From Planctomycetota bacterium (GTDB lineage Bacteria > Planctomycetota > J058), in NCBI GenBank assembly GCA_019636275.1, contig JAHBXY010000002.1, positions 56,213-120,212 on the forward strand: a stretch of DNA of 64,000 nt, read 5' to 3'. Of the stretch, positions 1 through 64,000 are shown in pieces; position 1 is the stretch's first letter, and each line of letters opens with the position of its first letter. Under the pieces are notes generated by a model, which ran no database searches, was not told the origin of the DNA, and saw only the letters and a list, made by a program, of their open reading frames with translations. Made by a program: the position numbers and the translations under genes.

Positions 1-60
1 AGACCCTTACCGATCGTCTCGCTCCCAGGTTTGGGATTCACTCGATCGGGTCTGCGACCG

Positions 61-89
61 ACGGTCCCGGGAGAGCCTCCCGGGACCGT
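61..89 (-). terminator. GC-rich perfect hairpin (12-bp stem, acggtcccggga/tcccgggaccgt) directly downstream of the 96..812 gene
   Basis: Perfect inverted repeat seen in sequence, 7 nt after the stop codon; no U-tract (common in high-GC genomes). Confidence 0.35.
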
Positions 90-95
90 CCAGAG

Positions 96-812
96 TCAGT
101 GACCGCCGTGGCCGCCACCGCCGTGGCCGCCACCGCCATGGCCGTGGCCCGGCGCTCCGTGACCCGCTGCCTGCCCGTCGGTGCGCTTCTCGAGCGCCAT
201 CTTGCAGACCGTGCACTTCGCCCGCGGATCACGCGAGGTGACCTGCGGGTGCATCGGGCAAGCGTAGATGAACGGCGCCGCCACCAGGTCCATCTTGCAC
301 TTGGCGCACTTCCCCGCCGCGGCCTGCGGCGGCACGCAGTTCATCGGGCACGCGTGCTCGACCAGGCGGGCCAGGCGGAACGGCACCTCGATCGAGACCT
401 CGCCCTCGGCGCCGGGCACCTTCGTCAGACGTACGGTCCCGGTCGCGCTCCCCTCGGCCACCCCGGCCAGATCCGCGCGTCCCTGCAGGTGCTTCGGTGC
501 GCGATCGCGCGAGGGCTTCAGTTCGATCGCAACTGGCTCACGGCCACCCTCCTGAAAGGTGAGCTGGATCGTCCCCTCGGACTCCTTCAGATCGACGGGC
601 CTCTGGTCGGCTCCGACCGCGAACACGTGCACACCTTCTCTGTCGAACGCGACCTCGACCTTGATCGGCCCCGCCTCTCGAACGAGCCCGCCGTGCGGGC
701 CGACGACCTCAGCCTGTTGGGGCGCGGGTGGTGCCTGGGCGGCAGCCGCGTCCAAGCCGACGAACATGCAGCTCGCCAGCGCCATTCCAATCATTGACAT
801 CTTCATGTTCAA
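96..812 (-). CDS. secreted heavy-metal-binding protein: signal peptide, two CPM(H/N)P...CxxC heavy-metal-binding modules, His/Gly-rich C-terminus (HGHGGGGHGGGGHGGH)
   Basis: N-terminal hydrophobic signal (MKMSMIGMALASCMFVGLDAAAA); motifs HACPMNC...CAKCKM and YACPMHP...CTVCKM; last gene of the minus-strand cusBAC-like operon. Confidence 0.7.
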   Translation of the reverse strand: MNMKMSMIGMALASCMFVGLDAAAAQAPPAPQQAEVVGPHGGLVREAGPIKVEVAFDREGVHVFAVGADQRPVDLKESEGTIQLTFQEGGREPVAIELKPSRDRAPKHLQGRADLAGVAEGSATGTVRLTKVPGAEGEVSIEVPFRLARLVEHACPMNCVPPQAAAGKCAKCKMDLVAAPFIYACPMHPQVTSRDPRAKCTVCKMALEKRTDGQAAGHGAPGHGHGGGGHGGGGHGGH

Positions 813-848
813 CTCTCTTTCACTTGACGTTGATTCGTTGATCGTGTC

Positions 849-1227
849 TCAGGCGCCGCGCGGACACGGCTCGAACGCGCCCGTGCAATGGCTGCAGTCG
901 CAGTCCTCCATGGTCGTTTTGCACGCGCAGTGCTCGTCGAAGTACGCCTGACCATTCGCGCGGGGATTCTGCAGGAAGCGCGCCTTGCAGCCTTCGGCGC
1001 AGAAGGGGAAGCGCTGGCCGCCCTCGTCGACGGAGAGCGTCCAGCTCGGCGAGACTTCATGCCGCACATGGGATCGTGGGCGATCGCGACGGCCGCGTGG
1101 CCATGCTCGCCTGCGCCGTGATCGTGCGTGCGGTTGGCCGGGTGGTCGGGTGGGAGCGCCTGTCGCTCCGCCACACAGCCGGCGAGCCCGAAGCTCGTGA
1201 GCAGGATCAGGCTCCGCAGGATCACGG
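849..1227 (-). pseudogene. YHS-domain lipoprotein (lipobox LAGC, His-rich linker, DPMCGMKV...FCAEGCKARFLQNP) with an apparent -1 frameshift near nt 1054
   Basis: Two overlapping frames: one gives signal peptide+DPMCGMK, the other gives VSPSW...FPFCAEGCKARF. Joining them reconstitutes a canonical YHS domain. GTG start overlaps the TGA of the upstream gene (GTGA). Confidence 0.45.
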
Positions 1228-2571
1228 CGCACCTCCCACGATCGTGGAGTCGCCCACCGCGCGCCGGAGCTCGGCCTCGGCGATCGATCGTTCGCCGCGC
1301 GTCCGCTCGAGCTCGAGCTGCTGGCTGAGCAGCATGCGGCGCGCGTCGATCAAGGCCAGGAAGTCGAGCTGGCCGCTCACGTAGGCGGTCTCCGAGACCT
1401 CCACGTTCTGCCGCGCACGCGGCAGGGCCTGGTCGCGGACGATCCGGTGCTGCTCGCTGGCGGCATGGAGGCGGCTGGCCGCCGCGCGGACCTCGTCCAG
1501 CACCCGGTTCCGCGCCGCTCGCGTCTCGGCCTCGGCGCGGCGCACGTTGGCCTCGGACTCCCGGACGCCGGCGCGGATCCGACCCCACCAGATGGGCAGC
1601 GAGATGCCGCCCGTGAGCTCGATCTCGTTCTCGTCCTCGCCGAAGTCCCGCACGTAGGCACCTCCGAACACGACGTCGGGGACCCACTCGAGCTCGGCGC
1701 GCGAGAGCATCTCTCGCTCGGCCTCCCACCGCGAGCGGAAGGCGGCCAGCTCGGGGCGAAGACGGAACGCGCGCTCGAACAGGACGGAGAGCGCCTCGGG
1801 GGTCGCCGGCTCCGGGAGCGGGGCGACCGGGCCGAGCGGCGCGTCGGGCGCGCGGTCGAGCAGGACGTTCAGCGCGCTCGCGGCGAGCTCGACGTCGCGC
1901 ACGAACCCGGCGCGCTCGGCCCGGAGCCCGTCGCGCTCCACCTCGGCGCGCAGGACGTCCGACTGCGTGGCCTGACCCGCCGCGTAGCGCGTCCGAGCGA
2001 TCTCGATGAACCGCTCCAGGAGCCCGAGGTTCTCGTCCGCGAGCTGCACCTCGCGGCGCGCGACGTGGAGCACGGCCAGGCTGCGGGCCGCCTGCTCCCG
2101 GAGCTGGTTCGTGCGCTCGGCGAGCTCGGCCCGCATCCCGCGCGCCTCGGCCAGCGCGGCCCGACCCTCTGCGAGCAGCTTCTCCGGGAAGGGCACCTCC
2201 TGCATGAGCTCGACCGTGTGCATCTTGAACATGGACGAGTAGCCATATCGCAGCCACGGGTCCGGCAGGGCGGTCCGCTGCGGCGCGCGCTCGAGGAACG
2301 CCACCCAGCGCTCGAAGGCAGCCACGACGTTCGGGTTGCGGCGCACGACCTCGTCGGTGACGCGGTCGATGGTGAGCTCGCCCTCCAGGTGGAGGGGTGG
2401 CTGGCTACCCTCGGCGAGCGAGAGGTCCGCCGGGTCGAACGGGTCGCGCGGCGCGCCCCAGCCCAGCGCGTCGCGGAGTTCGTCCGCCTCGCGCCGCTGC
2501 TCGGAGTACGACGCGCTGGTGCAGCCCGCGACGCCGAGCAGAGCGATCGAGAATAGCCCGGGGGTCCTCAC
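1222..2571 (-). CDS. outer membrane efflux protein (TolC/CusC/CzcC family) lipoprotein
   Basis: GTG start preceded by GAGGAGG; lipoprotein signal MRTPGLFSIALLGVAGC; long coiled alpha/beta-barrel OMF-like sequence; start overlaps stop of RND pump (GTGA). Confidence 0.75.
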   Translation of the reverse strand: MRTPGLFSIALLGVAGCTSASYSEQRREADELRDALGWGAPRDPFDPADLSLAEGSQPPLHLEGELTIDRVTDEVVRRNPNVVAAFERWVAFLERAPQRTALPDPWLRYGYSSMFKMHTVELMQEVPFPEKLLAEGRAALAEARGMRAELAERTNQLREQAARSLAVLHVARREVQLADENLGLLERFIEIARTRYAAGQATQSDVLRAEVERDGLRAERAGFVRDVELAASALNVLLDRAPDAPLGPVAPLPEPATPEALSVLFERAFRLRPELAAFRSRWEAEREMLSRAELEWVPDVVFGGAYVRDFGEDENEIELTGGISLPIWWGRIRAGVRESEANVRRAEAETRAARNRVLDEVRAAASRLHAASEQHRIVRDQALPRARQNVEVSETAYVSGQLDFLALIDARRMLLSQQLELERTRGERSIAEAELRRAVGDSTIVGGAP

Positions 2572-5500
2572 GTCGTCACCTCCTCGGGGAGCTCTGCTGC
2601 CTCGGGGTGGAGCTTCTCCCAGCGGCCCTTCCGGTACCAGTAGAAGATCACCGGGATGAAGATGTCGATCACCTCGTCCGCGACGAGGATCCCGCCGAGG
2701 ACCGGCGCGGCCATGGGTCGCATGATCTCGGCCCCCACGCCCTCGGAGAACAGCATGGGCACGAGGCCCAGGATCAGCGTCCCCTCCGTCAGCAGCTTGG
2801 GACGCAGCCGATGGACCGCGCCCTCCACGACCGCGTCCTTGAGCTGCTGGAGCGAGCCCATGCCCTCGAGCCCGCCACGCCGCTCGACGGCCTCTCGCAG
2901 GTAGACCAGCATGATGATCCCGGTCTCCGCGGCGAGGCCGAAGCAGGCGATGTAGCCGACCCACACGGCGACCGAGAAGTTGAAGCCGAAGAGCCACTGG
3001 AAGATCACGCCGCCGACGAGCGCGCCGGGGACGGCCAGCATCATGAGCCCGGCGTCGCCGAGGTCCTGGTAGGTCAGGTACAGGATCACGAAGATGAGGA
3101 ACACGACGAGCGGCACGATCAACGACAGCGTGTTCTTGGCGCGGACCTGGTGCTCGAACTGGCCGCTCCACTCGACGAACATGCCCGCCGGGAGCTTGAC
3201 CGCGTCCTTGACCGCTCGCTGGGCCTCCTCGACGAAGCCGATAATGTCGCGGTCGCGCACGTTGAGCTGCACGTAGGCGCGCAGCAGGCCGTTCTCGCTC
3301 TTGATCATCGACGGACCCTGGAGGACGCGGACCGTCGCCACCTCCGCGAGGGGGATCTGGATCGGCCCGTCGGAGGCGAGCGTCGCGGCGGGGACGGCCA
3401 TGCCGCCGTCCATGCCGTCGCCGGCGGCCGCCATCGGCGCGCCCCCGCCGCTGACCAGGATCCGCCGGATCTGCTCCTCGTCGGTGCGCAGGTCGCGTGG
3501 GTATCGGACGCGCACCGAGAAGCGCTTGCGGCCCTCGATCGTGGTCGTGATCCGCCGACCACCCAGCGCGACCTCGATCGTGTCCTGCACGTCCTGCACC
3601 GACACGCCGTAGCGGGCCGCCCGCTCGCGGTCGATGTCGATGTCGATGTAGTTCTCGCCGACGATCTGGTCAGGGAACACGTCGACGGCGCCCGGGATCC
3701 CACGCAGCACGTCGGCGACCTGGTTGGAGACGTCCTGGATCTTCTGCAGGTCGTCGCCGAAGACCTTCACGCCGAGCATGGTCCGCACACCCGTTGCGAG
3801 CATGTCGACGCGGTTGATGATCGGCTGCGTCCAGATGTTCCCCCAGCCCGGCACCTGGGCGATCGTGTCCAGCTCCTGGACGAGCTCGTCCTTCGTCTTC
3901 TGCCGCAGGAGCAAGCTCGAGGGCGCCGCGAAGGTCGCCTCGACGTCGCGGGCCTTGGCGGCCTCGGAGAGGGAGGCCCGCACGACCTCGGGCGCGCGGT
4001 CCTCGAGCTCCCAGTCGAGCTGCTTCACCCGCTCGCGCACGAGCTCGTCGCGGCGAGCCTCGAGCGACTCGAGCAGGCCGGCCGTGACGGTCGGGGCCGG
4101 GCGGTCCGTGAGGAGGCGCAGGGGCGCGACCACCGCCTCGAACCCGCCGGGCGTGCGCTCGAGGAGCGCCCCCGCGTCGGCGACGCCCGAGGCGTCGAGC
4201 GAGCGGACGGCGTCCTGGGCCGCCGCCGAGACGTCCCAGGCGAGCGGATAGCGAGCGAAGAGGGGGCCATACGTCGGCAGGAGCGCGTTCACCGCGCTGT
4301 CGATCGCCGCCGCACCGACGTCGCGCTCACCGACGAGGTCCGTCACGAGACCCCGCACGAGCGCCTGGCCGAGCTCCGGCGCGTACTCGTCGAGGCGGCG
4401 CTCGGCCAGCTCGCGGAGCGTCGCGTCGAACGTGGTCGCAGCGTCCATGGCGATCGCGTTGGCGTCGTCGTCACGGCCCGGCAGGGCCGCCTTCGCTGCG
4501 GCCAGGAAGTGGTCGAAGTCGAGCGCGCGCCGGGGCCAGGTCTCGGTCGGCTGGAGCGTGATGATCGTCTCCACCATGTCGATCGGCGACGGGTCGGTCG
4601 GCGTGTCGGCTCGGCCGGCCTTGCCGACGACGGCGCGCACCTCGGGCAGCGTGCGCAGCAGGGCGTCGCGGTTGGTGAGGTCCTCGGCCGCCTCGGTGAT
4701 GGACGCGCTCGGCACGGTCACCGGCATGTCCATGATCGACCCCTCGTTCAGGGGCGGCATGAACTCGCGGCCGAGCTTGGGCCACAGGTTCAACCCGATG
4801 CCGATGAGGATCGCGAAGTTCAGCGCAACCAGCTTCGGGCGCTCGAGGAGGAACAGCAGCACGGGCCGGTAGACGTCGATCACGCTGCGCAGCAGCCAGC
4901 TCTCGCGCTCGCCGCGGAGGCGGCCGCGCACGAACGTGGGGATCAGCGCGGGCACGAGCGTCACGGCCAGCAGGGACACGCCGATGAGGGCGAAGGACTT
5001 CGTCAGCGCGAGCGGGTGGAACATCTTGCCTTCCATGCCGGTGAGCGCGAACACGGGCAGGAAGGAGACGAGCATGATGACGACGGAGAAGAACAGGGGC
5101 CTGCCGACGACCTTGCAGGCCTGCAGCACGATCGGGCGGGTATCGCCCGTGACGGGCTGGTCGCCGAAGTGCTCGTGGAGCCGCGCGTACGCGTTCTCCG
5201 TCATGACGATCCCGGCGTCGAGGAGCACGCCGATCGAGATCGCGATCCCGGCGAGCGACATGATGTTCGACGGGACGTCGAGGTAGTACATGAAGATGAA
5301 CGAGATCAGCACCGCCAGCGGCAGCGTGGCGCAGATCACGAACGAGCTGCGCAGGTGGTAGAGGATCAGGAAGACCATGAGCGAGGCGACGAGCATCTCC
5401 TCGATCAAGGTCTTGGTGAGCGTGCCGATGGCGTCCTGGATCAAGGGCGTTCGGTCGTAGAAGGGGACGATTCGCACGCCTTCGGGGAGACCGGCCTGGA

Positions 5501-6455
5501 GCGTCTCGATGCGCGCCTTGATGCGCTCGGTCACCGCCAGCGGGTTCTCGCCGTAGCGCATGAGCACGACGCCGCCCACGGCCTCGCCGCCGTCCTTCTC
5601 GAGCATGGAGCGTCGGGGCTCGGGGCCGAGCTGCACCGCGCCGAGGTGGCGCACGAAGATCGGCACGCCGTCGCGCTCGGCGACGACGATCGACTCGATG
5701 TCGCCCTTGCTCTGGATCCAGCCCTCGCCGCGGATCAGGAACTCGGCGCGGTTCTTCTGGAGCACGTTGCCGCCGACCGAGCTGTTGGCGCGGGCCACGG
5801 CCGAGAACACCTCGCCGAGCGTCACCCCATAGGCGCGCAGCCGCCCGGGGTCGACGTCGATCTGGTACTCCTGGACGAAGCCGCCGACCGACGAGACGCC
5901 CGCGACGCCCGGCACGGCGTTGAGCTGGTAGCGGACGTACCAGTCCTGGAGCGTGCGCAGCGCGCCGGGGTCGAGCCCGCCGCCCTCGACCGTGTACCAG
6001 AAGATCTGGCCGAGCGCGGTCGCGTCGGGCGCCATGTAGGGCACGACGCCGGGCGGCAGGAACGTGGCCGAGGTCGCCAGCCGCTCGAGGACGCGCTCGC
6101 GCGCGAAGTAGAACTCGACGCCGTCGTCGAAGATGACGTTGATCATCGAGTAGTTGAACTCGGACGTCGAGCGCACCGCCTTCACGCCGGCGAGCCCCTG
6201 CAGGTTCACCGACAGGGGGTAGGTGATCTGGTCCTCGACCTCCTGGGGCGAGCGGCCCATCCAGTCGGTGAAGACGATGACCTGGTTCTCGGAGAGGTCC
6301 GGGATCGCGTCGACCGGCGTGCGCTGGAGGCAGTAGACGCCCCACAGCGACACGGCCAGCGTGAGCATGAGCACGACGGCGCGGTTCTTGACCGAGAACT
6401 CGATGATCGACTCGATCCAGCCGTCCTTCTGCGGCGCGGACGATCCGGCGCTCAC
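2568..6455 (-). CDS. cusA: heavy-metal efflux RND permease (HME-RND, CusA/CzcA family) with a ~250-aa periplasmic insertion (1295 aa)
   Basis: Starts WIESIIEFSVKNR...; 12-TM RND architecture; GTG start overlaps stop of adaptor gene (GTGA). Confidence 0.85.
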   Translation of the reverse strand: MSAGSSAPQKDGWIESIIEFSVKNRAVVLMLTLAVSLWGVYCLQRTPVDAIPDLSENQVIVFTDWMGRSPQEVEDQITYPLSVNLQGLAGVKAVRSTSEFNYSMINVIFDDGVEFYFARERVLERLATSATFLPPGVVPYMAPDATALGQIFWYTVEGGGLDPGALRTLQDWYVRYQLNAVPGVAGVSSVGGFVQEYQIDVDPGRLRAYGVTLGEVFSAVARANSSVGGNVLQKNRAEFLIRGEGWIQSKGDIESIVVAERDGVPIFVRHLGAVQLGPEPRRSMLEKDGGEAVGGVVLMRYGENPLAVTERIKARIETLQAGLPEGVRIVPFYDRTPLIQDAIGTLTKTLIEEMLVASLMVFLILYHLRSSFVICATLPLAVLISFIFMYYLDVPSNIMSLAGIAISIGVLLDAGIVMTENAYARLHEHFGDQPVTGDTRPIVLQACKVVGRPLFFSVVIMLVSFLPVFALTGMEGKMFHPLALTKSFALIGVSLLAVTLVPALIPTFVRGRLRGERESWLLRSVIDVYRPVLLFLLERPKLVALNFAILIGIGLNLWPKLGREFMPPLNEGSIMDMPVTVPSASITEAAEDLTNRDALLRTLPEVRAVVGKAGRADTPTDPSPIDMVETIITLQPTETWPRRALDFDHFLAAAKAALPGRDDDANAIAMDAATTFDATLRELAERRLDEYAPELGQALVRGLVTDLVGERDVGAAAIDSAVNALLPTYGPLFARYPLAWDVSAAAQDAVRSLDASGVADAGALLERTPGGFEAVVAPLRLLTDRPAPTVTAGLLESLEARRDELVRERVKQLDWELEDRAPEVVRASLSEAAKARDVEATFAAPSSLLLRQKTKDELVQELDTIAQVPGWGNIWTQPIINRVDMLATGVRTMLGVKVFGDDLQKIQDVSNQVADVLRGIPGAVDVFPDQIVGENYIDIDIDRERAARYGVSVQDVQDTIEVALGGRRITTTIEGRKRFSVRVRYPRDLRTDEEQIRRILVSGGGAPMAAAGDGMDGGMAVPAATLASDGPIQIPLAEVATVRVLQGPSMIKSENGLLRAYVQLNVRDRDIIGFVEEAQRAVKDAVKLPAGMFVEWSGQFEHQVRAKNTLSLIVPLVVFLIFVILYLTYQDLGDAGLMMLAVPGALVGGVIFQWLFGFNFSVAVWVGYIACFGLAAETGIIMLVYLREAVERRGGLEGMGSLQQLKDAVVEGAVHRLRPKLLTEGTLILGLVPMLFSEGVGAEIMRPMAAPVLGGILVADEVIDIFIPVIFYWYRKGRWEKLHPEAAELPEEVTT

Positions 6456-8620
6456 TGGCCACCGTCCTTCAGGCCGGCGCCGTCCGTCGAGGAGCTGCCC
6501 GGAGTGTTGCTGGCGCCGAAGTAGTTCGACGTCGCGGCCGGGCTGAGCCGCGCCTCGGCGTCGACGAGGAACGCGCCGCGCGTGACCACGCGATCGCCGA
6601 GCCGCAGGCCCGAGATCACGGGGTAGAAGTCGCCGGAGCGCGGGCCGAGCTCGACCTGGACCGCGTCGTAGACGCCCTCCTCCGCCTCGCGGTAGACGAC
6701 CTGCCGTATGCCCGTGTCGATCACGGCGTCGGTCGGCACCACGAGCGGGTTGTTCGGGTCGTCGTCGACCGGGACCTCGCGCGGGATCAGCTTCATGCCG
6801 CCGCACGGCGCGCACGTTCCCGGCTCGTCCTGCGTGACCTCCGGGTGCATGGGGCACTCGTAGATCGTGCGGGTCTTCGGCCCGTCGGCCGAGGGGCCGC
6901 TCGTGTTGGGAGCCTGCGCAGTCGGGGCCACCCCGCGCGCGGCCGCTGCGTCAGCGAGGATCTTCCGCGCCTCGTCCGCCGGGACGGCCCGCGGAATCAA
7001 CTCCATCGTCCCGCACTTCGTGCAGATCCCGGGCTGGTCGAGCGTCATGTCCGGGTGACCCGGGCACTCGTAGAGCGTGATCGTCGCGGGGTCCGCGCTC
7101 GGCGCCGGAATGGCCTCGCCGCGTGCGGCCGCGGCGTCCGCGAGGATCTTGCGGGCCTCGGCGGCGGGAGCGTCACGCGGGATCAGCTCCATGGTCCCGC
7201 ACTTCGTGCAGATCCCCGGGTGATCGAGCGTCATGTCCGGGTGCCCTGGACACTCGTAGAGCGTCACGGTCGACGGACCGTTCGACGGCGTCGTGGGCGC
7301 TGGTGGCTCCGTCGTGTCGGCGGCCTCCGGGACGAGCTGCGCGCCGCAGAGGCCGCACGCTCCGGGTCCCGCCGCCCGGAACACGCGATCGGGGTGCATC
7401 GGGCAGCGACAGGCATACCCCGGGGAGGAGGACTGCCCGGCCGACAGCTCCACGGGCGTCAGGGCCATGCCGCACTTCGGGCAGTCGCCGGGGGTGGTCT
7501 GCTCGATCTCGGGGCACGCCGAGCAGCAGCGGTAGACGACAGGGTGCGTCGCGGTCTCGACCTCCCCCGAGGGACCGATCGGCGTGCGCAGCGACGCACG
7601 GACGTACATGCCCGGCCGCAGGAGGCGCGCCCCGTTCGGGACGTCGACCCGCACGCCGACGGTGCGCGTGCGCGGATCGATCATCGGATCGATGAACGAG
7701 ACGAACCCCTCGAACGCGCGACCGGGGTAGGCGCTGGCGCCGATCTCGACCCTCTGACCGAGGTGGACGAACGGCGCCTCATCCTCGAACACGCGCGCGA
7801 TCATCCACAGGACCGAGAGGTCGGCCACCGTGTACATCGGCGCGCCCTCCTCGACGTAGTCGCCCGCGACCACGCTCTTCGACATGACCGTGCCGGAGAT
7901 CGGCGAGGGAACGGTCACGTGCACGGCGGGCTCGCCGGCCACGACCATGGCGTCGATCTGCTCCGCGGACAGGCCCCAGAGCAGGAGTCGCTGCCTGGCG
8001 GCCGCGAGCATGGGGCCGCCCTGCTTCTGCGCGAGCAGGAGCTCCCGCGAGCTGGTGAACAGGTCCTGGCTGTACACCTTCGCCAGCGGCGCGCCGCGCT
8101 CGACCTCGATCCCGGTGAAGTCGACGAACAGCTCGTCGACACGGCCCTTGACGCGCGCGGAGATCCGCGCCAGGCGCCGCTCGTCCACGTCCACGGTCCC
8201 GACCGTGTCGATCACCCGCTCGAGCTGGCGGCGCGTGACGAGAGTCGTCGCCACGCCGGCCAACCGCACGCGGTTCGGCGCGAGCTGGACCCGGGCGAGC
8301 ACTCCCGGGGGCAGCGCCTCGGGCTCTCCCCTCTTCCGCTTCGACAGCGGCATGCCGCAGATCGGGCAGCTCGCCGGCTCTGCCCGGATCACGTTCGGGT
8401 GCATCGGGCAGTAGTACTCGTGCTCCGACAGCCCGACCGAGTCCGGCGCGACCGCCGGCTTCGTGAGTCGCTGCAGCCGCACGAGGATCGTGTCCCACGA
8501 GGCCACCAGCAGGGCGACGATCACCATGAGCCCGATGAAGCGAAGCCGGACGACGATCACGCGCAGCGCCCACAAGACCTTGCCGGCGACCCCCGTCAGA
8601 GACGATCGAATGTTCATGCG
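6452..8620 (-). CDS. cusB: RND membrane-fusion (periplasmic adaptor, CusB/HlyD family) protein with 1 N-terminal and 5 C-terminal CPMHP/CxxC heavy-metal-binding modules
   Basis: ATG MNIRSS with GGGAG RBS; N-terminal TM anchor; EYYCPMHP...CPICGM; HlyD-like barrel/lipoyl region; C-terminal repeats YECPGHP...CTKCG (x2), YACRCPMHP, YECPMHP. Confidence 0.8.
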   Translation of the reverse strand, partial: RMNIRSSLTGVAGKVLWALRVIVVRLRFIGLMVIVALLVASWDTILVRLQRLTKPAVAPDSVGLSEHEYYCPMHPNVIRAEPASCPICGMPLSKRKRGEPEALPPGVLARVQLAPNRVRLAGVATTLVTRRQLERVIDTVGTVDVDERRLARISARVKGRVDELFVDFTGIEVERGAPLAKVYSQDLFTSSRELLLAQKQGGPMLAAARQRLLLWGLSAEQIDAMVVAGEPAVHVTVPSPISGTVMSKSVVAGDYVEEGAPMYTVADLSVLWMIARVFEDEAPFVHLGQRVEIGASAYPGRAFEGFVSFIDPMIDPRTRTVGVRVDVPNGARLLRPGMYVRASLRTPIGPSGEVETATHPVVYRCCSACPEIEQTTPGDCPKCGMALTPVELSAGQSSSPGYACRCPMHPDRVFRAAGPGACGLCGAQLVPEAADTTEPPAPTTPSNGPSTVTLYECPGHPDMTLDHPGICTKCGTMELIPRDAPAAEARKILADAAAARGEAIPAPSADPATITLYECPGHPDMTLDQPGICTKCGTMELIPRAVPADEARKILADAAAARGVAPTAQAPNTSGPSADGPKTRTIYECPMHPEVTQDEPGTCAPCGGMKLIPREVPVDDDPNNPLVVPTDAVIDTGIRQVVYREAEEGVYDAVQVELGPRSGDFYPVISGLRLGDRVVTRGAFLVDAEARLSPAATSNYFGASNTPGSSSTDGAGLKDGGQ
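6900..7280. repeat. near-perfect tandem duplication (2 x 186 bp) inside the adaptor gene, duplicating one metal-binding module
   Basis: Protein repeat TLYECPGHPDMTLD(H/Q)PGICTKCGTMELIPR...ARKILADAAAARG occurs twice back-to-back; nucleotide repeats are nearly identical. Confidence 0.8.
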
Positions 8621-8874
8621 TGCTCCCTCGCGCCGCGCGCCTGCGCGCGGCCCGGTGTCTGCTGGAAGACCAGACGACGTGGTCCTGCCCGAGGTCGGCG
8701 AACGCGTGGTGGTGCACCTGCGACCGCCCACGCCGCGAGCGGCTGCAGGAGAGGACGCAGGGACCTTCCGGGACTTACAGCCCGGGTCGCGATCCGACGT
8801 GAGGACAGGAGGGGTGGGGGAACGTCGGTGCAGGCGCGGATCGACCGCGGCTCACACCGTCCCCTGGGGAGCCA

Positions 8875-9345
8875 TCAACAACGAAGAACGTGGAGCTCGA
8901 GATGCCGTCGAAGCGCTGGAGCACGCGGCTCGGTCGCTCGAACTGTCGCCCGGAGCACGCCAGAGGTCGGCGCAATCCACCCATCGAGCACCATCGGGCT
9001 CAACGAGAGGCCGAGCTCGGTCGAACGATCGAAGCCGGGACTCGAGCTCGCGGGGGACTCGGACGGGGACTGCTCGAGGACGATCACGGGGCAGCCGCAG
9101 CCGGCGGACTTGATCGCCTCGTCCGTCTGGGTCTGCTGAGCGGGCTCGCCACCGGAGCAGCAGCCATGCGCCACTTGCGGCGACGGAGCGCTCACGCTGT
9201 GACAGGAGGCCTGAAGGTCGGAGGCGTCGTCTGCGCAGAAGGTGCCATGGGAGGTGGCGTCGCAGGCGCACAGGTCGACGACCCCGCCGGCGAACACCAG
9301 CAGGACGGCGAGCACGACGCACAGTGGACGGGAAGCCGGACCCAT
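8875..9345 (-). CDS. hypothetical secreted Cys-rich protein (signal peptide, CAC...HGCCSGG...AGCGCP)
   Basis: ATG MGPASRPLCVVLAVLLVFAGG; 3' end runs into the promoter region of the adaptor gene. Weak support. Confidence 0.25.
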   Translation of the reverse strand: MGPASRPLCVVLAVLLVFAGGVVDLCACDATSHGTFCADDASDLQASCHSVSAPSPQVAHGCCSGGEPAQQTQTDEAIKSAGCGCPVIVLEQSPSESPASSSPGFDRSTELGLSLSPMVLDGWIAPTSGVLRATVRATEPRAPALRRHLELHVLRC

Positions 9346-9539
9346 GGGCGCCGATCCTACCTCGACTTCGATGTTCGACACAACGAGCGTTCGGAGCACC
9401 GGTACTTCAACCCCGGCGGCGTTCGAGACATTCCCGAGGCGGGTCCTGGGCTTCCGCTTCATGCAGACGCTTCGCTCCTGGCCTTCCATCAGCTATGACG
9501 ACGTCCGGCGCGCCAGGGTGCGGGCCGAGGAGGTTGATC

Positions 9540-9782
9540 ATGCGACGTTGGTTGGCGTGGGTCGGGGGGCTCGGGTGCCTCATGCTCGCCCTCGCCTTTC
9601 CGTCGACGCAGGGGCCGGTCGCCCGCGCCGTCGCGCAAGACCGCCACGGTGGTTCACACGGCGGGCCTGCGACCGACGTCGGCGCGCTGTTCCGGCAGCA
9701 GTGCGCCTCGTGCCACGTGACCCCGGACCCGGGCGTCGCGACCGACCGGGCCTACATCAGGCAGCTCCAGGAAACGGCCTGA
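9540..9782 (+). CDS. c-type cytochrome-like protein fragment (signal peptide + CXXCH heme-binding motif CASCH), ended by an in-frame TGA
   Basis: ATG with GAGGAGG 6 nt upstream; MRRWLAWVGGLGCLMLALAFP signal; QQCASCHV. High GC3 coding signal continues in the same frame past the TGA. Confidence 0.5.
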   Translation: MRRWLAWVGGLGCLMLALAFPSTQGPVARAVAQDRHGGSHGGPATDVGALFRQQCASCHVTPDPGVATDRAYIRQLQETA

Positions 9783-9902
9783 AGCGACACTCCGCAGGAG
9801 GCCCGTGAGGCGCTCCAGAAGTTCCTGAACGAGCAGACCGACGGCCGGCCCCGCGCCGCCGTCAACCGCGACAAGGCCGAGCCCGGCGAGGGGCTCGTCG
9901 AA

Positions 9903-10310
9903 GTGAAGGCCAACCGCCCGGGCGAGGCGCTCCTCCGCGACGCCAGCGGCACCGTGTGGCGGCTGCCCTGGACGGCCGCGCCGGCGCGCACGTTCGCGCT
10001 CCCGACGGGGACCTACGCGTGGGTCACCTATCGACTCGTCGAAGACGTGTGGCACGTGTCCGTCACCGGTCAGCTCGCGACCGTCGAGGTCAAGGCGGAC
10101 GGGACCGCCCCGCTCGAGGCGCAGGACGTGATCAAGATCCGTCTCCGAGGCTCGGCTCGTCCGGGTGGTGTCCAGGTCGACGCGGGGCTCTCTGGTGCCG
10201 CGCGTGGTGGCATGTCGCTCTATCGCGACGGTCGTCGCGTCGCGCTCACGTGCCAGGTCTTCGACGAGTCTGGCGGCGAGCTCGGGAGCGCACCCCTGCG
10301 CTATGGGTGA
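9903..10310 (+). CDS. hypothetical protein in the same frame as the upstream cytochrome-like ORF (coding signal starts at 9783, right after the TGA)
   Basis: High GC3 from 9783 to 10310. No ATG before 9903 (a possible GTG at 9897); ends with a second in-frame TGA. Confidence 0.35.
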   Translation: MKANRPGEALLRDASGTVWRLPWTAAPARTFALPTGTYAWVTYRLVEDVWHVSVTGQLATVEVKADGTAPLEAQDVIKIRLRGSARPGGVQVDAGLSGAARGGMSLYRDGRRVALTCQVFDESGGELGSAPLRYG

Positions 10311-10322
10311 GGCGGCGGTGGT

Positions 10323-10496
10323 ATGGCCTCGGTGAGGCCAACGAAAGCTGACCGTCCTGCCCGGCTCCGGCTCGTGTTGCCCGAGGGCGTCCCGTTCCCG
10401 ATCGAGGGTGCGGTCGAGGTCGAGATCGGAGCCCCGTCGGCGGGTGGTCACGGCGGCGGTGGTCACGGCGGCGGCGGCCACGGTGGCGGCCATTGA
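10323..10496 (+). CDS. small ORF ending in a His/Gly-rich tail (GGHGGGGHGGGGHGGGH), same frame again
   Basis: 57 codons; the tail resembles the C-terminus of the 96..812 metal-binding protein. Confidence 0.25.
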   Translation: MASVRPTKADRPARLRLVLPEGVPFPIEGAVEVEIGAPSAGGHGGGGHGGGGHGGGH

Positions 10497-10598
10497 GCTG
10501 ATCGAGCGACGGAGGACCCGGGCTGACCGGGTCCTGCGCCGCTTCATCGACCCGCGTCAGGATGTCAGGTGCGCGGTTGGGGTACGATCGCTGACGTC

Positions 10599-11162
10599 AT
10601 GACGACTCCGCACGCGCACGACCACACGGCGACGCCCGACGTGACCAGGACGCTGGTCGAAAATCACGCCCGCTTCCTCGCGTTCCTCACGCCTCGGCTC
10701 GGCTCTCGCGAGGCCGCCGAGGACGTGCTCCAGGCCGCGCTCGTGAAGGGGCTCGAGAAGCAGGACTCGGTCCGCGACGAGGAGAGCACCGTCGCGTGGT
10801 TCTTCCGCCTCCTCCGCAACGCGATCACCGATCACTACCGCCGCCGCGGCGCCGAGGACAGAGCGATTCCCCGCGCGGCGGCGGACGCAGAGGCGATCGT
10901 CGACGACGAGCCGCTGCGGGCCGAAGTGTGCCGCTGCGTGCACGACCTCGTGCCGCTGCTGAAGCCCGAGTACGCCACCATGGTCCGGCGCGTGGATCTC
11001 GAGGGCACTCCGCTCCAGGCGCTCGCGACCGAGCTGGAGATCACGCCGAACAACGCCGCGGTGCGACTGCACCGCGCGCGCGCGGCGCTGAAGAAGCAGC
11101 TCGAGGCGTCGTGCGGCACGTGCACCGAGCACGGTTGCCTCGACTGCACGTGCCGCGACTGA
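10599..11162 (+). CDS. ECF sigma-70 family factor with a C-terminal Cys-rich extension (CGTCTEHGCLDCTC), CorE-like metal-responsive sigma factor
   Basis: Sigma region 2/4 motifs (FLAFLTPRLGSREAAEDVLQAALVKGL; LQALATELEITPNNAAVRLHRARAALKK); Cys-rich tail as in copper-regulated ECF sigma CorE of Myxococcus. Confidence 0.7.
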   Translation: MTTPHAHDHTATPDVTRTLVENHARFLAFLTPRLGSREAAEDVLQAALVKGLEKQDSVRDEESTVAWFFRLLRNAITDHYRRRGAEDRAIPRAAADAEAIVDDEPLRAEVCRCVHDLVPLLKPEYATMVRRVDLEGTPLQALATELEITPNNAAVRLHRARAALKKQLEASCGTCTEHGCLDCTCRD

Positions 11163-11228
11163 CGAGTGACCTGTGCGCCTCGCGAGAGGACGGCGCCGGG
11201 TGCGGTCGCACCCGGCCCTTGCACCGGG

Positions 11229-11435
11229 CTACTTCTTCTCGTCGTTGATCGGGCAGCAGCAGGGCGAGATCTCCTCGCCCGTGAGCGGGCAGATGATCGT
11301 GTCCGTCTGCTGCGCCGACGTCGTGGGCGCGACCGCGGCCACGGGCTCGGTCGAGACCGGCCGGGTCGCCGCGTAGATCGCAGGTCCGCCCGCAGCGGCC
11401 GCCACAGTGAGAGCAACCAGCACCTTCGTCATCAT
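11229..11435 (-). CDS. small secreted Cys-rich peptide (signal peptide; ICPLTGEEISPCCCP), putative metal-binding/chaperone-like
   Basis: AAGGAGG RBS; ATGA overlap with the upstream MerR gene; 68 aa. Confidence 0.5.
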   Translation of the reverse strand: MMTKVLVALTVAAAAGGPAIYAATRPVSTEPVAAVAPTTSAQQTDTIICPLTGEEISPCCCPINDEKK

Positions 11436-11881
11436 TCAGCCTCCTTCGTCTTCCTGCGCCGAGTGGCGCGCTTGGTCCCTGGCTCGACCGGTGTCGCGCC
11501 TTCGAGACGGTTCATGATGGAGCAGGCGGTCGAGGGACCGCTGCCGGAGCAGCCGGCGATCAGCTTCACGAGCCTTCGTTCGAGCGTCCGAAGACCTGCG
11601 ATCCTCTGCCGGACACGGTCCAGCTTTCCGCGGGCTCGTTCGCGCACTTCCCTGGCTGTCCCAGGTCCGGCGCGAAGAGCGAGGAGATCGACGATCTCCT
11701 TCAGCGTGAAGCCCAGCGCCTGCGCCTCCTTCACGAAGCGCAGCCGCTCGGCATCACCGTCGTCGTACTCGCGATAGCCACCCCCGCCGCCGCGAGGGTC
11801 CGGCAGCAGCCCGCGGCGCTCGTAGTAGCGCACGGTCTGCACGTTGACCCCGCAGCTGCTGGCCAGCTCTCCGATCTTCAC
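11432..11881 (-). CDS. MerR-family metal-responsive transcriptional regulator (CueR/HmrR-like)
   Basis: N-terminal HTH (IGELASSCGVNVQTVRYYERRGLL), dimerisation helix, C-terminal metal-binding loop CSGSGPSTAC; GTG start. Confidence 0.8.
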   Translation of the reverse strand: MKIGELASSCGVNVQTVRYYERRGLLPDPRGGGGGYREYDDGDAERLRFVKEAQALGFTLKEIVDLLALRAGPGTAREVRERARGKLDRVRQRIAGLRTLERRLVKLIAGCSGSGPSTACSIMNRLEGATPVEPGTKRATRRRKTKEAE

Positions 11882-11900
11882 GACGACAGCGTACGCCCTC

Positions 11901-13680
11901 TACCTAGTTCCTGGCCGAGCACCAGGAAGTCCGCTTCGCAGGCTGGAGTCCTGGCGCCAGGTCGCGCCCATCTGGCCCATCCAAAAACCAAACATCGGAG
12001 GTAGAGGAGCGGCTCGCCGTCGGCGGCGAGGTGTATGGAGAGGTTTGGAACGACAACCCCAAGCCCCACACACCGAGGCGAGCCATGCGACGAACGATAC
12101 CGAAGCAGCGCCGACTGTTCACCCCCCTTGTCGAGGACGCGCTCTCCGAGGAGCTGGTAGAGATCGACGAGCTGATCCGTCTTCACCCCGAGTGGGAGGA
12201 GTGGATCCTGGAGGACCTCACGAACAGGAGGCGCGGCCGTGCGCGGCGCGGGCGTGAGGGCATGGGGCCCGATCTGGTGCTGCGGCTCCAGTTCCTCAAG
12301 CATCGGCTCGACGTCTCGCTCCGGAAGCTGTCGAAGATCGTCAATGACTCCGTCGGCTTTCGCGAGTTCCTGGGCCTCGGGGTCGAGGACCGTGCGCCGA
12401 AGCGCTCGACGATGCAGGACAACCTGGCGAAGGTCCGGCCCGAGACGTGGGGGAAGATCCTCCACTCTCATGTCCAGTCGCAGGAGCTGCGCGAGTTCGA
12501 GTCCGGTGACAAGCAGCGCGTCGACGCGACGGTCGTGAAGGCCAACATCCACCCTCCCTCCGACTCGTCGTTGCTCTGGGACGGCGTGCGGACGTTGACC
12601 AGGCTCATGAGCCAGGCGCGCCAGCTCTTCCCCGAGGTCGAGTTCGAGGACCGCAGCAAGCAGGCGAAGCGGCTTCAGTCGAAGATCTACTGGGCCCGCC
12701 GAAAGGAGCAGCGCCGCCCCGCATACGAGGCTCTGTTGAAGGAGGTGCGCTTCGTCGACACCCAGGCCGAGCGCGTGATCACGTCGCTGGAGACCGTCCG
12801 GACTCGCTCGGTGCAGGACGGCGTTCTCCGCGACGCGTTGGCCTCGGAGCTCCGTCGGTACCGCGGCCTCACCGCTCGCGTGATCGACCAGACCGAGCGG
12901 CGGGTCGTGCGGGGCGAGACGGTGCCACCCGGCGAGAAGCTGTACTCGATCTTCGAGCCTGAGACGGACATGATCGTCAAGACGAAGAACCGGCCGCCGG
13001 AGTTCGGGCACAAGGTCACGTTCACCATGGGCGTGCACTTCGTCCTCGACTGCGTCGTCGAGCGTGGGAACCCGGCGGACGTGACCCTCGCCGTGCGCCA
13101 GGTCGAGCGCCAGACGGCGCTCCGCGGGAAGGCTCCCGAGCAGGTGGCCTTCGACGGGGGCTACGCGTCAGCGGCGAACCTGGAAGCGATCAAGGCGCTT
13201 GGCGCCGAGCGCTGCGCGTTCAGCAAGGGCCGCGGCCTCACGCCCGTCGACATGGCAGGTAGCCGACGAACGTTCGGCCGTCTGCGCAACTTCCGCGCAG
13301 GCATCGAGGGAAAGATCTCCTGGTTGAAGCGCGACTTCGGTCTCGGCCGGTGCACATGGAAGAGCTGGCCTCGGTTCAGCTCGTACGTGTGGTCGGCTTG
13401 CTTCGCCGCGAACCTGAGCAAGCTCGCTCGGTTGAGGCTGAGCGCGACGGCAGCGCCAGCCAAGCGCGCCGCGTAGCCCATCGTCGCAGATCCGCCTCGC
13501 AGGCCCCCTTCCTGGGAGAGAGTGCGTACTCGTAGCCGCGACAACGAACGGAAGCGCCTCGAATACGGCTCAGCAGGCCGAGGAACTGTCTGCGAGCGCG
13601 CCGGCACACTCCAGCGGCCGGGTGGTCGCCGGCCTGGAGGCCGCGCCCCAGGCCGATTTCGGCCAGGAACTACCTAGGTA
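11901..13680 (+). mobile_element. IS element (IS5/IS1182-like), ~1.78 kb, imperfect terminal inverted repeats tacctag(gta)ttcctggccga
   Basis: IRL 11901-11918 and IRR 13659-13680 are reverse complements; single DDE transposase ORF; left end sits 20 bp upstream of the MerR start codon. Confidence 0.65.
12031..13476 (+). CDS. DDE transposase (IS5/IS1182-like family)
   Basis: Motifs AFDGGYASAANLE, FGRLRNFRAGIEGKISWLKRDFGL; the antisense ORF 11878..13038 is rejected. Confidence 0.7.
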   Translation: MYGEVWNDNPKPHTPRRAMRRTIPKQRRLFTPLVEDALSEELVEIDELIRLHPEWEEWILEDLTNRRRGRARRGREGMGPDLVLRLQFLKHRLDVSLRKLSKIVNDSVGFREFLGLGVEDRAPKRSTMQDNLAKVRPETWGKILHSHVQSQELREFESGDKQRVDATVVKANIHPPSDSSLLWDGVRTLTRLMSQARQLFPEVEFEDRSKQAKRLQSKIYWARRKEQRRPAYEALLKEVRFVDTQAERVITSLETVRTRSVQDGVLRDALASELRRYRGLTARVIDQTERRVVRGETVPPGEKLYSIFEPETDMIVKTKNRPPEFGHKVTFTMGVHFVLDCVVERGNPADVTLAVRQVERQTALRGKAPEQVAFDGGYASAANLEAIKALGAERCAFSKGRGLTPVDMAGSRRTFGRLRNFRAGIEGKISWLKRDFGLGRCTWKSWPRFSSYVWSACFAANLSKLARLRLSATAAPAKRAA

Positions 13681-13760
13681 CCGAGTCAAGGCTCGAGTCG
13701 TGCGCGCACCAGCCCCTTGCCTCCACGACCGGCCTTCAAGTAGCTTAGCCACTAAGCGAG

Positions 13761-14339
13761 TTGCTGAGCTTCATGAAGCGCGATGCCACGAGCGTTCAGG
13801 CGTTGTCCGAGGAGATCGTGGGGCGCCTCGTGCGCCGGCACAGCACCGCCGCCGTTCTGTTTCACCACGCCCTGGCAGAGCGCCTGGGACTCGGGCCGAC
13901 GGACCACAAGTGCCTCGACCTGGTCCGCGAGCGCGGTGGAATGACCGGCGCCGAACTGGCCGCCATCACCGGCCTCACCAGTGGCGCGATCACCGGCGTG
14001 GTCGCTCGGCTGGAGCGCGCTGGATACCTCCGTCGTGAGCCCGACCCGAACGACGGCCGCAAGCAGCTCCTCTCCGCGGTCCCGGAGCGGGTGCGCGACC
14101 TCCAGCGGGTGTTCCAGCCCATCCGAGACGATGCCGCCGCGCTGCTGGAAGGCTTCGACAAACGCCAGCTCACGGCGATCGCCTCGTTCCTGATTCGGAG
14201 CACCGACTTCGCCTACCGTCACGCAGCCCACCTGCGGGCTCAGTCGCTCTCGAGCGCGACCGCCGCGCCTTCCCCGTCCACGACCGCGCCTCGCCGAGCC
14301 CCTGAGCGGCGAACGGCGCGGGCTGCTCGGCGACCTTGA
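13761..14339 (+). CDS. MarR-family transcriptional regulator
   Basis: wHTH region LTSGAITGVVARLERAGYLRREPDPNDGRKQLL; an alternative start is MKRDATS at 13773. Confidence 0.7.
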   Translation: MLSFMKRDATSVQALSEEIVGRLVRRHSTAAVLFHHALAERLGLGPTDHKCLDLVRERGGMTGAELAAITGLTSGAITGVVARLERAGYLRREPDPNDGRKQLLSAVPERVRDLQRVFQPIRDDAAALLEGFDKRQLTAIASFLIRSTDFAYRHAAHLRAQSLSSATAAPSPSTTAPRRAPERRTARAARRP

Positions 14340-14355
14340 GCGAGGCTCCCCTTCC

Positions 14356-14997
14356 ATGACGCCCCGTGTTCGCAAGCTGGCGCTCACTGCCCACGTCACC
14401 TGCTCGGTCGGCTGGCTCGGCGGCGTCGCGGCCTTCCTCGTCCTCGCCGTGGCCGGGCGCACCAGCCAGAGCGACGAGGTCATCCGCAGCGCCTACATCT
14501 CGTCGGACCTGATCGGCCGCTTCGCGCTCCTGCCCCTGAGCGTCGCCTCCCTGCTCACCGGCCTCGTCCTGGCGCTGGGCACTCCCTGGGGCCTGGTCCG
14601 GCACTACTGGGTGCTGACAAAGTTCGTGCTGACCGTCCTGGCCGCCGTCGGCCTCGTGTTGCACCAGTTCACCGCAGGCGCGGGGGCGGCGAGGCTCGTC
14701 TCCGGGGCGGCGGCAGGAACGTTGCCGGGCGCCGAGCTCCGCGCGCTGGGGACTCAGCTCGTCGTCGACGCGAGCCTGGCCCTGCTCGTGCTGCTCGCGA
14801 CCACGGCACTGTCCGTGTTCAAGCCGTGGGGCAGGACTCCCTATGGGAGACGTGAGCAGGGCGAGAGCGGCGAAGCGACCGCCACCTCCGGGGCAGGACT
14901 GAAGATCGCCCTGGCCGTCGTCGGGGTGATCCTTCTGGTCTTCGCCGTGTCGCACCTCGCAGGCGGGGGACTTCACGCCCATGGTGCAGGCCGCTGA
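14356..14997 (+). CDS. integral membrane protein (4 predicted TM helices), unknown function
   Basis: Hydrophobic segments in translation; high GC3. Confidence 0.5.
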   Translation: MTPRVRKLALTAHVTCSVGWLGGVAAFLVLAVAGRTSQSDEVIRSAYISSDLIGRFALLPLSVASLLTGLVLALGTPWGLVRHYWVLTKFVLTVLAAVGLVLHQFTAGAGAARLVSGAAAGTLPGAELRALGTQLVVDASLALLVLLATTALSVFKPWGRTPYGRREQGESGEATATSGAGLKIALAVVGVILLVFAVSHLAGGGLHAHGAGR

Positions 14998-15006
14998 GCT
15001 TGGGCC

Positions 15007-15555
15007 GTGATCCGGAGAGCGCCGACAGGTCGAATCGTGCTGGGGTTCGTGGCGTTCCTGGCCTGCTCGGCAAGAATGAGACCCATGGCGGCGCGACCCA
15101 GAGGACGGCCCTTCAAGACGACAGTCTTCAACGTGGGCACGGCGGTCATGGGAGCCTTGGTCGTCGCGCTGCTCTTGGTCAAGGCCGTTGGCCTCGTCCA
15201 ATGCTTCCGGTTCACGAGCGAGTTCACCGAGGCGGCGTCGCGTCATCTCGTCGGAGCGAGCGGCATCGACGTGGCGGCGATTGCGAGTGCGCGCGCGGCT
15301 GCGCGTGATGCGGCCGTCGCGCGGGGGGTCGAGCCCGAGAGGGTGCGCGTGAGTCTGCTCAGGGAGGACACGACCGATCGGGCCTACGCTCACGTCGTCG
15401 TGTTCGACCTGGAGGTCGAAGGCTGTGACGCGTCAGTACGGCGGCCCGTCGGCCGTCGGCTGTCACCGGAGGAGGTGGCCGCGCTGACCGAAGTGGGCGT
15501 GCACGAATGCGGCTCGTGCGTCAGCGGCCTCTCCCACCGACACGCGGACCACTAG
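15007..15555 (+). CDS. hypothetical protein (possible N-terminal membrane anchor)
   Basis: Moderate GC3; no recognised domain. Confidence 0.35.
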   Translation: MIRRAPTGRIVLGFVAFLACSARMRPMAARPRGRPFKTTVFNVGTAVMGALVVALLLVKAVGLVQCFRFTSEFTEAASRHLVGASGIDVAAIASARAAARDAAVARGVEPERVRVSLLREDTTDRAYAHVVVFDLEVEGCDASVRRPVGRRLSPEEVAALTEVGVHECGSCVSGLSHRHADH

Positions 15556-15572
15556 TCACCGCGCACGCTCGG

Positions 15573-15737
15573 TCAGTGGCCCGTCTTCGTCTCGGTGGTG
15601 GCCTGCGTCGTGACCGGGGCGCTCTCGTCGTGCCCCTCGTGGCTGTCATGGTCGTGACCGGCGTGGGGGTCGGACTTGTCGCCAGGGCAGCCGACGAGAG
15701 AGGACACGAGCAGACCGATGATCAGGTAACGCTTCAT
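15573..15737 (-). CDS. small His-rich lipoprotein (MKRYLIIGLLVSSLVGC...HAGHDHDSHEGHDES), putative periplasmic metal-binding
   Basis: GGAGAG RBS; ATG overlaps TGA of the upstream RND pump (ATGA). Confidence 0.6.
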   Translation of the reverse strand: MKRYLIIGLLVSSLVGCPGDKSDPHAGHDHDSHEGHDESAPVTTQATTETKTGH

Positions 15738-18700
15738 GGAACAGGCTCTCCTGCGTTGGGGTGGTCGGGGGTGGGTTCGGTCGGCGAAACGAGCTGCTCG
15801 GGCTTCAGGCGCGAGCAGAGCGCCGGCAGCACGAGCAGCGTGAGCAGCGTCGACGTGATCAAGCCGCCGATCACGACGGTCGCGAGTGGTCGTTGCACCT
15901 CGGCGCCAGCCGACGTGGCCAGAGCCATGGGCACGAAGCCGAGCGACGCGACGAGCGCCGTCATGAGCACGGGTCGAAGGCGAGCGTGCGCTGCTTCTCG
16001 CGCGGCCTGGTCGCCGGTCAGCCCTGCGGCCCAGCGGTGCTCGAGGTAGGACACGAGCACGACGCCGTTCAGGACCGCCACGCCGAAGAGGGCGATGAAG
16101 CCGACGCCGGCGGAGATCGAGAACGGGTAGCCGCGCAGGGCAAGCGCGAAGACCCCGCCCGTCACGGCCAAAGGCACGTTGAGGAAGATCAGCGCGGCGA
16201 GCTTGGCCGAGTGGAACGTGGTGTAGAGCAGCACGAAGATCAGGAGCAGGGCGAGCGGGACGAGGAGCTGCAGGCGTCCCATGGCGCTCTCGAGGTTCTC
16301 GAACTGGCCGCCCCACTCGACCGTCCAGCCGGCGGGGATTCGCACGCTCTTCTGCACGGCGGCCTGAGCGTCTGCGACCGCTGAGCCGAGGTCCCGACCG
16401 CGGACGTTCGCCTCGACCGTGATCCGACGGCTCACGGCCTCGCGGCTGATCTGCGCCGGACCCGTCTCGATCTGCATGTCGACGAGTTGTCCGAGGGGAA
16501 TCAGCGCAGGCGTGCCCTCGGGGCCCACGTCAGGGCCGCCGACGGGGAGGTCCTCGAGAGCGTGCAGCGTCTCCCGCACGTCCGAGCCGAAGCGCGCCTG
16601 GAGTTGAAAGCGCTGCTGGCCTTCGACGACCGTTCCGAGCGGCTTGCCGCCGATCGTCTCGATCACGTCGAGGACGTGCGTGGCGTCGATACCCAGGCGC
16701 GCGATCGCGTCGCGCTTCAGGCGGACGCGGAGGTAAGGCAGGCCGACCGTCTGCTCGGCCTTGGCCTCCTCGATCCCGGGGACGGCCGCGATCGCGCGCA
16801 CGACCTCGTCGGCGACGGACTTCATGCGGTTGATGTCGTCGCCGTAGATCTTGATGCCGATGTCCGAGCGCACGCCGCTGATCAGCTCGGACACGCGCAG
16901 CTCGATCGGCTGCGAGTAGCTGAACATGACGCCCGGCACGCGACGGAGGAGTTCCTTGTCCAGCGCGGCGATCAGCTCCTCTTTGGAGTCGAAGCGCCAC
17001 GTGTCGGGCGGCTCCAGGATGATGTAGGTGTCGCTGATCTCGACGCCCATGGGGTCGGTCGCGATCTCCGGGCGCCCCGTGCGCGACACGACGGTCTTCA
17101 CCTCGGGGAAGGTCTTCACGACCTTCTCCGCCTGCAGGCTGATCTCGTTCGACTGCTCGAGCGAGATGCTCGGGATACGCCAGATCTGCATGGCCACCGC
17201 GCCCTCGTCGAGCCGCGGAATGAACTCGGCCCCGAGGAACGGCGCCACGCACAGGCTGGCCACGAACAAGGCGAGCGCCGTGAGCCCGGTCACCCGAGGG
17301 TGGCGGAGCGTCCGCTCGAGCAGGGGCTCGTAGCGGCGCTTGGCGAAGCGGAAGAGGAGCGGCTCCTTCTCGCTGATCTTCTTCAGGAAGATCGACGCGA
17401 GCACGGGCATGAGCGTGAGCGCGCAGGCGAGCGAGACCAGGAGCGCGAACACCACGGTCAGCGCCATGGGCCGGAACATCTTCCCCTCGATCCCGCGCAG
17501 CTCGAGGATCGGCAGGTAGACGATCGCGATGATCCCGACGGCGAACACGACGGGGCGCGCCACCTCGTGGCAGGCGGCGCGCACCTTCTCGAGGTGGGGC
17601 CGCGGATCGTTCCTGTGGTGGTGCAGGTAGCGGATCACGTTCTCGATCAGCACGACGGACCCGTCGACGATCAGGCCGAAGTCGATGGCCCCGAGCGACA
17701 TCAGGTTGCCCGACAGGCCGGCATAGCCCATGGCCGCGAAGGCCCCGAGCATCGAGAGCGGAATGGCCGAGGCGACGATCAAGCCGGCGCGCACGCTGCC
17801 GAGCAGGAGCAGGAGCACGAGCACGACGAGCACGCCGCCCTCGATCAGGTTCTTGGCGACGGTGTGGATCGTTCGGTCGACCAGCTCCGTGCGGTCGTAG
17901 AAGGTGTCGATCTTCACGCCGTCGGGGAGCGTCTTCTGGATCTGCTGGATCCGTTCGTGCACGTCGCGGGCGACCGTCCGCGAGTTGGCCCCCATGAGCA
18001 TCATGACGATCCCGACCACGGCCTCGCGTTCGCCATCGCGAGTGACGGCGCCCTGGCGGATGAGCGGCGCGAGCTCGACAGAGCCCAGCTGACCGACGGT
18101 GACGGGCGTTCCGCGGTCGTCGTTGCCCACGACCACGCGCGCGAGGTCGTCGAGGTCCTGGATCAGGCCCTCGCCGCGGATCAGGTACTGCTCGCCCGCG
18201 TGCGCGATGTAGCCGCCGCCGACGTTGCGGTTGTTCTCCTCGATCGCCTGGAACACGCGATCCAGGGGGATTCCGTAGGCAACCAGCCGGTCGGGATCGA
18301 TCGTGGCCTGATACGTCTTCAGCTCGCCGCCGAAGGCGTTGACCTCGACGACGCCGGGCACGGAGCGAAGCTGGTAGTTGACGTGCCAGTCGAGGATCGT
18401 GCGCAGCTCCATGGGGGTCTTCCCCTCGCCGCGGACCTCGAACTGGTAGATCTCACCGAGGCCCGACGAGATCGGCCCCATCTCGGGCTCGCCGTAGCCC
18501 TCCGGGATCTGCTCGCGCGCGTCCACGAGTCGCTCGGCCACGAGCTGGCGGGCCCAGTAGATGTCCGTCCCTTCCTCGAACACGACCGTCACCGCCGAGA
18601 GGCCGAACTTCGAGACCGAGCGCACCTCCTCGAGCTTCGGGAGGCCCGACATGGCGGACTCGACAGGGAACGTGATGAACCGCTCCACCTCTTCGGGCGC

Positions 18701-18868
18701 CAGGCCGGGGCTGTTCGTGAGCACCTGCACCTGGACGTTCGTCACGTCCGGCACGGCGTCGATCGGCAGCTTGCCGAGTGAGCCGATCCCCACGCCGACG
18801 ACCATCAGCCAGGCGGCGATCACCATGAAGCGGTTGTCGAGCGAGAGGTCGATGATGCGGCCGATCAT
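15734..18868 (-). CDS. czcA: heavy-metal efflux RND permease (CzcA/CusA family), 1044 aa
   Basis: MIGRIIDLSLDNRFMVIAAWL...; canonical HME-RND length and TM pattern. Confidence 0.9.
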   Translation of the reverse strand: MIGRIIDLSLDNRFMVIAAWLMVVGVGIGSLGKLPIDAVPDVTNVQVQVLTNSPGLAPEEVERFITFPVESAMSGLPKLEEVRSVSKFGLSAVTVVFEEGTDIYWARQLVAERLVDAREQIPEGYGEPEMGPISSGLGEIYQFEVRGEGKTPMELRTILDWHVNYQLRSVPGVVEVNAFGGELKTYQATIDPDRLVAYGIPLDRVFQAIEENNRNVGGGYIAHAGEQYLIRGEGLIQDLDDLARVVVGNDDRGTPVTVGQLGSVELAPLIRQGAVTRDGEREAVVGIVMMLMGANSRTVARDVHERIQQIQKTLPDGVKIDTFYDRTELVDRTIHTVAKNLIEGGVLVVLVLLLLLGSVRAGLIVASAIPLSMLGAFAAMGYAGLSGNLMSLGAIDFGLIVDGSVVLIENVIRYLHHHRNDPRPHLEKVRAACHEVARPVVFAVGIIAIVYLPILELRGIEGKMFRPMALTVVFALLVSLACALTLMPVLASIFLKKISEKEPLLFRFAKRRYEPLLERTLRHPRVTGLTALALFVASLCVAPFLGAEFIPRLDEGAVAMQIWRIPSISLEQSNEISLQAEKVVKTFPEVKTVVSRTGRPEIATDPMGVEISDTYIILEPPDTWRFDSKEELIAALDKELLRRVPGVMFSYSQPIELRVSELISGVRSDIGIKIYGDDINRMKSVADEVVRAIAAVPGIEEAKAEQTVGLPYLRVRLKRDAIARLGIDATHVLDVIETIGGKPLGTVVEGQQRFQLQARFGSDVRETLHALEDLPVGGPDVGPEGTPALIPLGQLVDMQIETGPAQISREAVSRRITVEANVRGRDLGSAVADAQAAVQKSVRIPAGWTVEWGGQFENLESAMGRLQLLVPLALLLIFVLLYTTFHSAKLAALIFLNVPLAVTGGVFALALRGYPFSISAGVGFIALFGVAVLNGVVLVSYLEHRWAAGLTGDQAAREAAHARLRPVLMTALVASLGFVPMALATSAGAEVQRPLATVVIGGLITSTLLTLLVLPALCSRLKPEQLVSPTEPTPDHPNAGEPVP

Positions 18869-20229
18869 CAGTGCGAGTGGCCCCCACCGAGCTCCTCGGC
18901 TCGAGCCATGGACTTCAGCGTGAAGGTGCCGGTGACGGCGACCTCGGCGCCGGGCTGGAGTCCCTGGACGACCTCCACGTCCGTTCCCGTCCCTTCGACG
19001 ATGCGCACAGGCTGCCGGCGGAAGGTGGTCGCGTCGACCTTCACGAAGACGAAGTGCTCCTCGCCTTCGTGCACGATGGCGACCTCGGGCAGCACCAGCG
19101 CGACCTGGCGCGAGCCGACCGTGATCTCGGCCGTGCCGAACATGCCGGGCCGGACCGGATAGGGCTCGGGCCAGCCCTCCACCTTCGGGTCCTCGAGCTC
19201 GATGCGCACCGTCGCCGCGCGAGTGGCGGTGTCGAGGGCGAAGCCGATCACCGCGACCTTCGCGTCCAGGTGGGTCTCGGGGAAGGCGTCGAGCTTGACG
19301 CAGGCCTCCTGTCCGGTCCGCACGGAGCGGAGGTCCTTCTCGTAGACGTTGGCCAGGACCCAGACCTTGAACAGGTCATGGATCTCGAAGAGCGTCGCCT
19401 GGGTATCGACGAACTCGCTCAGCGTCACGTGACGGGCCGCGATCACGCCTGGTCCGGCCGCCCGGATCATGTAGATCCCGATCCCCGGCCCGTCGTCGGC
19501 CGAGATCTTCTCGATCTCCTCAGCCGGCACGCCGAGGATCCGCAGCCGCTCGTGCGCGGCGAGGAGATCGACCTCGAGCTGCCGCACGGCGGCGCCGACC
19601 TCGAGCAGCCGCCGATCGCGATCCAGCTTCGTCCGGGCCAGGTCGCGCTCCGCCTCGAAGAACGCGCGGGCCGTGGAGATCTGCTGCTCCTTCAGCTGCC
19701 GCTCGCGCTCGAGGATCGTCGTCGCGAGCTCGACGCTCTGCTCCAGGATCCGGGTCTCCTGCGTGAGGATCTCGCGCTGCGCCTCCAGCATGGTCTTCGT
19801 CTTCAGGTACTCGCTCGCGACCTGCCCCAGCTCCACGCTCTCGATCTCGCAAAGCGGATCGCCGGTCTTCACCGCGTCGCCGAGCTGCTTGTGGATCGCG
19901 CGGACGACGCCGCTCACCTTCGGCGTCGCGTGGACCTGCGCGTCCTGGTTCGGCGCGACCACGGCCGTGAGTCGTAGGACCGTGCTGATGGTCCCGGGCC
20001 CTACGGTCTGCACGGCGATCTTGGCGGCCTCGAGCTGCTCGGGCGTGAGCTTGACCACGCCCTCCTCGTGACCTTCCTCTCCGTGCTCGTCGTGGCCTTC
20101 CTCACCGTGCTCGTCGTGGCCGTGACCTTCGTGGCCATGCCCGTCGTCGGCGGCCTTCCGATCGCAGCCGGTGAACGCCATGACGGCGCACAGGAGCAGG
20201 AGCCCGATGCGGGTGCTGTGGTTGATCAT
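18868..20229 (-). CDS. czcB: RND membrane-fusion adaptor (CzcB/CusB family) lipoprotein with His/Glu-rich N-terminal metal-binding stretch
   Basis: Lipobox AFTGC; HGHEGHGHDEHGEEGHDEHGEEGHEEG; HlyD-like core; stop overlaps pump start (TGATG). Confidence 0.85.
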   Translation of the reverse strand: MINHSTRIGLLLLCAVMAFTGCDRKAADDGHGHEGHGHDEHGEEGHDEHGEEGHEEGVVKLTPEQLEAAKIAVQTVGPGTISTVLRLTAVVAPNQDAQVHATPKVSGVVRAIHKQLGDAVKTGDPLCEIESVELGQVASEYLKTKTMLEAQREILTQETRILEQSVELATTILERERQLKEQQISTARAFFEAERDLARTKLDRDRRLLEVGAAVRQLEVDLLAAHERLRILGVPAEEIEKISADDGPGIGIYMIRAAGPGVIAARHVTLSEFVDTQATLFEIHDLFKVWVLANVYEKDLRSVRTGQEACVKLDAFPETHLDAKVAVIGFALDTATRAATVRIELEDPKVEGWPEPYPVRPGMFGTAEITVGSRQVALVLPEVAIVHEGEEHFVFVKVDATTFRRQPVRIVEGTGTDVEVVQGLQPGAEVAVTGTFTLKSMARAEELGGGHSH

Positions 20230-21608
20230 TCCTGATCCTCCTCCTCGGTGACTTCGACGGCTGGCGGGGGCAGAAGGCGAGCTGAGGCGGCATCAAGGAC
20301 GACCCGCGCGCGCGCGAGCCGTTCGCGCGCCGTGAGGAACTCGAACTGGACGCCGATCACCTGCCCCTGGGCGGCGAGGATCTCGATCGGCGTGATCTCT
20401 CCGGCCTCGAGCGCGGCGCGGGTCAGGCGCAACGTCTCCTGGAGGCCGGGCATGAGCTGCTCACGGAACAGCGCCACCTGCTCCGCGGCACGACTGATCT
20501 CCTCGACACCCTGGTGGACCTCACGTCGCGTCGCGTGCAGGGTCGCGACGAAGCGGTCACGCGCGGCGTCGCGCTCCCGCGTCGCGCGTTCGACGCCCCA
20601 GGCGTTGAACCTGGTGAGGAAGGGCAGCGAGATCGAGATCCCGGTCCCGATCCAGAGCTGCGGCCACTGACGGGCGACCTCGAGGCGAAGCCGTCCCTCG
20701 GCCTGCTCGTAGGCGGCCGCGACCTCCAGCACGTCAGGGCGGCGCTCGACCGCGACTCGCACGAGAGCGTCCGCCCGTTCCGGCAGCAGGAAGGGCGCGT
20801 CGAGCACGGCTCGGACGTCCTCGAGGATTAGCGGCGTCTCCGGAGGCAACCCAGCGAGCATGAGCAGCTCGTTGCGCGCCTCGATCTCGTCGAGGGCCAG
20901 ACGGACGCGGTCGGCGAGGACGCGATCGCGAGCCACGGTCGCGAGCCGCTCCTGCAGCGCCGTGGCCGCGCCTGCTCGACGGGCCCGCTCGAAGTAGTCG
21001 ACCGTGCCGTTCGCGATCTCCGCCTGCTCGGAGGCCAGGTCGACGCCGGCCTGGGCGGCAGCGAGCCGCAGGTAGGCCAGGCGGACGTCGCGAACGAGCT
21101 CCCACTCCGCCCGCACGAGGATGGCGCGAGCCTGCGACAGCTGGCCATGCGCCACGGCCTCGCGCGCGTCGATCTCGTCGGGACGGGGGACCTCCCAGAT
21201 CAGGCTCGCGCCCGCGACATAGCTGTTCGACGACGACTTGCGCTCGGTCGTGAAGTCCGCGACCACGTTCATGGCGTCCCAGCCGATCACCGGATCGGGG
21301 AGCAGCCCGGCCTCGACCAGCTGCGCGCGCGCGACGCCGATCTCCGCGCGCAGCGCGCGGAGCGACGGGTTCAGGTGGATCGCGAGCGACGCGGCCTCGA
21401 GATCGGTCAGCCCGTTCGTGGGATCGAAGCGCGTGGCGCTGCCGACGAGCGCGATCCCCTCGCGCGGAGCGTCGAGACGGACGCGGTCGAGCTCGTCGAG
21501 GAGCCGCAGCGGCGCGAGCGGGTCCGGGTCGTAGGACGCGCACCCGCCCAGCGTCGCGATCGCGACCGCGATGAAAGCGGATCCTGGACTAAGGGGAAGA
21601 CGAAGCAT
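20226..21608 (-). CDS. czcC: outer membrane efflux protein (CzcC/TolC family) lipoprotein
   Basis: Lipobox LGGCAS; AGGAGAG RBS; ATGA overlap with adaptor. Confidence 0.8.
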   Translation of the reverse strand: MLRLPLSPGSAFIAVAIATLGGCASYDPDPLAPLRLLDELDRVRLDAPREGIALVGSATRFDPTNGLTDLEAASLAIHLNPSLRALRAEIGVARAQLVEAGLLPDPVIGWDAMNVVADFTTERKSSSNSYVAGASLIWEVPRPDEIDAREAVAHGQLSQARAILVRAEWELVRDVRLAYLRLAAAQAGVDLASEQAEIANGTVDYFERARRAGAATALQERLATVARDRVLADRVRLALDEIEARNELLMLAGLPPETPLILEDVRAVLDAPFLLPERADALVRVAVERRPDVLEVAAAYEQAEGRLRLEVARQWPQLWIGTGISISLPFLTRFNAWGVERATRERDAARDRFVATLHATRREVHQGVEEISRAAEQVALFREQLMPGLQETLRLTRAALEAGEITPIEILAAQGQVIGVQFEFLTARERLARARVVLDAASARLLPPPAVEVTEEEDQE

Positions 21609-21677
21609 GGACTCTCCTGGGCGCGTGGACGGCCGGTCCGCAACGCGGAGCCAGCCGGGTACAGCCGCAGGAGAGCG

Positions 21678-22076
21678 TTAGGGGCGGAGCTGCGCCGGAC
21701 GCATCCGGCGCGGAGTCATATCCGGCGGCAGCGCCGCCAGCTCGAACGATGCGACCGTCGGCGGGAGCTCCAGCTCGACGATCGCGTCCGGCAGCGAGGC
21801 CGGCGCGATCACGACGCAGGGCGCGTCATTGCACGGACGCGCGGCCGGCGAGCTGAGCAGCTCGTCGACGCACGCGCCGCAGTCGTCCGAGGCCGGCGTG
21901 ATCGACGGCGCAGGAGCGCTCGGCTGATCGGACGGGGCGCGCTCGCAGCAAAGGGAGAGCGCCAGCTCAGTCGCGCGCCCACCGTCCTGCTCGATGCAGC
22001 TCACGAGCGCACCGCCTCCGACGAGGAGGTGCGTCACCATGAGGATGATCAGCAGGAGCTTGCGGAAGGTCGACAT
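21678..22076 (-). CDS. hypothetical secreted Cys-rich protein (MSTFRKLLLIILMVTHLLVGGG signal; 7 Cys)
   Basis: Sits between the ATPase/His-tail gene and the OMF gene on the same strand; weak RBS. Confidence 0.4.
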   Translation of the reverse strand: MSTFRKLLLIILMVTHLLVGGGALVSCIEQDGGRATELALSLCCERAPSDQPSAPAPSITPASDDCGACVDELLSSPAARPCNDAPCVVIAPASLPDAIVELELPPTVASFELAALPPDMTPRRMRPAQLRP

Positions 22077-22153
22077 GAGTCTGCACGGAATGCTACGGCC
22101 GTCTCGGAGCGAGCGCCAGAGGCAAGATCGGCCACAACGGAACTCTTCAGCGA

Positions 22154-22591
22154 TCAATGGTGATGGTGCTTCCAGCGCGTGTCCGTGTGCTCGCCCACGT
22201 GCTGTCGCTCGAGCGCCCGGAGCTCGGCTTCGTCGAGCAGCTCCGGCAACGCTCGCTCGATGTCGACATGGGAGCCGTCGGCACAGAGCTCGAACGCAGC
22301 GATATGAACGGCGCGCCCGTCGGCGAGCCGGCGCTCGATCGCCGACAGGATGATCGGGCGCTCGATCCCATGCTCCTTGGCCGTGCTCTTGATCGCTGCG
22401 CGCGTGGCGATGATCGTCGATGTCGTCGGGGCCACGCCGAGCGTCGAAGCTGCGGCCTCCTCCACGGCGCTCTTCAGGCGCAGGGACCTGACGATGCTGC
22501 AGCCCTTCGCCACGATAGCCAGGACGATCAAGGCGATCATGGCGAGCATGCCGGCCAACAGAAGGGTGCCGCGCCCTCGGCGCTTCTTCAC
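22154..22591 (-). CDS. membrane-anchored hypothetical protein with C-terminal HHHH tail
   Basis: GTG start overlapping ATPase stop (GTGA); N-terminal TM helix LLLAGMLAMIALIVLAIV; ends WKHHHH. Confidence 0.5.
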   Translation of the reverse strand: MKKRRGRGTLLLAGMLAMIALIVLAIVAKGCSIVRSLRLKSAVEEAAASTLGVAPTTSTIIATRAAIKSTAKEHGIERPIILSAIERRLADGRAVHIAAFELCADGSHVDIERALPELLDEAELRALERQHVGEHTDTRWKHHHH

Positions 22592-24786
22592 CGCGCCGAC
22601 TCCTGATCAGTGCCCCCGCCGAGGAGGCGGAGCCCGTTGAGGATGACGAGGAGCGATGCGCCCATGTCCGCCCCGATGGCCGCCCAGAGCGAGGCGTGAC
22701 CCGCGAACGTGAGCACGACGAACACGGCCTTCACCGCCAGCGAGAAGAACACGTTCTGCCGGATCACGCGGAGCGTGCGACGCGAGTGGAGGACGAGCCA
22801 GGGGAGCTTGCCCAGATCGTCCGACATGAGGGCCACGTCCGCGGTCTCGATCGCCGCGTCGCTGCCGGCGGCACCCATGGCGATCCCGAGAGAGGCGCGC
22901 GCGAGCGCGGGTGCGTCGTTCACGCCGTCGCCGATCATGGCGACGCGACCATGCTTCGCGACCAAGGCGTCGATCACTCGCACCTTGTCGCTCGGCAGCA
23001 GCTCGGCGTGGACCTCGTCGATTCCAGCCTCGGCCGCGATCGCCTTCGCGGTCCCGGCGTTGTCGCCCGTGAGCATGGCGATGTGCTTTACGCCCGCGGC
23101 GCGGAGCGCCTTCAGGGTCCCTGCCACGCCGGGCCGGACGGTGTCCGCGAGGGTGATCACGCCGCAGACGTGAGCCTCGTCGCCGACCAGGACGACGCTC
23201 TGCCCGGCGGTCGAGCGCGCGGCGAGCAGCGCCTGCACGTCGGCTGTCTCCTGACCCCGCTCCTGTAGATAGCGATGGGATCCGAGCCAGAACACGCGGC
23301 CGTCGATCCGGGCGGTGACGCCCTTGCCCTGCACCGTCTGCACGTCGTCCGCGGGCCTGACCGTGACGCCGCGCTCCTGGACGTGCTTCACGATCGCGCG
23401 CGCGAGCGGGTGCTCGCTCCGGGCCTCGATCGCGCCGGCGAGCTCGAGCAGCTCGCGCTCGGTGTGACCGTTCATGGGAGTGACCTCGGTCACGCGCGGC
23501 TTGCCCTCGGTGATGGTCCCGGTCTTGTCGAGCGCGAGCGCCACCAGGGTGGCGGGCGTCTCGACGTGAGCGCCGCCCTTCACGAGGACGCCGTTGCGAG
23601 CGGCGGCCGCGATCGAGGCGACGACGCTCACGGGCGTCGAGATCACGAGCGCGCACGGGCAGCCGATCACGAGCAGGACGAGCGAACGGTAGATCCAGTC
23701 CGACCAGGGCAGCCCGAACGCGAGCGGTGGCACGAGGAGCAGGCCGAGAGCGAGCGCCAGGATCGCTGGCGTGTAGTAGCGCGCGAAGGTCTCGACCCAG
23801 CGCTCCGACGGCGCGCGGCCTGCCTGCGCCTCTCCGACCATCTTGATGATGTGCGCGAGCGTCGTGTCGCCCGCGAGCTTCGTGCTCTCGACCTCGAGCG
23901 CGCCGTCCCCGTTGATCGTGCCGGCGAAGACGGTCTCACCCGGGGCCTTCGACACGGGCATGCTCTCGCCGGTGATCGGCGACTGATCGAGCGTGCTCGA
24001 GCCCCGCACCACCGTCCCGTCGAGGGCCACTCGCTCACCGGGCTTCACGACGAACCTCGCGCCGACGGGGACGCCCTCGGCGGCCACCTCGGCTTCGGTC
24101 CCGTCCTTCAGCAGGTGCACGGTGGGCGGTGCGAGGGCCATGAGCGCTCGCACGGCCCGCCGGGCTCGATCCACGCTCCATGACTCGAGGAGCAGCGAGA
24201 GCGAGAACAGGAACGCCACGACGGCGCCCTCGAACCACTCACCGATCGCGAGCGCGCCGGCGACCGCGACGGTCATGAGCAGGTTCATGTCGGGGCTGAG
24301 GCGGCGCGCAGCCAGCCAGGCCTTCGGCAGGAATGGCCAGGCGCCGAGGATCACGCTGACGAGGTACGCGGCTCGTGCTGGTAGGGGGACAGCGTCGGCC
24401 ACCCCCATGCCCTCCGAGCCGAGGGCCGCGAAGAAGTCCCCTGCGAGCAGGGCGTGAACCGTCAGACCGAGCGCCGCGGCCACACCGCTGCCCGCGGTCG
24501 TCGCTGCGCGGCCGTGCCGTGACCACCAGGTTCCCGGGTCGGGGACCGTGGACACGTCACCGACCGGGGTGGCCTTCATGCCCGTTGCAGCGATCGCGGC
24601 GACGACGGTGGCTGCAGACGCCGGCGACCCCTCGGGCAAGCGCACGGTCAGGCGCCTGCCGAGGAGGTCGAACCCGAGCCGGTCCTCGCCAGGACCGACG
24701 AGGGGCGTGAGCTCGCGCCGGAGGATGCTGATCTCCTCCGAGCAGTCCATGCCTTCGATGTGGAACTGCAGGTCGCGCGAGCTCAT
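22588..24786 (-). CDS. P1B-type heavy-metal-translocating ATPase (CPC motif; ZntA/CadA/CopA-like) with degenerate N-terminal HMA domain
   Basis: GMDCSEE N-terminal domain, TM CPC (IGCPCALV), DKTGT phosphorylation motif, GDGVNDAPAL hinge. Confidence 0.85.
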   Translation of the reverse strand: MSSRDLQFHIEGMDCSEEISILRRELTPLVGPGEDRLGFDLLGRRLTVRLPEGSPASAATVVAAIAATGMKATPVGDVSTVPDPGTWWSRHGRAATTAGSGVAAALGLTVHALLAGDFFAALGSEGMGVADAVPLPARAAYLVSVILGAWPFLPKAWLAARRLSPDMNLLMTVAVAGALAIGEWFEGAVVAFLFSLSLLLESWSVDRARRAVRALMALAPPTVHLLKDGTEAEVAAEGVPVGARFVVKPGERVALDGTVVRGSSTLDQSPITGESMPVSKAPGETVFAGTINGDGALEVESTKLAGDTTLAHIIKMVGEAQAGRAPSERWVETFARYYTPAILALALGLLLVPPLAFGLPWSDWIYRSLVLLVIGCPCALVISTPVSVVASIAAAARNGVLVKGGAHVETPATLVALALDKTGTITEGKPRVTEVTPMNGHTERELLELAGAIEARSEHPLARAIVKHVQERGVTVRPADDVQTVQGKGVTARIDGRVFWLGSHRYLQERGQETADVQALLAARSTAGQSVVLVGDEAHVCGVITLADTVRPGVAGTLKALRAAGVKHIAMLTGDNAGTAKAIAAEAGIDEVHAELLPSDKVRVIDALVAKHGRVAMIGDGVNDAPALARASLGIAMGAAGSDAAIETADVALMSDDLGKLPWLVLHSRRTLRVIRQNVFFSLAVKAVFVVLTFAGHASLWAAIGADMGASLLVILNGLRLLGGGTDQESAR

Positions 24787-24790
24787 ACGC

Positions 24791-25144
24791 TCACTGCGCC
24801 GCCGGGGCCATGGCCTTCCACTTCGCCTCGACCTCGGGGTTGCAGGCGATGCACTGCGACTCCGGCATCGTGTGCTCCGCGCACCAGTCCTTCTTGGCCT
24901 TGTAGCTGTCGATCAGCGACGCGTTGCACCGCGTGCAGACCGCTTCGGGGACGCCGTGCGGCGCGCACCACTCGCCCGTGGAGACGTGCGTGCCGCTGCC
25001 CGTCGCCGGAGTGGCGGCGGACGTCCCGGTCGGCGTCGCGGGGGTGGTGGCGGCCGGCGCGGGGGCCGACGGGGTCTCGGCCGGACACCCGGTCACGAGC
25101 AGGGCGAGCGAGACGGCGAACACGGCGAACGAACGACGGATCAT
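24791..25144 (-). CDS. lipoprotein with two Cys-pair modules (WCAPHGVPEAVCTRCN / WCAEHTMPESQCIACNP), putative metal-binding
   Basis: AAGGAG RBS; lipobox LVTGC; Thr/Pro-rich linker; same module repeated 4x in adaptor 28287..30053. Confidence 0.6.
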   Translation of the reverse strand: MIRRSFAVFAVSLALLVTGCPAETPSAPAPAATTPATPTGTSAATPATGSGTHVSTGEWCAPHGVPEAVCTRCNASLIDSYKAKKDWCAEHTMPESQCIACNPEVEAKWKAMAPAAQ

Positions 25145-25167
25145 GATCGACTCCTTGGGTTGATGGG

Positions 25168-28100
25168 TCACGAGGGTGCTGCCGGCTCGCGGCCGCGCAG
25201 GACCGAGTACAGGACGGGCAGGACGACGAGCGTCAGGATCGTCGACGTGAAGATCCCGCCGATGACGACGGTGGCGAGCGGGCGCTGCACCTCGGCGCCG
25301 ACGCCCGTGTTGAGCGCCATGGGCAGGAAGCCGAAAGCGGCCACGAGGCTCGTCATGAGCACGGGTCGCAGGCGCGTCTCCGCGGCCCGGCGGATCGCGT
25401 CCTGCAGCGGCACGCCTGCGTCGTGGAGCTGGCGGATCGCCGACACGAGCACCATGTCGCCCAGCACCGAGACGCCCGACAGCGCGATGAAGCCGACCGC
25501 GGCCGAGATGCTGAAGGGCAGGTCGCGCAGCCAGAGCGCGAGCACGCCGCCGACGATCGCGAAGGGCACGCCCGTGAACACGCGCAGCGCGTCGAGCACG
25601 CGACCGTAGGTGATGTAGAGGAGCGACAGGACGAGCAGGAGCGCCATGGGCACGACGATCAGCAGGCGCTCGCGGGCGCGCTCGAGGTGCTCGAACTGGC
25701 CGCCGAATGCGATGCGATACCCGGCGGGCAGAACGACCTGGGCGTCGAGCGCGCGTCGGACGTCCTCGACGAAGCCGCCGATGTCGCGGTCGCGGGCGTT
25801 GGCCTGCACGACGATCCGCCGCTTGCCCCACTCGTGCTGGATCGTCGAGGGCCCTTCGATCAGCTCGAGGCGCGCGAGCGTGTGCAGCGGGACCCGCTGC
25901 CCCGTGGGCGAGGTCAGCAGCAGCTCACCGAGCGCTTCGAGGTCGGTGCGATACCGATCCTCCAGTCGGAGGGCGAGGTCGAAGCGGCGCGCGCCGTCGA
26001 TCACCTGGCCCACGGGCCGCGTGCCGACCATCTCGACCGCCTCGAGCACCTCCTGCGCGTGGATCCCGTATCGCGCCAGCGCCGGCCGATCGACCGTGAC
26101 CTGGAGCACCGGGAGCCCGGTGATCTGCTCGGCCGAGACCTCCGCGGCGCCGGGCACGGCCTCGACGACGCGCTGGATCTCGAGGGCTTTCTCCTTGAGG
26201 ACGTCGATGTCGTCGCCGAAGAGCTTGATCCCGAGGTCGCCGCGGACGCCCGCGATCATCTCGTTGACGCGCATCTCGATCGGCTGCAGGAAGGCGGCTC
26301 GCATGCCCGGGAGCTTGCCTACGACCTCGCTCATGGCCTTTACGAGCTCGTCCTGCGTCGTGGCGCGCGTCCATTGCTCGGTCGGAGTCAGCGTGACGAA
26401 CACGTCCGAGAGCTCGAGGCCCATGGGGTCGGTCGCGACCTCGGCCGTGCCGGTGCGCGTCCACACGCGCTCGACCTCGTCCGGGAACGACTGCAGGACC
26501 ACCTGCTCGATCTGCATGCCATAGCGCACGCTCTCCTCGAGCGAGACGCTGGCCAGGCGGACCGTGTTGATCACGAGCGCGCCCTCGCGCAGGCGGGGCA
26601 CGAACTCGGACCCGAGGCGCGTCGCGACCCAGCCTGCGCCAGCGACGACGAGCACCGCCAGGACGAGGACGACCGCGGGCCAGCGGAGCGCGCCGCCGAG
26701 GATCGGCCGGTAGCCGCGCTTCAGCGCGCGGACGAGCACGTTGTCCTCATCCTCGCCGTGCGCTCGCTTGCGCAAGACGAGGCTGGCGAGCACGGGCATG
26801 AGCGTCAGCGAGAGCAGCATGGAGCCGAGCAGCGCGAAGATCACCGTCAGCGCCATGGGGCGGAACAGCTTCCCCTCGACGCCTTCCAGCGTGAGGATCG
26901 GCAGGTAGACGATCATGATGATCAGCTCGCCGAAGAGCGTCGGGCGCCGCACCTCGACGGCCGCGTCACGCACGATCTCGCGCACGCTGCGCCCGGACGT
27001 GTCCTCACCCAGCCGGCGGGCCGCGTTCTCGACCATGATCACGGAGCTGTCGACCACCAGGCCGAAGTCGATCGCGCCGAGGCTCATGAGGCTGCCGGCG
27101 ATCCCGAAGCGCAGCATTCCGTCGAAGGCGAAGAGCATGGACAGCGGGATCGCGAGCGCGACGATCAGACCGGCGCGCAGGTTGCCGAGGAAGGCGAACA
27201 GGACCGCGATCACCAGGAGCGCGCCCTCGAGCAGGTTCTTCTTCACCGTGTCCAGGACGCGGTCGACGAGGCTCGTGCGTGTGTAGACGGTCTCCAGCTT
27301 CACGCCCTCGGGCAACGTCTTCTGGACCTCGGCGAGGCGCTCGGCGAGCCGCACCGTGACCAGGCGGCTGTTCTCGCCCATGAGCATGAACGCGAGGCCG
27401 AGGACGACCTCGCCCTTGCCGTCCGCCGTGACCGCGCCGCGGCGGACCTCGTGCCCCTCCTCCACACGCGCGACGTCACGCACGAGGACCGGCACACCGT
27501 CGTGAGTGGCCACGACGATCTGCTCCACGTCAGCGACGTTGCTGGCGAGGGCGAGCCCCTGCACCAGCGTGGCCTCGCCGCCGCGCGAGACCATGCCCCC
27601 ACCCACGCTCAGGTTGTTGCTGCGGATCCCCGCGACGATGTCGTCGACGGTGAGGTCGTGCTTCAGCAGCCGGTCCGGATCGACGACGACGTGGACCTGC
27701 CGCTCCTCGCCGCCCCAGGCGTTCACCTCGGCGACGCCGGGCACAGCGCTGAGGGGCGGTCGCACCAGGTACTTGTGGATCGTGCGCAGCTCGGAGAGGC
27801 TCTTGTCCTCGCCGGTGACGAGGTAGTGGAACACCTCGCCCAGGCCCGTCGACACGGGGCCGAGGGTCGGTCGGTCGATCCCCTCGGGGAGCTCGACCGC
27901 GCCGAGCCGCTCCGAGACCACCTGGCGCGCGAGGTAGATGTCGAGCTCGTCCTCGAAGATCAGCGTGATCTGCGAGAAGCCGAACTTGGAGATCGAGCGG
28001 GCCTCGTGGAGCTTGGGCAGGCCGCTGAGGGCCGCCTCGACCGGGATCGTGATCTGCCGCTCGACCTCGAGCGGAGAGAGCGTCGGCGCGACGGTGTTGA

Positions 28101-28287
28101 CCGTGACCTGGATCGGCGTCGTGTCCGGGAATGCGTCGAGCGGAAGGCGCTGGAGCGCGTACACCCCGAGCATGGAGAGGAGCAGCGTGGCCACGAGGAC
28201 GATCGGGCGGTGCGCCAGGCACAGGTCGATCAGTCGTTCGAGAAAGCCGGGCGCCTCTGCCGGCGGCTCGGAAGAGGGGGGGGGCAT
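25168..28287 (-). CDS. czcA: heavy-metal efflux RND permease (CzcA/CusA family), 1039 aa
   Basis: ATG overlapping TAA of adaptor (TAATG); MPPPSSEPPAEAPGFLERLIDLCL...; HME-RND architecture. Confidence 0.85.
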   Translation of the reverse strand: MPPPSSEPPAEAPGFLERLIDLCLAHRPIVLVATLLLSMLGVYALQRLPLDAFPDTTPIQVTVNTVAPTLSPLEVERQITIPVEAALSGLPKLHEARSISKFGFSQITLIFEDELDIYLARQVVSERLGAVELPEGIDRPTLGPVSTGLGEVFHYLVTGEDKSLSELRTIHKYLVRPPLSAVPGVAEVNAWGGEERQVHVVVDPDRLLKHDLTVDDIVAGIRSNNLSVGGGMVSRGGEATLVQGLALASNVADVEQIVVATHDGVPVLVRDVARVEEGHEVRRGAVTADGKGEVVLGLAFMLMGENSRLVTVRLAERLAEVQKTLPEGVKLETVYTRTSLVDRVLDTVKKNLLEGALLVIAVLFAFLGNLRAGLIVALAIPLSMLFAFDGMLRFGIAGSLMSLGAIDFGLVVDSSVIMVENAARRLGEDTSGRSVREIVRDAAVEVRRPTLFGELIIMIVYLPILTLEGVEGKLFRPMALTVIFALLGSMLLSLTLMPVLASLVLRKRAHGEDEDNVLVRALKRGYRPILGGALRWPAVVLVLAVLVVAGAGWVATRLGSEFVPRLREGALVINTVRLASVSLEESVRYGMQIEQVVLQSFPDEVERVWTRTGTAEVATDPMGLELSDVFVTLTPTEQWTRATTQDELVKAMSEVVGKLPGMRAAFLQPIEMRVNEMIAGVRGDLGIKLFGDDIDVLKEKALEIQRVVEAVPGAAEVSAEQITGLPVLQVTVDRPALARYGIHAQEVLEAVEMVGTRPVGQVIDGARRFDLALRLEDRYRTDLEALGELLLTSPTGQRVPLHTLARLELIEGPSTIQHEWGKRRIVVQANARDRDIGGFVEDVRRALDAQVVLPAGYRIAFGGQFEHLERARERLLIVVPMALLLVLSLLYITYGRVLDALRVFTGVPFAIVGGVLALWLRDLPFSISAAVGFIALSGVSVLGDMVLVSAIRQLHDAGVPLQDAIRRAAETRLRPVLMTSLVAAFGFLPMALNTGVGAEVQRPLATVVIGGIFTSTILTLVVLPVLYSVLRGREPAAPS
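28276..28284. repeat. homopolymeric tract (9 G on + strand = 9 C in codons 2-4 of the RND gene)
   Basis: atg ccc ccc ccc tct, seen directly in sequence. Confidence 0.9.
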
Positions 28288-30053
28288 TACTCGCCCTCGC
28301 AACAGCCGGCGCCGATGCTGCCCTTGAGGATCTCGGTCTTGAGGAGGAACGCGCCGACCGAGACGACGGCCTCACCGTCCGAGAGGCCCGCGAGCACCTC
28401 GACGTGCGTGTCCGTCGCGCCGCCGAGTTGCACCTTCCGCGGCAGGAAGGCCGTGTCGCCCTCCGGGAGGAAGACGACGTTGCAGCAGCCCTCCCACTGC
28501 ACGGCCTCCCTCGGCACGAGCAGCGCGTCGCCTCGGTCGGAGAGGGTCACCTGCGCCGTGCCGAACAGGTTCGCGCGCAGACGGCCGTCGCCGTTCTTCA
28601 GCTCCGCGCGCGCCTTGAGCGTGCGCGTCCGTCGGTCGACCTCGCTCGAGATCCACGTGATGTGTCCCGAGAAGCTCTCCCCCCGCAGCGCATGAACCGC
28701 GAACACGACCGGCTGGTCGGGCGCGATCCGCGCGATCGCCGCCTCCGGCACGTCGAGCAGCGCCCACATGGTGTCGGTGTCGACGATCGTCAGCAGCGGC
28801 TGCCTGGTCTCCACGACCTGGCCGCGGACCGCGTCTCGCCTCACGACCACACCGGCGAAGGGGGCCCGGATCGCGAGCGTCGAGTCGCGCGCGTTTGCGC
28901 CACCTTCGCGGACCTTCGCCGCCTGGTCAGCGGTGAGCCCGATGCTTCGGAGGCGCTGCTCAGCCCTGGCCAGGTCCGCCTTCACCTCCGTCCTGCGAGT
29001 ATCCGCGTCGATCACGGCGCGCTGCGTGCCCAGCCCTCGCTCGACGAGGCCCAGCTCGCGGGCATGGTTCCGCTCCCACAGCTCGAGCATCGAGACCGCG
29101 GTCGTCAGCTCGGACTTCGCGGCGCCGAGCTCCGGCGACTCGATCGACGCGAGGACCGCGCCCTCTTCGACCCAGTCGCCGAGCTTCGCGTTGACCTCCA
29201 CGACCGTGCCCGGAACGCGCGAGGACACCTCCGCGCGACGGTCCGCGGCGTAGACGATCTCCACGTTCACGGTCGTCAGGTCGCGGAACGGCGCGCGCAC
29301 CACCGGCGTCGTCACGATCCCGGTCTGACGCACGACGTCCGCCGAGGCGAGCTGGATCTTCTGGGCGTGCTTCCGACAGCCGACGACCGGCGACGAATGC
29401 CGCCGCGCCTCCGGCGACATGGGCGCGCTCGCCGGCGGCGGCGCGGCGAGCCGCGGGTTGCAGATCACGCACTGGCTCTCGGGCACCTCGTGCTCGGCGC
29501 ACCAGTCGAACGTCTTCTTGAAGGCGGGGATCAGCGCCGCGTTGCAGCGGGTGCACAGCGCCTCGGGCACGCCGTGCTCGGTGCACATGCCCCGTTGCTC
29601 GACGAGGGCCGGCGAGCAGATGAAGCAGATCGCCTCCGCAACGCCGTGCTCTCCACAGAACGCGCCTTCGCCTTGACCATGACCCGACCCGCCCGGCGCG
29701 GGCGGCTTGTGTCGGCCCGCGACCTCCGGGTTGCAGGTGACGCACTGCGACTCCGGCAGGTTGTGCTCCGCGCACCAGTCGTTGATCGCCTTGAACGCAG
29801 GGATGACGTCCTTGTGGCAGCGGGTGCAGATCGCCTCGGGGACGCCGTGTCCGCCGCAGAAGCCCTTCGTCTCGAGGAGCGCGGGCGTGCAGAACGGACA
29901 CTCCGCCGTCGACAGCGTGTGCGGACACGTGCCCGTCGCCGCCGCCGCGGGCCCCACGCCTCGACTGCGCATGACGTGGAAGCGATAGCCTGCGCCGACC
30001 AGGAGCAGGACGAGGATCCCGGCGAGCGCCAGGTTCTTCTTCGTGGTGTTCAT
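28287..30053 (-). CDS. RND membrane-fusion adaptor with an N-terminal array of four C-x-(E/G)H-x-(V/L)PE-x-x-C-x-x-C modules and C-terminal Cys pairs (EGCCN, GAGCCEGE)
   Basis: GGGAGGA RBS; TM anchor LALAGILVLLLVGAGY; CGGHGVPEAICTRCH, CAEHNLPESQCVTCNP, CGEHGVAEAICFICSP, CTEHGVPEALCTRCN, CAEHEVPESQCVICNP; HlyD-like core. Confidence 0.8.
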   Translation of the reverse strand: MNTTKKNLALAGILVLLLVGAGYRFHVMRSRGVGPAAAATGTCPHTLSTAECPFCTPALLETKGFCGGHGVPEAICTRCHKDVIPAFKAINDWCAEHNLPESQCVTCNPEVAGRHKPPAPGGSGHGQGEGAFCGEHGVAEAICFICSPALVEQRGMCTEHGVPEALCTRCNAALIPAFKKTFDWCAEHEVPESQCVICNPRLAAPPPASAPMSPEARRHSSPVVGCRKHAQKIQLASADVVRQTGIVTTPVVRAPFRDLTTVNVEIVYAADRRAEVSSRVPGTVVEVNAKLGDWVEEGAVLASIESPELGAAKSELTTAVSMLELWERNHARELGLVERGLGTQRAVIDADTRRTEVKADLARAEQRLRSIGLTADQAAKVREGGANARDSTLAIRAPFAGVVVRRDAVRGQVVETRQPLLTIVDTDTMWALLDVPEAAIARIAPDQPVVFAVHALRGESFSGHITWISSEVDRRTRTLKARAELKNGDGRLRANLFGTAQVTLSDRGDALLVPREAVQWEGCCNVVFLPEGDTAFLPRKVQLGGATDTHVEVLAGLSDGEAVVSVGAFLLKTEILKGSIGAGCCEGE

Positions 30054-30221
30054 GCGAGTCCTCCCGCTCCGCGAAGTCGCGGAGTCGGTGCCGGGTGCGT
30101 GGTGTTCTTGAAGCGTGAACGCGGACCACGCGCCGCCGTGAGACGACGGCGACGCGCTGGTCGCGTGGACGTGCAGGGGCACCGTGGGCGGAGTCTCTCC
30201 GCGAACGGCGACTACACGGAG

Positions 30222-30620
30222 CTACGCTCGGGGCGGGTGAAAGACCTCGAGCGGCTGCACATGGCGAGCGCCGGCGCGGTCGAGCGTCGACGACCGAGCA
30301 CCGGGCAGATCAGCCACGACAGACGGACCAGCGTCCGTGCCGAGGGGTAGCCCACCGCAGCAGCCGCAGTGACATCCCGAATCGCAGCCGTCCTTCGGGA
30401 CCGGTGCGCCGGCGTCGTTCTCGACCGCGAGGCCGTCGTCGCAGCCGTCGCTGCCGTCCGCGGGGATGCTCGGGCAGCACGCCGAACCGTGGGAATGAGC
30501 GGCCTCCGACCGGAACGCGTCGAGCGGGATGTGCAGCACCAGCACGCCCACGATCAGGGCGAAGCAGATCAGCGAGGTGAACCCGGCCGGGCGATGCACA
30601 GGCTGCGACCGTACCAGCAT
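30222..30620 (-). CDS. small membrane-anchored Cys-rich protein (HSHGSACCP...CDDG...DGCDSGCHCGCCGG)
   Basis: N-terminal TM helix; 12 Cys in 132 aa; upstream of the third RND operon on the same strand. Confidence 0.45.
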   Translation of the reverse strand: MLVRSQPVHRPAGFTSLICFALIVGVLVLHIPLDAFRSEAAHSHGSACCPSIPADGSDGCDDGLAVENDAGAPVPKDGCDSGCHCGCCGGLPLGTDAGPSVVADLPGARSSTLDRAGARHVQPLEVFHPPRA

Positions 30621-30650
30621 GTCGTTGAGCCATCAAGCTTCAGTAAGCTC

Positions 30651-30908
30651 ATGCCGAGGATCTGCATGATCGAGCCCGCCACGACCTACCTTCTCCTCCT
30701 TCTCGTGCAGGCGCTGCACCTGCTGCATCACCGCCTTGCGAAGCGGCACATCAGCTTCGCCGAGGTCACCTCGGCCGCCGTCCTCTGCGTCCCGTTGACG
30801 GCGCCGGCGCCCGCCTGGCTGTTCTGCTCCGTGCACCTGGCCCTCGTCGCCGTGCAGGTGATCGGGAGCGTGTGGATCCGTCGGCTTTCGCCGGACTGGG
30901 GTAAGTGA
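30651..30908 (+). CDS. small hydrophobic membrane protein, unknown function
   Basis: High GC3; two hydrophobic helices; stop overlaps GTG of the next ORF (GTGA). Confidence 0.35.
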   Translation: MPRICMIEPATTYLLLLLVQALHLLHHRLAKRHISFAEVTSAAVLCVPLTAPAPAWLFCSVHLALVAVQVIGSVWIRRLSPDWGK

Positions 30909-31123
30909 GCCGTGTGGCCGCGACCGTCGAGGTCGTCACGACGTACGCGCTCAGCGTGCGCACCGGCGCCTGGACGGGCAACTCGGTCACCGGCCAGACG
31001 AACACGGGCCAGATGCATGTGCGCGTGCAGCAGAGCCGCGACTGGGTCCTCGCGCAGTTCGACAACCGTACCGGCTGGATTCAGATTCACGGCGACTACA
31101 CGCACACCGTCTCGCCGGGGTGA
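30905..31123 (+). CDS. small SH3b-like (bacterial SH3) domain protein
   Basis: YALSVRTGAWTGNSVTGQTNTGQMHVRVQQSRDWVLAQFDNRTGWIQIHGDY fits the SH3_3 pattern (LxVRxG...G..V.V....W..V....G.GWI); high GC3. Confidence 0.35.
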   Translation: MSRVAATVEVVTTYALSVRTGAWTGNSVTGQTNTGQMHVRVQQSRDWVLAQFDNRTGWIQIHGDYTHTVSPG

Positions 31124-31585
31124 TCGGCTGACGGCCGCAAGGGCGAGGCATGCCCGCCGCATGATGCGGGCGAGATGGATCGGATTCGCGTGGTGTGGAA
31201 CTCCTAAGTCCAGTGGCCGCACACCATCCTCCAGGAGTCGGATGGGCCGGGTAGTCTAGCCGCAGGGCGGCTTTCATCGCTTTAAATGTTTCTGCTCGCG
31301 ATCCTGCAGTTTTGACGACTTAACCCGTGCTGCGCCAGCTGTCCGGTTTGATGTGGCAGGGCTGTTCTGCCAAATTGACAACGTGGCGCTGGGTCAGGGT
31401 TCATCCTGCGTCGGTTGCGCGTGGCCCGCCCTGTGCAGGTGAGGTGCGGCCAGGCGTTCGACTCCGGTCTGCCCCAAACCCACACCGAACCATCGGCGGT
31501 GCGGTCCCGGGCGGCGACTTTGAAGGTTGTTCCTCCGGGAGGGCCAACGTCGCGGTCAGTCGTGCTCGGGCGGTGGAGGGAGCTC

Positions 31586-32788
31586 ATGAGTACACGCCCC
31601 ACGAAGGAGGGACCACGCCCGACCAGGCGAACGCGCCCTGGCCCCGCTGACGCGATGAGCAGGCACATTCCTCCCGCAGTTCGGTGCTCTCTCTGGGGAC
31701 GGGCTTCAGGTCGTTGCGAGTTCTCGGGCTGCAACCGTGCCGTGTCGTGGCACGCGGTGACGATGGAGGCGGGCAACTTCGCGGAAGTCGCGCACATCGT
31801 CGGGTTCAGCAAGGACGGACCCCGCGGTGAGGCCTTCCTCTCCGCGGACCTCGCCAAGGACGTTTCGAATCTCATGCTCCTCTGCCGTGGGTGTCACGAC
31901 CTCGTCGACAAGGACCCCACGAACTATACGGTGCATGTGCTCCAGGACATGAAGCTGGCCCATGAGCAGCGCGTGGAGCTGGTCACGGGCATCGCCGAGG
32001 AGAAGAAGAGCCACGTCCTGCTCTACTCCGCCAACGTCGGCGACCACGGTCCGGCGTCTACGTTCCAGCGGGCTGCGACCGCCATGTCCCCCGACTCGTA
32101 TCCGGCAGAGACGTATGCGATCTCACTTGGGTTCTCGAACAGCGCCATTCGCGACACCGACGACGACTTCTGGGCGATCGAGCAGAGGAACCTGACCGCG
32201 TCCCTGAAGGAGCGGCTGCGACCTCGGCTGGCTCGAGGCGGCGACATCTCCCACCTCGCCATCTTCGCGGTCGCGCCTCAGCCGCTGCTCATGCAGCTCG
32301 GATTCTCGCTGTCCGACATTCCTTCGGCCGAGACCTTTCAGCTGCATCGTGAGCCTCCAGGTTGGAAGTGGCGCTCTCACCCGCCGCGGTCACGGTTCGT
32401 TGTTGTGGAGCCGACCGAGATACGCGGGGCCCCAGCCCTCGTGCTCTCGTTGAGCGCGTCCATCTCGCCCGAGCGCGTCAAGGCTGTCCTGGGCGAGGAC
32501 GTGACGATCTGGACCCTCACGGTCGACGAGCCGCACAACGATTTCCTGCAATCGCGACAGCAGTTGAAAGAGTTCCGCGAGACGGTCCGGCCGCTCCTTG
32601 ACCTGATCAAGCTCAAGCACGGCGAGAGCTCGTTGCTGCACGTCTTCCCTGCCATGCCCGTCTCGACTGCGGTCGACTTCGGTCGTGTGCTCATGGCCAA
32701 GGCCGACCTGCCGATCAGGGTCTACGACCAGAACCGGTCCAAGGGCGGCTTCGTCCATGCTTTGGATCTCGTGTCGAGTCCTTTGTAG
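31586..32788 (+). CDS. cap5: CBASS effector, Cap5-like: N-terminal HNH endonuclease + C-terminal SAVED domain
   Basis: HNH motif CSLWGRASGRCEFSGCN...AEVAHIVGF...LMLLCRGCHDLVDKDP; SAVED-like halves HLAIFAVAPQPLLMQLGFSL / LLHVFPAMPVSTAVDFGRVL; GGAGGG RBS before ATG 31586 (alternative ATG 31655). Confidence 0.65.
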   Translation: MSTRPTKEGPRPTRRTRPGPADAMSRHIPPAVRCSLWGRASGRCEFSGCNRAVSWHAVTMEAGNFAEVAHIVGFSKDGPRGEAFLSADLAKDVSNLMLLCRGCHDLVDKDPTNYTVHVLQDMKLAHEQRVELVTGIAEEKKSHVLLYSANVGDHGPASTFQRAATAMSPDSYPAETYAISLGFSNSAIRDTDDDFWAIEQRNLTASLKERLRPRLARGGDISHLAIFAVAPQPLLMQLGFSLSDIPSAETFQLHREPPGWKWRSHPPRSRFVVVEPTEIRGAPALVLSLSASISPERVKAVLGEDVTIWTLTVDEPHNDFLQSRQQLKEFRETVRPLLDLIKLKHGESSLLHVFPAMPVSTAVDFGRVLMAKADLPIRVYDQNRSKGGFVHALDLVSSPL

Positions 32789-32803
32789 GACGAGAGGGCC
32801 AAC

Positions 32804-33536
32804 ATGGCAGAGCACCTTTCACCGGAGCGCATGGAGCAGTTCAGCCGCATCCTCGGGGATCTGGCCGACGACCTCGATGTTCCACCGTCGAAGTATGAGG
32901 AAGCGAAGGAGCACTACGACGCGGTAGGGGCGTGGCTGAACGACAGCCCCGACCTGGCCGCCCTGAACCCGACCATCTACCCACAGGGGTCCTTCGCTCT
33001 TGGCACCGCGATCAAGCCGGTTGGCGATGGCGACTATGACGTCGATGCCGTCTGCGTACTCCAGCTCAGCACCGCGACCACGACCCAGCACGCAGTGAAA
33101 ACTCTCGTCGGTGATCGCCTGAAGGAGAACAAGACGTATGCCCGCATGCTGCACCCCAAGGCGGGTGGGCGTCGTTGTTGGACCCTCAAGTACGCTGACT
33201 CGTCCAACTTTCATCTCGACATCTTGCCGGCCGTTCCCGATAGCCAAAGGGAGCTTGTCCGGCTCGGCGTCCCGCCCGAGATCGCGAAGTACGCAATCTG
33301 CATCACCGATCGCGAGCTCTGGGCCGTCGCGTTGACCTGGCCGCGGAGCAACCCGCAGGGCTACGTCGAGTGGTTCAAGTCGCGGATGCGCGTTGTCTTT
33401 GAAGAGCGTCGCCAGCTACGCGCGCTTGAGATTCGCGCCTCGGTCCAGGACATTCAGGACTATCAGGTCCGAACGCCCCTTCAACGTCTCATTCAGCTCC
33501 TGAAGCCCACGTTCCAGAGATCTCGGCCGTGCTCCG
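32804..33536 (+). pseudogene. nucleotidyltransferase (SMODS/CD-NTase-like; GS...DxD motif), N-terminal fragment interrupted by an IS1634-family insertion
   Basis: YPQGSFALGTAIKPVGDGDYDVDAVCVL; reading frame runs into the IS inverted repeat at ~33537. Confidence 0.55.
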
Positions 33537-35688
33537 CCCAATTATGTGTCTGCCAGAGTGGGGCTGAGTCGTCCTGCGCGTCCTCGGCGACGGGCTACTT
33601 CGCCTTCTTGGCCCTCCAGCCGCGGTGGCGTGGCTTCGGCTCCGCGAGTTGGGCATAGGCGACGCCAGGATCCGTCAGCATCGAGTGGTTGAGCAGCTCG
33701 AGCGCGTCACGCTGTGCGGTCGTCATGTTCGTCACGGTCACGCCGGGCACCCCGTCGACGCGGATCGTGTTGATCCCCTCGAAGAGACGGAAGACGACCT
33801 CCGTGGTCGGTCGCGTGGTCCAGCCCTTGTTCCCCGGGAAGTCGGCCCCGTGCTGCTCGAGGAGGCGGCGCACCTCCCGCTGGATGAGCGCGTAGACCAT
33901 CAGGGCCAGCACGTAAACGAGACCGAGCGCCGCGATCCGGGCGTCGGTCTTCAGGAACAGCGGCGCCACCTGTTGTGGATTCTTGAAGATCCGGATCGCG
34001 GTCTCGACCAGGTTCTGGTCCTGGTACGTGCGGAAGAGCTCCTGGTCCGAGCAAGCGTCGGGCCCCGTCGACGGGCGGGTCGTGATCAGGACGAAGCAAC
34101 TCTCGCGAAGGATAGCCTCGTCGACGTCGTGCTGGTCGTGTTCGATCGTGAGCACGGCGCGCCATACCGTTTCCATTTCGCGCTGCTCGTCTGCTGGCGG
34201 TCGTCCCGGGCCGGGGCGCTTCGTCGGTCGACGCTCGGCCACCACGCCAGCGACAAGCCGGTGAAGGTCTGGGCCGTGCCGCTCGATCGCGGCCGCAGCC
34301 GCGCGCCGGGCGTCCTCGTCGCACTTGAACTCGCGCTTGCCGAGCCGGACTGCGATCCGTTCGAGGCTCTTGCGCTCCTTGTCTCGTCGCGCCTCGATGA
34401 TCGCCGTCTTCTGCTCGCGCAAGGTCGTGGACTCAACGACGAGAGCGCGGATCGGGAACTCGTGCTCGACGCCGGTCGACTCGTCCTTCCAGCGATAGGA
34501 GAGGGCACACGAGCGGCCGTTCCACTCCTTCTCCGGCTCCGCCTCGAGGTCGTCGACGGCAGTCCCGTCCTCCAGGAACACCTTCGGGTAGACGACCTTC
34601 AGGCGAGTGAGCGGCTCGTCGCGCCCGAGAGCCGCGCGGAAGGCAGTGAACGCCTCCCCCCAGAGCCCGACACCGCGCGGCATCATCGTCAGGACATGGA
34701 AGCCGTGCTTCTGCGCGAGCAGCAGCGTCTCGCCCGAGAAGAGCTTGGCGTCGCCGACGATCGTCGTGCCCCGTGGGTCGGGGAGGACCTCGGCGAGGCG
34801 CCCCATGAGCCAACGGGTCTCCTGCGGGTCACTGCGGTTGCCGGACGACACGCGACCGAGAACGGCGACGCCGCCGTCGCAGGCCACGGCCAGTCCGTAC
34901 ACGATCTGCTTCAGGTCGCTCCGATAGTCCTTGCTGTGGCCTCTCGTGACGTGTGGAACCGCTCGCTCGTCCTCCGGGTCCAACGGCGGCACGCTGGCCG
35001 CATACTCGCCGTAGACCGAGACGGACGAGGTGTCGACGTGAATGGTCCCGAGCTCGAGGTCGTGCACTTTCACCGCACGAACGACGGCTGCAGCTTGGAT
35101 CTTCGTCGGGCCCGCGGCGAACGTGTCGTCGAGCGCCCGGGCCAACCGGTCGTCGTGGAACTGGGCGCAGCTCCCCTTCCAGCCGAACGCCAGCTCGAGG
35201 TCGTACGGCGCGAGGAGCTCGTCGATCCGATAGAGAGTGTGCCGGCCCAGCAGGATCGCGACGATCAGGGCCTCGACGCACTCACCCGCGCTCACACGAC
35301 TGCGCGGGTCCATGGGAACGATCTCGTCCACGAGGGCTGCGACGTCGAGCTGCCGCAGAGCACGTCCAATGATCGGCAAGAAGTCGAGGCGCTTCGCGCT
35401 GGCTTGCATGTGCCCTCTCCTCGCACGCCCGCGTGCGCGGGGCAAGGACAGCACGACAGCGGCCAGCACATCTCCAGCGTCCACGCCTCGCGCGGTCCAG
35501 TTGCGCATCCTTGCGCATCAGAAGCGTCTCCGGAGTGCAGCCGAACGGCGCCACGGAGTGGCCTCCAACACGGAGCTCCAACAGAATGCGCGCGGCGCGC
35601 CAGATGCACGCCAGTCGCCGCGGCTCGCCCCCCTGGGCGGCGGGGCGCCGTCGTCGGCTCTCAGTTGTTTGGCAATTACATAATTGGC
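33537..35688 (-). mobile_element. IS1634-family (IS4 superfamily) insertion sequence, ~2.15 kb, imperfect ~30-bp terminal inverted repeats (ccaattatgt...tgcca...ctgag)
   Basis: IRL 33537-33568 and IRR 35657-35688 are reverse-complementary; large DDE transposase inside. Confidence 0.65.
33595..35409 (-). CDS. IS1634-family DDE transposase (604 aa)
   Basis: Length and motifs typical of IS1634 (HVDTSSVSVYG, DGGVAVLGRV, PRGVGLWGEAFTAF); the antisense 782-aa ORF is rejected. Confidence 0.7.
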   Translation of the reverse strand: MQASAKRLDFLPIIGRALRQLDVAALVDEIVPMDPRSRVSAGECVEALIVAILLGRHTLYRIDELLAPYDLELAFGWKGSCAQFHDDRLARALDDTFAAGPTKIQAAAVVRAVKVHDLELGTIHVDTSSVSVYGEYAASVPPLDPEDERAVPHVTRGHSKDYRSDLKQIVYGLAVACDGGVAVLGRVSSGNRSDPQETRWLMGRLAEVLPDPRGTTIVGDAKLFSGETLLLAQKHGFHVLTMMPRGVGLWGEAFTAFRAALGRDEPLTRLKVVYPKVFLEDGTAVDDLEAEPEKEWNGRSCALSYRWKDESTGVEHEFPIRALVVESTTLREQKTAIIEARRDKERKSLERIAVRLGKREFKCDEDARRAAAAAIERHGPDLHRLVAGVVAERRPTKRPGPGRPPADEQREMETVWRAVLTIEHDQHDVDEAILRESCFVLITTRPSTGPDACSDQELFRTYQDQNLVETAIRIFKNPQQVAPLFLKTDARIAALGLVYVLALMVYALIQREVRRLLEQHGADFPGNKGWTTRPTTEVVFRLFEGINTIRVDGVPGVTVTNMTTAQRDALELLNHSMLTDPGVAYAQLAEPKPRHRGWRAKKAK

Positions 35689-36541
35689 GAAGCCTGGGCC
35701 GAGATGTCTGGAATGCGGGCTGAAGCGCCACCGCGATCTCCGTTACGACGACGACGACGACAAGCCAATCTCGATCATCATCACGACGCTGGCAGCCAAG
35801 GCCTATCGGAACGAGCGGGACCTGGGCTCCGCACTCCTGAACGTCGTTCCCGGAATGCGTCACGGGATCGAGCTGCGCGAAGGCAAGTGGTGGGTCCCCA
35901 ACCCCGTCGACCCGCGCGAAAACTTCGCCGACAAGTGGAACGAGACGCCTCGCAAATACGAGCTGTTCCGTGACTGGCTCCAGGCCGTCGAGACGGAGCA
36001 TCGAGCCCTCCTGAATTCGCTCGGGCCGAAATCGGGGCAAACCGTCGCAAGGCTGTTGTGTGAGTCGTACGGTGCCGACACCTCGAAGGGAGCCATCGAA
36101 AAGTTCGCCCGTCGGAATGACGCCGACACCTTCGTACTTACGGGGCCAAGGAACGCTCAGCGCTTCAGCATCGCGTATCGAGAGAATCCCCTCTGGCCTA
36201 TCTACCTGAAGCACCGCGTGACCATCTCGGGGCGCGCAACCAGGAACGGCTTCACGCCGTTCGCGTTCGAGAACGGTTCCACCGCGATTACAAAGCACTG
36301 TTCGCTTAGCTTCGCCGCGCACACCGACGTTCCCCGACCGTTCCAGGTGTTCTGGCAGGTTGTGAACACGGGCGCCGAGGCGGAGCGAGCCAAGTGCCTC
36401 CGCGGTGACCGCTTCTACCAGAGCGGTCCCACACACGATGAGATCACGCTCTATCGAGGCATGCACTGGGTGGAGTGCTTCGTCGTGAAGGACGGCATGT
36501 GCATCGCGCGGAGCGCCGAGTTCGTCGTCAACGTGCAATGA
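35689..36541 (+). pseudogene. C-terminal fragment of the IS-split nucleotidyltransferase (helical region PISIIITTLAAKAY + C-terminal beta-rich domain, possibly AGS-C-like)
   Basis: No plausible own start (TTG only); continues in-frame sense from the N-terminal fragment if the IS is removed. Confidence 0.45.
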
Positions 36542-36622
36542 CTGAGCCGGTGGCTCGGGCGCCCTAGCGAACAGGATCTCGCCGCAGGTCTCAATCGGAT
36601 CAATTAAAGAAGTGACTGCTGC

Positions 36623-37627
36623 ATGGCCACGACCGTCGACACAGCTTTTGAGGAGTTTCTTCGGACGAAGGTCAATCTCGACCCCGATGACACCGGAGGT
36701 GCCCGTAGGAGCCGCGATTGGCTCCTCGAACTGATCGCAAAGTTCCCGGACACATACGGCGACTTCCCTCTCCTCTACTCCGAACGAGACATTGCCTACG
36801 GCTCGTTCGCCCGTCGAACGAAAATCCGCGAACTCGACGACGTTGACCTGATTTCCTGCCTACACGCCACCGGGGGAACATACGTCGACCAAGGCTTCGG
36901 CGGGCCGATTCAGATCACCGTCCCAGCTTCCAGTCGACTCAGTGATTTTTGCCACGACAACAGCGCTAGCCTCAACTCCATCAAAGTGGTGAATCGTTTT
37001 GTGAAGGCATTGGCAGCCGTGCCGCAGTACAGCTCGGCAGCGATCAACAGGCGCGGCGAAGCGGCCGTCCTCGAACTCACGTCCTATCCATGGAGCTTCG
37101 ACGTCGTCCCAGGATTCTTCACTGCGCCAGACGCGCACGACCGAACCTACTACTTGATTCCAGACGGTAGCGGACACTGGAAGCGGACGGATCCGAGAAG
37201 GGACCGGGACCGGATCGCCAAGGTGAACCAAGACCATGACGGTCACGTTCTGAGCATCGTCCGTCTTATGAAGTACTGGAACCGACGCCCTACGATGCCT
37301 TCGGCACCTTCGTACATGTTCGAGTGCATGATCACGGACTACTACGAGGGGAGAGTTACGAAGGCAGTAAAGTGGGTCGACATCGAGACCGGCCAGGTAT
37401 TGCGGTACATTGCTGAGGCGGTCCTTGGTGTGGTGAACGACCCCAAGGGACTTCAGGGTGACCTGAACTCGCTGACTTTTGAGCAGCGCTGGGCAATCCG
37501 CGAGCGCGCCTTGCTCGATGCTGGACGGGCTGATGAGGCCCGCGCCCACGAGACGAGGAAGGATCATGAAAGGTCGATCAATAAGTGGCGCGAGGTCTTT
37601 GGACCGGAGTTCCCCCCATTTGAATGA
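36623..37627 (+). CDS. cdnX: cGAS/DncV-like nucleotidyltransferase (CD-NTase)
   Basis: YGSFARRTKIRELDDVDLISCL (GS...DhD active site), IVRLMKYWNRR helix typical of CD-NTases. Confidence 0.65.
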   Translation: MATTVDTAFEEFLRTKVNLDPDDTGGARRSRDWLLELIAKFPDTYGDFPLLYSERDIAYGSFARRTKIRELDDVDLISCLHATGGTYVDQGFGGPIQITVPASSRLSDFCHDNSASLNSIKVVNRFVKALAAVPQYSSAAINRRGEAAVLELTSYPWSFDVVPGFFTAPDAHDRTYYLIPDGSGHWKRTDPRRDRDRIAKVNQDHDGHVLSIVRLMKYWNRRPTMPSAPSYMFECMITDYYEGRVTKAVKWVDIETGQVLRYIAEAVLGVVNDPKGLQGDLNSLTFEQRWAIRERALLDAGRADEARAHETRKDHERSINKWREVFGPEFPPFE

Positions 37628-37734
37628 GGACAACGGGGACACGGACCCATACGGTTTGCGCCCGACCTGACGCATGCGGTGTGGCGACGCAAGTGTCGCC
37701 GTGTTGTTATTTGGCAACGAACGTGAGGAATTGA

Positions 37735-38604
37735 GTGAATTCACTTGAGCGCGTTCACGCGTGCTTTCGAGGTGCGGCCGAGATCGCGAAGACAACCACA
37801 AAGACCGGGTTCGTCCTCGAAGTGACAGCCGCCGGATTTGCCATCTGGGGGCTATTTTCAGACGTGCCGCGAATGTGGTTGCCGATCACCGGCTTAGGGC
37901 TCGCATTCGCTGCGTCGTGTGTAAGAGCGCTCGGGAGCCACTGGCGCGCCTTTTCACGCGCATGCGTTAGGACGTCAGCCCGCGCATTCGCCCTAGGAGA
38001 AGACATAGATCCCGCGACACTCTCCAGCATCGAGAGCGATGCCCCGCCGCTCGCGGCACCCTTGGCGAAGTGGCTACCGGCTCAGACCTTGCAAGGGTAC
38101 TACCAGCCACGGTTTCCCGCGGGAGAGGCGCGCTTGCGAGAAATCTATGCAGAATCAGCCTTCTTCACGTGGCGTCTGCTTCGCGTTTTCTTCTGGGCGC
38201 TCCTCCTGCTGACTCTCATCATTGCGGCGGGCGCTTTCGTTGCCCTTTACGGGCTGGTCGTCCAGTCTCCGACTGACGAGAACGTCAAGCGCGCCATCCT
38301 CGAAACATTGTGCTCCGTTACTGTCGCGATCTTTGGGATGAAGGCGGCGGAGCAGACAATTGAGGTCTTCGGCCAGGCTTCGTCCGTTCGTTCAGTAGCG
38401 GATGCCTTGATCCGAGCTCCCCTCCCTTGCGGCAAGGTTCTGGGCGAACTGGTCGACGATTACGACATCCAAATGTCTGCAGGGAAAGATCCTCCGACGC
38501 TGCTCTGGGTCCTGATGCGATCGAGCTTGAACGAACAGTGGAATCGTAGGCGTGAGGCCCTTGGACCTGTTCCCCCGACGGCGACATCGAGCGCGGAACA
38601 GTGA
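37735..38604 (+). CDS. multi-pass transmembrane protein, putative CBASS membrane effector
   Basis: Hydrophobic helices (FVLEVTAAGFAIWGLF; LPITGLGLAFAA; FFWALLLLTLIIAAGAFVALYGLVV; ILETLCSVTVAIFGM) immediately downstream of the CD-NTase. Confidence 0.45.
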   Translation: MNSLERVHACFRGAAEIAKTTTKTGFVLEVTAAGFAIWGLFSDVPRMWLPITGLGLAFAASCVRALGSHWRAFSRACVRTSARAFALGEDIDPATLSSIESDAPPLAAPLAKWLPAQTLQGYYQPRFPAGEARLREIYAESAFFTWRLLRVFFWALLLLTLIIAAGAFVALYGLVVQSPTDENVKRAILETLCSVTVAIFGMKAAEQTIEVFGQASSVRSVADALIRAPLPCGKVLGELVDDYDIQMSAGKDPPTLLWVLMRSSLNEQWNRRREALGPVPPTATSSAEQ

Positions 38605-38702
38605 AACCGGCTGAGCAGCGTCGCGTTTGTCGGGCTGCATACGAGAGTATGTAGGCGAATGTCCGGGCCTCCGCCGTGATGCCTCAGGCTTGAACGGCGT
38701 AG

Positions 38703-39665
38703 GTGCCCAATGTGGGCGAAGGACGCTACGCTGATCTCGTGGAAGAGTCGGACACGCGGTCACGAGAGGACGCTCGCCGTGAGACAACCTGGGCTGGGTG
38801 GTGTGAGGACGTTATTGCCCGCGCGTCACTGGCACCCGGGCATGCCGAACGGGCCCGCTGTCTGCTCCCGCTACTTGTGCCTGACGAAGCTACGGCGGAC
38901 ACGCTCTCGCGGGCCTACGCATCACGCACGACGCAGTCAGCCCGTGCTGCCCTCCGAGCGTCTGTTCGAGCACTCGCCGTGAGTGTGCCTGGTGTGGCGG
39001 ATGGAAGCGTGCTGGTCGCGAGCGAGCTGTTGGAGCTTGAGTCGAGGGAACAGGACGAGACGCTCTCCGGAATCGGTCAGCACGGAGTCGACGGAGACGC
39101 AGTTATCTGGAGCGACGAAGGTCCGACCCTTCGCGAGGGCGACGGAGTGTTGGAGACACGCGCCCTCCTCTCGGCCCTTCTCGAACTGTCGGCGGTCCGC
39201 CCGGCAGTCCAAGAGCTCGGCTTCACCGTGCTCGACGGCGCCACCACGCCGACCTTCCAGCAGGATCTCCGTCGTGCGTGGGCGATCGTCAACGGCGACC
39301 CGGTGCCGTCGACCGCGAGCAACGGCGAGCCGCCGACGCCGGACGCGTTGACGTCAGTGGCCAATGAGCTTCGAGCGCTTCGCGCGGAGGTGGCCCGACG
39401 GGCCACCCCGTACGAGGGGACTGTCGACTGGATCGAGGACGTGGTTGCCGCGCTGCCGCCGCTGCTGGAGCAAGGCGAAGCCGCCAAGGCCCTCGGGGTG
39501 GATCCGCGCACCATCAGGCGCATGATCAACCGGGGCGAGTTGAAGTCCGTTGACGTAGGAGAAGGCGGCCGGGGACGATCTTGCGGCGTACGGATTCCTC
39601 GCGTCGCGATCGCCGACTTCTTGCGCGAGAAGGAAGCGCGCGGCCAGCGACCTTCTTCGCCGTGA
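38703..39665 (+). CDS. hypothetical protein with C-terminal excisionase/AlpA-like HTH
   Basis: EAAKALGVDPRTIRRMINRGELKSVDVG...RIPRVAIADFL; adjacent to integrase. Confidence 0.45.
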   Translation: MPNVGEGRYADLVEESDTRSREDARRETTWAGWCEDVIARASLAPGHAERARCLLPLLVPDEATADTLSRAYASRTTQSARAALRASVRALAVSVPGVADGSVLVASELLELESREQDETLSGIGQHGVDGDAVIWSDEGPTLREGDGVLETRALLSALLELSAVRPAVQELGFTVLDGATTPTFQQDLRRAWAIVNGDPVPSTASNGEPPTPDALTSVANELRALRAEVARRATPYEGTVDWIEDVVAALPPLLEQGEAAKALGVDPRTIRRMINRGELKSVDVGEGGRGRSCGVRIPRVAIADFLREKEARGQRPSSP

Positions 39666-39668
39666 CCG

Positions 39669-41075
39669 CTACGTGGTCGCGGAGTCGATGGAGACGACGG
39701 CGACGCTGCTCGAAGACCCCCGGCGCTTGAGGCGAGCCACGATCGCAGCCACGTCGGCGGTGATGCCCATCGCAGCCTCGAGCGTCTTCGCGGACTTGCT
39801 GATGCCCTTGAGCAGCCCGACATAGTGACGCTCGGCGATCACGATCGAATGGCCGAGGCGCTTGGCGGAGTGGAAAGCGGCGGCGGCCGCGTAGATGCCC
39901 GGCGCGTTGGTCAGGAACGTGCCGCACGTGGCCCGCAGCGCGGGCGTCTCGTCCTCGGTCTGCGACCAGCAGAAGTCCGGCGCACCGAGCTCGTCGACGA
40001 GGCGCTTGCGCGCCGACTCGACCTTGGAACGAGACCAGGGCTCCTTGCCACCGAAGACGTACACGTCGTCCTTTCCGCGCTCGAGGGCCTCCAGGATCTT
40101 CTTGAGGCCCGGGCAGATGCTGAGGTCGATCGCGCGCTCGTGACCCGTCTTGACGTCGCCGGCGCGCAGGACGATCTCCCCTGCCTTCCTGCCCCGGCCG
40201 TCGCGGGCGTCGAAGTCGACGGAGGCCCAGCGGAGCATGAGCGCCTCGTCGCGGCGGCAGCCGGTCAGGAGCATGAAGACGATGAACGGTGCGATCGGGT
40301 CGTACTTCGGGGTGCCGCCCTTCGCACCCGCTGCCTTCTCGGTGCGAGTCATGACGAACGTGCCGGTGTCGTGGCTGAGCGCGGCCTGGAGCAGCGTCTT
40401 GATCTGCGCGACGCGGAGGAAAGCAGGCCGAGGCTTCGCGGTCTTGAGGGGCTTGATGCGGTCCTTGATGTCGTCGGACGTGATGTGAGGCAGGCGGCCG
40501 ACTCGGCGGAGCTGGTTAAGGATCGCCTTGACGGAGCGCAGGCGGTTGTTGACCCCACCGGGGGAGCAGGTGCGATCGCTCGGCGCGCGCTCGGTGCGGC
40601 GTCCGCCCTTGACGGGCCTCTTGGCGGGCCTCGCCGCCAGCCACTCGACGAACGCGGCCAGGTGGTGCGGCCGGAGATCGTCGGCGAGACGGATCCGGTT
40701 GATGTTCGCCCACTCGAGGAAGATCGTCGTGGCGGTGCGGTAGGTCTTTGGGGTGGACCCCTTGAGCCGCGCGCCCTTGGTGCTGAAGTAGCCCTCGATC
40801 GCGTCCGCGAGAGACGCGCCGGTGTGTGTCGCCGCCCCCGTGGCGAGCTTGCGCTCGCGTTCGCCCAGCGCGAGGGACTTCGTGATCATCCACTTCCGGC
40901 GCCCCTCCGCGGTCGTGATCCCCTCTGGCTCGAAGGAGAACTCCCGCGGCTTCCCGGTGTCCGGGTCGAACCAGCGCGCGCGGAGGTCGAGGCCGGCTGC
41001 GCTCCGTCGCTTGACCTCGAACACGCCCGGATGGGCCGACCTGGCCCTCCGGCGCTGCACCTTCTTCACGATCAC
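39669..41075 (-). CDS. int: tyrosine-type site-specific recombinase / phage integrase
   Basis: C-terminal catalytic region LLTGCRRDEALMLRW ... HSAKRLGHS ... ERHYVG; N-terminal SAM-like domain. Confidence 0.8.
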   Translation of the reverse strand: MIVKKVQRRRARSAHPGVFEVKRRSAAGLDLRARWFDPDTGKPREFSFEPEGITTAEGRRKWMITKSLALGERERKLATGAATHTGASLADAIEGYFSTKGARLKGSTPKTYRTATTIFLEWANINRIRLADDLRPHHLAAFVEWLAARPAKRPVKGGRRTERAPSDRTCSPGGVNNRLRSVKAILNQLRRVGRLPHITSDDIKDRIKPLKTAKPRPAFLRVAQIKTLLQAALSHDTGTFVMTRTEKAAGAKGGTPKYDPIAPFIVFMLLTGCRRDEALMLRWASVDFDARDGRGRKAGEIVLRAGDVKTGHERAIDLSICPGLKKILEALERGKDDVYVFGGKEPWSRSKVESARKRLVDELGAPDFCWSQTEDETPALRATCGTFLTNAPGIYAAAAAFHSAKRLGHSIVIAERHYVGLLKGISKSAKTLEAAMGITADVAAIVARLKRRGSSSSVAVVSIDSATT

Positions 41076-41085
41076 CTCCGATCGG

Positions 41086-41146
41086 CTCAGTCAACAAGCC
41101 AGTCAACAATAGCGCGTCCGTCGGGGTCCGTGCGAGTCCGTCGGAG
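41086..41146. promoter_or_regulatory. direct repeats (2 x agtcaacaa; 2 x (c/a)gtccgtcgg(g/a)g) between integrase start and tRNA fragment, candidate arm-type recombinase-binding sites
   Basis: Seen in sequence; related GTCAA(C/T)A motifs recur at 41325 and 41337 on the other side of the tRNA fragment. Confidence 0.3.
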
Positions 41147-41199
41147 TTCCGTAAATGCCTGTGCGGCAACGTATCTACTGACGGCCCAGGAGGCCTGGC

Positions 41200-41246
41200 C
41201 GTGACTGAAAATCACGGAGTCGGCGGTTCAAGTCCGCCCTCGTCCA
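41200..41246 (+). other. 3' fragment of a tRNA-Phe(GAA) gene (anticodon arm, variable loop, T-arm, acceptor 3' strand + discriminator A); 5' half absent. Putative att site of the integrase
   Basis: cgtga-CTGAAAA-tcacg (anticodon GAA), gagtc, ggcgg-TTCAAGT-ccgcc, ctcgtcc-a; upstream sequence cannot form acceptor or D stems. Confidence 0.55.
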
Positions 41247-41260
41247 TGCGGTAAGAGAAG

Positions 41261-41287
41261 AAGGCCCCGGCGGTCGCGCCGGGGCCT
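41261..41287 (+). terminator. perfect 12-bp GC-rich hairpin (aaggccccggcg-gtc-cgccggggcctt) followed by cttctgcgtt, likely the original tRNA terminator
   Basis: Seen in sequence 15 nt after the tRNA fragment. Confidence 0.5.
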
Positions 41288-41708
41288 TCTGCGTTCCGGC
41301 GGAGCCGCGGTCGTTCAGTCAATACGCCGGTCAACATTCGCGCGGGCCATGGCCGCGCCCGATGACAACGGGCCGCCTCTCGTGGTCAGGAGCCGCACTC
41401 CTGATCCAAGGGGCTCGCGTGCGCGTGCCCCCTCCTGAGCTCACAGGGTGGAGCTTCTTCGGCGCGGTCGCGGACTGGGCTGCAGCACGAGGCACCGAAC
41501 CGGTGCCAGGAGAGCTGCATGTCCCTTCTGCTTCTCGACCTCGACGCCCGCGTCCGCGTCGCCATGATCGCGGAGCTCGATCGCGACCTCGCCGGCGACG
41601 GCCCCTTCATCTCGCCGCGGCTCACGCCGCCGGGGGTCGCGCTCGTGGAGCTCGTGAGCGTGGCGGCCCGCCAGGCCGCGACGGTCGGCCGGAACGAGGT
41701 CTGCCCTC

Positions 41709-42437
41709 GTGGTGCGCCCGGCGCGAACGGGAAGCGGAAGAAGTTCAAGAACTGCTGCCTGGTCCCGCTCGATCGCGTGGGGCCGCCGGCAGGGAGCGGC
41801 GGTGGACGACGAACTGATCGACGACCTGGTCGAGCGCGACGCGGCCGTGTCGGTGTGGCGCTTCCACGAGGAGCCGCGCGCGCTGTGGTCGGTGATCCGC
41901 GACTTCCTGGGCGGCGGCGGTCACGCGCCGAACGCGGCGCACGTGGCGCTGGCGCGCCTGCCGCTCGCGGGCGTCGTCACGCAGAACGTCGACGGCCTGC
42001 ACCAGGCGACCGGGACGCGCGCGCCGATCGTCGAGCTGCACGGGTCGCTCCTGGCGACCCGCTGCGACGCGTGCGGCGCGCGCGGGCCGGCGTGCGCGGC
42101 GCTGCTCGACGGGCCGCTGCCGCCCCCGTGCGCCTGCGGCGCCGCCCTGCGGCCCGACGTCGTGCTCTTCGGCGAGTGGGTCGCGCCCGACCGGCTCGCG
42201 CGGGCGCGGGCGCTCGTCGAGCGCTGCGACCTCTTGCTCGTCGTCGGCACGGCGGCCGACGTGTCGCCCGCGGCCGACCTCGTCCGGCTCGCCGCGGCGC
42301 GCGGGGCGCCGGTCGCCGAGGTCAAGCGGCGGCCGTCGTGCCTGCACGAGGCGGCAGGTACGCGGCACCTCCCGGGGGCGGCGGAGGACGTGCTGCCGGC
42401 GGTCGTCGAGCGCCTGCGCGCGCGGGGGACGGCGTGA
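41709..42437 (+). CDS. Sir2-family (CobB-like) protein lacking the N-terminal Rossmann GAGIS motif (truncated/frameshifted)
   Basis: PNAAHVALARL...VVTQNVDGLHQ...ELHGS...CDACG...CACG zinc ribbon; in-frame stop at 41655 prevents N-terminal extension; upstream frame (41519-) has coding GC3 and a SEC-C-like motif KRKKFKNCC. Confidence 0.55.
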   Translation: MVRPARTGSGRSSRTAAWSRSIAWGRRQGAAVDDELIDDLVERDAAVSVWRFHEEPRALWSVIRDFLGGGGHAPNAAHVALARLPLAGVVTQNVDGLHQATGTRAPIVELHGSLLATRCDACGARGPACAALLDGPLPPPCACGAALRPDVVLFGEWVAPDRLARARALVERCDLLLVVGTAADVSPAADLVRLAAARGAPVAEVKRRPSCLHEAAGTRHLPGAAEDVLPAVVERLRARGTA

Positions 42438-43069
42438 GCCTCGACGACGAGCTGCGCCGGCTCGAGCGCGCCGCGGCGCAGGGCGACCCGGAGGCGGCCG
42501 CGCGCCTGGAGGAGCTCCGCCGGCGCGCGGGGCGGCTGATCCCGGTGCCGTTAGTGATCCCGCCCCTCGGCGCGACCGTCGAGGAGGCGGAGGTCGGCGA
42601 GGTCGAGGTCCAGGTCGGGGCGCACGTGCACAAGGGCCAGCCGCTGGTCGTGCTCGAGACCGACAAGGTGTCCGTCGAGCTGGTCGCGCCGGCGGACGGC
42701 GTCGTGACGGCCGTGTCGGCGGGGGCCGGCGAGCGGCTGAGGATCGGCGCCGAGGTGGTGCAGCTCGCCTGCGCCGACCTGCCCGACGACGACCCGTGGG
42801 CGCTCCTGGCCGTGGCGCGCGCCGCGCAGGCGAGCGGGCACGCCGAGCTCGCCCTGCGCGCGCTCGACCGCGCCGTCCCGGCCGCCTCGTGCGGGGCGCT
42901 CTACCGCGAGCGCGACGCCGGGGTCGAGGGCGTCGCGCGCGCGGCGCTACGAGGCGCTCGGGCGGCGGGAGGCGCGGGCCGCTGGCGCGCCGCGCTGGAG
43001 GCGGCGCGCGGCGATGAGGCCCTGCGCGCCGAGGCGGCGGCGCGGCTGGCGGCGCTGGACGCCGGCTGA
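42434..43069 (+). CDS. lipoyl/biotinyl-attachment-like domain protein
   Basis: GTG start overlapping sirtuin stop (GTGA); VVLETDKVSVELVAPADGVVTAV resembles lipoyl-domain core; Ala/Arg-rich C-terminus. Confidence 0.45.
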   Translation: MSLDDELRRLERAAAQGDPEAAARLEELRRRAGRLIPVPLVIPPLGATVEEAEVGEVEVQVGAHVHKGQPLVVLETDKVSVELVAPADGVVTAVSAGAGERLRIGAEVVQLACADLPDDDPWALLAVARAAQASGHAELALRALDRAVPAASCGALYRERDAGVEGVARAALRGARAAGGAGRWRAALEAARGDEALRAEAAARLAALDAG

Positions 43070-43118
43070 CCCGCGCGAGGTGCCGCGGCTGCACGGCCCG
43101 ACGGGCGCGCCATGTGAA
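43011..43118. repeat. direct repeat copy 1 (~105 bp, ~85% identical to 44751-44860); includes the 3' end of gene 42434..43069
   Basis: Aligned by eye: gcgcgcggcgaYgaggccctgcgcgccgaggcRgcggcgcggctggcggcgctggac...tgacc...ggctgcacggcccgac. Confidence 0.7.
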
Positions 43119-43148
43119 GTCGGCTCGTGATGTAGCGGCCCGCGTCAC

Positions 43149-44648
43149 TCACCGCTCCTCGACGGCCTCCCGTACGACGCGCACGCTCACGTCGATCTCG
43201 CGCAGCAGCGAGCGCTCCGCAGGGGTGAAGCCCTCGAACTGGTAGGGGCGGTACTGGAACGGGTGTGCGGTGCGCCACAGCACGTCGCCCGTCGGGACCT
43301 CCTCCGCCGGTCCCAGGAGCGGATAGAGGTAGGTCGCGTTCAGCAGCCACGTGCCAGGGGGCGCCCCGGGCGGGCGCGGCGGCGCGGGCGGCCCGAGCAC
43401 GCTCGCGCGCTCCGCCATGGGCCCGAAGCGCGCGGCGACCTGCCGCTGCGCCTCGTCGGGGAACACGAGCCGCAGCGGGGCGGCGAACTGCGCGCCGGCG
43501 TGCGCGAGGAGCATGGCCCCGAGCGCCGCGCGGGCCGCCGGGGACCCCCGGCGCAGCCGGGGCGCCAGGGCCCACGCGGCCGCCAGGCAGAGGAACGGGA
43601 TCAGCGGGCGGACGAGGCGGCCGTAGACGGTGAACGTCTGGAGCAGCGTGGAGCTGACGGCGAGCGCCGCGTAGATCCCGAGCACCGCTCCCACCCACAG
43701 TCCGCCGCGCGCCCGCTCGCCCGGGTCGCCACAGCGCGCGAGCCGGTGCACCGCGAGCGCCAGCGCGGCGAGCAATCCGGCGAGGAGCGCCTTCTCCGCC
43801 TCCCACAGGTACTCCCACGGCAGGCGCCAGCCCTCGGTGAACGCCCCCTGCGTCACGGTGCGGGCGAAGCTCCGCGCCTCGCGGATGTAGGCGCCTTCGA
43901 GCAGCAACCGGTCCAGCGCCACGACGAGGCCGACCGGGCTCGCCGCGCCGATCCCGAGCGCGACCGCGCGCCGCGCGCGCGCCCACCACGACCCGGCTCG
44001 CCCGGCCGCGACCGCGACGACGCCGCCGGCGAGCATCCAGGAACCGTTGTAGGTGAGGAAGGAGGCCCCGGCGAGGAGCCCGCAGCCGAGGCTGGTCGCG
44101 AGCCGCGGCGCCGGGCTCAGGGCAAGCCAGAGCGCCGCGAGCGCCAGCGCCAGCGCCGCGTCGTAGGGCTGCAGGTGCCGCGCGGGGTAGAACAGGCTGG
44201 TCGAGCAGGCGGCCAGGAGCGCCGCCAGGAGCGCCTCGTCGGGCGGCGCGCCCATGCGCCTGGCGAGCGCGTGCACGAGGCCGATCAGGGCCACGGACAC
44301 GAGCGACAGGAAGAGGGCCGGCACCCAGAGGGTCCGCGTCCATGATGCGCGCGACTCGAGGGGCGCCCCGCGCCACACGAGGTAGAGCCCCTGCGCCAGC
44401 GCCGGGGCGGCGCCGACGTGGACCCAGCCGGTGTGCTCCGGGTCGAGGCCCATCTCGGCCGCGGCGGCGATGTCACCCTCGCGGAGGCGGAGGAGCATGA
44501 GGATCGAGCGGCCGAAGCGGCCCTCGTCGGGGAAGAAGGACTGGCCGCCGCCCAGCACCAGCGCGATGCGCACGGCGGCCGAGGCGAGGAGCAGGAGCAG
44601 CAGCGCTCGGCGCTCCCTGGACCTCCACCCCGTGCCCGCGGTCGTCAC
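43149..44648 (-). CDS. polytopic membrane glycosyltransferase-like protein (GT-C fold; ArnT/PMT/GT39-like)
   Basis: GTG start; ~11 hydrophobic helices; Arg-rich loops; bracketed by the 105-bp direct repeats. Confidence 0.5.
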   Translation of the reverse strand: MTTAGTGWRSRERRALLLLLLASAAVRIALVLGGGQSFFPDEGRFGRSILMLLRLREGDIAAAAEMGLDPEHTGWVHVGAAPALAQGLYLVWRGAPLESRASWTRTLWVPALFLSLVSVALIGLVHALARRMGAPPDEALLAALLAACSTSLFYPARHLQPYDAALALALAALWLALSPAPRLATSLGCGLLAGASFLTYNGSWMLAGGVVAVAAGRAGSWWARARRAVALGIGAASPVGLVVALDRLLLEGAYIREARSFARTVTQGAFTEGWRLPWEYLWEAEKALLAGLLAALALAVHRLARCGDPGERARGGLWVGAVLGIYAALAVSSTLLQTFTVYGRLVRPLIPFLCLAAAWALAPRLRRGSPAARAALGAMLLAHAGAQFAAPLRLVFPDEAQRQVAARFGPMAERASVLGPPAPPRPPGAPPGTWLLNATYLYPLLGPAEEVPTGDVLWRTAHPFQYRPYQFEGFTPAERSLLREIDVSVRVVREAVEER

Positions 44649-44750
44649 GGCGGCGAGCCTACACCGGGCGCCATCGTGCCGCAGGCCTCGCGGAGTCAGC
44701 CGCCTGCGCCGCTGCTCGGCGGTCCAGGCGCAGCGACCAGGCGGCGCGTC

Positions 44751-44860
44751 GAGGCGCGCGGCGACGAGGCCCTGCGCGCCGAGGCAGCGGCGCGGCTGGC
44801 GGCGCTGGACACGGGTTGACCCCACGCAAGCGCGGCGGCTGCACGGCCCGACCGCGTGCC
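44751..44860. repeat. direct repeat copy 2 (duplicated 3' end ...RGDEALRAEAAARLAALD(T/A)G*)
   Basis: See copy 1. Confidence 0.7.
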
Positions 44861-44894
44861 ATCGATCCCACCCTCCGTGCATGGAGGGTGACGC

Positions 44895-45929
44895 GTGCTC
44901 TGCGACAAGACGACCCTGCGTGCGCGCTACGACGCGATCCTGGCCGCGGGCTGCCTCGACCCGGCGCAGCAGGCGCGGGTCCGGGCGGGCGAGGCGCCGC
45001 CCGGGGTCGTGCTCCAGCAGAGCGGCGGCTCGAGCGGCGAGGCGCCCCTGCGGCTCCCCAAGGCCCGGGCCGAGACGGCCTGGCTGATCGACCGGCTGGC
45101 CGGGCACCACCGCCGCGTCTTCGGCGAGGCGCCCCGGCGCGTGGCGTTCGTCGGCGGCGTGACGCACCTCCAGGCGGGGCGCGTGGAGGGCCTGTTCCCC
45201 GGCGGCGTGACGCGCAGCTTCCGCCTGCGCGAGTGGGACGCGCTGGTCGCGTTCCAGCCGGACCTCCTCTCCTGCTACCCGAGCGCGGCGCGCGACCTCG
45301 TCGTCCGCGACGCCGCGGCGCTCGGCTGCGTGCGCACGCTGAAGCTCGGCGGCGAGACCGTCCTGCCGGCCGACCGGGCGCGCCTCCTCGAGCGCCTCCC
45401 GGGGGTCCTGCTCCTCGAGCAGTTCGGCTCGACCGAGATGCCTTGCCTGGCGCTCCGCGCCACGACCCGCGACGAGGACACGGGCTACGTCCTGAGCCGC
45501 GACCGCTACGCGTTCAGCTTCGAGCCGCCCGGCGAGGGCTGGCGCGAGGTCGTCGTGCGCGACGACCTCCCGGCGCGGGCGTTCCCGATCCCCGGCTGGT
45601 ACCGCACCGGCGACGAGGCGCTCCTCGACCCGGGCGGCCGCGTCCTGGCCCTGCGGCGCCGGGGCGACCCCGCCGCGCCGTTCCTCGACGCGCTCGACGC
45701 GCTGGTCCGCGCGGGCTGCACGCAGGTGCAGGTGGACCTGCGCGACCGCACGCTGCGCCTCGAGGCCGGGCCGGAGGTGCGGCTCGAGCGCGAGGTGGTC
45801 CTCGGCGGCGTCACGCTCGCCGTCGAGCGCGGGCCGGTCTACCGGCTGAAGGACTCGAACAAGGCGCCGCTGGTCCTGGCGGCGGTGGGCCGCGCGCCGA
45901 CCTGGCGCCGGCCGGAGGAGGAGGCATGA
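44895..45929 (+). CDS. adenylate-forming enzyme, phenylacetate-CoA ligase (PaaK)/F390-synthetase-like
   Basis: QQSGGSSGEAP (SxGTTGxP-like P-loop), YRTGD motif; GGAGGG RBS before GTG. Confidence 0.6.
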   Translation: MLCDKTTLRARYDAILAAGCLDPAQQARVRAGEAPPGVVLQQSGGSSGEAPLRLPKARAETAWLIDRLAGHHRRVFGEAPRRVAFVGGVTHLQAGRVEGLFPGGVTRSFRLREWDALVAFQPDLLSCYPSAARDLVVRDAAALGCVRTLKLGGETVLPADRARLLERLPGVLLLEQFGSTEMPCLALRATTRDEDTGYVLSRDRYAFSFEPPGEGWREVVVRDDLPARAFPIPGWYRTGDEALLDPGGRVLALRRRGDPAAPFLDALDALVRAGCTQVQVDLRDRTLRLEAGPEVRLEREVVLGGVTLAVERGPVYRLKDSNKAPLVLAAVGRAPTWRRPEEEA

Positions 45930-46924
45930 GCTCGCCGTTCACGATCACCACGGTGGAGGAGCTGCGCGCCGGCGTCGGCGAGCTGCTCGAGCGCGTCTAC
46001 GTCGACGAGTGGGGCAAGCGCCTGGCGCCCGCCGCCGGGCGCACGCGCCGCGGATCGAGCCGCACGCTGATCGCGGTCGACCGGGGCCGCGTCGTGGGGA
46101 CCGCCCGGCTCACCCGCGGCTCGGTCCTGCCGCTCGAGGAGCAGCGCCGCCTCCAGCTCCCGCACTTCGCCGCCGTCGTCCCGCTCGAGCGGCTGGCGGT
46201 CGGCGGGCGCCTCGCCGTCGCCGCGCCCCTGCGCTCGTCGGGCCTGGCGCACGACCTGCTGCAGGCCGCGATCCGCGCGGCGGTCGACGACGGCGTGCGG
46301 CTGCTGTTCACCGCCTGCCAGCCGCACCTGCTGAACCTCTACGGCCAGCTCGCGTTCACCCCCTACGGGCCGGTCTCGAGCAAGGAGGGCGTGGGCGTCC
46401 TGGTCCCGGTGGTCCGCGACCTGACCCCGGGCGACGCGGCCCTGCGCGACCTGATCGCGAGCGCGCCCGGTCACGCGGCGCGCTGCCGGCTCCCGGGCGA
46501 GCTCGGCGAGGCCCTCGCGGGGAGCCCGCTCGACCCGACCGTCGCCGCGGCGGTGCTGCGCAGCGCGGCCCTCGTCCCCTGCGGCCCGGGCGACCTCGTC
46601 GTCAGCCGCGGGCAGGCGGTCCGCACGCTGTTCCTCGTGCTCGAGGGGCGGATCGACGTCGTCGACGACGGGCAGGTCGTCGACGTCGTCGCGCGCGGCG
46701 AGTTCGCGGGCGTGGTCAGCTACCTGCTCGGGGTGCGGCAGCGCCGCGACCTGCGCGCCGGCCCCGAGGGCGCCCGGCTCCTGGCCCTGCCCGTCCAGGC
46801 CTTCGCCAGCCGCGGCGACGACGAGGCCGCCGCCGAGGCGTTCCTGCTGACCCTGGTCGCGACGCTCCGCGCGCGCTGCCCGCACGCGGCCGCCCGCCTG
46901 GTCAGCCCTGGAGGTGTCGCGTGA
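45926..46924 (+). CDS. GNAT-fold N-acyltransferase (acyl-amino-acid/AHL-synthase-like) fused to a C-terminal cyclic-nucleotide-binding domain
   Basis: ATGA overlap with upstream gene; LLFTACQPHLLNLYGQLAFTPYG; cNMP-binding signature RGEFAGVVSYLLGVRQRRDLRA. Confidence 0.5.
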   Translation: MSSPFTITTVEELRAGVGELLERVYVDEWGKRLAPAAGRTRRGSSRTLIAVDRGRVVGTARLTRGSVLPLEEQRRLQLPHFAAVVPLERLAVGGRLAVAAPLRSSGLAHDLLQAAIRAAVDDGVRLLFTACQPHLLNLYGQLAFTPYGPVSSKEGVGVLVPVVRDLTPGDAALRDLIASAPGHAARCRLPGELGEALAGSPLDPTVAAAVLRSAALVPCGPGDLVVSRGQAVRTLFLVLEGRIDVVDDGQVVDVVARGEFAGVVSYLLGVRQRRDLRAGPEGARLLALPVQAFASRGDDEAAAEAFLLTLVATLRARCPHAAARLVSPGGVA

Positions 46925-47802
46925 GCGTCCTCGTCGAGGGCAGCGGCACGGCGCAGATGATCGCGCGCTGCCTGGTCCTGCTCCGCGCCTCGGCCGGGCC
47001 CGCCGCGCCCGTGTCCGAGCGCGCCGCCCTGCTCGCCCTGGCGTTCCTGCGCGAGGCGCGCCCCCCGTGGCGCCGCGCGCTCGAGGCCGGCCTGGCGCGC
47101 GGGCGCCTCCGGCTGCTCGAGGCGCTGACGATCCCCGGCCTCGTCGGCCAGTACGCCCTGCGCAAGCGCTGGCTCGAGGACGTCGCCCGGCGCGCCGTGG
47201 CGGCGGGGGTGCGGCGCGTGGTGGTGGTCGGGGCGGGCTACGACCCGCTCGCCGCGACGCTCGCGGCCGAGCTCCCGCACGTGCGCTTCGTCGAGCTCGA
47301 CCACCCGGCCACGCAGGCGCCCAAGCGGCGCGCCCTCGAGGCGCTCGGGCTCCTCGGCCCGGTCGAGCTCCTGGCCGTCGACCTCGAGCGCACGTCGCTG
47401 GCCGACGCCCTCGGCGGGCGCGCCGACCGCGCGCTGCCGACGCTCTTCGTCGCCGAGGGCCTCCTCATGTACTTCCCGGCCGCCGCCGTCGGCGCCTTCT
47501 TCGAGGACCTGGGCCGGGTCGCGGGGCCGGGGAGCCAGGTGGCGTTCAGCTTCATGGAGCCGGACGCCGGCGGCGGGCTGGCCTACCGCGGCTCGACGCG
47601 GCTGGCGAACGCCTGGCTCCGCTGGCGCGGCGAGCCCCTGCGCTGGGGGATCGCGCGCGCCGCGCTGGCCGACTTCCTTCACGGCCACGGCCTCTCGCTG
47701 CTCGAGACCGCCGCGTCCGACGAGCTGCGCGACCGCTACCTGCCCGGCGCCGAGGTCGCGCGGGGCGAGGTCCTGGCCCTGGCGCGGCTGGAGGGGCCCT
47801 GA
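46921..47802 (+). CDS. SAM-dependent methyltransferase (leucine-carboxyl/TcmP-like O-methyltransferase family)
   Basis: GTGA overlap; VVVVGAGYDPL motif; length ~293 aa. Confidence 0.6.
   Translation: MSVLVEGSGTAQMIARCLVLLRASAGPAAPVSERAALLALAFLREARPPWRRALEAGLARGRLRLLEALTIPGLVGQYALRKRWLEDVARRAVAAGVRRVVVVGAGYDPLAATLAAELPHVRFVELDHPATQAPKRRALEALGLLGPVELLAVDLERTSLADALGGRADRALPTLFVAEGLLMYFPAAAVGAFFEDLGRVAGPGSQVAFSFMEPDAGGGLAYRGSTRLANAWLRWRGEPLRWGIARAALADFLHGHGLSLLETAASDELRDRYLPGAEVARGEVLALARLEGP
47653..47802. repeat. direct repeat copy 1 = 3' end of the methyltransferase gene; copy 2 at 52612-52716 has a ~48-bp internal deletion
   Basis: gcgcgccgcgctggccgacYtcct...gcgcgRccgctacctgcccggcgccg(a/c)ggtcgcgcggggcgaggtcct(g/c)gccctggcgcgg. 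Confidence 0.7.
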
Positions 47803-47874
47803 TGCCGACCGCGGAAGCTCGAGCGTGGCCGCGCCCCCCGCCTCCTCATGGCAGGGGCGGCGTCCGGAGGGACG

Positions 47875-48747
47875 ATGAGTCCCATGTCCGACGGGTCCAT
47901 GCCAGCGGCGTTCCTGGGCCACGGCAGCCCCATGAACGCGCTGGAGACGAATCGCTTCACGGCGGCCTGGCGGGCGTTCGGCGCGAGCGCTCCGCGGCCG
48001 CGCGGCATCGTCGTCGTCTCGGCGCACTGGTACGTGAACGTCACGGCGGTGACCGCCATGCCGTCGCCGCGCACGATCCACGACTTCTACGGCTTCCCGC
48101 GGCCGCTGTTCGAGGTGCAGTACCCCGCGCCGGGCGACCCCGGCCTCGCCGAGGAGGTCGCCGAGGTGGCGAAGCCCACCTCGGTCGGCCTGGACCACGA
48201 CGGCTGGGGGCTCGACCACGGCACCTGGTCGGTGCTGGTCCACGCCTTCCCGCGCGCCGACGTCCCGGTCGTGCAGCTCTCGATCGACGCGCGGCGGACG
48301 TTCGACGAGCACCTCGAGCTCGGGGCGCGGCTGGCGCCGCTCCGCGCGCGTGGCGTGCTGGTCCTGGGCAGCGGTAACGTCGTCCACAACCTGCGCGAGC
48401 TCGACTGGTCCCGGCCGGACCTGGGCGAGGACTGGGCGCGGCGCTTCGACGACGCCGCGCGCGAGGTGCTGGCCGAGCGCCCGGCCGACGCGGCCGCGCT
48501 CCAGGGCCACCCCGAGTTCCGCCGGGCCCACCCGACGCCGGACCACTTCCTCCCCCTGCTGTACGTCGCCGGCGCGGCGGCCGCGGCGGGCAAGCCCCTG
48601 CGGCGGCTCGTCGCAGGGCACGCCTACGGCTCGATCTCCATGGCCGCGTACGGGCTCGCCGCGGCCTGCCCGGAGACCTCCGAGGGCGGCCCCGCCGCGA
48701 GCCTCCCGGACCCGCGCGTCGTCCCCCCGGCGGACGCGAACGTCTGA
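47875..48747 (+). CDS. class III extradiol ring-cleavage dioxygenase (LigB family; YgiD/DOPA-dioxygenase-like)
   Basis: MPAAFLGHGSPMNALE...VVSAHW...; typical length. Confidence 0.7.
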   Translation: MSPMSDGSMPAAFLGHGSPMNALETNRFTAAWRAFGASAPRPRGIVVVSAHWYVNVTAVTAMPSPRTIHDFYGFPRPLFEVQYPAPGDPGLAEEVAEVAKPTSVGLDHDGWGLDHGTWSVLVHAFPRADVPVVQLSIDARRTFDEHLELGARLAPLRARGVLVLGSGNVVHNLRELDWSRPDLGEDWARRFDDAAREVLAERPADAAALQGHPEFRRAHPTPDHFLPLLYVAGAAAAAGKPLRRLVAGHAYGSISMAAYGLAAACPETSEGGPAASLPDPRVVPPADANV

Positions 48748-49013
48748 TCCGAGGAGAAACCAGGTCGGGTCGATGCGCCACCTGCGCAGGAGCGGCGCGG
48801 ACGAGGGGCCACGGAGGTCCCGGCGGCGGGTCGGGCGAGCCCCCGGTTCGCGCGCTCGCGCTGCAACGGCGTACGTCGAGCGGCCTCGCGCGCGCGGTGG
48901 CCGTTGGTCCCGCACGTGCGCTACCTCGGCACGAGGAGAGGGACGCCGCGAGACCGAGGAGCTCGCCGCCGGCGGGGTCACGGTCGTGTCTGGATCCCGG
49001 AGGAAGGTGAAGC

Positions 49014-49604
49014 ATGCTCAAGCTGGCCATCATCATTGGGAGCACGCGCCCGGGGCGCGTCGGCGAGAGCGTCGCTCGGTGGGTCCACGAGGTGGCGCAG
49101 CGGCGCGACGACGCGGAGTTCGAGCTGGTCGACATCGAGGACTTCGACCTGCCGCTGCTGGACGAGCCGATCCCGCCCGCCATGGGCAAGTACTCGAAGC
49201 CCCACACGAAGCGCTGGGCGGCGAAGATCGCCTCCTTCGACGGCTTCGTCTTCGTGACGCCCGAGTACAACCACGGCATCTCCGGCGCGCTGAAGAACGC
49301 GATCGACTTCCTCTACGCCGAGTGGAACGACAAGGTGGCCGGGTTCGTCGGCTACGGCAGCGCGGGCGGCGCGCGGGCCGTGGAGCAGCTGCGGCTGGTC
49401 ATGGCCGAGGTGCAGGTCGCGACGGTGCGCAACCAGGTCATGCTCTCGTTGCGCGAGGACTTCGAGGACTACAGCAGGTTCAGGCCGCGCAGCTTCCACG
49501 AGCAGGCGCTCGGTCAGGTGCTCGACCAGGTCGTCGCCTGGAGCGGCGCGCTCCGCGGCGTCCGGGAGGGGCACGCGACGTCCGGCGCGTCCACGCGCGG
49601 GTAG
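49014..49604 (+). CDS. NAD(P)H-dependent FMN reductase (flavodoxin-like fold)
   Basis: MLKLAIIIGSTRPGRVGE...FVTPEYNHGISGALKNAIDFL. Confidence 0.7.
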   Translation: MLKLAIIIGSTRPGRVGESVARWVHEVAQRRDDAEFELVDIEDFDLPLLDEPIPPAMGKYSKPHTKRWAAKIASFDGFVFVTPEYNHGISGALKNAIDFLYAEWNDKVAGFVGYGSAGGARAVEQLRLVMAEVQVATVRNQVMLSLREDFEDYSRFRPRSFHEQALGQVLDQVVAWSGALRGVREGHATSGASTRG

Positions 49605-49606
49605 CG

Positions 49607-50650
49607 ATGCGCGCGCTGCAGGTGCGGCCGGGGCGCGGGGGCGGGGCGGACCTGGTGTCCGTCGACGAGCCGTCGCCCGACGAGGGCTCCGTCCTCGTCG
49701 AGGCGCTCGCGCTCGGGGTGTGCGGGACGGACCGCGAGATCGTGCGCGACGAGTACGGCGCGCTGCCCCCCGGCGACGAGGCGCTGGTGCTCGGGCACGA
49801 GTCGCTGGGCAGGGTCCTCGCCGCGCCCGCCGGGTGCGAGCTCGCGGCGGGCGACCTCGTGGCCGGCGTCGTGCGACATCCCGACCCGGTCCCCTGCTCG
49901 AGCTGCGGCGCCGGCGAGCCCGACATGTGCAAGAACGGCCGCTACACCGAGCGCGGGATCAAGGGGCGGCACGGCTTCGGGCGCGAGCGCTACCGCCTCG
50001 AGCCGGCCTTCGCGATCAAGGTGCCGCCCGCGCTCGGCCACCTCGGCGTCCTCATCGAGCCCGCGAGCGTCCTGGCGAAGGCCTGGGAGCACATCGAGCG
50101 CATCGGCCGGCGCGCGCACTGGGCGCCGCGCAGGGCCCTCGTGACGGGCGCCGGCCCCGTGGGTCTGCTCGCGGCGCTCATGGCGCGGCAGCGCGGGCTC
50201 GACGTCCACGTCGTCGACCTCGCGCGCGACGGCCCCAAGCCGCAGCTCGTGCGCGACCTCGGCGCCACGTACCACGTGGTCGACGTGGCGAAGGCCTGCA
50301 CGACCGCCGACGTGATCGTCGAGTGCACGGGCGCGCCCGCGCTCGTGCTCGAGGCCATGCGCTGCAACGCGGGCGGCGGGATCGTGTGCCTGGCGGGCCT
50401 GTCCGGCTCGAAGACGCTGGACGTGGACGTGGGCGCGCTGAACCAGCGCCTCGTGCTGCACAACGACGTGATCTTCGGCACGGTCAACGCGAACCGTCGC
50501 CACTACCGCGACGCGGCGGAGGCCCTGCTCGCCGCCGACCGCGCCTGGCTCGAGCGGCTCATCACCCGGCGCGTGCCGCTCGCGCGCTGGGCCGACGCGC
50601 TCGAGGCGCACGAGCACGACGTCAAGGTGGTGATCGACTTCGCCGCGTAG
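49607..50650 (+). CDS. zinc-dependent dehydrogenase, MDR superfamily (glucose-1-dehydrogenase/threonine-dehydrogenase-like)
   Basis: GVCGTDRE, GHE, CxxCxxGxxxxC structural-zinc motif, Rossmann GAGPVGLL. Confidence 0.7.
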   Translation: MRALQVRPGRGGGADLVSVDEPSPDEGSVLVEALALGVCGTDREIVRDEYGALPPGDEALVLGHESLGRVLAAPAGCELAAGDLVAGVVRHPDPVPCSSCGAGEPDMCKNGRYTERGIKGRHGFGRERYRLEPAFAIKVPPALGHLGVLIEPASVLAKAWEHIERIGRRAHWAPRRALVTGAGPVGLLAALMARQRGLDVHVVDLARDGPKPQLVRDLGATYHVVDVAKACTTADVIVECTGAPALVLEAMRCNAGGGIVCLAGLSGSKTLDVDVGALNQRLVLHNDVIFGTVNANRRHYRDAAEALLAADRAWLERLITRRVPLARWADALEAHEHDVKVVIDFAA

Positions 50651-50667
50651 GCGGCGGGAGGGCGGGG

Positions 50668-52500
50668 ATGCCCGCACGGATCGAGGACTACGGGCTCCTG
50701 GGCGACTGCCACTCGGCGGCGCTCGTCTCGCGGGACGGCTCGATCGACTGGCTGTGCTGGCCGCGCTTCGACTCGCCCGCCTGCTTCGCGGCGCTGCTCG
50801 GGACCCCGGACCACGGGCGCTGGCGGATCGCGCCCGAGGGCGCGGTGCGGCGCTCGAACCGCCGGTACCGCGACGGGACGCTCGTCCTCGAGACCGAGCT
50901 CGAGACGGCCGAGGGCGTCGTCGCGCTCATCGACTTCATGCCGCCGCGGGCGGACTGCCCCGAGCTGGTGCGGATCGTCGAGGGCCGGCGCGGCGAGGTC
51001 CCCATGCGCATGGAGCTGATCATGCGCCTCGACTACGGCTCCGTCGTGCCGTGGGTCCGCCGCACCGAGGGCGGTCTGCGCGCCAACGCCGGCCCCGACA
51101 CGCTGCACCTGTTCACGGACGTCGACATCCACGGCGAGGACTTCCGGACGCTGGCCGAGTTCTCGGTGAAGGCGGGCGAGCGCCGCACCTTCCAGCTCGT
51201 GTGGTCACCGACCTTCGGACCCTCGCGACCGTGCGCCGACGCGAGCGGGAAGCTCGAGGAGACCGAGCGCTGGTGGCGCGCCTGGCTCCGCGCGTGCTCT
51301 TACGAGGGGCCCTGGCGCGACGCCGTGCTCAGGTCCTCGCTCGTGCTCAAGGCGCTGACCTACGCGCCGACGGGTGCGATCGTCGCCGCGCCGACGACGT
51401 CGTTGCCCGAGGAGCTCGGCGGCGTGCGCAACTGGGACTACCGCTACTGCTGGCTGCGCGACGCCACGTTCGCGCTCTACGCCTTCCTCGTCGGCGGCTA
51501 CGTCGACGAGGCCGCGGCCTGGCGCGAGTGGCTCGCCAACGCCGTGGCCGGCAAGCCGGAGCAGCTCCACATCATGTACGGCCTCGAGGGCGAGCGCCGC
51601 CTGCCGGAGCTCGAGCTGCCGTGGCTGCCGGGCTACGAGGGCTCGCGGCCCGTCCGCGTGGGCAACGCCGCGCACCACCAGCACCAGCTCGACGTGTACG
51701 GCGAGGTCATGGACGCGCTGCACGTCGCCCGACGCCTCGGCCTGGCCACGACCGAGGACAGCTGGCGCGTGCAGCGGGTGATCGTGCGCTTCCTCGAGCG
51801 CGACTGGCAGCGGCCGGACGACGGCATCTGGGAGGTCCGCGGGGGGCCTCGGCACTTCACCCACTCGAAGGTCATGGCCTGGGTCGCAGCCGACCGCGCC
51901 GTGAAGGCGGTCACGGAGTTCGGGCTCCCGGGCGACGTCGAGCGCTGGCGCCGCCTGCGCGACGAGATCCACGCCGAGGTGTGCGCGCGGGGGTTCGACC
52001 CGCAGCTCGGCGCGTTCGTCCAGCACTACGGCTCGAAGGTCCCGGACGCCAGCCTGCTCATGCTGCCCGCCGTCGGGTTCCTGCCGGCGACGGACCCGCG
52101 CATGGTCGGCACGGTGCGCCTCATCGAGCAGCGCCTGGTGCGTGACGGGTTCGTCGATCGGTACCCGACCGAGCGCGGCGTCGACGGCCTGCCCGGCGGC
52201 GAGGGCGCGTTCCTGCTCTGCACGTTCTGGCTCGTCGACAACCTGGCCCTGCAAGGCCGCCATGACGAGGCGCTCGAGCTCTTCGAGCGCCTCCTCTCGA
52301 TCAGGAACGACCTCGGCCTGCTCTCCGAGGAGTACGACCCGGTCGCGCGGCGCCTGCTCGGCAACTTCCCGCAGGCCTTCTCTCACATCGGCCTGATCAA
52401 CTCCGCGCGCAACCTGGCCGAGCACGGCGGCCCGGCGGAGGACCGCCGGGACCAGGACGCCCGCGCTCAGCGGCCGCTCGCGGCCGCCAGGAGGCGCTGA
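50668..52500 (+). CDS. glycoside hydrolase family 15 protein (glucoamylase/trehalase-like (alpha/alpha)6 barrel)
   Basis: MPARIEDYGLLGDCHSAALVSRDGSIDWLCWPRFDSP...; NWDYRYCWLRDA; GGAGGGCGGGG RBS. Confidence 0.75.
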   Translation: MPARIEDYGLLGDCHSAALVSRDGSIDWLCWPRFDSPACFAALLGTPDHGRWRIAPEGAVRRSNRRYRDGTLVLETELETAEGVVALIDFMPPRADCPELVRIVEGRRGEVPMRMELIMRLDYGSVVPWVRRTEGGLRANAGPDTLHLFTDVDIHGEDFRTLAEFSVKAGERRTFQLVWSPTFGPSRPCADASGKLEETERWWRAWLRACSYEGPWRDAVLRSSLVLKALTYAPTGAIVAAPTTSLPEELGGVRNWDYRYCWLRDATFALYAFLVGGYVDEAAAWREWLANAVAGKPEQLHIMYGLEGERRLPELELPWLPGYEGSRPVRVGNAAHHQHQLDVYGEVMDALHVARRLGLATTEDSWRVQRVIVRFLERDWQRPDDGIWEVRGGPRHFTHSKVMAWVAADRAVKAVTEFGLPGDVERWRRLRDEIHAEVCARGFDPQLGAFVQHYGSKVPDASLLMLPAVGFLPATDPRMVGTVRLIEQRLVRDGFVDRYPTERGVDGLPGGEGAFLLCTFWLVDNLALQGRHDEALELFERLLSIRNDLGLLSEEYDPVARRLLGNFPQAFSHIGLINSARNLAEHGGPAEDRRDQDARAQRPLAAARRR

Positions 52501-52611
52501 CGGTCGCCGGCCTCCGAAGGGGCTCGGGAGCGCCCAGGTGGACGGTCTCGGTGGCGCTCCCAGGACCTGCACGTCGTCGCCGGTCCGGGGAGCCGGGCGG
52601 CGTTCAGGCCT

Positions 52612-52716
52612 CATGCGCGCGCCGCGCTGGCCGACCTCCTGCGCGGCCGCTACCTGCCCGGCGCCGCGGTCGCGCGGGGCGAGGTCCTCGCCCTGGCGCG
52701 GGTGGGGCTCACCTGA
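52612..52716. repeat. direct repeat copy 2 of the methyltransferase 3' end (...LRGRYLPGAAVARGEVLALARVGLT*)
   Basis: See 47653-47802. Confidence 0.7.
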
Positions 52717-55456
52717 CGACGCGGAAGCCGACGTCGTCCGCCCGCGCCTCGGGCGGCAGCCACGACCGGTGGGCCGAGCGCGCCCACGTCGCGTCCCAGG
52801 CGAAGCAGCCGCCGCGCAGCACGCGGCACACCCCGTAGGCCGGCCCGACCGGCGCCTCGGCGGGGCCCTCCTCGTAGGGGCCGTACCAGTCCTGCACCCA
52901 CTCCCAGGCGTTGCCGTGCACGTCGTGGAGGCCCCAGGCGTTGGCGGGCTTGAGCCCCGCCGCGCGGACGCGCCCGCCCGAGTTGTCGCGGAACCAGCCG
53001 ACGCGGTCGAGGTCGTGCACCGCGTCGCCGCTCCAGTAGGCGGTCGCGGTGCCGGCGCGGGCCATGTACTCCCACTCGGCCTCGGTCGGCAGCCGGACGG
53101 GCCGCGCGCCGCCGGCCCGCGAGAGCCAGCGGCAGAACGCGACGGCCCCGTACCAGCTCACGTCGATCGCGGGCTGCGTCGCCCACTCGGCCGGGTCGAC
53201 GCCGGCGGGCGGGCGGTGCGAGGGGGCGAACGCGGCGTACTGGCGGTTGGTCACCTGCGTCGCGCCCGCCTCCCACGCGGCCGGGAAGCTCACGCGGCGG
53301 CGGGGCTGCTCCCAGGGGAAGCCCTGCTCGTCGGGCCGCCCGCCCATGACGAACTCGCCGGCGGGGATCGGCCGCCAGTCGACGAGGTCGCGCGGCGGCG
53401 CGGCGAGGCGGTCGTAGAGCGCCCCGGCGGCGTCCGGCGCGCCGTGGCTGCGGCGCAGGAGCTCGTCGAGGAAGAACAGGTCCTCGGGCACCTCGGTGCC
53501 CCGGGCCAGGGCCGCGTCCCACAGCTCGAGGGCCAGCGCGCGGGCCTGGGCGGGGCTCAGGAGCCGGGCCGTCTGCAGGTAGACCGCGCCGCGGAGCGGG
53601 CCGCGGAAGCACGGGAGCTGCCGGGCGAGCGCGTCGAGGGCCGCGTCGACCTCCAGCCCGTCGACGTGCGCGCGGCCGAGGGCGGTCGTGAGCTCGGCGA
53701 GGCCGGCGCGCCCGGCCGCGTCGTCGCCGATCCACCCGCCGACGCGGTACTCGACCGCCTTCACGAGCCCGACGCGGGCGGAGTCGCCGACGACCGACCA
53801 CCAGTTGCGCATGCCCTCGATGAACGTGCGGGCGCGGGGGCGCTCGTCCTCGAGCGGCCGCGCGGCGGCGACGAGCGCGCGGAGCGTCGCCGGCTCGACG
53901 CGCCGCGCGCACTCGAGCCCGCGGACGGCGAGCTCGGGGTCCGCCTCGGCCAGCGCGAGCAGGAGCGCGTCGGGGCGCGCGAGCTCGCCGCAGAGGAGGA
54001 CGAACGGCTCGGCCCACTGCGAGCGCTCCCCGCCCCGGCGCAGGCCGCGCGCCGCGTCCAGCAGGGCGGCCTCGCCCTGCTCCCGCGCCTGCCGGGCGAG
54101 GCGCCGGGCGGCGAGCAGCTCCTGCAGGCTGCGGTGCCAGAACCGCCACGGGGTGCCCCGCCCGTCGGGCTGGCCGAGGATCGCCGTGCGGTCGGCGAGC
54201 TCGGTCAGGAACTCCTCGGGCCCGGCGGCCCAGCGCGAGACGCGCTCGAGGCGCTGCCAGAGCGGCGGCTCGTCGCGGAGTCGCCGCGCGACGGCGGCCA
54301 GCGGCTCCGCCACGACGCCCTCGCCGGTGAAGGCGTGCGCGACCAGCTCCAGGGCCTCCTCGGCGGCGACCAGGTCGGTCATGCGCGGCGCGGCCTCGGT
54401 CCGGTGGAGCCCCTCGAGGAGCAGCTCGAGGACCTGCGTGTAGAGCTCGTGGCGGGTCCGCGGCGGCGCCGCGCCGCCCCCGGTCGTCGGATGCGGGCGG
54501 TGCTCGCCGAGGAGGGCCGCGAAGGTCAGGAGCAGGGGGGTGCGCCGCAGCTCCGGCGCGTCGAGCAGGCCTTCGGGCAAGGCCGACGTGGCCTCTGTCC
54601 GCCCCAGGCGGCGGAGGAAGTCGGCCACCTGCGCGTCGCTCAGCGGGTTGAGCGTGGCGATCTCGAAGCCGCCGGGGCAGCGCAGGCCCTGCGGCCGGCT
54701 GGTGACGACGATCGGAGAGGGCCACGCTGCCGCCGCGACCTTCAGCAGGCTGCGCACCTGCTCGCGCTTGACCGGCAGCACCTCGTCGAGGCCGTCGAGG
54801 AGCAGCACCAGGCCGCCCTGAGCCGCCAGCTCGACCAGCGCCGGGGCGTGGGCGCCCTTCGAGGCCAGGAGCGACTCCGGGAGGTCCGGCCGGAAGGGCT
54901 CCAGGGCCAGCTCGGCCAGCCGGACGACGACCGGGTGGTGCTCGGCGAGCTCGTCGCAGGCGAGGTCGTGGGCCAGGGCGTGGACGAGCGTCGTCTTGCC
55001 GGAGCCGACGTCGCCCACGACCAGCCAGCGCCCGGGGCCGTCGTCGCGCGAGCTCCAGAGGAGGCTCCTGGGGCGCTCCGCGGCGCGGGTCGGCGAGAGC
55101 GCCAGCGTCCGCTCGATCGCGTGGTCGCGCAGGGGCAGGGCGCGCGAGAGCGTCATGCCGGTCAGGAGGTTGGCGTTGCCGCTGTCCGCCGCGACGGCGG
55201 CGCGGAGGCGCTCCAGGTCCGACAGGGGCTCGCCGAGGGGCGCGGGGGTGTCCGCGAGCTGGAGCTGAGCGATCGACCGGGCGAGCGCCTTCGCCACGCT
55301 CCCGAGCGACCCCCGGCGCACGCGCTCGCCGCGCTCGATCCGGCGCAGCGTCTGGACGTCCACGAAGGCCTTGTCCGCCAGGCCCTCCTGGCTCCAACCC
55401 TTTGCTTCGCGAAGGGTTCGGACGAGCCCGCCGTTGGCACGTACCTCTCGCCGCAT
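52709..55456 (-). CDS. STAND NTPase: N-terminal XRE-type HTH, NACHT ATPase, helical region, C-terminal FGE-sulfatase (SUMF1/formylglycine-generating-enzyme-like) domain
   Basis: HTH LRTLREAKGWSQEGLADKAFVDVQTLRRIERG; Walker A VVGDVGSGKTT; Walker B VLLLDGLDEV; C-terminal ...WYGAVAFCRWLS...RLPTEAEWEYMARAG...GLHDVHGNAWEW...RVLRGGCF (FGE-sulfatase fold). The ATG of MRREV is read ~1 nt from the computed in-frame codon at 55456. Confidence 0.7.
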   Translation of the reverse strand: MRREVRANGGLVRTLREAKGWSQEGLADKAFVDVQTLRRIERGERVRRGSLGSVAKALARSIAQLQLADTPAPLGEPLSDLERLRAAVAADSGNANLLTGMTLSRALPLRDHAIERTLALSPTRAAERPRSLLWSSRDDGPGRWLVVGDVGSGKTTLVHALAHDLACDELAEHHPVVVRLAELALEPFRPDLPESLLASKGAHAPALVELAAQGGLVLLLDGLDEVLPVKREQVRSLLKVAAAAWPSPIVVTSRPQGLRCPGGFEIATLNPLSDAQVADFLRRLGRTEATSALPEGLLDAPELRRTPLLLTFAALLGEHRPHPTTGGGAAPPRTRHELYTQVLELLLEGLHRTEAAPRMTDLVAAEEALELVAHAFTGEGVVAEPLAAVARRLRDEPPLWQRLERVSRWAAGPEEFLTELADRTAILGQPDGRGTPWRFWHRSLQELLAARRLARQAREQGEAALLDAARGLRRGGERSQWAEPFVLLCGELARPDALLLALAEADPELAVRGLECARRVEPATLRALVAAARPLEDERPRARTFIEGMRNWWSVVGDSARVGLVKAVEYRVGGWIGDDAAGRAGLAELTTALGRAHVDGLEVDAALDALARQLPCFRGPLRGAVYLQTARLLSPAQARALALELWDAALARGTEVPEDLFFLDELLRRSHGAPDAAGALYDRLAAPPRDLVDWRPIPAGEFVMGGRPDEQGFPWEQPRRRVSFPAAWEAGATQVTNRQYAAFAPSHRPPAGVDPAEWATQPAIDVSWYGAVAFCRWLSRAGGARPVRLPTEAEWEYMARAGTATAYWSGDAVHDLDRVGWFRDNSGGRVRAAGLKPANAWGLHDVHGNAWEWVQDWYGPYEEGPAEAPVGPAYGVCRVLRGGCFAWDATWARSAHRSWLPPEARADDVGFRVVR

Positions 55457-55530
55457 CCTGCCTACGTGACCCTCGATCGGATTGTAGCGGAGCTGCCCCA
55501 ACCCTCGCCACGTCCAGTAAATACGCACCG

Positions 55531-55560
55531 TAGTTCCCGGTCTAGTTCCCTGTAGTTCCC
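55531..55560. promoter_or_regulatory. three tandem copies of TAGTTCCC (spacings 12 and 10 bp) upstream of the HTH-NACHT gene, candidate operator
   Basis: ccgTAGTTCCCggtcTAGTTCCCtgTAGTTCCCtatg, seen directly. Confidence 0.35.
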
Positions 55561-55758
55561 TATGTGCGCCCTTCCTTCGAGGTGGTCCCCGAGACACCCT
55601 GGGCCCGGGACCTGTGCGATCCACGCGGTCGGTTGGCTGGCGGTCGGGGGAACGACCGCCAGCCGGGCACAGGGGGGAGAAGGGCGGATGGTGCGCCGCA
55701 GTCGCCGGAGCACCGAGCGCCGAGGTCCATGCGAGCGACAACCGGAGGCGAGCCTCAG

Positions 55759-55911
55759 ATGAACCCGCCCGTGGACCTCGGCGCCCTGCTGGTGGTCCTG
55801 GAGTACGCTCAGGCGGTCCAGGACAGTGTGGCCGTGCAGCTCGAGTCGACGCTCGGCGAGCAGGCCCGGAGCCTGCTCGTCCAGCTGGAGCTGACGGCGT
55901 CGTTGAACTGA
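55759..55911 (+). CDS. small ORF (50 aa, predicted helical: MNPPVDLGALLVVLEYAQAVQDSVAVQLESTLGEQARSLLVQLELTASLN)
   Basis: GGAGG RBS 8 nt upstream of ATG; between the NACHT gene and the azoreductase. Weak. Confidence 0.25.
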   Translation: MNPPVDLGALLVVLEYAQAVQDSVAVQLESTLGEQARSLLVQLELTASLN

Positions 55912-56078
55912 CGACGCGTCCCCGAGCCGACCCCCGCGCCGACCGGCCGGCGTGCCGCCGACCGGCCGGCGCGGACGGCGGCCGGACGGTCCGCCGGCGT
56001 CGGGAGTTAGCTCGCGGTCTGCTTCATGCAACGGGACGGGTCGTGCAGCGACGGTCGCTCGCTGCGGAAGGACCCGTC

Positions 56079-56702
56079 ATGAAGCTCCTGCACGTCGACT
56101 CCAGCATCCTCGGCGCGGACTCCGCCTCGCGTCGGCTCACGCAGGCGGTCGTCGACCGCTTCGCGCGTGCCGACCCCGGGCTCGAGGTCGTCCGCCGCGA
56201 CCTGGCCGCCGAGCCCCTGGCCCACCTGTCCGGCGCGCTCCTGGCGGCCGCGCGCGGCGGCGCGACCGAGGTCGACGAGGCGGTCGCCCGCGACCTCGCC
56301 CGCGACCGTCAGGCGCTGGCCGAGTTCCTCGCCGCCGACGTCGTGGTGATCGGCGCGCCCATGTACAACTTCACCGTCCCCACGCAGCTCAAGGCCTGGC
56401 TCGACCGCCTGGCGGTGGCCGGGACGACGTTCAAGTACACGGCCGAGGGCGCGGTTGGCCTCGTGCGCGGCAAGCGCGTGGTCGTGGTCTCGACGCGCGG
56501 CGGCGTCTACGCCGAGGGCGGGCCCGACTTCCAGGAGCCCTACCTGCGCGCCTTCTTCGCCTTCCTGGGCGTCACCGACCTCGAGGTCGTCCGCGCCGAG
56601 GGCCTGGCCCTGGGGCCCGCGCCGCGGCAGCGCGCGCTCGACGAGGCGGCCGCGCGGGTCGCGGCGCTGGCCACCGACGCGGCGGGAGCGGTCGCCGCGT
56701 AG
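56079..56702 (+). CDS. azoR: FMN-dependent NADH-azoreductase (AzoR/AcpD-like flavodoxin-fold protein)
   Basis: MKLLHVDSSILGADSASRRLTQAVV...IGAPMYNFTVPTQLKAWLDR; GAAGGA RBS. Confidence 0.7.
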   Translation: MKLLHVDSSILGADSASRRLTQAVVDRFARADPGLEVVRRDLAAEPLAHLSGALLAAARGGATEVDEAVARDLARDRQALAEFLAADVVVIGAPMYNFTVPTQLKAWLDRLAVAGTTFKYTAEGAVGLVRGKRVVVVSTRGGVYAEGGPDFQEPYLRAFFAFLGVTDLEVVRAEGLALGPAPRQRALDEAAARVAALATDAAGAVAA

Positions 56703-56708
56703 CGTCGG

Positions 56709-57368
56709 TCAGTTGAACTCCGACGCCGCGAGGAGCGGAGCGCCGGCGTGACACGCCTCGCACGCGGGCGGGAGGACCGCCCGCCAGCGCGCCGACACGA
56801 GCCAGGTCATGGGCAGGGCGCGCGCCGCGAGCATGGCCTTGGCGGCGTCGGGCTCCACGAGCCCGAACAGGTAGACCCCGATCACCTGGCAGCCGGCAGC
56901 CTCCGCGAGCGCGAGGAGGCGCTCCAGCGAGGCGGCAGTGGTGGCGACGTCGTTGACGACGACCACCGGCCGTCCTGGCGTCAGCCGCCCGGCCCGCAGC
57001 GGGAGGCCGAGCGGGCGCCGCCGGAGGTCGATCCGCGCCGTCGCGAGGCTCGCGCGGAGCTCGACGGCCACGGCGTGGCCCAGCGCGAAGCCGGCCGACT
57101 CGGGCGAGAGGACCGTGAGCTCGAGGCCGAGCGGAGGGTGCGAGGCGCCGAGCAGCCAGCGCGCGACCTGCTCGACGGCGGCGCGGTCGCGGCCGATCTG
57201 CGCGAAGCGGAGGAAGTACGGGGCATGGTGCCCGCTCTGGAGGGCGAAGTGACCCTGGAGGAGGGCGCCGGTCGCGGCCACGACGTCCAGCAGCGCCGCG
57301 GCCGGCACCCCGTTGGGTTCGACCGTGAGCCGCTCGGCCAGCTCCTCGCGATCGACGACGAAGCTCAC
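56709..57368 (-). CDS. type I phosphoribosyltransferase (PRTase) domain protein
   Basis: PRPP-binding motif VVVVNDVATTAAS; GTG start overlapping stop of the upstream wHTH gene (GTGA). Confidence 0.55.
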   Translation of the reverse strand: MSFVVDREELAERLTVEPNGVPAAALLDVVAATGALLQGHFALQSGHHAPYFLRFAQIGRDRAAVEQVARWLLGASHPPLGLELTVLSPESAGFALGHAVAVELRASLATARIDLRRRPLGLPLRAGRLTPGRPVVVVNDVATTAASLERLLALAEAAGCQVIGVYLFGLVEPDAAKAMLAARALPMTWLVSARWRAVLPPACEACHAGAPLLAASEFN

Positions 57369-58477
57369 GCGTCCACCGTGACGAGCTCGAGCTCCGCCAC
57401 GGGCGCGGCGTCGGCCGAGGCGAGGCAGGCGCGCCGGCTGGCCGCCTGCAGCGCGCCCCGGCGCTGGTCGCGCAGGAAGAGCATCAGGTTGTCGTAGAGG
57501 ACGAGCGCGCCGTCCGTCGGGATCCGCGTCGCCAGCTCGGCGTCCTGGTCGTCGAGGGTCCGCGCGTCGAGCCCGAGATGAAGCCGGAGGGACGCGTCCC
57601 ACTTGTCCCGGAGGCGCGAGGTGCGGACGAACAGCTTCGTCCCGGCGGGGGCCAGGCGCTTGATCTTGTCGAAGAGCGCCGGCAGCCCGGCGCCAGGCGC
57701 GTCGTCGCCGAGCCCGCGCTCGACGAGCGCCTCGAGCTCGCTGGCGAGGCGGTGCTGGGCCGTGATCTCGGTCGCCCAGAAGACCCCGGCCTCGGTCTGA
57801 CGCGCGAGGCCACGGTCGGCCGCCAGCTCCATCACGGAGTCGATCACGTCGTCGCTCGATCGCTCGCCGAGCGCCGCTGCGCACATGCGGCGAAGCTCGC
57901 GCGAGGAGACGCGCCGGGCCACCGCCAGCTCGACCACCATGTCGAGGACGAAGCCGATCAGCCCACGATCCGGCGGCCGGCCGGGCGCCTGCGCGAGGCG
58001 CTCGACGAGCCGCCGGCCGGGCGGCGTGAGCCGGTACCACCTCGACCGGCCGTCGGCGTCGGGATCGCGGTCGACCTCGTGGATCCAGCCGTTGCGGACG
58101 AAGGCCCCGAGCGCGCGGGAGACGACGGCGCGGTCGCGTCCGGTCAACTCCGCGAGCTCCGTGTTCCGCCGGGGAGCCGTGTCGAGGGCCTGGAGGAGCT
58201 CGGGCCAGCCGGAGCGCGCCTGCACGGCCCGGACGGCTGCGGCCAGGTCCTCCTCGGACTCATGGGCGAGGAGGAACCCGGCGAGCAGGTCGTCGAGCGC
58301 CGCGCGGTAGCCGGCCGAGTAGTCGTCCCCGTCGCCCAGGCTGGCGATCCCGGCCCTGACCGCGGCAAGCTCCGCGGCAGAACCCTTCGCGAGCTCGCGG
58401 CCGAGCTGCTGCCCGACGCTCTGGAGGGCGGCGCGCGCGCCCGAGCGCAGGCGCTCGAGGAGACGAACGAGCTTCAT
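57365..58477 (-). CDS. winged-HTH (MarR/PadR-like) domain protein with large uncharacterised N- and C-terminal regions
   Basis: LAELTGRDRAVVSRALGAFVRNGWIHEV; translationally coupled to the PRTase. Confidence 0.45.
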   Translation of the reverse strand: MKLVRLLERLRSGARAALQSVGQQLGRELAKGSAAELAAVRAGIASLGDGDDYSAGYRAALDDLLAGFLLAHESEEDLAAAVRAVQARSGWPELLQALDTAPRRNTELAELTGRDRAVVSRALGAFVRNGWIHEVDRDPDADGRSRWYRLTPPGRRLVERLAQAPGRPPDRGLIGFVLDMVVELAVARRVSSRELRRMCAAALGERSSDDVIDSVMELAADRGLARQTEAGVFWATEITAQHRLASELEALVERGLGDDAPGAGLPALFDKIKRLAPAGTKLFVRTSRLRDKWDASLRLHLGLDARTLDDQDAELATRIPTDGALVLYDNLMLFLRDQRRGALQAASRRACLASADAAPVAELELVTVDA

Positions 58478-58548
58478 GGCGCTGCTCCCCCTTTGATGAT
58501 GCCTCCATGACGGGGGTCGTCCAGACCTCCGTCAAGCATACGGCAATG

Positions 58549-58578
58549 ACATTTATCACGAAGTCAATCATTTGTCAA
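58549..58578 (-). promoter_or_regulatory. sigma70-like promoter on the minus strand: TTGACA-18 nt-TAAATG, ~70 nt upstream of the wHTH/PRTase operon
   Basis: Reverse complement of 58549-58578 reads ttgacaaatgattgacttcgtgataaatg, in an AT-richer intergenic patch. Confidence 0.4.
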
Positions 58579-59928
58579 CTATGGGTGCCTGACGTCCACG
58601 ATCGGATCTCCCAGGGTGACCAGGGTCAGGGAGCTGCCCTGCTGAGGGTCCAGCGTGAACGCCCGCGGCCCCGTGGTGCTCGTCCGTACCGGCCGGGCCA
58701 CGATCGCCGTCGAGGCCCCGGCGGCGCGAAGGCCGTTGGCGACGAGAGTGGTCGCCTGGCAGTCGAGAACGAGCTGCTCCGCGCGGACGCAGAACTCGCC
58801 GGTGCGATCGGTCAGGGCCGGGACGAGCACGAGGGTGGCGCGGAGCGCGGTCGCGAGCGCCGTGGCCTCCGCATCCAGAAAGTCCTTACACACCAGCAGC
58901 AGGACCGAGGAGCGACCGCTCACCAGGAGCCGGAGCCGCTTCTTTGGCCAGATGTCCTCGTGCCGGTCGAGGCCTCCTGCCTCTCGGATCACGTAAGGGG
59001 CGTACTTCCGGTGCTCGTGCCGCCCTCCGGTGGTCAGCAGGGTCGTGACGTTCTCCCCAGGCTGATCGCGGTCTGATCTGGGGACGTGGCGGCTGCCCGC
59101 GACGACGCCGAACGGGGCCTCTCCGGGTCGTAGCCAGCCCTCCAGGGTGGCGAGCAGGGCGTCGTCCACGAGCAGCTCGGGGAGGACGACGAGGTGCGCG
59201 CGGCTCTCTCGCGCACGCTCCAGGAGCTCCAGGATCTCGGCGCGCACGCGCTCCCGGTCGGTGGGCCGCACGTCGTAGAAGAGGGGCTGGTCACCGCGCT
59301 CGTAGGAGTCCTTGTCCAGGTTGCCAGGTGCCAGGGGCGCGGGGCACGCGGCTCCGAGCCGGAGGTCCGGGCGTAGCGCCACGGGCGCGAGCGCGCCGTC
59401 GAGCCCCCACGAGAGCGTCACCTCGACTCCCCGTAGGTCGTCGGGCGCCAGGGTGAACCGCAAGGTCCGGTCCGTCGGTGGCGTCGTCGTCTCAGGGTTC
59501 GTCGTGAGGCGCACGTCGTCCCCGAAGGTCGTCCGGTCTGGCGGCCGGATCGGGACGAGCGCCCGGGGCGTGACCGCGAGCTCAGGGCCGTGTAGCCGCT
59601 GGAGCTGCTGCGTGATCGCGTCGGCGTGCTCCGCCGAGAGGTGCCCGGCGAGGAGCCATGCGACGACGACCTCCGGCAGGGCGTCTACAAGAGCCGCGTC
59701 GACGGCCGCACGGAGCTCGTCGAGCTCCTCGGCGAAGAGCTCGTCGTCGTCGAGCGCGCGGACGCACGAGCGGAGCGCGACGTCGTGCGCGTGGAGCATC
59801 CGCGCATTCTCGGGCGCGACGAGCGCGACTCGGAGCGCGCCCGCGCCGTCCCGGCACTCGGCGAGGAGGCCCGCGAGGAGGGTCGACATGGCGAGTGGCG
59901 GCGGACCGGCGAGCAGGTTCGAGACCAT
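58579..59928 (-). CDS. carbon-nitrogen hydrolase (nitrilase superfamily)-like protein with N-terminal extension
   Basis: Putative E-K-C triad context: HLVVLPE, HEHRKYAPY, LLLVCKDF. Confidence 0.45.
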   Translation of the reverse strand: MVSNLLAGPPPLAMSTLLAGLLAECRDGAGALRVALVAPENARMLHAHDVALRSCVRALDDDELFAEELDELRAAVDAALVDALPEVVVAWLLAGHLSAEHADAITQQLQRLHGPELAVTPRALVPIRPPDRTTFGDDVRLTTNPETTTPPTDRTLRFTLAPDDLRGVEVTLSWGLDGALAPVALRPDLRLGAACPAPLAPGNLDKDSYERGDQPLFYDVRPTDRERVRAEILELLERARESRAHLVVLPELLVDDALLATLEGWLRPGEAPFGVVAGSRHVPRSDRDQPGENVTTLLTTGGRHEHRKYAPYVIREAGGLDRHEDIWPKKRLRLLVSGRSSVLLLVCKDFLDAEATALATALRATLVLVPALTDRTGEFCVRAEQLVLDCQATTLVANGLRAAGASTAIVARPVRTSTTGPRAFTLDPQQGSSLTLVTLGDPIVDVRHP

Positions 59929-60431
59929 CGCGAGCCTCCCCGGCGGCGATCCATCACTCTATGTCGCCCTGGTCACCAGGCGCAAACACTCACAGCGGCC
60001 GTCGCTTGTTCTGATGTCCACGTTTGGGCGCGCGGCTCGATGCTCCGATCCGCAGTGAGGCACCTGTCGCCCTCGCTCCGGCCGCTGCGCGGCCTCCGCT
60101 CGGGGATGCGCGCCACCGCTCGATCTGCTCGCTTCGCTCTCAGGTCAAGCGGCGAGCGCGGTCACTGTCCCGGCGAGCCCTCGATCACGGCGGCGCTACA
60201 AGTCGGAGGGCTTCCGCCGGCGACCTGAACTCGGCTCAACCGGACGGCGCTGCCGGCGGGCGACGAGCGTGGTGCTCAGCGCCGAGCCAGGCGCTTTGCA
60301 GCCCGGTCGACAGCCTCGCGCGTCACGGTGTCGTCTGCGAGACGGGCGTTCCCGTAGGCGAAAGAACGCCGTGCGTGGTCGGCCAGACGCCCACTGCTCT
60401 GGCTGACGGGGTCGCAACCAGCCCCTGCAGC

Positions 60432-61709
60432 CTACGCCCCCCCGAAGACCGCCGTGACGATCGCCCGGCGCAGCCCTTCGGCCGCGCGGCCGGACACGTA
60501 GGCCTCGGTCACCTGCTCGAGGTCGACCTCGAGCCCGACGACGCGGCCTGGGCGGCCGGCGCGGGGGCGGCCGACGAGGTCGTGCGTCGCGCGCAGCCGG
60601 ACGCCGGCGCCCGGGACGAGCGCGGGGAAGAGGAAGGCGTTTCCGACGGCGTCGAGCGGCGGGCCCTGCGGGTCGACGAGGTCCGAGTGGAGGAGGCGGT
60701 AGAGGACCTGCTTGCCCAGGTCCGGGGTGCCGGGCAGCGCCCCTGCGTCGTAGTCCTTGGCGTCGAGCACCAGGAGGACCGCGCGGCCGTCGGGCAGGCG
60801 GTCGCGGACGACGACGTCCGGCCGGAGGTTCAGGCCCGGGAGGAGCGAGCCGTCCGGGAGGCGATAGGTGCCGCGCAGGCCGGCGCCGCGCCCCTCGTCG
60901 CGGAGGGCGACCTGGAGCATGCGCTCCCACACGTGCGCGTAGCTGCGGGCGAAGAGGCCGCGGACCTCGGCCCCGCGCTCCGAGGCCTCGCGCGCGGCGT
61001 GGTAGCGGCGCAGGAGAGCCAGGAGCCGGCGCGGGCGGTCGGCGAAGCACACGCGCTCGCCGCGCTCGATCCGGTCGAGCGCCTCGGTGGGCGGGATCGG
61101 CGGGCGCTCGCCGGCGCCGCCCAGGCCGAAGCGCGCGCCGATCTGCTCGCACGTGGCCTCGTGCAGGTCGGTGAGCTCGTGGCGCGGGTCCGGGCGCACG
61201 GAGCGTCGCGGCAGGGCCCGGAAGACGACCCCGGTGCGCCCCTGGACCGGCGCGCCGTCGCGGAGCGCCTGCGGCCAGAGCACCCGGCCCGGGACCTGGT
61301 CGTGGACCCGGGGGGCGCTGACGAGCAGCGGGCCGCGCTCGACGAAGTCGCGCCAGAGGAGGAGGGCCGCCTCGACCTGGTCGACGAGGTCGCCCGGGTC
61401 GCCGACCGCGACGAGCGCGCCTTCGCGCGTGGCCAGCGCCGGGTCGTCGACGGCGCGGCCGCCCGGACGCTCGCGCGCGTAGCGGGCGAGGCTGGAGACG
61501 AACAGGGCCACGCGCTCCAGGGCAGCGCCGGGGTCGAGCGGCGCGCCCGCGTAGCAGCGGGGCAGGACGACGACGAGCCGCCCGCCGACGCTGGCGAGCC
61601 CCGGCAGGAGCGAGGGCGCGCCGTCCGCGGTGGACCACGCCTCCGGCGGCAGGCCGGCGGCAGGGTCGAGCGGCTGGCCCGCGACCAGGAGCCGGACCGG
61701 CGCGGTCAC
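60432..61709 (-). CDS. mcrC: McrC-like restriction endonuclease subunit (PD-(D/E)xK)
   Basis: RPDVVVRDRLPDGRAVLLVLDAKDY (PD...DAK nuclease motif); GTG start overlaps McrB stop (GTGA). Confidence 0.6.
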   Translation of the reverse strand: MTAPVRLLVAGQPLDPAAGLPPEAWSTADGAPSLLPGLASVGGRLVVVLPRCYAGAPLDPGAALERVALFVSSLARYARERPGGRAVDDPALATREGALVAVGDPGDLVDQVEAALLLWRDFVERGPLLVSAPRVHDQVPGRVLWPQALRDGAPVQGRTGVVFRALPRRSVRPDPRHELTDLHEATCEQIGARFGLGGAGERPPIPPTEALDRIERGERVCFADRPRRLLALLRRYHAAREASERGAEVRGLFARSYAHVWERMLQVALRDEGRGAGLRGTYRLPDGSLLPGLNLRPDVVVRDRLPDGRAVLLVLDAKDYDAGALPGTPDLGKQVLYRLLHSDLVDPQGPPLDAVGNAFLFPALVPGAGVRLRATHDLVGRPRAGRPGRVVGLEVDLEQVTEAYVSGRAAEGLRRAIVTAVFGGA

Positions 61710-63835
61710 CCGGCCGGGCCGTCAGGCGGCTCGTCGCCGGCGTCGTGGCGCCCGAGGGCCGCGAGGACGTCGCCCTGGAAGACGTGCCGCCCCTGGTCGT
61801 AGCGGGCGAGGAGCGCCTCGTAGGTGACGACGTCACCGCGGAAGACTCGCGCCGGGCGGTCCCGGAAGACGGTCGCCCACAGGTAGAAGAGCACCTTCGA
61901 CTTGAACTCGACCGCGTCGACGAGGACCTCGCCCACGGGCGGGCGAATGAACCAGGGGCCCATCTGCTTGTCGTCCGAGCGGGCGTGGTCGACGATCGCG
62001 CGGTTGAGCGTCTGCATGAGCGTCATCCACGACACGCCGGTCTCGTCGGCTGCGTGGAGGCGGACGCGGGCGTTGGGCTGCCGCGGGGTGTCGACCCCCA
62101 TGTAGGACATGCCCCAGCGCCGCCGGAAGGCGGTGTCCATGGGGAACAGGCTCTGGTCCGACGTGTTCATCGTCGCGTAGAGGTAGAGGTTGCCCGGGAG
62201 GCGGAGCTGCCGCGTGGCCTGGTCGAACACGGGCGAGCCGGTCACCTCCCGCTCGAGCCACGCCGCCCACTCGGCCGAGGGCACGATCCCGTACTGGCTC
62301 CAGCCCTCGTGCTCGCGCGCCTTCGCGTCGCCGGCCCGGTCGAGGAGCTGGAACACGTCGCCGAAGATCGCCGCGCAGTTGCCCCGGTTGATCTCCTCGA
62401 TCACCAGCACGACCGGCGCAGCCGGCGAACGCGCCGCGAGCGCGAGCGCCTGGCTGAACGGGCCCGGCTCGAAGCGGTAGTAGGTGCGCGGCTCGCGGTC
62501 GCGCTCGACGCCGTCGGCGTCGACGAACGTCGCCGTGGTCCGCAGCCAGCCCACCGCCGGGCGGTAGCTGCCGACGAAGTCGAAGTAGCTGTACTCCGGG
62601 TGGAAGGTCACCCGCTTGACGTGCTCCGGCCGCGCGTCGAGGTGCTTGGTGACGATCTCCTGCACCTGGTAGCTCTTCCCCGTGCCGGGCGGGCCGAAGA
62701 AGATCACGTTGCGGTGCCGCGCCCAGACGCTCTCCTCGACCTCTTCCGGCCCTTCCTCCTCTTCGACGGCGTCCGTGACGTCGAGCACCTCGTCGCCCTC
62801 GAGGCCGTCCGTGAGGCCGTGCAGGAGGTGCCCGAACTGGTTCAGGGGCAGCGTGTCGACCCCGCGCTCGCGGAGCGCGCCGGCGACCGTGTCGCGCTCC
62901 TCGGGGATCAGCAGGGCGGCGACCTCGGGGGCGCTCGGGTCGACATGGAAGAAGCTGTAGACGTTCAGAGACGTGGTCCGGCGCTCCGGGCTCTCGACGG
63001 GGATGCAGAGGCCACTCCCGTACTGGTTGAGCGAGACCGTCTTGTTGACGCTCGAGCGGAGCGCCTCCGCGCTCCAGCGCCAGTGCTTCCGGTGGGCTTC
63101 GTGAAGCAGTCCATCGGCGTAATCGGCCGGGATCTGCTCCAGCCTGTCGACCATGCTCTGCGTGACGCGGACACGGATCTCGTCGCCCACGAGGAGTCCG
63201 TCGATCCGACGGTCACGCTGCCCCTTCCAGTAGAGCGGGAGGACGACCTCCCGCCCCGCGCGCTCGGCACGTTCCTGGAGGATCGCCCACAGGTGGGCGC
63301 GCCAGGCGTTTCCGCCCGGCTCGACCGCCCGCTCCCGCCGGAAGCTGGCGAACTCGCGGACGAAGCGCGCGATCGAACCGACGAGCTCGGGCGCGCCGAT
63401 CTCGCCCAGCAACGCGACCGGGCGGCCGTCGACCTCGACGACCTCGCCCTTCCAGGCCTGGAGGAACTGCCGCCACTGCTCCTGGCCGCTGAGCCCGCCG
63501 ACGCGCCCGAGGTGGACCTTGCCGTCGGGGCCGCGGAGGAACAGGCCGCTGAACTGGCGCGAGCGTCCTTGCCGAGGGGTGTTCACCTCGACCGCGCAGC
63601 GATCGTTCTCCTGGGGGTCGCCGATCCCGAGGAGGCAGCAGTAGCGGTCCTCGCGCCCCTCGTCGAAGGCGGCCCAGAACTCCTCGCGCTCGAGGACGTG
63701 GACGGGGAGGTTCGCCTTGCGGCCGCTGGCGCGGACGATCGGCAACGTCCCCGCTGGCCGACCGGCCGTGCTGCACTGCTTCTCGAGCGCCTGGAAGCTG
63801 TCGCGGAGCTCCGCCGCCGACTCGACGACCTTCAC
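61706..63835 (-). CDS. mcrB: McrB-like AAA+ GTPase restriction subunit with a ~370-aa non-canonical N-terminal (DNA-recognition) region
   Basis: Walker A VIFFGPPGTGKS; McrB signatures LVIEEINRGN and LYLYATMNTSDQS. Confidence 0.75.
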   Translation of the reverse strand: MKVVESAAELRDSFQALEKQCSTAGRPAGTLPIVRASGRKANLPVHVLEREEFWAAFDEGREDRYCCLLGIGDPQENDRCAVEVNTPRQGRSRQFSGLFLRGPDGKVHLGRVGGLSGQEQWRQFLQAWKGEVVEVDGRPVALLGEIGAPELVGSIARFVREFASFRRERAVEPGGNAWRAHLWAILQERAERAGREVVLPLYWKGQRDRRIDGLLVGDEIRVRVTQSMVDRLEQIPADYADGLLHEAHRKHWRWSAEALRSSVNKTVSLNQYGSGLCIPVESPERRTTSLNVYSFFHVDPSAPEVAALLIPEERDTVAGALRERGVDTLPLNQFGHLLHGLTDGLEGDEVLDVTDAVEEEEGPEEVEESVWARHRNVIFFGPPGTGKSYQVQEIVTKHLDARPEHVKRVTFHPEYSYFDFVGSYRPAVGWLRTTATFVDADGVERDREPRTYYRFEPGPFSQALALAARSPAAPVVLVIEEINRGNCAAIFGDVFQLLDRAGDAKAREHEGWSQYGIVPSAEWAAWLEREVTGSPVFDQATRQLRLPGNLYLYATMNTSDQSLFPMDTAFRRRWGMSYMGVDTPRQPNARVRLHAADETGVSWMTLMQTLNRAIVDHARSDDKQMGPWFIRPPVGEVLVDAVEFKSKVLFYLWATVFRDRPARVFRGDVVTYEALLARYDQGRHVFQGDVLAALGRHDAGDEPPDGPAG

Positions 63836-64000
63836 GAGCGCACCGCCTGCTGCGCGCCGACGATCCGGGCCCGGAGCTCGTCCTTCGACCGGCCGCGGTC
63901 GTCGAGGTCGAGGGCGCGGCAGACCGCCTGGAGCTCCTCGCGCTTGAGCGGCTCGAGCACCGCATCGAAGCCGAGACCGGCCTGGAGGATGCCGGCGCGG
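63832..64000 (-). CDS. 3' end of a gene continuing beyond the window; C-terminus contains a SAP-like motif (LKREELQAVCRALDLDDRGRSKDELRARIV)
   Basis: High GC3 in this frame; TGA overlaps the GTG start of mcrB (GTGA). Confidence 0.3.
   Translation of the reverse strand, partial: RAGILQAGLGFDAVLEPLKREELQAVCRALDLDDRGRSKDELRARIVGAQQAVRS

Follow-up and report, generated by a model that had tools for sequence, protein, structure and literature searches.

[quoted passage not shown] The GTG start codon of the PRTase gene at 57368 overlaps the TGA stop codon of the wHTH gene (57365-57367) as GTGA, an arrangement through which the two genes are, as judged from the sequence, translationally coupled; at other loci the two genes likewise overlap or are separated by very short gaps. 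The features of the locus and its confirmed neighbours are as follows.

52709-55741: NACHT-FGE-sulfatase gene (neighbour)
56709-57368, minus strand: gene 3, type I PRTase, 219 aa (PF00156, pyrE_Therm)
56928-56966, minus strand: PRPP loop of the PRTase, V135-S147, VVVVNDVATTAAS, with Asn139-Asp140
57365-58477, minus strand: gene 2, wHTH protein, 370 aa (ORF, HTH_IclR)
57377-57679, minus strand: C-terminal alpha/beta domain of the wHTH protein, aa 267-367
aa 236-255, minus strand: long helix of the wHTH protein
aa 171-234, minus strand: second winged-helix-like unit of the wHTH protein
57989-58207, minus strand: MarR/ArsR-type winged helix of the wHTH protein, aa 91-163
aa 1-87, minus strand: N-terminal helical domain of the wHTH protein
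before the wHTH ATG, minus strand: GGGGGAG ribosome-binding site (spacer sequence)
58478-58578, minus strand: nitrilase-wHTH spacer, 101 nt, AT-richer (sequence, G+C)
58531-58546, minus strand: operator-like site 2, TTGCCGTATGCTTGAC (spacer sequence)
58563-58578, minus strand: operator-like site 1, TTGACAAATGATTGAC (spacer sequence)
58579-59928, minus strand: gene 1, NIT, 449 aa (ORF; homologues immediately precede the wHTH gene)
58582-59292, minus strand: nitrilase-superfamily domain of NIT, about aa 213-449 (profile against PDB)
58888-58890, 58957-58959, 59005-59007 and 59176-59178, minus strand: catalytic codons of NIT for Cys347, Glu324, Lys308 and Glu251, respectively
59293-59928, minus strand: N-terminal domain of NIT, aa 1-212, first half helical, conserved across the family
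60432-61709: McrC/LlaJI-like gene (neighbour)
61706-63835: McrB-like gene (neighbour)

The nitrilase-type protein

The 449-aa protein on its own gave no match in a Pfam search, and a profile built from seven NIT sequences reached a best E-value of 0.037. A 17-sequence profile of the C-terminal half searched against PDB returned 31 matches, 30 of which belong to the nitrilase superfamily, the best being the glutaminase domain of NadE (5kha; E 4e-7 over 140 residues), while the nitrilase domain of DRT1 (9yfd) was matched by the NIT profile at E 8e-4. A Glu-Lys-Glu-Cys tetrad, comprising E251 (VLPEL), K308 (HRKY), E324 and C347 (VCKDF), is invariant in all 21 NIT homologues, and both its order and its motif context (PE, hxK, CxD) are canonical for the nitrilase superfamily. 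The motifs around E251, K308 and C347 align with their counterparts in the glutaminase domain of NadE, and those of Glu and Cys also with the equivalents in an aliphatic amidase; E324 was assigned as the second Glu because it is invariant and lies between K308 and C347, not from an alignment. Carbamoylases and beta-ureidopropionase are among the proteins weakly matched by the nitrilase N-terminal motif, weak PADLOC matches were obtained to CARF_nitrilase and RT_UG5-nitrilase, and a NIT paralogue at one locus (L013) is recognised both by the NIT profile and by Pfam CN_hydrolase, the latter at 24.9 bits (cut-off 23.2). NIT is accordingly classified, by profile and motif evidence, as a divergent nitrilase-superfamily enzyme, in agreement with the CN-hydrolase-like protein that had been placed directly upstream of the wHTH-PRTase pair by a first-pass annotation of this DNA.

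Relatives of the N-terminal domain (aa 1-212) were sought in PDB and Pfam and none was found, a faint match to NNH3 being confined to 1 of 12 members; by this comparison the domain is family-specific and novel. An AlphaFold model of NIT based on a 3-sequence alignment was unusable (pLDDT 37.5). As residues 5-33 are conserved, with L22 retained in 20 and R26 in all of 21 sequences, the start codon of the 449-aa reading frame is supported, and the 406-aa NCBI call appears to be missing part of the N terminus.

The phosphoribosyltransferase and the winged-helix protein

The PRTase scores above the cut-off of the Pfam family Pribosyltran (PF00156; 28.9 against 26.3 bits), which, together with the ORFs and the Pfam match of the wHTH protein, corroborates the earlier description of a 370-aa winged-helix protein overlapping a stand-alone PRTase. 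Its best NCBIfam model is pyrE_Therm (TIGR01367), albeit with 55.9 bits where the cut-off is 150, and the second PyrE model gave 37 bits against 106.8 (TIGR01367 and TIGR00336 being the models tested), while the nearest solved structure is the OPRTase 4paw. H40, H48, E90, D114, R117, N139, D140, W195, C203, C206, E217 and N219 are invariant in 23 of 23 PRTases. In the PRPP motif all 23 have Asn where the first acidic residue would be expected, whereas the second acidic position and T143 are unchanged throughout and T144 is retained in 21; the substitution could signify altered or lost catalysis. From these scores and residues we assign the protein to the type I PRTases of the Thermus-type PyrE lineage, yet it is not a PyrE. 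Identity as a housekeeping PyrE was rejected on both bit scores and on a gene context that always comprises the nitrilase and wHTH genes; a genuine PyrE relative (P0006) lies in a cox/pdxJ housekeeping context devoid of the cassette partners. Clear orthology to a housekeeping enzyme in a conserved metabolic context, the observation which the first-pass annotation had named as speaking against its reading, was thus not seen. Against PADLOC the PRTase matched zero families at E-values up to 0.1.

The wHTH protein matches Pfam HTH_IclR over residues 93-133 with 25.9 bits (gathering cut-off 22), and possesses the winged HTH fold, recognition helix and beta-hairpin wing by which MarR/ArsR-type proteins are defined. 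Its PADLOC matches, to MkoB, the wHTH region of PRTase_III-A and DrmC, were marginal (E 1e-3 to 7e-3).

The intergenic spacer

The 101-nt spacer has a G+C content of 52.5% as against 73.5% for the cassette. TTGACA occurs at 58573-58578, directly after the NIT stop codon, and is followed at a distance of 17 nt by a -10-like TAAATG (58550-58555). The sigma70-like promoter proposed earlier is therefore retained as to its two hexamers and its AT-richer setting, but with a spacing of 17 rather than 18 nt and as a partial match to the consensus; a consensus promoter scanner did not call the pair, since its -10 hexamer does not end in T. The spacer also holds the direct repeat TTGAC-N6-TTGAC, present once in the 64-kb window where 0.00 occurrences are expected. 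Among 32 fetched loci the repeat occurs six times, in each case in the nitrilase-wHTH spacer, and in eight distant lineages, with proteins that are 25-40% identical, it precedes the wHTH start by 75-103 nt. A copy upstream of the nitrilase gene was looked for and none was found.

Distribution and genomic context of the cassette

The order nitrilase, wHTH, PRTase on a single strand was found at all related loci for which the available sequence is long enough, about 30 in number (the window, L001/2, L007-9, the P0010 and P0017 contigs, L012-L020, L022-L029 and L031-L038), and at all loci the PRTase gene immediately follows the wHTH gene. Identities among homologues are 26-32% for the nitrilase, about 25-37% for the wHTH protein and 37-48% for the PRTase, and the flanks fall into at least 10 unrelated contexts. 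Co-occurrence of the wHTH-PRTase pair, advanced in the first-pass annotation as a means of checking its proposal, is thus borne out, and the nitrilase gene belongs to the same unit. The family is rare, with 97 clusters among 1.84 billion proteins, and all cassette loci that carry an organism name are from Myxococcota. In several genomes the cassette has a markedly lower G+C content than its flanks (0.55 against 0.69 in L014, 0.59-0.64 against 0.71 in L016 and 0.65 against 0.75 in L015), and a transposase adjoins it in L013 and L031; it was not found in the viral contigs and plasmids searched. L013 additionally carries a paralogous operon composed of a two-domain nitrilase, a nitrilase, a short wHTH protein, a 142-aa protein and a patatin, in which the patatin phospholipase occupies the position expected of the PRTase, while L010/L011 have no PRTase, and there the nitrilase-family gene and a short wHTH-family gene are 5.8 kb apart. 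Gene order and co-occurrence indicate that the three genes are one genuine cassette, sporadic in myxobacteria.

The defence-island context suggested for this locus holds for a part of the family. McrBC, type I RM and NACHT genes lie near the cassette in the window and in L002, a NACHT gene in L012, JAB-ThiF/E2, DEAD-MZB helicase, M78 peptidase and patatin genes in L013, JAB-ThiF, radical SAM and RtcB/PNKP/Ro60 genes in L015, and PD-(D/E)XK and HNH nuclease genes in L018; with L031/L032 these make up the loci with defence or mobile neighbours. Such neighbours are absent from the Kofleriaceae synteny group, L014 and L029/L030. In Kofleriaceae, the largest clade, the cassette occupies a conserved chromosomal position among regulatory and housekeeping flanks (sigma-54 activators, metallo-beta-lactamase, T2SSE ATPase) in which defence genes are not recognisable, and this conserved position with ordinary flanks is equally compatible with an ordinary operon passed on vertically. 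A conserved metabolic context was sought across the cassette loci and none was found.

Discussion

The non-housekeeping PRTase, the failure to find a conserved metabolic context and the fixed three-gene order favour an uncharacterised module over a purine-salvage regulator pair, as had been surmised from the window alone, and by the same evidence the cassette is not one of housekeeping nucleotide salvage; a function in defence would be a further, inferential step. With a confidence that stops a little short of an even chance, we favour the reading that this Myxococcota cassette is horizontally mobile, to which its rarity, its varied flanks, its low G+C in several genomes and the adjoining transposases point, and that it is a conflict module, serving anti-phage or abortive-infection functions with a toxin-antitoxin-like logic and with enzymes directed against the PRPP/nucleotide pool. 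That it belongs to an immune or abortive-infection family of Myxococcota which is RT-independent and has not been described before, with a nitrilase-type enzyme bearing a novel N-terminal domain and a double wHTH protein as core and an exchangeable third enzyme (PRTase or patatin), is put forward more tentatively still. In such a module the double winged-helix protein would bind the two halves of the TTGAC-N6-TTGAC direct repeat, which are spaced by one helical turn, and may autoregulate the wHTH-PRTase pair through this candidate operator, as the repeat is conserved, confined to the nitrilase-wHTH spacer and absent before the nitrilase gene. The N- and C-terminal domains of the wHTH protein, assuming that the proteins interact, would restrain the PRTase, and perhaps the nitrilase, until a cue is received, the likeliest being a phage factor. 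By analogy with the PRTases of retron-Eco11 and ShosT, the released PyrE-like PRTase might consume PRPP or make an aberrant nucleotide, while the nitrilase-type enzyme would hydrolyse some essential small molecule at an amide or amine bond. The position following the wHTH gene may be an exchangeable effector slot, filled here by the PRTase and by the patatin in the paralogous cassette. Several observations weigh against a conflict module: PADLOC gave no significant match for any of the three proteins, the cassette was not found in the viral contigs and plasmids searched, its position in Kofleriaceae is conserved and free of recognisable defence genes, a MarR-type regulator beside enzymes is typical of catabolism, the PRPP-motif Asn could signify altered or lost catalysis, and the closest relatives of the PRTase are metabolic OPRTases.

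The latter relationship would suit a specialised operon for small molecules that is governed by a MarR-type regulator of its own and devoted to secondary metabolism or to the salvage or catabolism of nucleobases or pyrimidine-like compounds, which we consider unlikely, albeit worth serious consideration. The nitrilase-type amidase or carbamoylase would here make or consume a carboxylated base, the PRTase would couple this base to PRPP, and the C-terminal alpha/beta domain of the wHTH protein would sense the ligand. MarR-type regulators beside enzymes are a typical catabolic-operon arrangement, and myxobacteria have an abundant secondary metabolism; the MarR/ArsR-like regulator, the carbamoylases and beta-ureidopropionase among the weak nitrilase-motif matches, the conserved synteny within ordinary Kofleriaceae flanks and the absence of the cassette from the searched phages and plasmids are all consistent with such an operon. 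However, neither a transporter nor any other pathway gene is conserved along with the cassette, the distribution is sporadic and the cassette G+C low in several genomes, and RM, NACHT, transposase or nuclease genes adjoin the cassette in several independent contexts. A patatin at the PRTase position is furthermore hard to reconcile with a nucleobase pathway, and the regulator gene is translationally coupled to an enzyme gene and encodes some 290 residues (aa 1-87 and 171-370) in addition to the first winged helix.

The tight coupling of the wHTH and PRTase genes, together with the conserved operator-like repeat, would also suit a split sensor-regulator resembling the PurR of Firmicutes, in which a winged helix and a PRT-fold effector domain form one unit that reads PRPP and ppGpp (PMC9304144). 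A non-catalytic PRTase-fold protein would then bind PRPP or (p)ppGpp and modulate DNA binding by the wHTH protein, which would control the nitrilase gene or other genes, and the Asn in the PRPP motif of all 23 PRTases could mean binding without turnover. We judge this improbable: the flexible-loop and 5-phosphate-loop residues R117, D140 and T143 are invariant, and T144 nearly so, as in active enzymes, the fold lineage is that of PyrE and not the HPRT/XPRT type of PurR, the candidate operator precedes the wHTH-PRTase pair and not the nitrilase gene, and the patatin-bearing paralogue suggests an effector enzyme in the third position instead of a sensor. That the genes are chance neighbours, or that the wHTH-PRTase pair alone is a unit to which the nitrilase gene is unrelated, seems very improbable indeed. 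The spacer with its own promoter-like element does divide the nitrilase gene from the pair, and L010/L011 combine distant nitrilase- and wHTH-family genes with a missing PRTase, but wherever the sequence extends far enough the nitrilase gene remains directly upstream on the same strand despite unrelated flanks and identities of 26-32%, and the patatin variant, too, retains the nitrilase-wHTH pairing.

Defence effectors recognised in recent years include both nitrilase domains, as in DRT1, UG5 and CARF-nitrilase, and PRTase domains, as in type III retrons, ShosTA, PsyrTA and Ophion, ShosT reportedly being the sole functionally characterised defence PRTase, and Myxococcota are, as far as we are aware, poorly covered in defence-system catalogues. 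If the cassette is a conflict module, it would link these two enigmatic effector types in one pathway, offer a three-gene handle on the substrates of defence nitrilases and add a lineage-restricted candidate system from Myxococcota. As both enzymes are stand-alone, with active sites predicted to be intact, and are encoded in one strictly conserved operon with a dedicated DNA-binding partner, the cassette would be a compact system in which to address the substrates of both enzymes, their possible sequential action on PRPP or the nucleotide pool, and control by the winged-helix protein. Were it a metabolic operon instead, it would define a new specificity of PyrE-derived PRTases.

Comparison with known systems

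We found no described system that matches the three-gene cassette, while partial likenesses exist to several. [quoted passage not shown] The cassette shares with these retrons a PRTase-fold enzyme and a winged-helix partner in one operon, but differs in the reversed order with the wHTH gene first, in the PyrE lineage of its PRTase and in the nitrilase as obligatory third partner. RT domains were not found in the cassette or in those neighbouring genes that were examined, both in the window and at related loci, an Rfam search of 55500-61000 gave no match that might indicate an ncRNA, and no PADLOC PRTase model was matched, on which grounds identity as a type III retron was rejected. In DRT1 the nitrilase is the effector, with a substrate that is still unknown (PMC13275509); NIT resembles the nitrilases of DRT1/UG5 and CARF-nitrilase in having a nitrilase-superfamily domain with an intact tetrad and a presumed effector role, a likeness at the superfamily level only, as NIT is stand-alone, free of RT and CARF domains and equipped with its own 212-aa N-terminal domain. 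ShosT and PsyrT are described as PRTase toxins, of which ShosT disturbs purine metabolism, in a preprint (bioRxiv 10.1101/2025.09.30.679545). ShosTA and PsyrTA likewise place a putative PRTase-fold toxin beside a nucleic-acid-binding partner, but their PRTases belong to another clade and the cassette has three genes; the PADLOC results, nil for the PRTase and marginal for the wHTH protein, led homology to these systems to be rejected.

The closest sequence relative of the cassette PRTase, Thermus-type PyrE (TIGR01367; 4paw), has in common with it a GHF..SG N-terminal motif and the PRPP loop, and 4paw also a Cys-x2-Cys near the C terminus. The cassette PRTase is set apart from it by the PRPP-motif Asn, by the subfamily-specific H48, W195 and C-terminal E-F-N, and by a gene that never occurs in a pyrimidine or housekeeping context. 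Firmicute PurR resembles the cassette in the cooperation of a winged helix with a PRT fold, but the cassette distributes these over two separate proteins, with a PyrE-type PRT in which catalytic residues are kept and with a nitrilase partner always present. The arrangement of the wHTH-PRTase pair, in which a DNA-binding gene precedes and overlaps an enzyme gene with a conserved repeat upstream, would be in keeping with that of type II toxin-antitoxin systems.

Gene organisation of the nitrilase-wHTH-PRTase cassette

The first-pass annotation proposed that a 370-aa winged-helix (wHTH) protein and a stand-alone phosphoribosyltransferase (PRTase) form a coupled pair, preceded directly by a 449-aa CN-hydrolase-like protein (here NIT) and situated near McrBC and NACHT genes. 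This observation is correct in its essentials, as all of these genes are present in the window:

61706-63835, minus strand, McrB-like AAA_5 protein, 709 aa
60432-61709, minus strand, McrC/LlaJI-like protein, 425 aa
58579-59928, minus strand, NIT, 449 aa
57365-58477, minus strand, wHTH protein, 370 aa
56709-57368, minus strand, PRTase, 219 aa
56079-56702, plus strand (convergent), flavodoxin-like protein, 207 aa
52709-55741, minus strand, HTH-NACHT-FGE-sulfatase protein, 1010 aa

A 503-nt gap separates NIT from the McrC-like gene and a 101-nt spacer separates it from the wHTH gene, while the wHTH and PRTase genes are translationally coupled through a GTGA overlap composed of the PRTase GTG start codon and the wHTH TGA stop codon. 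The McrB-like protein carries approximately 360 N-terminal residues without a family match ahead of its AAA_5 domain, presumably representing a novel DNA-recognition domain.

Protein families of the cassette

NIT by itself has no Pfam match. A 17-sequence profile of its C-terminal half matched the CN-hydrolase/glutaminase domain of an NAD synthetase (PDB 5kha; E 4e-7 over 140 residues), and 30 of the 31 PDB matches of this profile belong to the nitrilase superfamily, among them the nitrilase domain of the defence protein DRT1 (E 8e-4). Glu251, Lys308, Glu324 and Cys347 lie in canonical PE / hxK / CxD motifs and are invariant in 21/21 homologues, in agreement with the CN-hydrolase-like identity first assigned to this protein. 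As the AlphaFold model, built from three sequences, reached a pLDDT of just 37.5, the predicted nitrilase-superfamily fold rests on profiles and motifs. Residues 1-212 have no relative in PDB or Pfam by profile search and constitute a family-specific domain; an NNH3 match to this domain, seen in only one of 12 members, was treated as chance. The public annotation of this gene (KF878_01340, P0007) specifies 406 aa; since homologues conserve residues 5-33 of the 449-aa version (L22 in 20/21, R26 in 21/21), the deposited gene probably starts 43 codons too late.

The PRTase scores above the Pfam Pribosyltran cut-off and its nearest relatives are the Thermus-type orotate PRTases (PDB 4paw). Its score against NCBIfam pyrE_Therm is 55.9 bits, well under the equivalog cut-off of 150 bits, and an assignment as PyrE was thus rejected, as was orthology to a housekeeping enzyme. 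In all 23 PRTases of the family the PRPP loop VNDVxTT has Asn in place of the first acidic residue, unlike true PyrE, which also lacks the family's invariant signature of H48, W195, C-x2-C and a C-terminal E-F-N. H40, C203 and C206 are likewise invariant (23/23); a metal site could be made up of H40, H48, C203 and C206, and the C-terminal Glu-Phe-Asn tail could act as a regulatory or interaction peptide. The active sites of both cassette enzymes are under purifying selection.

For the wHTH protein, Pfam assigns a MarR/ArsR-type winged helix to residues 91-163. According to the predicted model, residues 1-87 form an N-terminal helical domain, 171-234 a second winged-helix-like unit, 236-255 a long helix and 267-367 a small alpha/beta domain; none of these further parts could be assigned to a known family, and a profile of the C-terminal half found no relative in PDB or Pfam. 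Pfam PF24409, 'wHTH-PRTase associated', was rejected as the family of this protein as just 5/49 members match it, and weakly.

Conservation and distribution

Word-indexed homologue searches returned only 1, 5 and 3 matches, and the wHTH family surfaced only when 1.84 billion representative proteins were scanned in full with HMMER, which gave only 97 clusters of relatives, some 60 of which are full length. The genomic neighbourhoods of seven diverse members, a PRTase-based scan (4-sequence alignment; one genome per GTDB species; 17 loci) and a metagenome scan (6 loci) gave an identical picture: by home-made profiles run on six-frame ORFs, NIT, wHTH and PRTase follow one another in this order and on the same strand wherever a locus offers sufficient sequence. 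The wHTH-PRTase pairing first noted is thereby borne out and extends to NIT, and this strictly conserved three-gene order is kept despite protein identities of 25-48% to the proteins of the window and at least ten unrelated flanking contexts. One further locus, L010, places two of the three families more loosely (705-4374 and 10235-10870): the gene of the NIT-family protein P0009 runs into the end of a Metallophos/5'-nucleotidase gene, and at a distance of 5.8 kb a short wHTH-family protein is encoded, with no PRTase. The 5'-nucleotidase was not counted as a swapped effector, its signal sequence being of the lipoprotein type.

The 17 genome-scan loci, together with those of the homologues P0012 and P0035, are all labelled Myxococcota or, under the older label, delta-proteobacteria, and include Kofleriaceae, Myxococcales, Polyangiales and Myxococcus guangdongensis. 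The label of the source MAG is 'Planctomycetes bacterium', yet every organism-named related cassette is from Myxococcota; the MAG could have been mislabelled or mis-binned, or the cassette could have moved between phyla.

Genomic context and signs of transfer

The cassette is rare, its contexts are patchy and its composition bears signs of transfer. In several genomes its G+C and GC3 fall far below the values of the genes around it, with a G+C of 0.55 against 0.69 in the cultured M. guangdongensis K38C18041901 (L014, from GCA_024198255.1, JAJVKW010000012.1, with the cassette at L014 8521-11829), 0.59-0.64 against 0.71 in L016 and 0.65 against 0.75 in L015, and transposases flank it in L013 and L031. 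No relatives were found in the viral contigs and plasmids searched. The defence-island context originally proposed holds for the window and some other loci and is not universal, as a set of nine Kofleriaceae loci shares a conserved chromosomal position in which no clear defence genes adjoin the cassette, the neighbours being a sigma-54/GAF activator, a metallo-beta-lactamase and a T2SSE-type ATPase.

Table. Recognisable conflict genes near the cassette in several independent contexts
Window and L002: McrBC, type I RM, NACHT
L012: NACHT
L013: JAB-ThiF/E2, DEAD-MZB helicase, M78 peptidase
L015: JAB-ThiF, radical SAM, RNA-repair genes
L018: PD-(D/E)XK and HNH nucleases

The flanking PADLOC matches RtcR, PD-T4-6 and mad were rejected as defence genes as they represent generic sigma-54 AAA+, kinase and methyltransferase domains. 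NACHT and FGE-sulfatase domains, fused behind an N-terminal HTH_3 in the window (52709-55741) and encoded by adjacent genes in L012 (1964-5144), lie a few kb from the cassette in these two otherwise unrelated contexts; this recurrence could be chance, as such domains are common in Myxococcota. In the Kofleriaceae clade the T2SSE-type (PilB/GspE-like) ATPase gene, absent from the window, immediately precedes NIT in the same orientation (L020 4202-5266, where it overlaps NIT by 4 nt; L023 3813-5333; also L019, L026 and L027), and may be a fourth, clade-specific component.

The window itself has a G+C content of 68.7% in its left 41 kb as compared to 75.7% in 42-64 kb, and therefore covers at least two blocks differing in composition. 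Positions 1-30053 form a metal-efflux island with a P-type ATPase (22588-24786), a DDE transposase (12085-13476) and three RND/HlyD/OEP (Czc/Cus-like) gene sets, of which one has heavy-metal-binding repeats, while 31000-39000 is of lower G+C (0.60-0.65) with few ORFs that appear coding by host codon bias.

A conserved repeat upstream of the wHTH gene

The spacer ahead of the wHTH gene has a G+C content of 52.5% as compared to 73.5% for the cassette. Of the sigma70-like promoter proposed here (TTGACA-18-TAAATG), both hexamers and the AT-richer setting were recovered, TTGACA directly following the NIT stop codon, but the spacing is 17 nt and a consensus promoter/terminator scan called no site, owing to the -10 hexamer lacking its final T. 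Within the spacer lies TTGACAAATGATTGAC, in which two TTGAC boxes are set 11 bp apart. An exact TTGAC-N6-TTGAC is present just once in the whole 64-kb window (expected 0.00) and six times in 32 loci, always in the NIT-wHTH spacer; with mismatches allowed, eight lineages carry it 75-103 nt ahead of the wHTH start, and five of these have a second, degenerate copy 24-34 nt downstream (58531-58546 in the window). In the main Kofleriaceae clade a different element is conserved, GTTGACGGTAACGTAAA, with only one TTGAC box. No copy of TTGAC-N6-TTGAC was found upstream of NIT. We read the repeat as a putative promoter with an embedded operator, to which the double winged-helix protein would bind.

A patatin-bearing variant and the proposed role of the cassette

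Divergent from its canonical cassette, L013 harbours a second operon (1111-7770, minus strand), which encodes, in order:

two-nitrilase-domain protein, 674 aa, first domain above the Pfam CN_hydrolase cut-off
NIT-family protein, 439 aa (E 1e-59)
short wHTH-family protein, 250 aa (E 3e-22), limited to the N-terminal helical and winged-helix part
142-aa protein
patatin-like phospholipase, 669 aa

The NIT-wHTH pairing is retained and the third enzyme is a patatin rather than a PRTase. Patatin-like phospholipases are classic conflict-system effectors, and we regard this replacement as the best single indication of an effector slot at the third position.

We tentatively infer that the cassette is an autoregulated conflict module with a toxin-antitoxin-like logic. 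By analogy with Retron-Eco11 (PMC12746101) and ShosT (bioRxiv 10.1101/2025.09.30.679545) the PRTase would drain or divert PRPP, and by analogy with DRT1 (PMC13275509) the nitrilase would hydrolyse some essential metabolite. The main rival, which we consider rather unlikely, is a specialised metabolic operon of nucleobase type under a MarR-like regulator; it is favoured by the PRTase's descent from PyrE and by the ordinary surroundings of the cassette in Kofleriaceae. A split PurR-like PRPP/ppGpp sensor (PMC9304144) appears improbable. Chance adjacency of the three genes is essentially excluded.

Comparison with known systems

The uncharacterised module suspected from the sequence has proved to be a real and conserved three-gene cassette in which known domain types are newly combined, and it matches no described system compared. 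ShosTA and PsyrTA were rejected by PADLOC, and no paper on a nitrilase-wHTH-PRTase combination was found in the literature searched, the coverage of which, like that of PADLOC 2.0, is incomplete; the cassette is apparently undescribed. Scanning 55.5-61 kb against Rfam and for repeats yielded no meaningful match and no retron-like RNA. Although the cassette differs from type III retrons in having neither reverse transcriptase nor ncRNA, and in a PRTase of a different clade, it would work most like their PRTase and wHTH effector modules (PMC7736814).
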